Assembly: GCA_041737595.1 (NCBI GenBank) | Contig: JBGSRK010000017.1 | Coordinates: 1-29,837 of the forward strand | Origin: Patescibacteria group bacterium | GTDB lineage: Bacteria; Patescibacteriota; CPR2; UBA1875 | Length of the DNA: 29,837 bases | Reading direction: 5' to 3' | Shown: positions 1 to 29,837 of the stretch, in pieces | Position numbering within the stretch: position 1 is the stretch's first letter | Layout: each line of letters begins with the position of its first letter | Notes under the pieces: model-generated | The model's database searches: none | Told to the model about the DNA's origin: nothing | Seen by the model: only the letters and a program-made list of their open reading frames with translations | Program-made: the position numbers and the translations under genes

Positions 1-277
1 GATCAATTAGTTTAACATCAGTAATCCCTGGTATTTTTTCTATACTTTCTATAAATTCTTTATAGTCTCCGGAAATCTTTAAGCTATATTGTTGTTTAAG
101 ATTAAAAAAATTACCTGCATTATTTTGGATTTGTTCAGAAAAATTAGATCGGGTTCTTTCTATAAAAAAATTTCTAATTTCATTTTTAGTAAATATATAT
201 ATCAAAGATATGATTACTATAAATGAAATAGTAACCAATAATAAATACTTTGTTCGTAAATCAAATTTCGCCCTCAC
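1..277 (-). CDS. 5' part of a membrane-anchored protein, possibly a sensor (histidine kinase/GGDEF-type N-terminus); runs off the window edge
   Basis: Manual translation from GTG at 277 is open to position 1: MRAKFDLRTKYLLLVTISFIVIISLIYIFTKNEIRNFFIERTRSNFSEQIQNNAG... One TM helix followed by a soluble domain. Absent from the ORF track because no stop codon falls in the window. Confidence 0.65.
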   Translation of the reverse strand, partial: MRAKFDLRTKYLLLVTISFIVIISLIYIFTKNEIRNFFIERTRSNFSEQIQNNAGNFFNLKQQYSLKISGDYKEFIESIEKIPGITDVKLID

Positions 278-347
278 ATTCAAAGTATAAAGTATTGAGT
301 ATAAAGAATAAAGAGTTTAAAATAGATTAGGTTAATAAAGGAGTTAT

Positions 348-533
348 ATGACTAAAGTAAAAGTAGATAAAAGTTTATGTATTGCTTGTGGAAATTGTTT
401 TACAACTTGTCCAGATTGTTTTGAACTAGACGAAGACGGCAAATCACATGGTAAAGATACTTGTAAGGAAGATTGTTGTGATTTACAGTCAGTTGCCGAT
501 GAGTGTCCCGTTTCTGCAATAACAGTAGAATAA
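348..533 (+). CDS. Single-cluster [4Fe-4S]/[3Fe-4S] ferredoxin
   Basis: CIACGNCxxxCP plus a distal ECP motif; 61 aa; AAGGAG SD upstream. Confidence 0.92.
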   Translation: MTKVKVDKSLCIACGNCFTTCPDCFELDEDGKSHGKDTCKEDCCDLQSVADECPVSAITVE

Positions 534-541
534 AATAAAAT

Positions 542-571
542 AAAATAACGGCTTTAAAGGCCGTTATTTTT
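542..571 (+). terminator. Intrinsic terminator after ferredoxin, probably bidirectional
   Basis: AAAATAACGGC...GCCGTTATTTT inverted repeat with A and T tracts on either side. Confidence 0.75.
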
Positions 572-589
572 GTTTTATAATGAATCGTT

Positions 590-2650
590 ATGGAAAACTT
601 TATATTAAAAACAAAATTGAAACCAAAAGGGGACCAACCCGAGGCAATTAAAAAAATTGTAGACGGTTTTAAATCAAATATAGATGACATTGTTCTGCTT
701 GGGGTAACAGGTTCAGGGAAGACTTTTACAATGGCCAAGACAATAGAGGCTATTCAAAAACCAACCTTAATAATTACTCATAATAAAACTCTAGCGGCTC
801 AACTATATAGTGAATTTAGGGAATATTTCCCTGATAATGCGGTTCATTATTTTGTTTCTTATTACGATTATTACCAGCCAGAAGCATATATCCCACGTAC
901 GGATACATTTATTGAAAAAGATGCAGATATTAATGAAGAAATTGATCGACTTCGTAATGCCGCAACCTCTTCTTTGCTTTCAAGAAAAGATGTAATTATT
1001 ATTGCTTCAGTTAGTTGTATCTATGGCCTAGGGACTCCGTCTGATTATGAGGCCATGAAAATTGTTATAAAAAAAGGTGAAACACTTTCAAGAGAAAAAA
1101 TTCAAAGAAGATTAATTGATGTTCAATATGAAAGGAATGATCAAGATTTTTCTAGGGGTAAATTTCGAGTCAGGGGAGATCTTTTAGATATAATACCTTC
1201 GTATGAAGATCATGGTTATCGAATAGAATTTGATGGTGATGAAATCGAAAAAATTAGACTTTTTGATCCATTAACAGGTGAAATTTTGAAAGAACTTTCA
1301 GAAATTACAATTTTCCCAGCCAAACATTTTGTAACCCCAAAAGAAAGAATTAAAGCTGCACGAGAATTAATTATTAAAGAATTAGACGCGCGAGTAAAAT
1401 ATTTTAAGAAAAATAATCAACTTCTGGAAGCTCAACGGATTGAAGAAAGAACAAAGTTTGATATAGAAATGATAGAAGAAACTGGCTACTGTTCTGGGAT
1501 TGAAAATTATTCAAGATTTTTAGCAAACAGAAAAGCAGGGGACGCTCCTTCAACTCTTCTTGATTATTTCCCAGATGACTTTTTATGTTTTGTTGATGAA
1601 TCTCATATGACCATCCCTCAGGTCCGCGGTATGTATAATGGAGATCGTTCGCGAAAAGAAACTTTAGTGAATTTTGGTTTTAGGCTTCCTTCAGCACTTG
1701 ATAATAGGCCGCTTAGATTCGATGAGTTTATAAAAAGAGTAAAAAAAATTCTTTATGTTTCTGCAACCCCTGCTGAATATGAACTTTCAAAAATATCAAA
1801 TGAAAAAATTCATAGCCCAGCTGAATTTTATAAATCAAGAAGGAAGGGTAAAGAATATATTAATGTCGCAGAACAGATTATTAGACCCACAGGGCTACTG
1901 GACCCAGAAATAGAGATAAGACCTGAAAAAGATCAAATATCCGACTTATTTTCTGAGATTCAAAAGAGAGTTAAAAAAAATCAACGTGTGATTGTTACGA
2001 CTCTTACAAAAAAAATGGCAGAGGCGCTCACTGAATATTTAGCCGAACTGGGTGTAAAGGTACAATTTTTACATTCCGAAGTTGCAACCCTTGAAAGACC
2101 AGAAATATTAAGAGATTTAAGACTTGGTAAATATGATGTGATTGTTGGGGTAAATCTTTTAAGGGAAGGACTTGATCTTCCGGAAGTTTCTTTAGTAGCA
2201 ATACTTGATGCTGATAAAGAGGGGTTTTTAAGAGGTGAGCAGGCCTTAATACAAACAATTGGACGAGCCGCCAGGCACGTAGAGGGTAAGGTTATTATGT
2301 ATGCGGAAAAAGAATCTCGAGGCATGAAAGAAGCGATTTCAGAAACAAACCGACGTCGTTCAATCCAAGAAAAATATAATAATGACCACAAAATTACACC
2401 TCTATCTATAAAAAAAGCTATACGAGATTCAATAGTGGAAGAGAAAAAACATGAACTTTCTGATGTAGAAAAAATAGATATTGCAAATATACCACCAGAT
2501 GAGCTTTCTCGATTAATTAAAGACATAGAATTAAAAATGAAACTTTCAGCACAAAATCTCCAATTTGAAAAAGCTGCTGAATATAGAGATCAAATTTCTG
2601 AAATTCGAGAACAACAAGATAAGGTAAAATTTTCAAAAAAGATTAAGTAA
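590..2650 (+). CDS. uvrB: Excinuclease ABC subunit B
   Basis: GVTGSGKT Walker [16 protein letters not shown] beta-hairpin motif, [15 protein letters not shown]-terminal UVR domain. Confidence 0.99.
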
Positions 2651-2659
2651 TAATGGAAA

Positions 2660-2684
2660 GCGGCCAGGTTTAGAACCTGGCCGC
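2660..2684. terminator. GC-rich hairpin between convergent uvrB and the minus-strand ORF
   Basis: GCGGCCAGGTT-TAG-AACCTGGCCGC, perfect 11-bp stem; overlaps the last codons of the minus-strand ORF. Confidence 0.6.
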
Positions 2685-3080
2685 AATCTCGTCGGGGATT
2701 ATGTGGAGAAATGTGGTATAGCTATTGCCATCGTTAATGACCTGATAGTTATCTTCCCCAACAACGCTGATAATTGCACTTTCTCCAAGATGCCCGCACC
2801 ATTCGGGATCGAGATGGTCGTTTCCAACCAAGTCATGAGCGACGAGAAGTATACTCCCATCGTTCAGTTCTAGATCATAGATCTCGATATTACTACCGTG
2901 TAGACAGTTCTTCATGAACTCAAACAATGCGAAGTCGAGTATTTTCCGGGCTTTTGTTGTATCCCCACCAGGTATCAGATGGGCGCAAATCTCTTTCGAG
3001 GTTTTGCGCATGGTATCTATCGCACTTCCGACTTCTTTTTCATCTACTTCACTTACAAAACCTGCTATAGATATGACCAT
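2670..3080 (-). CDS. Hypothetical protein with a degenerate GHKL/HATPase (RsbW anti-sigma-like) signature
   Basis: AGGAGG SD 8 nt upstream of the ATG at 3080, preferred over the GTG at 3089. FALFEFMKNCLHG resembles the N-box; LLVAHD and GHLGESAII resemble the G1/G2 regions. GC is higher than in the flanks. Confidence 0.6.
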   Translation of the reverse strand: MVISIAGFVSEVDEKEVGSAIDTMRKTSKEICAHLIPGGDTTKARKILDFALFEFMKNCLHGSNIEIYDLELNDGSILLVAHDLVGNDHLDPEWCGHLGESAIISVVGEDNYQVINDGNSYTTFLHIIPDEIAARF

Positions 3081-3245
3081 TTCTGACACCTCCTAACGAG
3101 AATTGTAGTTACTGAGAAACAAAATAGCTCCAAATCACAACGACTTGAAACTATGTAGAGCGATTACTCTTTTTATTTAGTTCCCCCATACACATAATTA
3201 TACTCCTCTGTGTCAAATATTCTATTATTTGTTTAAACAATACTA

Positions 3246-3274
3246 TTGAATTTACTTGACAGATGGGCTACAAT
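3246..3274 (+). promoter_or_regulatory. Sigma70-type promoter for uvrA
   Basis: TTGAAT-17 nt-TACAAT. Confidence 0.5.
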
Positions 3275-3307
3275 AGGCGGGCATTAGCGCTCAAAAGAGG
3301 AGTGAAG

Positions 3308-6112
3308 GTGGATAAAATCGTCGTTCGCGGGGCACGCGAACATAATTTAAAGAACATAGATGTTACGATTCCTCGTGACAAAATGGTTGTTGTCACTGGA
3401 CTTTCTGGTTCAGGGAAATCATCTCTTGTATTCGACACTATTTATGCCGAAGGGCAGCGAAGATATGTTGAATCACTCTCTTCATATGCGCGACAATTTT
3501 TAGGTCTAATGGAAAAACCGGACGTAGATCAGATAGAGGGTCTTTCACCTGCTATTTCAATTGATCAAAAATCAACAACAAGAAATCCTCGTTCTACAGT
3601 TGGAACCGTCACAGAAGTTTATGATTATCTCCGTTTATTATTTGCAAGAATTGGTCATCCTCATTGCCCGCTATGTGGTAAGGAAATATCAAGACAAACA
3701 AACGAACAAATTGTTGAACAAATTATGGCGATGAAGCCAAAGACTAAAATTATGGTTATTGCACCAATTATAAAAGGCAAAAAAGGTGCTAATAAATATG
3801 TTTTTGAAGGTTTAAAAAAAGCTGGATATCAAAGAGTTAGAATAAATGGAAAAATTTTTGATATTGATGACAACTTTAATCTTAATAAAAATAAAAAACA
3901 CAATATTGACGTAGTAGTTGACCGTTTAATTATTAATAAAGATAATTTGAAACGTCTTTCTGAATCTGTTGAACAGGCCTTAAATTTAGGCGAAGGTTTA
4001 ATATATATAATTAATGTTGATAAAAATAAAGAAAATATTTTTTCACAAAATTTTGCTTGTCCGACTTGTGGAATAAATTTACCTGAAATATCCCCAAGAA
4101 GCTTTTCTTTTAATTCTCCATATGGGGCTTGTCCTGCCTGTACTGGTCTTGGGATAAAACTTGAAATTGACCCTGAATTAGTTGTTCCTAACCAAACATT
4201 AACAATTGCCGAGGGAGCAATTAGACCATGGGCCAGAACAACTGCCAAAATGGGTTGGTATACTCAAATTCTTATAGCAGTTGGAGAAAAATATGGTTTT
4301 TCAGCTAACACTCCATATAAAGAATTATCTAAAAAATCTCGTGATATTGTAATGTATGGCACAGATAAAGAAACTTTTAAGGTCCCTATGGGGCAACGAG
4401 AATACGAAACAACTTATGAGGGGGTTGTTGCAAATTTAGAACGTCGGTATAGGGAAACTGATTCAGATTATGTTAGAAAAGAAATTGAAAAATATATGGC
4501 TGAAGCTAAATGCCAGGTGTGTAAAGGGAAAAGACTAAAACCTGAATTTGGAGCTGTTACTATCGGTAAAACCACAATTGTTGATATTGTAAATATGCCA
4601 ATTGATAAGTGTAAAGAATATTTTGATAAACTCGAACTTTCAGAAAAAGAACAAAAAATTGCCCGTCAAATAATTAAAGAATTAAGAGAACGACTAGGAT
4701 TCCTTTTAAATGTTGGCCTTTCATATCTAACACTTGATAGAACGGCTGCTACTCTTTCTGGTGGGGAAGCTCAAAGAATTAGATTAGCTACTCAAATAGG
4801 GTCATCACTAATGGGAGTTTTATATATACTAGATGAACCTTCAATTGGACTTCACCAACGTGATAATGGAAAGCTAATAAATACCTTAAAAAAATTACGT
4901 GATTTAGGGAATACAGTAATTATTGTTGAACATGACGCTGAAACAATGGAGTCTGCAGATTGGTTGATTGATGTTGGTCCTGGGGCTGGAGAACATGGTG
5001 GTTATATTATTGCCGAAGGTACCCCAGAACAAGTGAAAAAAAATAAAAAATCACTTACTGGTCAATATTTATCAGGGTTAAAAACTGTAAACTGTTCAAC
5101 AAAAAGAAGAAAAGGGACAGGAGATACAATTGAAATAATTGGTGCAACTGAAAACAATCTTAAAAATATTAATGTTAAAATACCTCTTGGTAAAATGATA
5201 GTAGTGACTGGTGTTTCTGGTTCTGGGAAATCATCGCTTATAAATGATACTTTGGCAAAAAAACTTTCCAATGTTTATCACAGAGCTCAACATACTCCAG
5301 GCAAACATAAAGAAATAATAGGTTTAAAAAATCTTGATAAAGTAATTGATATTGACCAATCTCCAATTGGGAGGACTCCGCGTTCAAACCCAGCTACATA
5401 TACGGGAGTATTTACTGATATCCGCGAGTTATTTGCGGCGACTCCAGAAGCTAAAATGCGCGGGTATAAAGCTGGAAGATTTTCCTTCAATGTTAAGGGT
5501 GGACGGTGTGAAGCGTGTCATGGTGAAGGAATTCTTAAAATTGAGATGCACTTTTTACCAGATGTATATGTCACTTGTGAGGATTGTAAAGGAAAAAGAT
5601 ATAATAAGGAAGCGCTTGAAATACATTATAAGGGCAAAACAATTTCTGATGTTTTAAATATGACGGTTGAAGAAGCTCTCGAATTTTTTGGTAACATACC
5701 AAGTATAAAAGTTAAGTTATCAACACTATTTGAAGTCGGATTGGGTTACATCAGACTTGGCCAGCCTGCAACAACTCTTTCTGGTGGAGAAGCACAACGT
5801 GTAAAGCTAGCATCTGAGCTTTCCCGAACAGCAACCGGAAAAACTTTATATATTTTAGATGAACCGACAACTGGTTTACATTTTGATGATGTTAATCGTT
5901 TGATGGCAGTTTTGAATGCACTCGCAGATATGGGGAATACAGTTCTTGTAATTGAACATAACCTAGATGTTATTAAATGTGCAGATTGGATTATTGATCT
6001 AGGTCCCGAAGGAGGGGATATGGGTGGAGAGGTTGTTGCCCAAGGAACTCCAGAAGAACTTATTAAATCAGATATCTCATATACTGCTAAATATCTTAAA
6101 AAAGTTTTATAA
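3308..6112 (+). CDS. uvrA: Excinuclease ABC subunit A
   Basis: Two ABC ATPase modules ([26 protein letters not shown]) and CxxC zinc fingers. Start placed at GTG 3308 ([16 protein letters not shown]) after a GAGGAG SD, rather than ATG 3263. Confidence 0.98.
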
Positions 6113-6122
6113 TAAATTAGTA

Positions 6123-6293
6123 GTTATTCCCGATTAATCCCACGTATGATAATGTTTTCACCAAGGGCGAATCAGCCTCTGGTTGAGGTCAGGAATCCAT
6201 GTTCTGTTATTGCGAGGATTAGGGTGACGCGGCAATCTTTTTTTATTGTAACTTTCTCCTTGATGAGAAAGTTACCAAAGAATCAATAAAAAA
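6123..6293. repeat. Cluster of degenerate REP-like palindromic elements
   Basis: GTTATTCCCGA...GTCAGGAATCCA, GTTATTGCGAGG...GCGGCAATCT and a GTAACTTTCTC/GAGAAAGTTAC hairpin; related GTYAT/ATGAC-ended units occur at ~16.7 kb and ~23.1 kb. Confidence 0.55.
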
Positions 6294-6387
6294 TACGACT
6301 CGCTCTAAGAATAAGAAACGTAAGATAATGGAATATTAATCGCTCGGCCCTCCGGGCTAAGTATTTTTTCATCAGAATGGAAGAAAA

Positions 6388-7806
6388 ATGAACAACAAAA
6401 TTACTCAAAAATTAAAGAATGTCCCAAAGTCACCAGGCGTTTACATATATAGAAATGATAAAAGAAAAATTATATATGTTGGGAAGGCAATTGTTCTTAA
6501 AAATCGGGTATCTTCATATTTCCAAAATATGGGGCATGATCCAAAAACAGAAGAGTTAGTTAAAAATGTTCATGATTTAGAGTGGATTGTAGTTGAGTCT
6601 GAATTTGAGGCATTAATTCTTGAGGCAGATTTAATAAAACGATATAAACCGAAATATAATATCAGATTTCGTGATGATAAAAATTATTCTTACCTTAAAA
6701 TATCGGGTGACGATTATCCAAGAATTTCAGTTATACATCAAATTACAGATTCAAATTCAAAATATATTGGGCCTTTTACAGATGCCACCGCCTTAAGATC
6801 AATATTAAAATTAGCTCGTCATATATTCCCATACTGCACCTGTAACCATACAAATGGACAAATTTGTTTATACTATCATTTAAAATTATGTCCTGGCCAT
6901 GATGAAAAATATATTTCTAAATTTGATTATGCAAAAAATATTAAAGGGTTAATCTTACTTTTTTCAGGGAAGACTAAAAAAATTGAAGAAGAAATCAAAA
7001 AAAACATGAAAAATGCTTCAAAAAACCAACAATTTGAAAAGGCTGTAGAATATAGGGATAAATTACGATTTATTAAAAAGATTCAACACACGCATCTTTT
7101 TTCTGATCGTGAACTTTCTGCAGATATTGGTTTGCACAAATTAATGATGGAAGTCGGACTTCCATCAATTCCAAAAAGAATAGAATGTTTTGATATCTCT
7201 AATGTAATGGGTACAGCAGCAGTTGGTTCTATGGTTGTATTTAAAAATGGGATAGCAAGCCCGCGAGATTATCGAAGATTTAAAATAAAAACAGTAAAAG
7301 GCCCTGATGATTTTGCCTCTATGGCCGAAGTTCTTTCTAGACGCTTTAAAATGTCAGAAACAAAGAAAAATGATGATTCTTTCCGCCAATTACCAAATTT
7401 AATTATTTTAGATGGGGGGAAGGGTCAACTTTCTACCGTAGTTAACCGGTTACAAATATCAGAAAATGTGAAAATTATATCTCTAGCAAAAAGAATAGAG
7501 GAAGTTTTTACAATAATTGATAAAAAATTTGTATCATATAAATTGCCAAAAGAAAGTGAGGCAATGTATCTTATTCAGCGAATTCGAGATGAAGCTCATC
7601 GTTTTGCAATTACTTATCATAGAAAATTAAAATCTAGTGAAATATATAAATCATCCCTTGATTCAATTATTGGGGTAGGTCCAAAAACAAAAAAGAAACT
7701 TATTTCAAACTTTGGTTCAATTAAAAAAATAAAAGAAACATCTGTCGAAGATTTATCAAAAGTAATCCCAGAAAAAATAGCAAAAAAAATAAAAGAAACT
7801 CTTTAA
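6388..7806 (+). CDS. uvrC: Excinuclease ABC subunit C (short form)
   Basis: GVY..IYVGKA GIY-YIG domain, UVR domain, RIECFDISN, DGGKGQL, RDEAHRFA, HhH tail; 472 aa. Confidence 0.97.
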   Translation: MNNKITQKLKNVPKSPGVYIYRNDKRKIIYVGKAIVLKNRVSSYFQNMGHDPKTEELVKNVHDLEWIVVESEFEALILEADLIKRYKPKYNIRFRDDKNYSYLKISGDDYPRISVIHQITDSNSKYIGPFTDATALRSILKLARHIFPYCTCNHTNGQICLYYHLKLCPGHDEKYISKFDYAKNIKGLILLFSGKTKKIEEEIKKNMKNASKNQQFEKAVEYRDKLRFIKKIQHTHLFSDRELSADIGLHKLMMEVGLPSIPKRIECFDISNVMGTAAVGSMVVFKNGIASPRDYRRFKIKTVKGPDDFASMAEVLSRRFKMSETKKNDDSFRQLPNLIILDGGKGQLSTVVNRLQISENVKIISLAKRIEEVFTIIDKKFVSYKLPKESEAMYLIQRIRDEAHRFAITYHRKLKSSEIYKSSLDSIIGVGPKTKKKLISNFGSIKKIKETSVEDLSKVIPEKIAKKIKETL

Positions 7807-7826
7807 TGATTTAGAATAATATTTTA

Positions 7827-7864
7827 TTTTTCACTACACTACTACGTAGTAGTGTAGTGAAAAA
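7827..7864. repeat. Perfect 38-bp palindrome
   Basis: TTTTTCACTACACTACTAC|GTAGTAGTGTAGTGAAAAA; no spacer and no mismatch. Confidence 0.9.
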
Positions 7865-7914
7865 GTATAATTAAGTTGGTTGTTGACTAATATTAACAAA
7901 AGAATAGAATTAAG

Positions 7915-8820
7915 ATGATGAAAAATGTAGTTGTAATAGGCGGAGGTACTGGTCTTTCGACTCTACTCCGTGGACTCAAAAAATATCCTTTTAAAATATC
8001 TGCAATTGTAACAATGACTGATGATGGAGCTTCAACCGGAAGGCTTAGAAGAGAAGCTGGGATGTTGCCCCCTGGTGATGTAAGAAAATGTATCGCCGCA
8101 CTTGCTGAAAACGAATCAGATCTTTTAGATTTATTCAATTATCGCTTTAAAAGAGGGTTTGGAATAACCGGCCATTCAATGGGTAACCTTTTTTTGACTG
8201 CTCTAAAAGATACCTCAGGGAGTTTCGAGGGAGCGATTTCTAAAGCTTCAACTCTTTTAAATATTAAAGGCGAAGTAATCCCTGCGACACTTGAAGATGT
8301 ATATTTGGGTGCTAAATTTGAGGATGGTGCAAAAATGATAGGTGAATATAAAATTACAAAGTATGGTTATGGGATGAAGATTGATAATATTTTTCTTTCA
8401 AAAGAAGCGAAATCAAACCCAAAAGCAATTAAAGCAATAAAAAATGCAGATATTTTATTAGTAGGTCCAGGAAGTTTGTATACAAGTATTATTCCTAACT
8501 TTTTACATAAAGAAATAAAAGAAGAATTTAAAAAATCAAAAGCAAAGAAAACATATATTTGTAATGTTTCGACCGAAAGAGGAGAAACAGAAAAATTTAA
8601 AGCTTCAGATCATATAAAAACTCTTTCAAATTACGATATATGTTTTGATCAAGTTATTTTAAATTCTAAAATGTTTGCTAAGGGTTCTGGTGATGGTTTT
8701 GTAGAGCCAGTAGAGATTGATATTACTGAAAATGTTATTACGGCTGATATCTCAAATGATGAAAACCCTCTTTATCATGATTCAGAAAAGCTCGCAAAAG
8801 TAATTTTTGATATAATATAA
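7915..8820 (+). CDS. yvcK: YvcK/GlmR (CofD-like, UDP-GlcNAc-binding gluconeogenesis factor) family protein
   Basis: IGGGTGLSTLLRGLK, DDGASTG, PPGDVR, GHSMGNL, GPGSLYTSIIPN, HDSEKLA motifs. Confidence 0.93.
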   Translation: MMKNVVVIGGGTGLSTLLRGLKKYPFKISAIVTMTDDGASTGRLRREAGMLPPGDVRKCIAALAENESDLLDLFNYRFKRGFGITGHSMGNLFLTALKDTSGSFEGAISKASTLLNIKGEVIPATLEDVYLGAKFEDGAKMIGEYKITKYGYGMKIDNIFLSKEAKSNPKAIKAIKNADILLVGPGSLYTSIIPNFLHKEIKEEFKKSKAKKTYICNVSTERGETEKFKASDHIKTLSNYDICFDQVILNSKMFAKGSGDGFVEPVEIDITENVITADISNDENPLYHDSEKLAKVIFDII

Positions 8821-8822
8821 TT

Positions 8823-8945
8823 ATGAAAAACTATGATGAATTAGAAGAAAAAGCGATAGCAAAAACCAAGGAAAAAAAATCTAAAATGAAAATTAGTGGG
8901 AAGTCTATTTTTATTGTTGAAAAAGCATCACGCAAAATAAAATAA
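8823..8945 (+). CDS. Small basic protein (40 aa), below the ORF-track cutoff
   Basis: MKNYDELEEKAIAKTKEKKSKMKISGKSIFIVEKASRKIK; extended -10 (TG-A-TATAAT, 8808-8816) 6 nt before the ATG; hairpin just after the stop. Confidence 0.55.
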   Translation: MKNYDELEEKAIAKTKEKKSKMKISGKSIFIVEKASRKIK

Positions 8946-8958
8946 TTAATTTAGGATG

Positions 8959-8983
8959 AGGCCCCGCACGAAGTGCGGGGCCT
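8959..8983. terminator. GC-rich hairpin between convergent small ORFs
   Basis: AGGCCCCGCAC-GAA-GTGCGGGGCCT, perfect 11-bp stem. Confidence 0.6.
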
Positions 8984-9004
8984 GACCAAAACAATGGTGC
9001 GACG

Positions 9005-9208
9005 TTAGCCTGCTTGCACCGGCTCTTCTCTTTTGGAGTTAGAGACGATGACACCAATGAGCTGACGCTCGAATGTCTCCTCAGCCTCAAAATACTCACG
9101 AACTATTTTCGCGAGTGCTGGGGAGAGCTTTTCGATCTCTTTAAGTGCTGTTTTTGCAGCACTTCTTTGCGCGGCCAAAAGTAATGGCCTTTTAATGTAC
9201 CCAGGCAT
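9005..9208 (-). CDS. Hypothetical protein (67 aa, helical)
   Basis: GGAGG SD upstream; TTGAAA-16-TATAAT at 9288-9261 on the minus strand; downstream hairpin; higher GC. Confidence 0.6.
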   Translation of the reverse strand: MPGYIKRPLLLAAQRSAAKTALKEIEKLSPALAKIVREYFEAEETFERQLIGVIVSNSKREEPVQAG

Positions 9209-9313
9209 TTTCCCTCCAAAATTGCAAACCTCGCATGAGGTATTTGTCCTTGTCGCCGTAATTATAGCTTAATCGTAGACATTTTCAAGTAATTTTGTTA
9301 AAATCGAAAAGTC

Positions 9314-9532
9314 ATGAAAACAACTTTTATAGTAATCCAGGTAATTACATTAATACTTATTATTATTACTGTTTTACTCCAACAAAAAGGAACGGGTCTT
9401 TCTTCTATGTTTGGGGCAAGTACTAATAATTTTCAAACTAAACGTGGAGCGGAAAAATTACTTTTCTACACCACTATAGTTTCTGCTTTAATATTTTTAA
9501 TAGTAACTCTTCTCCAACTTTTTTATAATTAG
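9314..9532 (+). CDS. secG: Preprotein translocase subunit SecG
   Basis: Two TM helices, VLLQQKGTGLSSMFG and KRGAEKLL motifs. Confidence 0.93.
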   Translation: MKTTFIVIQVITLILIIITVLLQQKGTGLSSMFGASTNNFQTKRGAEKLLFYTTIVSALIFLIVTLLQLFYN

Positions 9533-9569
9533 GCTGAATATTTAGATTAAATTTATTAGTCTTAATAAT

Positions 9570-11333
9570 ATGAACTTAAAATCAAAAATTAAAGATCTGG
9601 CAGAAAATATTAATAAAGTATTTAATAAATTACAAAATACTCATCTTTCTGATTTACAATCTTTTTATCGGAAATTTTTAAAAAGAATTCCAGATATTTT
9701 TCATTTAAAAAATATAGTATTAATCGGTGGTGGAGCATCGCTTTTAATATTTATACTTTTTAACCAAAGGTTTGAATCGTTATATAATTATTTACCTAAA
9801 GAGCCAGTTTCTGGTGGTATTTATACTGAGGGGGTTGTGGGAGAAATAAATCAATTAAACCCTCTATTTTCACAAACTAGTTCGGCTGAAATTGTTGTTG
9901 ATAATCTAATATTTTCAGGTTTAACAAAAAAAAATAATAAAAAACAAATTATTCCTGATTTGGCCGAAAAATGGGTAATATCGACTGACGGTAAGGTCTA
10001 TACATTTACATTAAAAAATAATATTTTTTGGCATGATAAAGAGCCTGTTACAGTTGATGATATATTATTTACAATAGAAACAATCCAGAACCCTGACACA
10101 AGAACCCCTCTTCTTAAAATTTGGAGAGGTGTAACACCAAAAAAAATAGATGATAAAACAATCTCATTTACGCTCGAAGAGCCATATTCAGGGTTTCTAT
10201 CTAATACTGAAGTATTAATTTTACCAAAACATATATTAGCTGATGTTCCTGCAAAAAGTCTTAAAACCGCAGAATTTAGTAATACTCCGATAGGAACGGG
10301 CCCATATATTTTTGAAAAAATAAAAAACATTAGAGATTCTCAAGAGGTTACACTTCTTTCTAATAAGAATTATTATAATCAAACCCCTTATATTGAAAAG
10401 GTAATAATAAAAACATATAATAATTTTTCTGATTTACCGCCTGCTTATGCTAGAAGAGAGATATTAGGATTAGAAAAAATAAATGGGGAAGAAGTATCGT
10501 ACGAGAATGAACTCCCAAACGCTAATACTTACAATTTAGCTATCCCCGAAACAGATACATTATATTTTAATCTCAGATCCGGTGTTTCTAAAGAAAAATT
10601 TTTACGTGAAGCAATAGCACTATCGATACCTAGAGATGAAATTATAAAAAAAGTTTATAATAATGATGCAATGCCAATATTTGCACCAATATTAACTGGT
10701 TATGTTGGTTATAATTCAAAACTCAAACAAAACATAGATACAGAAGCAGCAAAAAAGAAAATTTTAGATGCTGGCTATACACTTGATGCTAATAATATGA
10801 TGATAAAAGACGGTGAAATCTTAACTGTAAGACTTGTTTGTCTTGATGAATATAACAAAGTATTCGAAGCAGAAATAATTAAAGAAAATCTTAAAAAAAT
10901 TGGGATAAATATTGAAATTGAAAAATACCCCCGTGCATCTTTTTTCCAGGAATATGTAAAAAATAGAAATTTTGATATTCTTTTAATTTCACAAAATCTT
11001 GGTTTTAATTCTGATATATATTCTTTTTGGCATTCAACTCAAGTTAACGACCCAGGTTTAAATTTCTCAGGTCTTTCAGACAGAAAAGTTGATAAATTTT
11101 TAGAACAAGCCAGAACAACCCTAGATATCGAAAAAAGAAAACAAAGATATCAAGATGTCCAACAAATTATATTGGATGAGGTAGCATCATTGCCTTTAGT
11201 TTGGCCAAATTATATTTATGCAGTTTCTAGGGAAGTAAAAGGAATTTCTAATATGAAGCTTTCGGATCCAAAATATAGATTCTGGAATATTGAAAAATGG
11301 TACATCTACGATAAAAAAGCAACAATACTTTAA
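9570..11333 (+). CDS. Peptide/nickel ABC transporter substrate-binding protein (SBP family 5), membrane-anchored
   Basis: LNPLF, IPDLAEKW, WHDKEPVTVDDILFT, PIGTGPY motifs; N-terminal hydrophobic segment; no permease or ATPase nearby. Confidence 0.92.
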   Translation: MNLKSKIKDLAENINKVFNKLQNTHLSDLQSFYRKFLKRIPDIFHLKNIVLIGGGASLLIFILFNQRFESLYNYLPKEPVSGGIYTEGVVGEINQLNPLFSQTSSAEIVVDNLIFSGLTKKNNKKQIIPDLAEKWVISTDGKVYTFTLKNNIFWHDKEPVTVDDILFTIETIQNPDTRTPLLKIWRGVTPKKIDDKTISFTLEEPYSGFLSNTEVLILPKHILADVPAKSLKTAEFSNTPIGTGPYIFEKIKNIRDSQEVTLLSNKNYYNQTPYIEKVIIKTYNNFSDLPPAYARREILGLEKINGEEVSYENELPNANTYNLAIPETDTLYFNLRSGVSKEKFLREAIALSIPRDEIIKKVYNNDAMPIFAPILTGYVGYNSKLKQNIDTEAAKKKILDAGYTLDANNMMIKDGEILTVRLVCLDEYNKVFEAEIIKENLKKIGINIEIEKYPRASFFQEYVKNRNFDILLISQNLGFNSDIYSFWHSTQVNDPGLNFSGLSDRKVDKFLEQARTTLDIEKRKQRYQDVQQIILDEVASLPLVWPNYIYAVSREVKGISNMKLSDPKYRFWNIEKWYIYDKKATIL

Positions 11334-11355
11334 TTTATTGATAATTATAGATAGA

Positions 11356-11384
11356 TTGACTTTTAACCTCTAAAAGAATATAAT
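11356..11384 (+). promoter_or_regulatory. Sigma70-type promoter of the tRNA operon
   Basis: TTGACT-17 nt-TATAAT. Confidence 0.75.
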
Positions 11385-11442
11385 TTGATTGTTCTTAATC
11401 CTCTGGCAAAGGATTTTTTGTTTCTTAACACATTTTTTAGCT

Positions 11443-11542
11443 CAATTGAAATCTGTAGATTTTAATTGTAGAGGAGGCATAGCGAAAGAGATAAGCATTC
11501 GAAATTATTTTTGATGTGAATCTCGCCAGCGAATGCTGACGA
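11443..11542 (+). ncRNA. Putative structured tRNA-leader element, copy A (unknown family)
   Basis: Hairpin CAATTGAAATC-TGTA-GATTTTAATTG, linker TAGAGGA, nested stems GGCAT/ATGCT, GAGAT/ATCTC, GCAT/ATGT, tail GACGA abutting tRNA-Leu. Confidence 0.6.
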
Positions 11543-11629
11543 GGGGACGTGGTGGAACTGGTAGACACGCAAGATTGAGGTTCTTGTGGCCGTAAGGCTG
11601 TGGAAGTTCGAGTCTTCTCGTCCCCACCA
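11543..11629 (+). tRNA. tRNA-Leu (GAG)
   Basis: Acceptor GGGGACG/CGTCCCC, anticodon arm CAAGA-TTGAGGT-TCTTG, long variable arm, GTTCGAG, encoded CCA. Confidence 0.97.
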
Positions 11630-11701
11630 TCTTCAGGCAAAAAAATGAAATAATTTAAGTCTATGAATATTTTTAGCGTAATCTTATAGAAAACCTGACA
11701 T

Positions 11702-11777
11702 GGCGAGATAGCTCAGTTGGTAGAGCGAAGGACTGAAAATCCTTGCGTCCCCGGTTCAAGTCCGGGTCTCGCCACCA
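11702..11777 (+). tRNA. tRNA-Phe (GAA)
   Basis: Acceptor GGCGAGA/TCTCGCC, AAGGA-CTGAAAA-TCCTT, GTTCAAG, CCA; 76 nt. Confidence 0.97.
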
Positions 11778-11852
11778 GTTAAAAGTTTGTTATAGGCTTA
11801 TTGCCCTTCACAACTTTTCATTAATAATCATAATCATCAGATTTTGATTGAC

Positions 11853-11951
11853 CCGGAAAAATTTATTAATTTTTTCGGAAAAGGAAGCGTAGCAAAAGTG
11901 GAAAGTACTTATCACAAATAATGTACGATTCACAATAGATTACGCTGACGC
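11853..11951 (+). ncRNA. Putative structured tRNA-leader element, copy B
   Basis: Hairpin CCGGAAAAATT-TATT-AATTTTTTCGG, linker AAAAGGA, stems AGCGT/ACGCT, GTGGA/TTCAC, GTAC/GTAC, tail GACGC abutting tRNA-Val. Confidence 0.62.
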
Positions 11952-12028
11952 GGGCGCTTAGCTCAGTTGGCTAGAGCATCTCGTTTACACCGAGAGGGTC
12001 AGGGGTTCGAATCCCTTAGCGCCCACCA
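11952..12028 (+). tRNA. tRNA-Val (TAC)
   Basis: Acceptor GGGCGCT/AGCGCCC, TCTCG-TTTACAC-CGAGA, GTTCGAA, CCA. Confidence 0.97.
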
Positions 12029-12090
12029 GTTTCAAGGCAAATTATTTGGTTATAAAAATTTTATTTTTTATGCCCTATACCATCTTTAAC

Positions 12091-12187
12091 CCGGAAAAAT
12101 CTGTTGATTTTTTCGGAAGAGGAGGAATTGTGTTAGGATAAAAATGTGCAACAGCATCATTGTAATCCGAAAACAAATTCTGATGAT
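12091..12187 (+). ncRNA. Putative structured tRNA-leader element, copy C
   Basis: Hairpin CCGGAAAAATC-TGTT-GATTTTTTCGG, linker AAGAGGA, stems GGAAT/ATTCT, GGAT/ATCC, AATG/CATT, TGC/GCA, tail GATGAT abutting tRNA-Gly. Confidence 0.62.
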
Positions 12188-12263
12188 GCGAGAGTAGTTC
12201 AGTGGCTAGAACGTCTCCTTGCCAAGGAGAAGGTCGGGGGTTCGACTCCCCTCTCTCGCTCCA
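12188..12263 (+). tRNA. tRNA-Gly (GCC)
   Basis: Acceptor GCGAGAG/CTCTCGC, TCTCC-TTGCCAA-GGAGA, U73 discriminator, CCA. Confidence 0.97.
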
Positions 12264-12297
12264 AAATTTTTTAGTAGGGGATGATTATCGACGTTTT

Positions 12298-12371
12298 GGC
12301 GTCGTGGCGGAGTGGTTACGCAGCGGTCTGCAAAACCGTTTACCCCGGTTCAATTCCGGGCGACGCCTCCA
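12298..12371 (+). tRNA. tRNA-Cys (GCA)
   Basis: Acceptor GGCGTCG/CGACGCC, GCGGT-CTGCAAA-ACCGT, U73, CCA; 74 nt. Confidence 0.97.
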
Positions 12372-12384
12372 AAATTTATATAAT

Positions 12385-12469
12385 GGGCCGGTGGCGGAAC
12401 TGGTATACGCGCTGGACTTAAAATCCAGTGACTTCGGTCTTGAGGGTTCGAGTCCCTCCCGGCCCACCA
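12385..12469 (+). tRNA. tRNA-Leu (TAA)
   Basis: Acceptor GGGCCGG/CCGGCCC, CTGGA-CTTAAAA-TCCAG, variable arm, CCA. Confidence 0.97.
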
Positions 12470-12475
12470 TCAATT

Positions 12476-12499
12476 AACTCACCAAAAGGTGAGTTTTTT
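12476..12499 (+). terminator. Intrinsic terminator of the tRNA operon
   Basis: AACTCACC-AAAA-GGTGAGTT followed by a T tract. Confidence 0.85.
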
Positions 12500-12526
12500 G
12501 CTTTTTTACTTAATATATTGTAAAAT
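12498..12526 (+). promoter_or_regulatory. Putative promoter for the fabK pair
   Basis: TTGCTT-17 nt-TAAAAT. Confidence 0.5.
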
Positions 12527-12539
12527 ACTTTCGAATATC

Positions 12540-12561
12540 GAGGGTACCATCTGGTACCCTC
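12540..12561. promoter_or_regulatory. Operator-like inverted repeat upstream of fabK
   Basis: GAGGGTACCA-TC-TGGTACCCTC, perfect 10-bp arms, just downstream of the predicted transcription start. Confidence 0.5.
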
Positions 12562-12614
12562 TAACGATATATGTACCTCGACAGTTTGCTCAAAACGGAG
12601 GAAGGTGAATACAG

Positions 12615-13574
12615 ATGTACGAAAAGTGCCCGACCAGGGTCACTAAGATCTTGGATATCACAGTTCCGATTGTTCAAGGTGGCATGGCATGGACTTCGAC
12701 CGCAGAACTCGCTGCAGCCGTTTCCAATGCTGGTGGCCTAGGACAGATCGGTGCCGGACAAATGCCGACACAGATTCTACGAGACGAGATCCGTCGTGCC
12801 AAGGGGCTAACGGATAGACCTTTTGGGGTCAATCTGATGCTCCTTACACCGCATATCGACGAGCTTGTCGATATGGTCATCACAGAGCATGTTTATGCGG
12901 TGACAACTGGTGCTGGCAACCCCGGCAAGTATATGGATCGGCTCAAGTCAGCTGGCATAAAGGTGATGGCGGTTGTTCCGTCTACAGCGCTCGCGAAGCG
13001 TATGGAGTCGATCGGTGCTGACGCCATCATCGGAGAAGGTATGGAGGCAGGTGGCCACATTGGTGACCTCACCACCATGTGTCTCATCCCACAGCTTGTC
13101 GATGTCGTCACTATTCCTGTAATCGCTGCTGGCGGTATCGCCGACGGCAGGGGAATGGCAGCAGCTTTCGCTCTCGGAGCGGAAGGTGTACAAGTTGGAA
13201 CGAGATTCATGTGCGCTACTGAATGCACAATTCATCCGAATATCAAGGAGAGGGTGATCAAGGCCAAGGATCGTGACACAGTTGTTACGGGCCGTTGCAC
13301 CGGCCACCCGGTTCGGGTGATCAAAAACAAGCTTGCGCGCGAAGTCGCAGCTCTTGATCTCGAGAACAAGAAGAAAGAGATCGAGGAGCTCGGTACTGGC
13401 AAACTCGCTCTTGCGATGCGCGAAGGCGACACCGAGATGGGATCTCTTATGGCGGGGCAGTGCTCAGCTATGGTAAAGGAGATCCAACCCGCAGCTGTCA
13501 TTATCGAACAGATGCTTGACGGCTTCGTGTCGGCAGGACAGACGCTCTACAGCCAACTTCCGATAGGAGAGTGA
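12615..13574 (+). CDS. fabK: Enoyl-ACP reductase II (FMN-dependent)
   Basis: PIVQGGMAW, AVSNAGGLG, PFGVNLML, GAGNPGKY, EGMEAGGHIG, IAAGGIADGRG, GHPVR, GSLMAGQ; GGAGGAAGG SD. Confidence 0.92.
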   Translation: MYEKCPTRVTKILDITVPIVQGGMAWTSTAELAAAVSNAGGLGQIGAGQMPTQILRDEIRRAKGLTDRPFGVNLMLLTPHIDELVDMVITEHVYAVTTGAGNPGKYMDRLKSAGIKVMAVVPSTALAKRMESIGADAIIGEGMEAGGHIGDLTTMCLIPQLVDVVTIPVIAAGGIADGRGMAAAFALGAEGVQVGTRFMCATECTIHPNIKERVIKAKDRDTVVTGRCTGHPVRVIKNKLAREVAALDLENKKKEIEELGTGKLALAMREGDTEMGSLMAGQCSAMVKEIQPAAVIIEQMLDGFVSAGQTLYSQLPIGE

Positions 13575-13578
13575 GGAC

Positions 13579-14622
13579 ATGTTCCCAACACTTACTATCG
13601 GAGACAAGGCAGTGAAGTACGCTATTGTTCAGGGAGGTATGGCAGTTCGCATCTCGAAGTCTGCGGTAGCGGCTGCTGTCGCCAATGCAGGTAGTATCGG
13701 TACTATAGGTGCCTCGGGAATGACGGTCGAAGAGCTTCGAGGCGAGATAAGACACGCAAAGAAGCTGCTTGTGGCGCCCGAACAAGGATTGATCGCAGTA
13801 AACATCATGCGAGCGATTCGCGAGTTCAAGACGCTACTCACGGTCTGTATCGAGGAGAACGTTGATATCGTCTTCATCGGTGCAGGCCTCATCGATCGTT
13901 GGGTGGTCGAGATGACGGAGGGAACCAACACCCTGATCGTCCCGATCATCTCCAGGGCTGGTGTTCTCAAGGTTCTCGTGAAGCGCGAGGGTATCATCCC
14001 GGCAGCTATCGTCGCTGAAAGTTGGGAAGCAGGCGGTCACCTCGGAACGAAAGGTCCCGAAGGTACCACCACCGCTGTTCTAGCTGAAGTGCTCGATGCG
14101 ATCGAGAAGCTCGGCCTCAACATCCCAGTGATTGCTGCTGGTGGCATCCGAACGGGCGAAGACTGCAAAATGCTCATCGATATGGGTGCAGCTGGAGTCC
14201 AGCTCGGTATCCCATTCGCTCTTACCGACGAGGTTCGTGAGACCGCACCTGGATGGCAAGATGTGCTACTGAGAGTTACCGAAGAGATCGTCACTGGAGG
14301 TGACTTTGGGCCTGGAAGTCCTACCGGATATCCTGGTCGTTACGCTGTCACGCCTGTGATCGAGAAGCTCATAGCGGATGGAGTCGTTCACTTTGGTGAT
14401 AAGCGTCCGCACTGCGAAGCAAGTTGTCTCGAGAAGTGCGCTTACCGCGACTCCAGATTTCAGGAGAGCCTCTGTATCTTCAGGCATCTCGTCGCCGGTC
14501 AGGAAGGGGACTACGAAAACGGTCTCTTTTTCACCGGATCTGGTATCGACGTACTCGACACCATCAAGCCTGCAGCTGCCATTATCGATCAGCTGGTCGA
14601 GGAGTACGACGTAGCCAAGTGA
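13579..14622 (+). CDS. Nitronate monooxygenase/FabK-fold flavoprotein with C-terminal [4Fe-4S] motif (FabX/UfaA-like)
   Basis: IVQGGM, EAGGHLG, IPVIAAGGI, SPTGYPGR and CEASCLEKC-x11-C..GLFFTG (Cx3Cx3Cx11C). Confidence 0.85.
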   Translation: MFPTLTIGDKAVKYAIVQGGMAVRISKSAVAAAVANAGSIGTIGASGMTVEELRGEIRHAKKLLVAPEQGLIAVNIMRAIREFKTLLTVCIEENVDIVFIGAGLIDRWVVEMTEGTNTLIVPIISRAGVLKVLVKREGIIPAAIVAESWEAGGHLGTKGPEGTTTAVLAEVLDAIEKLGLNIPVIAAGGIRTGEDCKMLIDMGAAGVQLGIPFALTDEVRETAPGWQDVLLRVTEEIVTGGDFGPGSPTGYPGRYAVTPVIEKLIADGVVHFGDKRPHCEASCLEKCAYRDSRFQESLCIFRHLVAGQEGDYENGLFFTGSGIDVLDTIKPAAAIIDQLVEEYDVAK

Positions 14623-14640
14623 GCAACTGCCTGCAATACA

Positions 14641-14701
14641 CCCGCCAAGGGGTACATGACCTAGAAGGTCCGTCGTGTACTCTGCGGCGGGCTTTCTTTT
14701 T
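14641..14701 (+). terminator. Long bulged hairpin with T tract closing the fabK pair
   Basis: Nested stems CCCGCC/GGCGGG, GGGGTACA/TGTACTCT, GACC/GGTC, then CTTTCTTTTT. Confidence 0.65.
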
Positions 14702-14842
14702 GTAAATACTTAATTTTATTTTAACCAGCATTATAGACACACCATGAACTTAATCATATAATTAGTTTATAAATTTGAGGATTATATAACACAAGAAAGA
14801 CTTAGTAACGAAGACTCTTATAAAGAAGGCAAGGTTGTTAAA

Positions 14843-16060
14843 ATGATTGCTGAGCAATTTTCTAATGTTCGAAACAGCACCTTACCAAGTAAACAAGACT
14901 ATAATCGAGCTGAAAAAGTTTTTGAAGAGAAAATAGTTGAAGACCCAGAAGGTTCCCAAGAATCTATAGATAGAATCTATGAAGATGATGAAAATTATCC
15001 CATGATTCGTGATTTAGAATCCGAAAAAGCAGAAGTTATTCCTGAAATGGAATTATTAATATCAGAAGCTGTTGAGTTAATAAAGCCAGTAATAGAGAAA
15101 CTTTATCCTGAAATTGCCAATGATTTTACTCAAGATTTATTTAAAATTGTTGATGGTGAAACTGTTGAACATCGAGAAGTTGAAGGTCGATCTTCCCTTA
15201 GAATTGAATTAGGGGCTATATTAAAAGATAAATTTGATTTTGATATGTTATCGGAGATAGGAGATTTATCTATATGTTCAGCAACTTCATATGCTGAAGA
15301 CGGTGTTGTTTATGTTAATTTTAAAGATGTCAGAAGAAGTATTTTGGAATTCCAAAATCAATTAAAAGACCCTCGTTTTAGAGAATATACACCTGAACAA
15401 ATTAGAGAAATGAAAGTCCAGGATATTTCTAATATGTTGTCACATGAATTTATTCATTTATCTGCTAAGCCACAAGAAATTTTAGATACTACAAAGAGAA
15501 ATGCATATGCTGATCATATAATTGCAAATTTTATTGATCAATTTATTCCATTAATTGTAAAAGATAAAGAAATATTAGAAGCTGATGTTTCATCTGTTTT
15601 AAAAGAATTTTTTCAGAAATTTTATGATGATAATAATGATTTGAGGCCCGAATATCATATTATTATTATGGGAGGCAGAATCCAAATACGTGATCAGAAA
15701 AACCTCCAAATTATTGGCACAGGTTATGAACTAAATGAAGAAATTACAGAACTTCTTAACGAAAAAATTCTTAGAGAAGTTTCGAAAATTAGCCAAGATT
15801 CTGACGATTATTCAATTGATTATTATATCTCTAGAATCAGAGACGATCGTAGACGAGGCGCTGGCCAAGTTAGAGGGAAAAGTACATCATCAAAAAATAT
15901 GATTATAAATCCAGAAGAAGCAGAGTTAATTTTAGAAAAAATATCAAAGGGTGAAAATTTAGATTATACCGTTAATGGTAATAACCTAATGCAAGTTTTT
16001 CTTTCAGGCAAACTCATTGATCTTTTAGCCAAATATGATCTATCAAATTATATACGCTAA
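14843..16060 (+). CDS. Hypothetical acidic protein with zincin/gluzincin-like motifs
   Basis: LSHEFIH (HExxH) and a downstream LNEEITE; 405-aa ORF. Confidence 0.7.
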   Translation: MIAEQFSNVRNSTLPSKQDYNRAEKVFEEKIVEDPEGSQESIDRIYEDDENYPMIRDLESEKAEVIPEMELLISEAVELIKPVIEKLYPEIANDFTQDLFKIVDGETVEHREVEGRSSLRIELGAILKDKFDFDMLSEIGDLSICSATSYAEDGVVYVNFKDVRRSILEFQNQLKDPRFREYTPEQIREMKVQDISNMLSHEFIHLSAKPQEILDTTKRNAYADHIIANFIDQFIPLIVKDKEILEADVSSVLKEFFQKFYDDNNDLRPEYHIIIMGGRIQIRDQKNLQIIGTGYELNEEITELLNEKILREVSKISQDSDDYSIDYYISRIRDDRRRGAGQVRGKSTSSKNMIINPEEAELILEKISKGENLDYTVNGNNLMQVFLSGKLIDLLAKYDLSNYIR

Positions 16061-16137
16061 AATTTTTACTCCAAAAAAATAGTTGCCTTGTGTAACTATT
16101 TTTATTTTCAAAATATAAGTGTATAATTATTTCTGAT

Positions 16138-16650
16138 ATGACAAAAACTGATAAGACATCAAAAAAAGAAGAAAAAACCGAAAAACCAGCAATAGTTATT
16201 AAAGAAACTGAAGAAGATGTTGTCTTGGGTTCTGGTTTTACGGGCGATCCAGATGAATTTAAAGATGAAATAAAAAAAGAAGCGGCGAAAGGGGATTTAG
16301 TAAAAAAATTCTTTATACCGCTTTTTGTCTTTTTAATTATTGGTGGGGGAGTTGGCTTTGCAACTTGGTATTATGCTAGACCAGAGAAAACTGTTCCTAA
16401 AACAGAAGAAAAAATTCAAACACCGCCAACAGTTGATGAGACAAAAGAAGAAACCCCCGCAGTGGTTACTCCAACCACTTCTGAGCCAGTTGAAAAGAAA
16501 GAAACTTCATATACTGTTATAGAAGGTGATACACTTTCTAGTATTGCGAATGCAAATGGTATGACATCTACTGAACTTGCGACATATAATAATATTACAG
16601 ATGTTAATAGCCTCCATATTGGTCAGGTAATTAAAATCCCAGCAAAATAG
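16138..16650 (+). CDS. Membrane-anchored LysM peptidoglycan-binding protein
   Basis: Single TM, T/P/E-rich linker, C-terminal YTVIEGDTLSSIA...N.L.IGQVIKIP. Confidence 0.93.
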   Translation: MTKTDKTSKKEEKTEKPAIVIKETEEDVVLGSGFTGDPDEFKDEIKKEAAKGDLVKKFFIPLFVFLIIGGGVGFATWYYARPEKTVPKTEEKIQTPPTVDETKEETPAVVTPTTSEPVEKKETSYTVIEGDTLSSIANANGMTSTELATYNNITDVNSLHIGQVIKIPAK

Positions 16651-16718
16651 TTTTTTAGTTATTTTGCCTTTGACATTTAGTACTTTTAGTATCAATATAT
16701 AAATAGATATAGTTTAAT

Positions 16719-16781
16719 GTTATCCTTAGAAAAAATATAAATCGAAGGATCAAAAAAATTTCAGGCAAGCCTGGAATGACA
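16719..16781. repeat. Degenerate REP-like elements upstream of lemA
   Basis: GTTATCCTTAG...CGAAGGATC followed by ATTTCAGGC-AA-GCCTGGAAT-GACA; similar to the 23097-23208 units. Confidence 0.55.
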
Positions 16782-16796
16782 AAAAAGGAGTTTTAC

Positions 16797-17366
16797 ATGA
16801 GTTTATTATTATGGATTGTACTAGGTTTAGCACTAGTAGTTGGTGGTTTTTTAGTTTCTGTTTATAACGGGCTAATTAGCTTGAAGACAAGGGCTCAAAA
16901 CGCAGAAAAAGATATTGATGTTCAATTAAAAAGAAGATTTGAACTTATCCCTAATTTAGTAGAAACAGTAAAGGGTTATGCAAAACATGAAAAGGGGACT
17001 CTTGAAAAAGTAACAGCTGCAAGAGCGGGGCTTACTACAGGTTCAATGAAAGAAAAAGTAGCATCAAATAATATGCTTGCTGAGACATTGAAATCTCTTT
17101 TTGCCGTTGCAGAAAGCTATCCAGATCTTAAAGCTAACCAAGGTTTTTTAGATCTCCAAACACAACTTACAGAAACACAAGATAAAATAATGGGTTCACA
17201 AAGATATTACAATGCATACGTACAACAATATGATGAAAGAGTCCAACAATTCCCAACAAACATAGTTGCTGGGATGTTTGGATTTCATGAAAAAGACTTT
17301 GAATATCTAGACGTTGCTGATAATGAAAAAGCCAACGTCAAAGTTGATTTTTCTGAAAAAGAATAA
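16797..17366 (+). CDS. lemA: LemA family protein
   Basis: IDVQLKRRFELIPNLVETVKGYAKHE, AESYPDLKAN, FPTNIVA. Start moved to ATG 16797 after AAGGAG; the ATG at 16776 lies inside the repeat. Confidence 0.95.
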   Translation: MSLLLWIVLGLALVVGGFLVSVYNGLISLKTRAQNAEKDIDVQLKRRFELIPNLVETVKGYAKHEKGTLEKVTAARAGLTTGSMKEKVASNNMLAETLKSLFAVAESYPDLKANQGFLDLQTQLTETQDKIMGSQRYYNAYVQQYDERVQQFPTNIVAGMFGFHEKDFEYLDVADNEKANVKVDFSEKE

Positions 17367-17390
17367 ATCATAGCTTTAAAAGGAGACACG

Positions 17391-17888
17391 ATGGCAAAAA
17401 GTTTCACATTAAGCACAGCTCTCCAAATATTTTATACAGCTTTTTTAGGACTTATTATAGCTTTGTTCTTTGGTTTAGGGGTTGGAGCTTTTTATGAATC
17501 TCCTAAAATGCCAGAATCACCTTCATATTCAGAACCAATAAAAGAATCGACAGTTGAGACGCCAGAGGATAAAACTGCAAGACTGAAATTTGATTCAGAT
17601 CAGAAAAAATATGAAGAGGATTTTAAATTATACAGTCGAAATGTATCAATAATAACAACCATTTTTGCAGTAATAACATTAGTATTTGCTCTTTTTGTTG
17701 TCCATAACGTTTTTATTATTTCAGACGGGTTACTTTTAGGGGCTGTTTTTACTCTTGGTTATAGTATTATTCGAGGGTTAATGACAGAGGATGTAAAATT
17801 TAGATTTATTATTGTCACCGTTGGTCTTATTATCACAATTGCAGTTGGCTATTTCAAATTTATAAAACCTCAAAAAGAAATTAAATAA
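17391..17888 (+). CDS. Hypothetical membrane protein (about 4 TM)
   Basis: Four hydrophobic segments with one soluble loop; AAGGAG SD. Confidence 0.85.
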   Translation: MAKSFTLSTALQIFYTAFLGLIIALFFGLGVGAFYESPKMPESPSYSEPIKESTVETPEDKTARLKFDSDQKKYEEDFKLYSRNVSIITTIFAVITLVFALFVVHNVFIISDGLLLGAVFTLGYSIIRGLMTEDVKFRFIIVTVGLIITIAVGYFKFIKPQKEIK

Positions 17889-17906
17889 CAATTGAAAGGA
17901 TTTTTT

Positions 17907-18158
17907 ATGAGTGAAAAAAAATTAGGGGTCATAACTCATTATTTTGATCATTTAAAAGTTGGGATAATAAAAGTAAGTAGCCCAATAAAAGTTGGTGATA
18001 AAGTATATATAAAAGGTCATACTACAGACTTCAAACAAGAAATTACTGAAATCCAGCTTGAACATGAATCAATCGAAACAGCTAAAAAAGGGCAAGAAGT
18101 TGGGATTAAGGTAAAAAAAATAGTTAGAGAAGGTGATCAAGTACTCGCAGCTGAATAA
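17907..18158 (+). CDS. Translation-factor domain II-like / peptidase U32 C-terminal-like beta-barrel protein
   Basis: GVITHYF..KVG, GHTTDFKQ, AKKGQEVGIK, VREGDQV; start at ATG 17907 after AAGGA. Confidence 0.85.
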   Translation: MSEKKLGVITHYFDHLKVGIIKVSSPIKVGDKVYIKGHTTDFKQEITEIQLEHESIETAKKGQEVGIKVKKIVREGDQVLAAE

Positions 18159-18204
18159 AATTAATCAAAAACTCCTGACTTCGGCCAGGAGTTTTTGATT
18201 AATT
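18159..18204. terminator. Bidirectional terminator
   Basis: AATTAATCAAAAACTCCTG...CAGGAGTTTTTGATTAATT, 19-bp arms around a CTTCGG loop. Confidence 0.8.
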
Positions 18205-18331
18205 AATCTGTGTCGACTTCTGTGCTATTATCAATATTGTCGAGCATTGAATCTGTTTGTAACTGATCCGCAGCAGCTTTACCGGTTTTTAAAACACCAA
18301 TTTTCCTTAAAAAGTCCAAAAATTTCCCCAT
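18203..18331 (-). CDS. Small protein (42 aa) with N-terminal amphipathic helix
   Basis: MGKFLDFLRKIGVLKTGKAAADQLQTDSMLDNIDNSTEVDTD; AAGGAG SD 5 nt upstream; the stop abuts the bidirectional terminator. Confidence 0.7.
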   Translation of the reverse strand: MGKFLDFLRKIGVLKTGKAAADQLQTDSMLDNIDNSTEVDTD

Positions 18332-18439
18332 AACTTCTCCTTATTAATTAATTCTATATACATTTTAAGTATTTATACTAAAAAGGTAAACATTTTCATA
18401 ATCATGGGTTAATATATAAATATAAGGGAGTTAAAAAAA

Positions 18440-19207
18440 ATGAAATGGCCAAATTATATTGCATTTGTGAGACATGATGTTTCTGCTTATAATCAATTAA
18501 AAATTAACCGTGCCAAAAATTCAGACTACCAAAAGTTTTTAGAATACTTTGAAAAAGACCCTACTTGTTCCAAGACCAAGGTTATGGCGGAGGAGATGAG
18601 CGAAATATATCGTTTGACCCAGGGTGATCATGATACACCCCTAGCTAATAATGGGGTGCAAGCAAAAAAAGCAGGAAAAAACCTAAAAAATGATATAGAA
18701 CTCCCAGATGTAATATATGTTTCTCCATATTTGAGAACTCGTGAAACTTTAAAAAAACTTATTGAAGGATGGCCAGAGCTGGTAAATGTTCGAGTGGTAG
18801 AGGATGAGCGCATACGGGAGCAGGAACATGGTTTGTATACTATCTACAATGACTGGAAGGTATTCTATACTCTATATCCTGAGCAAAAAAGGCTTCACGA
18901 TATCTCTGGTGACTACTGGTATCGTTGGCCTCAGGGTGAGAATGTTTCAGATGTGCGATTAAGAATAAAATCATGGTTTGATACGATAGTGCGTGACTAC
19001 TCAGGTATGAATGTTCTGGTAGTTACACATCATCTGACTATTTTGGCTCTTCGGGCGAACCTAGAGCGTCTGTCGGCAGATGGCTTTATAGATATGAATG
19101 AGAACGACAAGCCGATTAATGCTGGAGTAACTCTCTATCGAGGTGATCCTCTTAAAGGCAAGAATGGTAAACTTATTTTAGATTATTATAATAAAAAGTT
19201 TTATTGA
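18440..19207 (+). CDS. Histidine phosphatase / phosphoglycerate mutase family protein
   Basis: FVRHD (RHG variant), SPYLRTRET, RIREQEHG, PQGEN, VLVVTH. Confidence 0.9.
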   Translation: MKWPNYIAFVRHDVSAYNQLKINRAKNSDYQKFLEYFEKDPTCSKTKVMAEEMSEIYRLTQGDHDTPLANNGVQAKKAGKNLKNDIELPDVIYVSPYLRTRETLKKLIEGWPELVNVRVVEDERIREQEHGLYTIYNDWKVFYTLYPEQKRLHDISGDYWYRWPQGENVSDVRLRIKSWFDTIVRDYSGMNVLVVTHHLTILALRANLERLSADGFIDMNENDKPINAGVTLYRGDPLKGKNGKLILDYYNKKFY

Positions 19208-19220
19208 AAAGAAAGGTATT

Positions 19221-19997
19221 ATGAAAATAACAATTTTAGGAACAGGTACTTTTTATGTAACAAATGAAAGATCTGCACAGTCGTATTTAATTGAAACAAA
19301 TAATAAAAAGATATTAATTGATTGTGGGCCTGGGACATTAAAACAATTAGCTAAAATTGGTCTTAAGCCAGATGATATAGATTATATTTTTTTAAGTCAT
19401 TTCCATGCAGACCATACAAGTGATTTATTCGCATTCCAAATGAACTTTCGTTTAAAAGATTTTTTTAGTGATGAGAAAGATTATAAAACTCCAATAATTT
19501 ATGGGCCAAAGGGGATTGAGGAATTTACTAGAAAACTTTCACATGTTTATCAACTCCCAGCTTTTGATAATTATGATCGTATTAAATATGTTCCCTATAA
19601 TAATCAAGAAATTATAGTTGATAATTTAAGAATTAATACTTTTGGGGTGTCTCATAACGCTTTTGGGGTACAGGCAGATGCTTTTTCTATAAGAATTGAA
19701 GAAAATAATAAAGTCTTTGTCTACTCAGGAGATACAATAAAATGTGAAGGTGTAGAAAAAGCTTCAGAAAATGCAGATATTTTTATTTGTGATGCATCAT
19801 ATTCAAAAGGTAAGGGCGGAGCTGCTCATATGGATACCTTAGACATTGGCGAAATTGCTGAAAAAAGTAATGTAAAAAAAGTAATATTAACGCATTTTTA
19901 TCCAAACACAAACTCAGTTGATCTTTGCGCTGAAGTAAAAGAAAAATTTAACGGTGAAGTTGTTCGAGGGGAAGATTTAATGGAGATAAAATTATAA
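19221..19997 (+). CDS. Metallo-beta-lactamase-fold hydrolase (RNase Z/BN-like)
   Basis: ILGTG, LIDCGPG, SHFHADH, YSGDT, ILTHFYP motifs. Confidence 0.9.
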   Translation: MKITILGTGTFYVTNERSAQSYLIETNNKKILIDCGPGTLKQLAKIGLKPDDIDYIFLSHFHADHTSDLFAFQMNFRLKDFFSDEKDYKTPIIYGPKGIEEFTRKLSHVYQLPAFDNYDRIKYVPYNNQEIIVDNLRINTFGVSHNAFGVQADAFSIRIEENNKVFVYSGDTIKCEGVEKASENADIFICDASYSKGKGGAAHMDTLDIGEIAEKSNVKKVILTHFYPNTNSVDLCAEVKEKFNGEVVRGEDLMEIKL

Positions 19998-20019
19998 TTA
20001 CGCTAAAAGAGGTAAATTT

Positions 20020-20991
20020 TTGCTTTTAACAATATTATTACTCATTTTAGGGTTAATTTTATTAATATATGGTGGGAATCTTGTTGTTGACGGTTCTACC
20101 ACTTTTGCCACAAGGATGAAAATCCCGTCACTTATAATTGGGTTAACAATAGTTGCCTTTGGTACAAGTATCCCAGAGCTTTTTGTCACAATGGTTTCAG
20201 CAAGCGAAAAAGCAGGTGAGCTTGCTTTTTCTGATATTATTGGTAGTAATATTGCAAATACATTACTTATACTCGGTATTGCAGCAATTATTTGCCCAAT
20301 AATCGCAAATAGTAAGTTAATAAAAAAGAATCTTAGTTATTTAGTTTTTGTGACTTTTATTTTTTGGTTATTATCCGATAAAATCTTTATTGGACAGAAT
20401 GCAATCGCATTAGGTTTATTAGGTTCAACTCTTTTATTAATTTCATTTATAATTTTCGTTTATTCACAAACTAAACATATTTTAAATAATAAGAATGAAG
20501 AACCGCTTCTAATTGATTATAAAAAAATTCAAAAATTTTATGCAAAAAACGGTACAACTTTTTTTGCAATAATATCTGGTTTTGTCTTATTGTTTTTTGG
20601 ATCAAGGTTTGTGGTTGATAATGCTCTTTCTATTGCTAAATATTTTTCTTTAACAGAGGGGTTTATTGGTCTTACAATTGTTTCAATTGGGACTTCACTA
20701 CCCGAATTAGCAACAATTATAATTGCTGGGGTTAAAAAAGAAGGTGGAGTAATGTTGGGTAACATAATTGGAACAAATATATTTAATCTCGCCTTTGTTT
20801 TAGGGCTTTCTGGTTTTGCTTACGGCGTGTCTGCTCACACATATCTCAGATATGATATTATATTTCTCCTAGTAATCACCCTAATACTCTATTTTATAGT
20901 TATTAGAAAAAAGGTAATAACTAAAAGTGCAGGGTATTTAATGCTTATAACTTATATTTCTTATTTGAGTTATGTTTTTATTAGAGGATAA
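20020..20991 (+). CDS. Calcium/sodium antiporter (YrbG/CaCA family)
   Basis: Repeated GTSIPEL/GTSLPEL and IIGSNI/IIGTNI alpha motifs; about 10 TM; TTG start after GAGG. Confidence 0.93.
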   Translation: MLLTILLLILGLILLIYGGNLVVDGSTTFATRMKIPSLIIGLTIVAFGTSIPELFVTMVSASEKAGELAFSDIIGSNIANTLLILGIAAIICPIIANSKLIKKNLSYLVFVTFIFWLLSDKIFIGQNAIALGLLGSTLLLISFIIFVYSQTKHILNNKNEEPLLIDYKKIQKFYAKNGTTFFAIISGFVLLFFGSRFVVDNALSIAKYFSLTEGFIGLTIVSIGTSLPELATIIIAGVKKEGGVMLGNIIGTNIFNLAFVLGLSGFAYGVSAHTYLRYDIIFLLVITLILYFIVIRKKVITKSAGYLMLITYISYLSYVFIRG

Positions 20992-21014
20992 TAGATAAAG
21001 AAAAAGGAGTTAAA

Positions 21015-21275
21015 ATGAGCGGTGAGAAATATTCAGGTTCAGAATCTAAACAAGAATTAGAAGAGTATAAGCTTAATATGCAAATTAATTCAATGGGTTT
21101 ATCTGATAGATCTTATAATTTGCTGGATAGAGCTGATATAAAAACACTCAGACAAATTACACAATGTGCTTCAACTGATCTTTTAAATATTAGGAACTTT
21201 GGGCCAAACCAAGTAGAAGAGGTACGTGAAAAACTTCATGAAATTGGACTTAAATTATTGGATGAGAGTGAATAA
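21015..21275 (+). CDS. Stand-alone RNA polymerase alpha C-terminal domain protein
   Basis: LSDRSYNLL..ADIKTL....DLLNIRNFG...VEEVREKL...GLKL; AAGGAG SD; no alpha N-terminal domain. Confidence 0.85.
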   Translation: MSGEKYSGSESKQELEEYKLNMQINSMGLSDRSYNLLDRADIKTLRQITQCASTDLLNIRNFGPNQVEEVREKLHEIGLKLLDESE

Positions 21276-21733
21276 TGGATTTAAAAGAATTAGAACAATT
21301 TTTCTATATTGCAAGATCGAAGACTTATGCGGCAGATGGTAAAAAGATGAAAGCACTTTTGTCTGGTTCTGATCAATTTGAGTATAAAGATGGTGACTGG
21401 TTATATAGAGATGTATATTACACTGGGAAGAATAAATTTACTGGGCTTGAGGCTATATATTATAAAAATAAACCCGTATTTTCAGTTAGTTATTACGGCA
21501 ATTGGGGTAAAATGACTGAAAAAGAAATTGATAATATTTTACGGGGTGCATTAATAGCTAACTATGAAACTAGGAGTTATAAACATATAAAATGGCAAAA
21601 AGATGATTTCAAATATGATTGCATCCCAGATTCATTCTCAAAATCAATAAATGAGATAGGTGGTTATGAATCTATCGCTAAAAACGGGGAAGAAATTTAT
21701 AAGTTTTATTATGGTGGAAGTATTTTAATATAA
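21275..21733 (+). CDS. DUF5680-like protein
   Basis: TYA.DG, YRDVY, G.E.IY...PVF...YYG, G.E.I..NG...Y...Y.GG pattern, recognised from memory. Confidence 0.7.
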   Translation: MDLKELEQFFYIARSKTYAADGKKMKALLSGSDQFEYKDGDWLYRDVYYTGKNKFTGLEAIYYKNKPVFSVSYYGNWGKMTEKEIDNILRGALIANYETRSYKHIKWQKDDFKYDCIPDSFSKSINEIGGYESIAKNGEEIYKFYYGGSILI

Positions 21734-21744
21734 AGGAGTTAAAA

Positions 21745-21987
21745 ATGGTAAAAGAAAAAAAAGAAGAATTTGTGGTTGATGGAGAAGAGGTTCTAAAAAA
21801 AGTAAAAGAAATTATTGCCGCTGGTAATGTTCGCCGAATTATTATAAAAGATATGCAAGATAAAACATTAATTGAAATTCCATTAACAGTTGGGGTTGTA
21901 ATTGCGGTTTTGGCCCCTGTACTTGCAGCAGTTGGTGCCCTTGCGGCTATTGTTACAAAATGTAAAATAATAGTTGAAAAGAAATAA
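21745..21987 (+). CDS. DUF4342-like protein
   Basis: KVKEII.AGNVRRIIIK, EIPLTVG, APVLAAVGALAA. Confidence 0.85.
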   Translation: MVKEKKEEFVVDGEEVLKKVKEIIAAGNVRRIIIKDMQDKTLIEIPLTVGVVIAVLAPVLAAVGALAAIVTKCKIIVEKK

Positions 21988-21997
21988 ATTAGAATTT

Positions 21998-22522
21998 ATG
22001 AAAAAAGTAATAATAATTCATGCTTGGGGGAGTAACCCTAAAGAACATTGGTACCAAGAAGAAAAAAAGATTCTTGAAAATTTAGGGTACAAAGTTTTTT
22101 TACCAGAAATGCCCGGTGGCGATTGGCCTAAAAAAGATGAATGGTTAGAAATAATTAAAGATCTTAAGCCAGATAATGAAACAGTTTTAATTGGCCATAG
22201 TTTAGGGACACCTGCAATATTAAGATATTTAGAAATTGCAGATAGACCAGTCGATAAATTTTTCTCAATAGCAGGCTTTGCACAAGACTTAAAGATAGAA
22301 CAAACAAAGAATTTTGTGTCAGAACCATTTGCTTGGGACAGAATAAGAAGAAATACAAATCATATTTATGTTATTAATGAAATTAATGATCCATATGTTC
22401 CACTTGAAATAGGCAGAGAAATTGCTGAAAAAACCGGAGGAGAATTTATTGAGGTTCCGGGTAATATACATTTTGATAAAATGGATCTAAATTTAATTAA
22501 CACAAGAATAGAAAATTTATGA
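21998..22522 (+). CDS. RBBP9/YdeN-family alpha/beta hydrolase, copy 1
   Basis: IIIHAWG, GHSLG nucleophile elbow, NDPYVP, HF; start at ATG 21998. Confidence 0.88.
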   Translation: MKKVIIIHAWGSNPKEHWYQEEKKILENLGYKVFLPEMPGGDWPKKDEWLEIIKDLKPDNETVLIGHSLGTPAILRYLEIADRPVDKFFSIAGFAQDLKIEQTKNFVSEPFAWDRIRRNTNHIYVINEINDPYVPLEIGREIAEKTGGEFIEVPGNIHFDKMDLNLINTRIENL

Positions 22523-23043
22523 AAAGAGCAATAATAGTACATGGCTGGGGTTCAAACCCAAACGATTGGTGGTTTAAAAAAGAAAAAAAAATTCTTGGAA
22601 AAAAAGGCTACAGAGTCGCGATACCTTTAATGCCCAACACACTTCTTCCTAAAAGAACTATATGGGTTAGAGTTTTGAGACTATTGGTACCAGGGGAGAA
22701 AACCGTTCTAATTGGTCATAGTCTTGGATGCCCAACAATTCTAAGATATCTAGAAAAAGCCAAAAAACCAGTTGATAAAGTTTTTTTAGTTGCACCATTT
22801 GCTCGTGATTTAGGTTTAAATTTTGTTCCAATCCAAGATTTTGTTTCAAAGCCGTTCAATTGGGGGAAAATCAGAGAAAATGCAAATGAATTTTATGTTA
22901 TAACTCAAAAAGATGATGAATGGACACCTGTTGAATATGGGGTTGAAGTCGCTGAAATTTTAGGCGCAAGGCTTACAATTACAGAAGGTAATGATCATCT
23001 CCAAGAGAGTTTAGATTTAAATTTAATAAATGATAATCTATAA
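22519..23043 (+). CDS. RBBP9/YdeN-family alpha/beta hydrolase, copy 2
   Basis: IIVHGWG, GHSLG, DDEWTP, DHL; 4-nt overlap with copy 1. Confidence 0.88.
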   Translation: MKRAIIVHGWGSNPNDWWFKKEKKILGKKGYRVAIPLMPNTLLPKRTIWVRVLRLLVPGEKTVLIGHSLGCPTILRYLEKAKKPVDKVFLVAPFARDLGLNFVPIQDFVSKPFNWGKIRENANEFYVITQKDDEWTPVEYGVEVAEILGARLTITEGNDHLQESLDLNLINDNL

Positions 23044-23096
23044 GCCTCGACTTTTAAGGTTAAAGAGAGTATAATTTAGCGGTTGTATCCTAAGAC

Positions 23097-23208
23097 GTCA
23101 TCCTGAGTACAACGAAGGATCTTTTTAGGTTCTTCATTTCATTCAGAATGACAATAAGAAAGATAGATTCCCGATCAATTTATTATATATTGGTTAGTCG
23201 GGGATGAC
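23097..23208. repeat. REP-like palindromic units in the typA upstream region
   Basis: GTCATCCTGAG..CGAAGGATCT....AGGTTCTTC..TTCAGAATGAC inverted pair, then AGATTCCCGATCAA..GTCGGGGATGAC. Confidence 0.65.
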
Positions 23209-23221
23209 ATAATAGGAATTT

Positions 23222-25030
23222 ATGAATATTAGAAATGTAGCAATTATCGCCCATGTTGATCATGGTAAAACAACATTAGTTGACGGTTTTTTAAAACAAA
23301 CTCATGTTTTTCGTGAAAACGAAGCAGCTTTCACTCAAAACCTAATTTTGGATTCAAATGACCAAGAGCGTGAACGTGGTATTACAATTATGGCAAAAAA
23401 TACTGCCGTAGTTTATAAAGATACTAAAATAAATATAGTAGATACACCTGGCCATGCTGATTTCGGGGGAGAAGTTGAAAGAACCTTAAATATGGCTGAT
23501 GGTGCTATTTTGGTTGTAGACGCTCAAGAAGGCCCTATGCCACAAACAAAATTTGTTCTTGGGAAGGCCCTTGAGCTTGGTTTAAAAATAATTGTTGTTG
23601 TTAATAAAATAGACAAACCTGATTCTCGTGTCAAATGGGTTGTTGATAAAATCCATGATTTATTCTTAGATATGGCAACCGAAGATTCACATCTTGATTT
23701 TCCAGTTTATTATGCAATTTCACGTGAAGGAAAAGCTTGGGCTGAAATGCCTAAAGATTTTAATAAAGAAGCAGATCTAACCCCTATTTTCGAAGGGATT
23801 TTAGAATCTGTACCAGCCCCAAGTGCTGATATTGATGCAACTTTCCAGATGCTTGTATCAACCCTTGACCGAGATAATTTTCAGGGTAAATATGCAATCG
23901 GAAGAATTACAAGAGGGATTGCTGTCATGGGTGCTCCAATTACTTTAATTAATAAAGATGGGGAACATGAAAATGGACGGATTGATCGAGTTTATCTTTC
24001 ACAGGGATTAAAAAGAGTTGAAGTAGAATCAGCTGAAGCTGGGGATATAGTAGCACTAACTGGTATTAAAAATGCAAGTATTGGAGATACAATAGCTGAT
24101 ATTGAAAATCCTGAAGCACTCCCAAATATTCATATTGAAGAACCAACCCTTAAAATGTCTATTTCTCCTAATACTTCTCCATTTGCTGGGAAAGAAGGTA
24201 AATTTGTAACTGGCCGTCAAATTTTAGATAGAATTAATAAAGAACTAGAAACAAATGTATCACTTAAAATGGAAATAGGAGAAAGTGGAGATTATGTTTT
24301 ATCAGGTCGTGGTGAACTTCATCTTTCTGTTTTTATTGAAACCTTAAGACGTGAAGGATTTGAACTTCAGGTTGGAAAACCTCAAGTAATTATAAAAGAA
24401 ATTGATGGAGTAAAATCTGAACCAGTTGAAGAATTAACAATCGATGTAGCAACTGAATCAGTGGGGGCTGTAACTGGTGAAGTAGGGAAAAGAAAAGGTT
24501 CACTTACTTCTCAAACCGAAAATGGAGATGGCACTTCTCGATTGGTATTTGTAATCACTACAAGAGGGATACTTGGGCTACGTAACCTCCTTCTAACGCT
24601 TTCAAAGGGGACTGCTGTTATGAGTTCATTGTTTTTAAGACATGAACCCGTTTCCGGGGCATTACCAAGGCTTAGAAATGGTGTTTTAATCACATCCGAA
24701 TCAGGAAAAGCAGTTGGCTATGGGCTTTCAAATGCTCAAGAAAGAGGGATAATCTTTATAGCACCACAAACTCCAATATATCAAGGAATGATAGTTGGCC
24801 TTAATTCTCGTGAAAATGACCTTGATGTTAATGTTACAAAAGAGAAAAAACTTACAAATACAAGAGCGTCTGGTTCTGATGATGCCCTTGCTCTTACACC
24901 CCCTACAATTTTTAGTTTAGAACAATCACTAGATTTCTTAGAAGATGATGAGTTACTTGAGGTAACTCCAACTTCATTAAGATTACGTAAAAAATATCTC
25001 AATCCATTAGATCGAAAAAGAAATAAATAA
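23222..25030 (+). CDS. typA: Translational GTPase TypA/BipA
   Basis: AHVDHGKTTL, ERERGITI, DTPGHADFGGEVER, NKID, GRGELHL, ELLEVTP..LRLRK. Confidence 0.98.
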   Translation: MNIRNVAIIAHVDHGKTTLVDGFLKQTHVFRENEAAFTQNLILDSNDQERERGITIMAKNTAVVYKDTKINIVDTPGHADFGGEVERTLNMADGAILVVDAQEGPMPQTKFVLGKALELGLKIIVVVNKIDKPDSRVKWVVDKIHDLFLDMATEDSHLDFPVYYAISREGKAWAEMPKDFNKEADLTPIFEGILESVPAPSADIDATFQMLVSTLDRDNFQGKYAIGRITRGIAVMGAPITLINKDGEHENGRIDRVYLSQGLKRVEVESAEAGDIVALTGIKNASIGDTIADIENPEALPNIHIEEPTLKMSISPNTSPFAGKEGKFVTGRQILDRINKELETNVSLKMEIGESGDYVLSGRGELHLSVFIETLRREGFELQVGKPQVIIKEIDGVKSEPVEELTIDVATESVGAVTGEVGKRKGSLTSQTENGDGTSRLVFVITTRGILGLRNLLLTLSKGTAVMSSLFLRHEPVSGALPRLRNGVLITSESGKAVGYGLSNAQERGIIFIAPQTPIYQGMIVGLNSRENDLDVNVTKEKKLTNTRASGSDDALALTPPTIFSLEQSLDFLEDDELLEVTPTSLRLRKKYLNPLDRKRNK

Positions 25031-25069
25031 TTACAACTGGTCCTGATTATTTTATAGTATAATATTAGT

Positions 25070-25924
25070 ATGCCTTGGTATTTTTTTGTAATCATTTCAG
25101 TTTTTTTTGGGGCGATATCAACAGTATTAATTAGAAATATTGTTTCAAAAGAAAAATCTGATCCAATTTCTTTTGCAATTTTTTTTCAAATAATTGCTGG
25201 ATTAGTTGTTGGTTTTTTTGCTTTATATAAGGGCATTAATATAATTGGGTTTAATGCTATTATTCCAAATTTGTTATTAATGGTTTTACTTTATGCCTTT
25301 TCAAACTTTTTTAAATTTAAAGCTTTAAAACAAACAGACGCTTCTAAATATGTAGTAATTTTCCAAGCTCATATGATAATACCTGTTATTTTTGCAATTG
25401 TTATATTAGGTGAAAGTTTTAGTATTTGGCAGGGTATTGGTGCTTTATTGATACTTGCTGGTGCAACAATTGTCACTGATGGAAAAATTAATTTTAAAAG
25501 AGAAAAAGGAGAAGTATATTCAGTGATCACTACAATATTATTTGGTCTAGCAATAGCAAATGATTTTTTTATACTTAAAACAGTTGACCCATATACCTTT
25601 ACAGTGGTTTCCTTGCTTGCTCCTGCAATTTTATTATCAGCTATTTATCCAACATCTTTTAAAAACACAAAATATATTTTAAAAAGTAAAGACGTTTTAA
25701 AACAAATAATCGCTGGAGCTTTATTTGGGTTAATGGTTCTTACTGCGTATATTGCTTATAAAGTAGGTAATAATGCTGCTATAATTTCACCTCTTTCCCA
25801 AACCTCTACAATATTAACTATAATTTTAGGCGTTATTTTCCTAGGAGAGAGAGAAAATTTACCCAAAAAGTTATTAGGTGGGATCCTAAGTATTTTAGGC
25901 GTTATCATAGTCACATTATTGTAA
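25070..25924 (+). CDS. EamA/DMT family transporter
   Basis: About 10 TM in two repeats ending ILGE/FLGE. Confidence 0.9.
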   Translation: MPWYFFVIISVFFGAISTVLIRNIVSKEKSDPISFAIFFQIIAGLVVGFFALYKGINIIGFNAIIPNLLLMVLLYAFSNFFKFKALKQTDASKYVVIFQAHMIIPVIFAIVILGESFSIWQGIGALLILAGATIVTDGKINFKREKGEVYSVITTILFGLAIANDFFILKTVDPYTFTVVSLLAPAILLSAIYPTSFKNTKYILKSKDVLKQIIAGALFGLMVLTAYIAYKVGNNAAIISPLSQTSTILTIILGVIFLGERENLPKKLLGGILSILGVIIVTLL

Positions 25925-25935
25925 CTATTGTTTGA

Positions 25936-27933
<1,998 letters not shown>

Positions 27934-27987
27934 TATAGTTTTTATGTTAAAATCCAAGCGAATAGAGTAACCGTTTAAAACGAAGGG

Positions 27988-28488
27988 GTGGGAACGGTGA
28001 AAAGGGGTATTCGCACATTTCTGTATTTGGTTGTGGGTCTATGCATGGTCACAATTTTCGCACTTGTTGCTGGAGTATATTTTCAGCAACAGTCAATTGA
28101 GAAGCTGGAGGATCAGATCGTTTCTCTGGAATCGTTCGAAGGACGTATTGCGTCTCTCGAGGCGACAAGCACTTGGCCAATGAGATTCGAAACTGGTACA
28201 AGACTTCCTATGGAATACTCTAACTTGGAGTGTTTTCTCCAAGACATGTACGACAGAGTAGTTGAGAATGAAGATTTCGGGTATGCCTGTGAGAGAGACT
28301 TTCAGAACAACCCGCTTCTGAACTATATGTTCATGGAAGCACACTCGCAGATCGATGGGGAAAACGATCCTATGTGTTATTACTCATTTGATCAAATTCT
28401 TGACCAGCAAGCGAAGTCATGGGGACGAATGAGGTCAGATGATCTCTATCTAACCTACGATGTCATCTATGACAAAGTCCCAGACTAG
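27988..28488 (+). CDS. Hypothetical membrane-anchored protein
   Basis: N-terminal TM, short coiled coil, acidic/aromatic domain; higher GC; own TG-T-TAAAAT and a downstream hairpin. Start codon uncertain (GTG 27988 or 27997). Confidence 0.75.
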   Translation: MGTVKRGIRTFLYLVVGLCMVTIFALVAGVYFQQQSIEKLEDQIVSLESFEGRIASLEATSTWPMRFETGTRLPMEYSNLECFLQDMYDRVVENEDFGYACERDFQNNPLLNYMFMEAHSQIDGENDPMCYYSFDQILDQQAKSWGRMRSDDLYLTYDVIYDKVPD

Positions 28489-28510
28489 CCCTCAAGTACC
28501 CTTACAAAAC

Positions 28511-28528
28511 GGCCCGCTTTTGCGGGCC
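28511..28528. terminator. Hairpin between convergent ORFs
   Basis: GGCCCGC-TTTT-GCGGGCC. Confidence 0.6.
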
Positions 28529-28560
28529 TCTTGCAATTTTGTTTAATTTTATTAAAAAAT

Positions 28561-28794
28561 TTATAATTTAAGTGATGGGTTTATTTTTCTTATTTCAGAT
28601 TTTTCTTCTTCGGGCATTGCATTAAATGCATTTATGAACATTCTTTTTGAAATTCTTCCAGCTCCTATATCCCCAAAATCATTATCTGGGATTATTTTAA
28701 CTAAGTAAGGAGGTTTATTTAACTGAATAAGGTCGCCGATTTTAATATCGTCGGTACTTTCTCTTTCTGATGGTGATGGTGATTCAGGTCCCAT
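28561..28794 (-). CDS. Hypothetical protein (77 aa)
   Basis: ORF starts 2 nt after the upstream ORF's stop; no recognisable motif. Confidence 0.6.
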   Translation of the reverse strand: MGPESPSPSERESTDDIKIGDLIQLNKPPYLVKIIPDNDFGDIGAGRISKRMFINAFNAMPEEEKSEIRKINPSLKL

Positions 28795-28796
28795 GA

Positions 28797-29021
28797 TTAT
28801 TTTTTAAACCCTTCAATTTTTTTTCTTACTGCTTCCATTCTTACCGATAAGTCAGAATCTTTCTGGGTTAGGTTTGTCTCATTTTGAGATAATTTAAGAC
28901 GATGTGCGGCTGCAGATTCATTCGCAATACGAGCTCTTTCTCTTGCTTCAGCTGCCATTTGTCTTAATTCACCAGGGGTTTTCCCACTAAAATCGCTTCC
29001 TTTTTCAAACATTTCTTCCAT
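28797..29021 (-). CDS. Hypothetical coiled-coil protein (74 aa)
   Basis: AAGGA SD upstream; helical A/E/R-rich sequence. Confidence 0.65.
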   Translation of the reverse strand: MEEMFEKGSDFSGKTPGELRQMAAEARERARIANESAAAHRLKLSQNETNLTQKDSDLSVRMEAVRKKIEGFKK

Positions 29022-29070
29022 AAAATTCCTTTTCAGTTATTCGCTTAAATGTTATACTTTATGAAGTTAA

Positions 29071-29364
29071 ATGTCAAAGATATCAAAAGAAGAAGTAAAC
29101 CAAATTGCTGCACTTGCGCGGCTAAATCTAACGGATAGTGATATTGAAAAATATCAAAAAGAGCTTTCTGGAATTTTAGATTATATTGATCAAATTTCTA
29201 AAGTTGATACAAAAAACATTGAACCAGCTGCTCAGGTAACTGGTTTAACAGATGTCGTGCGAAAAGATATAAAAAACCCATCAGATTTAAATCGTGATGA
29301 AATTTTTGCAAACGTTCCAGATAAAAAAGACGGATATATTAAAGTAAAATCGGTGCTTGAATAA
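29071..29364 (+). CDS. gatC: Asp/Glu-tRNA amidotransferase subunit C
   Basis: ISKEEV..IA.LARL.L, IL.YI, VDT.NIEP, R.D, DGYIKV..VL. Confidence 0.95.
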   Translation: MSKISKEEVNQIAALARLNLTDSDIEKYQKELSGILDYIDQISKVDTKNIEPAAQVTGLTDVVRKDIKNPSDLNRDEIFANVPDKKDGYIKVKSVLE

Positions 29365-29837
29365 TGTCAGAATTATATAAAAAAGTTGAAAGATTTATTG
29401 AAGAATCTTTTGCTAATACAAAACATATTCATACTGTTATCCATTCTAAATTAGCAGTAGATGCATTAAAAGAATTAGAGCCACATGCAGACGAGGCTAT
29501 GTGTATTGCTGTTTTAGCACATGATATAGATAGGGCATTCATTGACAGAGCAGAAGGGTTGAATGGATCTGGTTATAAAGAACAACCATATTTAAAAAAT
29601 CATCAAGAAGGATCAGCAAAAATTATAAAAGATTTTCTTGAGAAAAATGGAGCAAATAAAAAACTAGTTGAAAGAGTTTGGCATTTAGTCTCAAAACATG
29701 AAGAAGGTGGAGACAAAGACCAAGATCTTATTAAAGATGCAGATAGTCTTAGTTTTTTCAGAGGGGCTAATACAAATAGTATATTAAATAAATATCCAAA
29801 GATGGATATAAGGGGTAAAATTGATTGGATGTTTAAT
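29364..29837 (+). CDS. HD-domain (DUF4202-like) protein, truncated by the window end
   Basis: Manual translation MSELYKKVERFIEESF...LAHDIDRAF...HQEGSA...KHEEGG...DADSLSFF; ATG overlaps the gatC stop (TAATG). Confidence 0.8.
   Translation, partial: MSELYKKVERFIEESFANTKHIHTVIHSKLAVDALKELEPHADEAMCIAVLAHDIDRAFIDRAEGLNGSGYKEQPYLKNHQEGSAKIIKDFLEKNGANKKLVERVWHLVSKHEEGGDKDQDLIKDADSLSFFRGANTNSILNKYPKMDIRGKIDWMFN

Follow-up and report, generated by a model that had tools for sequence, protein, structure and literature searches.

Bacterial intergenic structured repeats and MITEs are known under names such as REP/BIME, ERIC, BOX and Correia/NEMIS, and REP/BIME units are imperfect palindromes of 20-40 nt with a conserved 5' tetranucleotide, found in genomes that carry a RAYT (Y1 transposase) gene. 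Within operons, the MIRU repeats of mycobacteria lie between cistrons and preserve expression of the downstream gene; they are reported to carry short ORFs overlapping the stop codon on one side and the start codon on the other. The RNase III signals of T7-type phages, irregular hairpins about 60 nt long that contain internal loops, stand directly before the ribosome-binding site of the following gene. The attC sites of integrons are single imperfect inverted repeats with RYYYAAC / GTTRRRY ends and stand in uniform orientation behind their cassettes. Intergenic repeats and MITEs are described as short, multi-copy, non-coding and co-transcribed sequences that form stable stem-loops (PMC3184786, PMC10969869). 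Besides, hairpin and double-hairpin elements are reported to invade the short spacers of compact mitochondrial genomes, often 5' of tRNA genes; that account gives no known adaptive function for them and discusses roles in RNA processing and in recombination or rearrangement (PMC2800124).

The previously undescribed family presented here comes from the genome of a Patescibacteria group bacterium, and each element consists of an 11-bp hairpin (P1), an AGGA linker, a long irregular hairpin and a GACGN tail ending at tRNA position +1. We give an even chance to the reading that it is an interspersed structured repeat family of about 100 nt located at the boundaries of RNA units in streamlined Patescibacteria genomes. 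It is not a REP/BIME with RAYT, since the unit is about 100 nt long and made of two hairpins, not a 20-40-nt palindrome, and Y1_Tnp does not co-occur with it; nor is it an attC site, whose end motifs are missing from the alignments and whose uniform orientation contrasts with copies in both orientations. As in MIRU, the repeat may stand between operon genes with expression of the downstream gene preserved, but the element puts AGGAG, a hairpin and a 5-nt tail before the start codon, and most of its copies flank tRNAs. Like the T7-type RNase III signals, it can be an irregular hairpin with internal loops directly before a ribosome-binding site in a polycistronic RNA, although those signals have no counterpart to P1 or to the AGGA/GACG closure, and the element also flanks tRNAs in both orientations. 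With the intergenic repeats and MITEs, as the cited accounts portray them, it shares the occurrence in both orientations and in inverted pairs, the patchy distribution among relatives and the erosion of copies (PMC3184786, PMC10969869). However, repeats of the REP/ERIC/BOX/Correia type are scattered over intergenic DNA, often between convergent genes, whereas the element is base-precise at tRNA or tmRNA ends or at start codons; they are single palindromes, or carry terminal inverted repeats with target duplications, whereas the element has two hairpins with an asymmetric conserved linker and tail; and several such families are linked to a transposase (RAYT or IS), whereas searches for Y1_Tnp and RVT_1 found no such correlate for the element. 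The mitochondrial elements are likewise hairpin or double-hairpin repeats in the spacers of compact genomes by tRNAs, but they are organellar and unrelated in sequence, occur also within rRNA and protein genes and, as far as the source describes them, have no base-precise junction with tRNA ends (PMC2800124).

The window (the whole stretch of DNA that was analysed, 29,837 nucleotides) holds three elements in one tRNA operon on the + strand. A sigma-70-type promoter (11356..11384; TTGACT, 17 nt, TATAAT; 11/12 matches) is separated by a plain leader of about 52 nt from element 1 (11443..11542), which comprises P1 (11443-11453/11458-11468), the linker (11469-11475), P2 (11476-11480/11533-11537), a 2-bp helix (11482-11483/11529-11530), a 4x4 loop (11484-11487/11525-11528), P3 (11488-11492/11520-11524), an apical hairpin (11495-11517) and the tail (11538-11542). 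The tail adjoins +1 of tRNA-Leu(gag) (11543..11629), which, like the next three tRNAs, was located by ARAGORN and Rfam. The 72-nt spacer that follows (11630..11701, + strand) holds no full element and no covariance-model match; it ends just before tRNA-Phe(gaa) (11702..11777) in a tail-like CUGACAU, which, read from the sequence, is possibly a remnant. The Phe-Val spacer is filled by a degenerate reverse copy on the - strand (11777..11850; 33.4 bits, E = 0.004 over the whole genome and E = 0.0004 over the loci only), whose tail end adjoins the CCA end of tRNA-Phe, and by the forward element 2 (11853..11951), which precedes tRNA-Val(tac) (11952..12028). Beyond it, a 62-nt spacer (12029..12090) contains at most a very weak reverse-copy remnant, the minus-strand model match at 12023-12116 being non-significant (23.3 bits, E = 0.33), and the forward element 3 (12091..12187), with the 1 nt longer tail GAUGAU, leads to tRNA-Gly(gcc) (12188..12263). 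The operon continues with tRNA-Cys(gca) (12298-12371) and tRNA-Leu(taa) (12385-12469), both without an element, and ends in a terminator-like hairpin with a T run (12476..12505). The scores of elements 1, 2 and 3 (81.2 bits, 83 bits, and 82.8 bits for 12091-12186) come from a covariance model trained on 14 copies found in this genome, and the three match it by construction because they are among those 14. An earlier note on this DNA had placed elements of 100, 99 and 97 nt directly upstream of the Leu, Val and Gly tRNAs; all three indeed end at -1 (ARAGORN tRNA starts 11543, 11952 and 12188), and the stems it named are present in the sequence exactly as given.

Folded alone, each element forms P1 and a long P2-P3-P4 hairpin, with free energies of -32.1, -29.1 and -29.4 kcal/mol and folding z of -4.65, -5.95 and -4.59 for elements 1, 2 and 3, respectively, and 0/200 shuffles fold as well. 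The covariation that the note had read from three copies holds in larger samples: compensatory changes occur at 19 of the 24 consensus pairs in the 14-copy alignment of this genome, and in 124 copies from 17 genomes, in an alignment fitted to the covariance model, double-sided changes are seen at 23/24 pairs and 94.0% of the pairing cells are paired, compared with 67.2% after shuffling and 33-53% with the partner slid. Between P2 and P3 the purine-rich loop it described is present, but not as a single internal loop, since P2 is followed by a 2-bp helix and then by the 4x4 purine loop. Linker and tail hardly vary from class to class (113-124 of 124 copies), and the AGGA(G) between the two hairpins is invariant and looks single-stranded. 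Moreover, G.U pairs in the apical hairpin, a part unpaired in the model and counted only in copies with an apical region of at least 12 nt, favour the element's own strand in forward copies (51/545 vs 11/448; binomial p = 3e-7) and in reverse copies (21/405 vs 9/369 in the tRNA sense; p = 0.04), and the purine loops of reverse copies are kept on their own strand, from which we infer that the fold is conserved on the strand of the element itself. Besides P1, two internal loops rich in purines and a tip that varies, this fold would include a closure, AGGA...GACG, in which tandem sheared G.A pairs and one G-C pair could form. Several additional features were considered and rejected. Pairing of the P1 loop (UGUC) with the tail (GACG) in a pseudoknot fails, as loops UAUU and UAUA have the same tail and there is no covariation; an internal promoter is discarded because in no subtype do the bases at -12 to -7, counted from the tail end, resemble a -10 box; a small ORF is discarded as well, an AUG after AGGAGG occurring in one subtype only. 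Leader-trailer pairing around one tRNA is not general, both flanks being occupied at few tRNAs (here Arg-tct), and adjacent reverse and forward copies have unrelated variable stems, so that only their conserved motifs could pair.

As the earlier note had anticipated, the Rfam search returned no family for the elements, and only six tRNAs reached the gathering score in the searched stretch; at E <= 10 a single match touched an element, C/D-box sR51 at 11510-11558, with 16.4 bits against a gathering score of 38. A literature search with subscription journals outside its scope found no tRNA-flanking structured repeat in Patescibacteria/CPR. The kink-turn RNP combines a C stem, a 3-nt bulge, tandem G.A/A.G pairs and a protein of the L7Ae family. 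The element recalls it in the GA dinucleotides opposed across the base of P2 and in the CUGA of the tail, but has no 3-nt bulge followed by a conserved G-A and no C box. The canonical K-turn suggested from the window is not conserved, because position -1 is variable (U 67, A 40, C 15, G 2; n=124), and the L7Ae-type partner envisaged with it found no support, PF01248 being detected in 0/17 element-bearing genomes while the control gave a signal in 7/14 named genomes.

In this 1.09-Mb genome there are 19 strong copies, 14 forward and 5 reverse, and every one adjoins a tRNA or tmRNA end; the tRNA-independent, genome-wide scatter that the note had set against its own proposal is not seen. Across the source class, 138 copies scoring at least 35 bits occur in 17/32 genomes, after leaving out weaker matches and two L044 rows that duplicate L029. 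They lie at 71 tRNA 5' ends, at 4 tmRNA 5' ends and, in reverse, at 51 tRNA 3' ends, and the remainder are found by tRNA fragments, minihelices or interrupted tRNAs (10), before an ORF (1) and before another copy (1); 16 matches unplaced by ARAGORN were labelled by eye, with Rfam support for four (two tmRNA, two cut tRNAs). Thus, the linkage to tRNAs stands, strictly so in this genome (19/19), and the proposed restriction to their 5' side does not, given the 51/138 reverse copies at 3' ends. The GACG(N) tail and the long hairpin always face the neighbouring unit and P1 points away, none of the 126 tRNA- or tmRNA-adjoining copies having P1 proximal. Forward copies adjoin +1 of the tRNA or tmRNA and reverse copies the genomically encoded tRNA 3' end, after CCA where CCA is encoded and after N73 in 12/12 reverse copies of genome G093, in which most tRNA genes lack an encoded CCA; in both orientations the junctions fall at RNA ends on both sides with 0-1 extra nucleotide. 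The tmRNA is preceded by a copy in four genomes from two families, which could reflect long-term retention for a function.

Further copies were found in 6 of 143 genomes sampled elsewhere in Patescibacteria, one of them with 23 copies, and in metagenome contigs, including one with a tandem copy-copy-copy-tRNA arrangement, while viral contigs gave 0 matches to a strict P1+linker pattern. In some other classes forward copies adjoin a Shine-Dalgarno sequence or a start codon, and 10/38 copies of the other classes are intercistronic, directly before start codons. Where this was checked, P1 follows the upstream stop by 0-10 nt; the start codon lies at -2 to +17 nt relative to the tail and overlaps or touches it in 5 ORF-adjacent copies. 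The AGGAG could serve as a ribosome-binding site where the start codon comes after the tail. By eye, we take the ORFs after the element in G093 and G073 to be MraZ-, L23- and L27-like.

These contexts bear on two readings in which the RNA itself acts. In the repeat reading itself, the window copies would be transcribed from the operon promoter within the pre-tRNA, and the resident RNase P would cut them off at +1; a type A RNase P RNA is encoded in the genome (contig C36, 219.7 bits). A gene for a stable trans-acting RNA of about 100 nt, freed by that cut, whose exposed AGGAG might for instance titrate the 30S subunit or a factor that binds GGA or SD, would agree with a 3' end defined by the RNase P site, with the stable fold (z = -4.6 to -5.9), with the invariant AGGA(G) between the hairpins and with a high dose from many copies per genome. 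We nevertheless regard it, titration included, as quite improbable, because 51/138 copies are reversed and would give the complement, ORF-adjacent copies stay in the mRNA and sister genera lack the family. More doubtful still is a self-cleaving ribozyme or a riboswitch-like leader acting in cis to set or regulate the tRNA 5' end, despite the many conserved unpaired nucleotides, the 3' end exactly at +1 and an alternative CGUCAG-N6-CUGACG hairpin possible in many copies. RNase P RNA is present in the genome, no Rfam ribozyme or riboswitch matches, reverse copies would not function and, in the 5 ORF-adjacent copies whose start codon overlaps or touches the tail, cleavage at the junction would destroy the gene, which argues against obligatory cleavage at the element's 3' end and against the processing ribozyme that the note had entertained. 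The hammerhead has an invariant CUGANGA and GAAA core around three stems and is cleaved after UH. The CUGANGA-like tail of the element varies (CCGACGC, CUGACGU and others; C/U at position 2 and C/U/A at the last position), unlike that core, and Rfam gives no hammerhead match.

Comparison with relatives indicates how stable the association is. The three window elements lie, as pre-tRNA 5' leaders do, between promoter and tRNA +1, on the tRNA strand and in a genome with RNase P RNA; however, the same promoter and Leu-Phe-Val-Gly operon recur in the sister genera G001, G003 and G004 without any model match, the spacers measuring 4-13 nt in G001 and G004 (G003 also has longer ones of 39 and 190 nt), and the promoter and the upstream gene are common to these element-free genomes. 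Among genomes of a single genus, a spacer of 15-16 nt in G010 and G016 corresponds to one of 203 nt in G020, filled there by a reverse+forward pair; at another place G020 has 3 nt and a pair fills 205 nt in G010. In both operons compared, the tRNA order differs where the pair is present. Eroded copies were also observed: only P1 remains before tRNA-Trp, and the copies before tRNA-Tyr and after tRNA-Phe are degenerate. Identity between copies that lie at different tRNAs of different genomes reaches 89%, and in a partial sampling the nearest relative lay at the same site in another genome for 3/64 copies. Gain, loss and erosion of the family take place on a genus-level time scale. Because of the element-free sister operons, the presence/absence within a genus, the partial copies and the copies in reverse or before ORFs, tRNA maturation does not need the element, so the leader role once proposed for it is dispensable; for the same reasons, start-codon copies included, it is not simply a tRNA leader. 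The window copies would cost their tRNAs nothing, since RNase P would remove them at +1.

A service to the host was also weighed, in which a rigid hairpin at an RNase P, 3' processing or ribosome-binding site isolates the folding of the adjoining tRNA or mRNA start, possibly also giving a nuclease specific for double strands, such as RNase III, a place to enter and split polycistronic transcripts, and the repeat spreads because it is useful. The tail-proximal geometry at both tRNA ends, the junction that tracks the encoded 3' end (CCA, or N73 in 12/12 cases in G093), the deeply conserved fold and AGGA/GACG motifs, the preference of forward copies for G.U pairs on the transcribed strand, the copies before tmRNA in four genomes and the intercistronic ones in ribosomal-protein-like operons are all consistent with it, and a reverse-complemented hairpin keeps all helices, so that both orientations could work. 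On the other hand, sister genera process the same tRNAs with element-free spacers of 1-13 nt, only a changing subset of tRNAs carries the element and its copies erode; reverse copies show no G.U excess in the tRNA sense (9/369, the same as the background of 11/448) and keep the loops of the opposite strand, and helices alone would permit P1-proximal arrangements, of which there are 0/126. We consider this explanation somewhat unlikely.

The reading as an interspersed structured repeat accommodates the presence/absence among close relatives and the multiple copies, both of which are typical of MITEs. Terminal inverted repeats are absent from a single copy and appear in the reverse+forward pair as inverted ends (CGUC... 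...GACG); in two operons of a single genus such a pair came or went as a whole, yet 14/19 copies here are single and forward. No target-site duplication was recognised, the pair junctions that were read, e.g. A...T, T...T and A...ACGT, giving no consistent direct repeat, and no related transposase was found in the searches for Y1_Tnp and RVT_1. RVT_1 was not detected in the copy-rich genomes G002, G006, G010, G016, G018, G020 and G022, nor Y1_Tnp in these and G024; overall, reverse transcriptase, Y1 transposase and L7Ae do not co-occur with the element, and none of about 200 copies is a longer, ORF-carrying version. Against the repeat reading, the exact abutment tracks RNA processing sites, as a dedicated processing signal also would, linker and tail are near-invariant across classes, and the transcribed strand of forward copies is under selection, as their G.U bias shows. 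To our knowledge, no DNA transposition mechanism explains exact abutment at RNA processing sites. Junctions at RNA ends on both sides, with 0-1 extra nucleotide and in both orientations, could suggest retro-copies, in which a reverse transcriptase, switching templates or priming cDNA synthesis from a tRNA, joins the 3' end of the element RNA to mature tRNA ends before the product recombines into the genome. This account, by either route, is already disfavoured and has very little probability in our judgement, as all 12 reverse copies of G093 follow N73 without CCA, though mature tRNAs carry CCA, and RVT_1 is missing from the seven copy-rich genomes.

As an interspersed repeat, the family would occupy the few bases between functional RNA units of streamlined genomes, and its fold may keep the insert self-contained and inert or may be required for its propagation. 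Rather unlikely, in our view, is a boundary-seeking element, either a mobile unit without a transposase of its own that structure or RNA processing directs to start codons and to the precise base of tRNA-like stems, or a bacterial punctuation signal read by a nuclease or RNA-binding protein that would mark where one RNA unit stops and the next starts. Under either form, Patescibacteria would share a new recognition motif, of RNA or of single-stranded DNA, in the fold closed by AGGA...GACG. Their genomes are among the smallest and most compact of all bacteria, and repeats are not expected to persist there. With this family, 10-25 copies of about 100 nt sit precisely on the borders of tRNAs, tmRNA and, in some classes, gene starts, which implies either a new way of base-precise DNA insertion beside folded RNA genes or a new accessory layer of pre-tRNA and operon processing. 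It accounts for unusually long tRNA spacers in these genomes and marks sites of tRNA-operon rearrangement, and its covariance model describes a well-supported RNA/DNA structure family without an Rfam entry. For annotation, the opposite strand and the relatives should be checked before "5' leader motifs" are called regulatory RNAs.

Four DNA runs were compared with the stretch at a likeness of 85. Contigs of runs X1 and X2 cover it piecewise, and no piece among those listed spans all of it. In run X9, contigs of a relative join the tRNA ends across the elements, 11629 to 11700 with 3 letters between them and 12028 to 12188 with 16 letters; these joins, which are not read as strain polymorphism, weakly corroborate the element-free operons of the sister genera.

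The element is a new, deeply covarying, multi-copy structure, consisting of a P1 hairpin, an AGGA linker, a long hairpin and a GACG(N) tail, and this tail is joined base-precisely to the 5' ends of tRNA and tmRNA genes, in reversed orientation to tRNA 3' ends and, in certain classes, also to sites of translation initiation. Among close relatives it has been gained, lost and eroded. The three copies in the window (11443-11542, 11853-11951 and 12091-12187, + strand) lie among six tRNA genes called by ARAGORN on the same strand, namely tRNA-Leu-gag (11543-11629), tRNA-Phe (11702-11777), tRNA-Val-tac (11952-12028), tRNA-Gly-gcc (12188-12263), tRNA-Cys (12298-12371) and tRNA-Leu-taa (12385-12469), and they are placed inside one tRNA operon because a sigma-70-type promoter (11356-11384, 11/12 matches) and a terminator-like hairpin (12476-12495) bracket them. 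Genes for a family-5 solute-binding protein and a nitronate-monooxygenase-like protein neighbor this operon and bear no relation to the elements. The stems listed in the earlier note are present in the 100, 99 and 97 nt 5' of Leu-gag, Val and Gly, and each element folded alone gives P1, a hairpin of 11 bp, plus a second, longer hairpin with interruptions, with energies of -32.1, -29.1 and -29.4 kcal/mol and z-scores of -4.65, -5.95 and -4.59 (equally good shuffles, 0/200). As that note had anticipated for a novel element, only tRNAs passed the gathering score in an Rfam 15 scan, with no family matching the elements; at E <= 10 (11300-12300) the single weak match touching an element was to a C/D-box family (16.4 bits vs. 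a threshold of 38).

Inspection of the 110 nt 5' of every tRNA in the assembly of the window's genome (143 contigs, 1.09 Mb, 44 ARAGORN tRNAs, some on foreign-GC contigs) recovered this architecture at many of these sites, and RNAalifold on 14 forward copies predicted 24 pairs, with compensatory changes in 19. A covariance model built from 14 copies of this genome (R1) returned 19 matches at E <= 2.2e-8, of which 12 have their 3' end at +1 of an ARAGORN tRNA, one has it at +1 of a tRNA that is interrupted and one at the tmRNA 5' end; five lie on the opposite strand, where the tail meets a tRNA CCA end (Thr-tgt, Thr-ggt, Arg-tct, Arg-gcg and Gly-ccc). To the earlier note's question whether matches always lie 5' of tRNAs, the answer is that 14 of the 19 strong ones stand 5' of a tRNA or tmRNA and the five reversed ones do not; no strong match in this genome is remote from tRNA-like genes, so the scatter regardless of tRNAs that would have pointed to a plain repeat was not seen. 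Eroded copies are common: tRNA-Trp is preceded by a lone P1 and tRNA-Tyr by a degenerate copy, and another degenerate copy follows tRNA-Phe, the last being a reversed copy at 11777-11850 against the tRNA-Phe 3' end (R1 match, E = 0.004, next after the 19 strong ones).

With intermediate confidence, we read the family as an interspersed structured repeat whose copies in the window would behave as pre-tRNA leaders cleared by RNase P. The genome encodes a type A RNase P RNA (219.7 bits, contig C36); a second match lies on a 2-kb contig and may be of foreign origin. Three short contigs with GC contents far from the ~33% of the main contigs (C30, 67.5%; C118, 47%; and C90) bear a tRNA-SeC call, a second tRNA-His and the second RNase P RNA, and are probably bin contaminants. 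That the leaders would instead act in trans as RNAs in their own right seems improbable.

The fold was evaluated in an alignment of 124 copies from 17 genomes, which was fitted to the model and is hence biased towards its structure: standard pairs occupy 94.0% of the pair cells vs. 67.2% after shuffling and 33-53% with partners slid by 1-3 columns. In this model-fitted alignment 23 of the 24 pairs vary on both sides, in line with the covarying structure originally proposed. Nearly invariant positions are the A-U pairs of the inner P1 stem (120-122/124 copies), the linker A-G-G-A (119, 117, 121 and 124 of 124) and the tail G-A-C-G (120, 122, 113 and 117 of 124), and position -1 varies freely (U 67, A 40, C 15, G 2). 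At the base of P2, beside a G-C pair (111/124), the linker GA lies opposite the tail GA, and the two may form putative tandem sheared G.A pairs; beyond the P2 base follow a 2-bp helix, a 4x4 loop (G..A / G..A), P3, a 3x3 loop of purines and, last, a tip of variable sequence. The tip, unpaired in the model and therefore unbiased, was folded on both strands of each copy and its G.U pairs were counted. Forward copies carry 51/545 on their own strand vs. 11/448 on the complement (p = 3e-7), and reverse copies 21/405 on their own strand vs. 9/369 in the tRNA sense (p = 0.04), from which it follows that, whichever way a copy is oriented, the fold was selected, or inherited, on the element's own strand. 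Reverse copies also retain their own-strand purine loops and carry no sign of adaptation to the tRNA-operon transcript.

The window comes from a Patescibacterium; judged by one protein, 'Patescibacteria group bacterium UBA1875' and Candidatus Staskawiczbacteria MAGs are its nearest named relatives. Matches to R1 occurred in 17/41 relatives, and a refined model (R2) matched 17/32 genomes of the class, with 1-25 copies each, and 13/151 genomes sampled across the phylum; outside the class, 6/143 genomes were positive, one with 23 copies. A census of the 138 matches of at least 35 bits in class genomes, with 16 neighbor labels set by eye and four of these (two tmRNA, two cut tRNAs) backed by Rfam, placed at the tail a tRNA 5' end (71 copies), a tRNA 3' end, met in reverse orientation (51), a truncated piece of tRNA, an acceptor-like minihelix or an interrupted tRNA (10), a tmRNA 5' end (4), an ORF (1) or another copy (1). 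Metagenome contigs were scanned with a pattern of P1 and linker only, hence blind to the neighbor, and 12 of the 16 loci obtained contained model matches, 26 in total: eight at tRNA 5' ends by ARAGORN plus two by eye, eight reversed at tRNA 3' ends, two before another copy (three in tandem before one tRNA), two cut by contig ends and four unexplained. In most cases a stem has its foot only a few bases past the tail, be it an acceptor stem (either strand), a minihelix or the P1 of another copy, which, speculatively, would fit structure-directed placement of copies.

The 38 copies in the six genomes outside the class comprise 12 at tRNA 5' ends, 14 reversed at tRNA 3' ends, two at 69-144 nt before a tRNA and 10 in their own sense immediately 5' of ORFs. 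In five of these ORF cases a GGGAG-type Shine-Dalgarno sequence begins right at the tail, and in the other five (MraZ-, L23- and L27-like plus two others, by eye) the start codon overlaps or touches it (offsets -2 to +1). Wherever the upstream frame is readable, the stop codon falls 0-10 nt ahead of P1, and the copy spans the whole intercistronic gap. From these ORF-adjacent copies it follows that cleavage at the tail junction cannot be obligatory, which argues against the 3'-cleaving processing ribozyme suggested earlier; a ribozyme or riboswitch is very improbable. With the long hairpin folded, their AGGAG would lie 5-7 nt from the start codon and may be a ribosome-binding site. In G093, where most tRNA genes lack an encoded CCA, 12/12 reverse copies start 0-2 nt past the discriminator base, whereas in the focal class they start 0-1 nt past the encoded CCA. 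The junction therefore tracks the encoded 3' processing site and not the mature CCA end, which speaks against retro-copies of mature tRNAs, an origin we consider highly unlikely.

The main rival, possible but doubtful, is a host-serving punctuation or insulator module, which accounts better for the exact junctions and less well for the own-strand signature in reverse copies, the dispensability and the turnover. Neither R1 nor R2 matched the sister genera G001, G003 and G004 (same family, 84-91% complete), in which the upstream gene, promoter and Leu-Phe-Val-Gly-Cys(-Leu) operon are as in the window, with plain leaders of 38-76 nt and spacers of 11 and 4 nt (G004), 13, 4 and 9 nt (G001) and 9 and 39 nt (G003); the window's genome retains the old leader (~52 nt), with element 1 lying between this leader and +1. 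Inside a single genus (g11), the 203-nt spacer of the Gly-tcc/Arg-tcg/His operon in G020 is a reverse plus a forward copy vs. 15-16 nt in G010 and G016, this short spacer ending tail-like (GGACAUG or GCACAUG), and the Thr/Tyr/Thr operon has a pair (205 nt) in G010 vs. 3 nt in G020. In both operons (L035/L175/L174; L021/L177) the tRNA order of the pair-bearing genome differs from that of its congeners (Arg-Gly-His vs. Gly-Arg-His; Thr(tgt)-Tyr-Thr(ggt) vs. Thr(ggt)-Tyr-Thr(tgt)). Copies at different tRNAs can resemble each other closely: one at Tyr in G002 and one at Lys-ctt in the window's genome share 89% identity, and those at Ser-gct and Ser-gga in the latter 91%; among 64 sampled copies, with other genomes partly sampled, the nearest relative was at the same site of another genome for three and in the same orientation class for 52. 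The interspersed-repeat and punctuation readings are not mutually exclusive.

Systems relevant for comparison include Correia, ERIC and BOX elements, MIRU, T7 RNase III sites and group IIC intron targeting. The full-text searches listed no report of an element of this kind in Patescibacteria/CPR, and we place the family, as a new variant, among the interspersed structured repeats of bacteria and organelles. Of the sources consulted, the closest deal with the general properties of bacterial small repeats (PMC3184786) and with mitochondrial repetitive hairpin elements, which like the Patescibacteria element fill spacers 5' of tRNA genes and have no known function (PMC2800124). Among candidate partner proteins searched in 41 relatives, RVT_1 occurred in 16 and Y1_Tnp in 22; neither was found in the copy-rich G002, G006, G010, G016, G018, G020 and G022, nor Y1_Tnp in G024. 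L7Ae occurred in one relative and in 0/17 element-bearing genomes, contrary to the L7Ae-type partner the earlier note had envisaged.

Several tRNA loci showed further peculiarities. On contig C67 of the window's genome (~108582-108770; L005 333-520), a tRNA-Thr(cgt) is apparently nested in another tRNA-like gene, whose outer acceptor stem is intact, as are its D and T arms, and in which a ~13-bp stem replaces the anticodon arm and encloses the entire inner tRNA (RNAfold -70 kcal/mol, 188 nt); ARAGORN calls the inner gene only, and a forward copy adjoins the outer +1. On the minus strand of C54 (L011), between tRNA-Tyr (33443-33528) and tRNA-Thr-ggt (33248-33322), a GC-rich stretch of ~105 nt ending in CACCA, without an ARAGORN call or an Rfam call at E <= 0.01, occupies a position where many bacteria have tRNA-Gly. 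At five loci (L028, L040 and L116 in G024, L102 in G010 and L111 in G016), a forward copy is separated from the real tRNA by an acceptor-like minihelix or truncated copy of that tRNA's 5' part, once as a tandem duplicate, followed by a short trailer resembling a reverse-copy head. In G006 (L034, 493-759), an 88-aa GIY-YIG ORF (Pfam, E = 1.3e-13) is flanked by a copy with a tRNA-Asp 5' fragment and a second copy with intact tRNA-Asp, and small GIY-YIG nuclease ORFs were seen by eye in other tRNA arrays (C21 and C108 of the window's genome, upstream of Gln-ctg and Glu-ttc, and L062 of G015). G015 is element-free and has eight Y1_Tnp matches, and in its L062 (flipped) a different ~30-nt repeat with a short hairpin lies directly 3' of tRNA-Val, tRNA-Phe and tRNA-Leu-taa; repeats beside tRNA genes may thus be a more general trait of this group.

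Follow-up and report, generated by a model that had tools for sequence, protein, structure and literature searches.

Two genes downstream of a tRNA array

The window, a stretch of 29,837 nt from a Patescibacteria metagenome-assembled genome (MAG), carries an island that holds only two genes, set between two terminators. The pair begins 146 nt downstream of tRNA-Leu(taa), the last of six tRNA genes, whose 3' end is the left landmark of the insertion. The features are as follows:

11543..12469, plus strand: tRNA array of six genes (Leu-gag, Phe, Val, Gly, Cys, Leu-taa), from ARAGORN and Rfam tRNA matches
12470..14712, plus strand: acquired island of 2243 nt (leader, two genes, terminator), missing from the X3 relative, with GC and GC3 unlike the host
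12476..12495, plus strand: intrinsic terminator (hairpin and T-run) ending the tRNA operon; fold -13.8 kcal/mol, z -5.4
12540..12561, plus strand: perfect 10+10 palindrome GAGGGTACCA-tc-TGGTACCCTC in the fabK leader, read from the sequence; fold -18.1 kcal/mol, z -4.7
12597..12605, plus strand: Shine-Dalgarno sequence GGAGGAAGG of gene 1, 9 nt 5' of the ATG, read directly
12615..13574, plus strand: gene 1, fabK, predicted FMN/NADH enoyl-ACP reductase II, 319 aa (P0001); TIGR03151, PDB 7l00, tree
13565..13569, plus strand: Shine-Dalgarno sequence AGGAG of gene 2, within the 3' end of gene 1, read directly
13579..14622, plus strand: gene 2, 347 aa (P0002), predicted FMN TIM-barrel protein (NMO/FabK/FabX superfamily) whose C-terminal domain has four cysteines; PF03060, FabX match
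14038..14040, plus strand: codon of His154 (EAGGH), aligned with the catalytic His182 of FabX (residue roles from the available text of PMC8626469)
14413..14475, plus strand: codons of C279-x3-C283-x3-C287-x11-C299, predicted [4Fe-4S] ligands, aligned with FabX C300/C304/C308/C320
14641..14706, plus strand: terminator of the two-gene unit, a long GC-rich hairpin and T-run (scan site 14663-14697); fold -31.9 kcal/mol, z -3.5
14843..16060, plus strand: host ORF of 405 aa, the right landmark; homologue in relative G001 (35% identity), also on the X3 contig

The genes are tandem and on the same strand after the tRNA operon terminator, as a first-pass annotation of this DNA had described them, with 4 nt between the stop of gene 1 and the ATG of gene 2. 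The Shine-Dalgarno sequences and the closing hairpin that it had assigned to the unit are also present. The terminator scan returned two sites in total against a shuffle expectation of 3.1, which is not above shuffles, so it is position and fold that carry the argument for the terminators. The promoter proposed for the unit did not hold up: a sigma-70 scan of the plus strand from 12496 to 12614 listed no site. By eye only, a weak TTGCTT-17-TAAAAT can be made out 5' of fabK. The leader palindrome, which had no match in an Rfam comparison, may be an operator or a leader hairpin. The host ORF on the right matched nothing in family searches; its homologue comes after the tRNA-Leu slot in relatives.

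How does the unit compare with the genome around it? GC in 500-nt windows is 0.498-0.560 at 12501-14500, against 0.258-0.296 at 9501-11500 and 0.288-0.302 at 15001-16000, bearing out the earlier description of a GC-rich unit with AT-rich flanks. The same holds for GC3, which is 0.566 and 0.572 in the gene pair and 0.163-0.227 in ten host genes of the window. None of four genomes of the same family contains any homologue of the pair, and in G001 the equivalent slot is occupied by a radical-SAM gene and a GNAT gene. ORF and family searches of the window found no integrase or transposase ORF, the best flanking direct repeat (8 nt, matched in 638 of 2000 shuffles) is not significant, and no plasmid or viral relatives of the island were found. 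Of the features by which genomic islands are recognized, host-unlike composition and an empty site in a relative are present, and mobility genes and significant repeats are not. The unit is foreign and recently acquired, and the slot downstream of the tRNA array is variable.

Could the island instead be an artefact, GC-rich DNA of another organism stitched into a CPR contig or contaminating the bin? The first-pass annotation pointed to ~12.5 and ~14.7 kb as the places where a chimera would show, and the bin does contain a second strain as well as ~100 short contigs with a GC of 48-69%. However, separately assembled contigs from run X1 bridge both junctions, one covering 12303-14675 and another 14648-16800, each extending more than 31 nt to either side of its junction; their depths (10.7 and 9.24) resemble that of the left flank (7.62), although X1 may be the source sample and is therefore not fully independent. 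A second sample, X2, carries pieces of the island and flanks without differences, at low and matching depths of 4-6.8. In X3, from a different study, there is a contig ~87% identical to the flank on which just 24 other letters separate 12469 from 14713, an empty site. Both flanks belong to one low-GC genome that is syntenic with relatives, none of the bin's other contigs matches the stretch with the island (12184-23096), and the island's GC of 0.545 sets it apart from Coriobacteriia fabK genes (0.66-0.67). An artefact is thus extremely improbable, and the unit can be taken as real.

A FabK and a relative of FabX

Gene 1 scores 460.2 bits against the FabK equivalog model TIGR03151 (cut-off, 453.1), aligns end to end with the FabK of PDB 7l00 (E = 1.2e-115), and matches 22 FabKs at each of the 61 columns in which these do not vary, including E144, G146, G147, and H148, the His of E-x-GGH. 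It is 73-81% identical to its best 119 homologues, among which all seven matches that name an organism are Coriobacteriia or Anaerosomatales, and 75-81% identical to Coriobacteriia FabKs. Two ML trees nest it in the Coriobacteriia-type FabK clade (support 99/96 and 97*). Gene 1 therefore has the equivalog pass, the E-x-GGH His, and the invariant columns in common with known FabKs (7L00 of C. difficile and 2Z6I of S. pneumoniae). Its setting is different: it lies outside any fab cluster, whereas the fabK genes of its nearest relatives lie in plsX-fabH-fabK-fabD-fabG-acpP-...-fabF. The earlier designation of gene 1 as a canonical FabK stands, and sequence comparison identifies it as a bona fide FabK of the Coriobacteriia type, a predicted NADH/FMN enoyl reductase.

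Gene 2 fails the same equivalog model (117.3 bits) and matches PF03060 with 125.2 bits. The best PDB match of its protein (AF2 model with pLDDT 94.0) is H. pylori FabX, both by sequence (E = 3.6e-27) and by fold (TM 0.85, rmsd 2.5 Å, against TM 0.74-0.77 for FabKs), with 26-27% identity in structural alignments. FabX (HP0773; PDB 7E1Q) is described in the available text of PMC8626469 as a [4Fe-4S]/FMN acyl-ACP dehydrogenase/isomerase. The motifs EAGGH (H154), C279-x3-C283-x3-C287-x11-C299, and GLFFTG are found in gene 2; its cysteine motif, already read as FabX-like, does align with the four FabX cysteines. The FMN-site and catalytic residues N99, E175, G180, H182, G221, and Q240 given for FabX in that text are matched as well, while T243 is replaced by Ile and A242 by Gly. 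Across 56 sequences of both Cys-bearing clades, N75, E147, G153, H154, and the four Cys are invariant. Gene 2 and FabX thus share fold, cysteine spacing and positions, and a C-terminal cluster domain, and gene 2 is, on its predicted structure, an FMN flavoenzyme with a four-cysteine [4Fe-4S] domain in place of the NAD(P)H-binding part of FabK, like H. pylori FabX. It differs from FabX in being ~20 residues shorter between 49 and 71 and in having no FAS II around it.

Is gene 2 then a true FabX orthologue, one that would provide unsaturated fatty-acid synthesis with cis-3-decenoyl-ACP, as FabX does in H. pylori? The shared cysteine spacing, the rank of FabX as the best solved match, and an AU test in which a union of the gene 2 clade with the FabX clade is not rejected (p = 0.424) speak for it. 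However, gene 2 falls short of the >50% identity that the FabX authors use as their criterion for FabX homologues (PMC8626469, available text), and a FabX orthologue proxy (P0196) matches 7e1q at E = 7e-139, compared with 4e-27 for gene 2. The same text describes a "chink" for ACP recognition, formed by R164 and T130, that is conserved in FabX homologues and not in FabKs; in gene 2, T130 has become Asp, and R164 falls within a 4-residue deletion. Two ML trees place gene 2 in clade B, the sister of the FabX clade (98/95 with its sister group; FabX clade, 100/99), where it belongs to a rare subclade of six members (100/99) with a long CxxRDS-type loop. Profile scores agree with the trees: the clade B profile outscores the FabX-clade profile by 55-60 bits for gene 2 and by 46-62 bits across all six members of its clade. 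Furthermore, the genome has no FabZ, FabF/B, or ACP to supply or extend the product. Orthology with FabX is therefore highly improbable, and the earlier "FabX-type" label is not supported in that form: gene 2 most likely belongs to an uncharacterised sister clade of FabX. The family has about 19 versions of the cysteine loop, Cx3Cx3Cx11C being one of them. That the pair consists of a FabK and a FabX-related enzyme of NMO fold, and that it was acquired, is in our judgment very likely when both statements are taken jointly.

Related loci and the fatty-acid genes of the host

Where else do such genes occur? Of 21 Coriobacteriia-type loci, 19 have a Cys-motif paralogue some 2.1 kb downstream of fabK; the order at locus L021 is plsX-fabH-fabK-fabD-fabG-acpP-CysNMO-fabF. 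These clade B paralogues, which occur in other Gram-positive-type anaerobes as well and are named nitronate monooxygenase or NAD(P)H-dependent flavin oxidoreductase in databases, group with gene 2 in both ML trees and, like it, have the four Cys and the catalytic His. They differ from it in carrying a short Cx2Cx3Cx4C loop rather than the long CxxRDS-type loop and in lying between acpP and fabF (L021), whereas gene 2 follows fabK immediately and the window contains neither acpP nor fabF. No donor with the exact pair was found: FabK is 75-81% identical to Coriobacteriia sequences and gene 2 only 37-42% to the Cys paralogue of the same clusters. The available text of PMC11091888 does not treat these fab-cluster paralogues; it reports that C4N14_08920 of F. 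nucleatum is a FabX homologue (50.8% identical to FabX) whose over-expression partly offsets FabK inhibition, showing that both enzyme types meet on the same substrates. F. nucleatum and the host studied here both have a FabK and a Cys-bearing paralogue, but C4N14_08920, on that account, is unlike gene 2 in belonging to the FabX clade proper and in having a complete FAS II around it.

Similar pairs are found in other Patescibacteria. The gene orders are uvrA-fabK-CysNMO-ACP-uvrC in G030, plsX-fabK-like-CysNMO-82aa-uvrC in G029, ACP-ACP-fabK-CysNMO in G093, and NMO-like-P0004-uvrC at locus L090. The first gene has diverged a long way from FabK at two of these (98.7 bits in L090, a branch of 2.8 in G029). 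Among 400 other Patescibacteria genomes, 14 have any homologue and three have a tandem. Beyond the first-pass annotation, then, the pair is not unique: judged by sequence and gene order, it is the local copy of a rare recurrent module of Patescibacteria, in which a FabK is joined by a Cys-flavoenzyme and in some cases by ACP and PlsX. This module has the look of a pared-down Gram-positive fab cluster.

By marker matches, genome size, and absent FAS II, the host is a Patescibacteria MAG of roughly 1 Mb in 143 contigs, with an estimated completeness of 96.9%. Three of the five UvrB matches that name an organism read "Patescibacteria group bacterium" and two "bacterium", and the genomes of relatives measure 0.5-1.3 Mb, with one of 2.0 Mb, in agreement with the assignment made earlier from the window. 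Family or phmmer searches of the host genome found no KS, FabD, FabH, FabZ, ACP, AcpS, PlsX, PlsY, or FakB, which extends to the whole genome the previous remark that no other fab gene or ACP lies near the pair. The only PP-binding match in the bin is on contig C30, which has 68% GC. There is a single FadD-like ligase (C108:75216-76412).

The pair could still be part of a complete FAS II whose other fab genes and ACP lie in the gaps of the assembly. The MAG is fragmented, its completeness is an estimate, and the available text of PMC12281837 documents partial fab sets in some Patescibacteria. The searches above argue against such a pathway, however, as does the layout of the island, with just two genes flanked by two terminators. 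A ketoacyl synthase was likewise found in none of five other CPR genomes searched that carry the pair or a FabK, four of which are 91-97% complete. We consider a hidden pathway very unlikely. A known parallel is Minisyncoccus archaeiphilus, which, according to the same text, carries AccC, FabK, FabG, and a FabA-like protein and in which the role of FabK was unclear to the authors. Both organisms are CPR members that have a FabK without complete fatty-acid synthesis; here, unlike in M. archaeiphilus as described there, FabK is paired with a predicted [4Fe-4S] flavoenzyme, has foreign composition and an empty-site relative, and has no FabG or FabA-like neighbour.

Possible functions of the pair

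What might two such enzymes do in this genome? The best overall explanation, to which we assign a probability of about 0.5, is that an acquired two-gene island serves to edit the saturation of scavenged acyl thioesters in a CPR host without FAS II. The editing mechanism itself, derived from the predicted activities, is a tentative proposal. At the C2-C3 bond of long-chain acyl thioesters, the reactions of the two enzymes would run opposite ways. Gene 2 would oxidize the acyl chain to the trans-2-enoyl form, perhaps isomerised to cis-3, with electrons leaving via FMN and the cluster, and FabK would reduce the trans-2-enoyl form with NADH, so that the degree of saturation of scavenged chains would depend on both. 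The carrier would here be CoA, with the thioester made by the single FadD-like ligase, or else an unassembled ACP. Several findings count against this explanation. Because the genome has no ACP, AcpS, PlsX, PlsY, or FakB, the natural substrate carrier of both enzyme families is missing, and gene 2 lacks the ACP-contact residues of FabX. Shifting a cis-3 double bond to the usual positions takes a condensing enzyme; as none was found, the physiological gain of acyl editing is less evident. The lack of an exact-pair donor, of an integrase or significant repeat, and of a promoter passing the scan was also counted against it, together with the rarity of the pair.

The same absence of ACP, AcpS, and PlsX would fit a role outside lipid metabolism, in which the proteins form a general flavin oxidoreductase system that helps a fermentative cell to regenerate NAD+ or to cope with oxygen, for example as an NADH oxidase or electron sink, as a nitronate or quinone reductase, or by ferredoxin exchange through the [4Fe-4S] protein. 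Structural matches within the NMO superfamily, including the NADH:quinone reductase PA1024 and nitronate monooxygenases, are in keeping with this, as are the drifted first genes of L090 and G029, and FabX itself makes superoxide from O2 (PMC8626469, available text). Yet gene 1 passes a strict FabK cut-off with every family-invariant column kept, ACP and PlsX adjoin the pair in other CPR genomes, and the sister-clade enzyme of Coriobacteriia lies between acpP and fabF. On balance, a purely redox role is unlikely. More doubtful still is that the island is functionally neutral cargo, taken up recently and for a time at a hot-spot slot, without any role in the host and due to be lost. Its GC3 has not ameliorated, the slot varies among relatives (empty in X3, otherwise filled in G001), partner genes such as ACP are absent, and the promoter scan returned no passing site. 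Against this, the ORFs are both intact and come with ribosome-binding sites and a terminator, the family-invariant residues are all kept, a second sample carries the island without differences, and pairs of this kind have been retained in no fewer than four other CPR contexts. Small genomes, moreover, seldom retain useless DNA.

Editing of scavenged acyl chains, the reading we prefer, would touch on the wider question of how Patescibacteria, generally regarded as dependent on lipids from other cells, shape their membranes. Speculatively, and with a probability that we judge to be low, Patescibacteria that scavenge lipids and lack FAS may keep or re-acquire a minimal Gram-positive fab remnant (FabK, a [4Fe-4S] FabX-like dehydrogenase, and in some cases ACP and PlsX) for adding and removing double bonds in full-length scavenged chains independently of condensation and oxygen, through which an episymbiont would tune its membrane fluidity. 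In the same scheme, the clade of gene 2 would fill the place of the anaerobic unsaturated-fatty-acid enzyme that is missing in Coriobacteriia and related anaerobes, whose FabZ-type dehydratases number only one; five Coriobacteriia-type genomes have one FabA/FabZ-family gene apiece.

At the level of the locus, this is a well-documented acquisition of two predicted fatty-acyl redox enzymes by a genome of lipid-dependent type. Even if the enzymes were general oxidoreductases, it would still be a clean case of tRNA-adjacent gene gain in a reduced genome. The acquisition, together with the recurrence of the pair beside ACP or PlsX in synthase-less members, provides a concrete candidate for acyl-chain editing without synthesis. 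The finding points, too, to a sister clade of FabX that is large and uncharacterised and whose members lie within the fab clusters of Coriobacteriia and other anaerobes; this clade could be the route of these organisms to unsaturated fatty acids.

Structure and integrity of the GC-rich island

How is the island behind the tRNA array built? The window spans contig C120 in full, one of 143 contigs in a 1.09-Mb MAG (G000), and the island within it holds two tandem genes: fabK (gene 1) and a Cys-bearing flavoenzyme of the NMO fold (gene 2).

Features of the island and of the tRNA array ahead of it
11543–12469: six tRNA genes, the last one tRNA-Leu(taa)
12476–12495: terminator, hairpin plus T-run (fold z −5.4 vs. 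shuffles)
12540–12561: perfect 10+10 palindrome, GAGGGTACCA-tc-TGGTACCCTC, in the fabK leader between the tRNA terminator and the RBS (fold z −4.7)
12615–13574, + strand: gene 1 (protein P0001), 319-aa ORF
13579–14622, + strand: gene 2 (protein P0002), 347-aa ORF
14663–14697: terminator, hairpin plus T-run (fold z −3.5 vs. shuffles)

Gene 1 starts 146 nt past the last tRNA gene and stops 4 nt ahead of gene 2, and each is preceded by a Shine–Dalgarno sequence. The GC content in 500-nt windows is 0.498–0.560 over 12501–14500 vs. 0.26–0.30 in the coding flanks, and GC3 is 0.566 in gene 1 and 0.572 in gene 2 vs. 0.163–0.227 in ten host genes of the window. The tandem genes, the GC contrast, the Shine–Dalgarno sequences, and the two terminators described in the first-pass annotation are all confirmed. 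The promoter it had also assigned to the pair did not pass in a consensus scan, and by eye there is a weak TTGCTT-17-TAAAAT alone. Rfam models matched only the tRNAs over 11300–14900, which leaves the palindrome without a family. Within the tRNA array, a 38-nt direct repeat (87% identical; 11848–11885 and 12086–12123) lies ahead of tRNA-Val and again ahead of tRNA-Gly, with a related 32-nt element (11449–11480) in front of the array itself; all probably represent promoter or processing signals repeated across the tRNA cluster.

Is the island a product of misassembly? The bin invites the question: it is impure, with about 100 short contigs at 48–69% GC that look like contamination, and its contig C91 (3,942 nt) duplicates window positions 1–3528 at 88–92% nucleotide identity, with a UvrB fragment 97% identical in protein, which indicates a second strain. 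Because the bin is not clean, we put the chimera idea to a direct test by aligning independently built contigs of public sequencing runs to 10500–16800. Run X1, possibly the source sample, yielded one contig over 12303–14675 and another over 14648–16800, so that each junction is spanned, with >31 nt to either side, at depths of 10.7 and 9.24 vs. 7.62 for the left flank. Furthermore, the bin has no second contig that matches 12184–23096, the stretch that holds the island. A chimera, the concern raised in the first-pass annotation, is very improbable. Run X2, from another sample of the same study, contains pieces of island and flank without differences at depths of 4–6.8; its contigs cross neither junction, and it thus attests co-occurrence only.

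A run from a different study (X3) contains the site without the island. In a 3.7-kb contig, ~87% identical to the right flank, 24 other letters separate position 12469, where tRNA-Leu ends, from 14713; this is an empty site, the tRNA side of the joint being 30 nt, the lower trust limit of the method. A second X3 contig of equal depth stops exactly at 12469. Low-depth pieces in the same run resemble the island (96.5–97.7% identical in fabK and ~88–89% in gene 2; source genome unassigned), yet the backbone relative at ~87% identity has the empty site. A same-family genome, G001, has other genes between its tRNA-Leu(taa) and its homologue of the window's 405-aa ORF:

L095 (contig G001:C3), 7702–9087: radical-SAM gene and GNAT acetyltransferase gene, downstream of tRNA-Leu(taa)

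This slot is a hot spot for cargo, and the empty site in X3 together with the differing content in G001 identifies 12470–14712 (2,243 nt) as an insertion in a variable position. There is no integrase at the island, and the best flanking direct repeat, of 8 nt (TACTTAAT), is at chance level, being equalled in 638 of 2,000 shuffles.

Identity and placement of the two proteins

All sequence tests identify gene 1 as FabK. Its score on the FabK equivalog TIGR03151 is 460.2 bits (cut-off 453.1), it matches Clostridioides difficile FabK (7l00) end to end (E = 1.2e-115), and it has all 61 columns that are invariant across 22 FabKs. Its best 119 homologues are 73–81% identical, and the seven that name an organism are all Coriobacteriia or Anaerosomatales. 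The best 21 loci in named genomes are 70–79% identical over the best segment; 19 come from Coriobacteriia or Actinomycetes MAGs or carry the label “uncultured Eubacteriales,” and the remaining two are L015 (a metagenome chromosome) and L021 (Coriobacteriaceae bacterium EMTCatB1). Gene 1 clusters with Coriobacteriia-type FabKs in both a 121-row quick tree (support 97) and a careful tree of 46 rows (99/96). The equivalog score and the 7l00 match uphold the earlier description of a canonical FabK.

What kind of enzyme does gene 2 encode? The protein belongs to the NMO family (PF03060, 125 bits) and fails the FabK model TIGR03151 (117 bits). Its best solved match by sequence is Helicobacter pylori FabX (HP0773, PDB 7e1q), a [4Fe-4S]/FMN acyl-ACP dehydrogenase/isomerase (E = 3.6e-27), and its AlphaFold model (pLDDT 94.0, pTM 0.93) is also closest to that enzyme (TM 0.85, rmsd 2.5 Å, 27% identity), whereas FabKs reach TM 0.74–0.77. 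The four Cys align with FabX C300, C304, C308, and C320, described as the [4Fe-4S] ligands (PMC8626469), and FabX N99, E175, G180, H182, G221, and Q240 also have matching residues in gene 2. Its four Cys and its N75, E147, G153, and H154 do not vary across 56 aligned sequences from both Cys-bearing clades. Alignment and model thus give gene 2 the fold of FabX, its catalytic His, and predicted cluster ligands. It differs from FabX at T243 (Ile), at T130 (Asp), and at R164, which falls within a 4-residue deletion; R164 and T130 are presented in PMC8626469 as pivotal for ACP recognition and conserved among FabX homologues. The four-Cys motif occurs in 204 of 268 proteins from homology searches in about 19 spacings, with Cx2Cx3Cx4C in 103 and Cx3Cx3Cx11C in 8 of the 268; what gene 2 and FabX have in common here is therefore one loop-length variant, not a family signature. 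A complex prediction for FabK with gene 2 scored 0.00 and is uninformative in either direction.

Both trees contain three groups: FabK; the FabX clade (clade C, support 100/99), in which P0196 (E = 7e-139 to 7e1q) serves as proxy for a FabX orthologue; and its sister group of Cys-motif NMO proteins from fab clusters (clade B). Gene 2 falls in a six-member subclade with P0003, P0004, P0005, P0122, and P0027 (100/99), which is sister to P0128/P0006/P0013 (98/95) within clade B. With profiles built without the subclade, all six members score 46–62 bits better on clade B than on clade C (312 vs. 252 for gene 2). An AU test does not reject a topology in which the subclade joins clade C (delta lnL 2.9, P = 0.424). 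On these comparisons, clade B is the most likely home of gene 2, and placement in the FabX clade is also compatible with the AU test. The earlier term “FabX-type” holds for the fold, the Cys ligands, and the His; the 27% identity, the loss of R164 and T130, and the preference of trees and profiles for clade B speak against it, and “FabX-like, probably of the sister clade” is the better label.

Gene 2 has very few close kin: the best matches in 5.8 billion clustered proteins are 71% (P0003), 45%, and 42% identical, with a cloud around 40% behind them, and 1.84 billion representatives gave only 32 matches at E 1e-30. Metagenome scans found no relative with P0002 and, with P0004, only the contig that encodes it (L090); viral contigs held no relative of either island protein. 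A total of 136 plasmid records match gene 2, all at <60% identity, and no plasmid carries island-like DNA. Large Bacillus plasmids (B. mycoides, B. thuringiensis, B. cereus; H1–H10) encode full-length gene 2 relatives of ~37.5% identity, annotated as nitronate monooxygenase.

Related genes in Coriobacteriia and Patescibacteria

Clade B has a regular place in Coriobacteriia fab clusters. At 19 of the 21 Coriobacteriia-type fabK loci, fabK is followed ~2.1 kb downstream by an intact Cys-motif paralogue in the same orientation (37–42% identity to gene 2); of the other two, one has it in two pieces, and on one the contig ends too early. Elsewhere, a second family member is found at only 4 of 59 loci. 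At L027, in a Coriobacteriales MAG, the paralogue (13064–13991) appears as adjacent pieces (q2–92 and q93–343), a frameshift or an assembly error. The gene order at L021 is plsX-fabH-fabK-fabD-fabG-acpP-CysNMO-fabF, where CysNMO is the four-Cys NMO paralogue; its position between ACP and FabF argues that the clade B enzyme works on acyl-ACP, and we infer a FabX-like role in unsaturated fatty-acid synthesis. Five Coriobacteriia-type genomes each have a single FabA/FabZ-family gene. The Fusobacterium nucleatum protein treated in PMC11091888 is a FabX homologue, not a clade B member.

How widespread is the pair among Patescibacteria? Any homologue is found in 9 of 60 relatives and, at E 1e-10, in 14 of 400 genomes drawn evenly from the phylum, 3 of which (G029, G030, and G093) carry the tandem pair; none of four same-family genomes has a homologue.

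Gene order at related loci
G030 (L092, G030:C26): uvrB-uvrA-...-fabK-CysNMO-ACP-uvrC-yvcK-SBP5
G029 (L091, G029:C4): plsX-fabK-like-CysNMO-82aa-uvrC-yvcK-SBP5
G093 (L101, G093:C2): ACP-ACP-fabK-CysNMO
L090 (metagenome contig): NMO-like-P0004-uvrC-yvcK-SBP5

On L090, P0004 is 45% identical to gene 2 and UvrC 54% identical to that of the window, and GC3 of the pair is again raised (0.69–0.76 vs. 0.44–0.50 in the flanks). The first gene of the pair is far from FabK in both G029 and L090 (98.7 bits in the latter). The 82-aa ORF of G029 (L091:3753–4001) stands in the ACP position without a Pfam match and, by eye, has Ala where ACP has the phosphopantetheine Ser. The window backbone is also uvrB-uvrA-uvrC-yvcK-secG-SBP5, with nothing between uvrA and uvrC and the pair ~1 kb further along, past the tRNA array. 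In G029, G030, G093, G015, and G023 there is no ketoacyl synthase or AcpS-family match, and a FabA/FabZ match only in G023. The CPR order plsX...fabK...(ACP)...CysNMO follows that of the Coriobacteriia cluster once fabH, fabD, fabG, and fabF are left out, and among the loci compared fabK directly adjoins the Cys paralogue in these CPR contexts only. The pair is a rare recurrent module, not a one-off.

Host background and putative role of the pair

The first-pass assignment of the host to CPR agrees with marker-level comparison: among five UvrB homologues that name an organism, three are “Patescibacteria group bacterium” and two “bacterium,” and kin genomes from the relative search span 0.5–1.3 Mb, with one of 2.0 Mb. 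Its remark that no other fab genes or ACP lie nearby also stands. Family searches of the MAG found no ketoacyl synthase, FabA/FabZ, AcpS, PlsY, or DegV/FakB, and phmmer searches of all six-frame ORFs with Coriobacteriia PlsX, FabH, FabD, ACP, and FabF and with CPR PlsX and ACP returned a generic SDR alone; at an estimated completeness of 96.9%, the absence is likely, not proven. The sole PP-binding match is on a 68% GC contig, a FadD-like fatty-acid ligase is on C108, and one weak acyltransferase match is on a core contig. Patescibacteria are described as being without fatty-acid synthesis and recycling lipids, with acpP and a lysophospholipase acquired by transfer (PMC12455944), and one cultured member as having orphan FabK, FabG, FabA-like, and AccC of unclear role (PMC12281837).

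Low-GC core contigs of G000 carry further GC-rich islands, with GC3 (0.55–0.61) near that of the fabK pair:

C67:70381–71682: HisS
C67:77307–80388: PurB, PurE, PurC
C71:4594–7920: ThyX-like protein, dTMP kinase, dCTP deaminase

A Coriobacteriia origin was considered for these other islands of GC3 ~0.57 and rejected, as HisS and dCTP deaminase are only 28–32% identical to the best matches in five Coriobacteriia genomes; their origin thus differs from that of fabK.

What might the pair do? The island was acquired, and related pairs adjoin ACP and PlsX in genomes that lack condensing enzymes. Gene 2 would convert an acyl thioester to the trans-2-enoyl form, perhaps isomerised to cis-3, and FabK would reduce the trans-2-enoyl with NADH, so that the pair may set the saturation of scavenged chains (i.e., CoA esters here and ACP esters where a carrier is present). 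This acyl-editing model has its weak points: the carrier and the FabX ACP-contact residues are missing, and a delta-2/delta-3 double bond is of limited value without elongation. The main rival, a general redox role for the pair, strikes us as unlikely, with odds of somewhat better than one in five, and carriage of the island as neutral cargo as less likely still. The two genes share their composition and are nearly fused, yet fabK is 75–81% and gene 2 37–42% identical to the Coriobacteriia counterparts, and we found no donor with the exact gene 1–gene 2 pair.

Overall, the finding stands and is documented better than most, and the role in acyl editing is putative. The designation “FabX-type” is softened, and the pair is now documented as a rare recurrent module of Patescibacteria.
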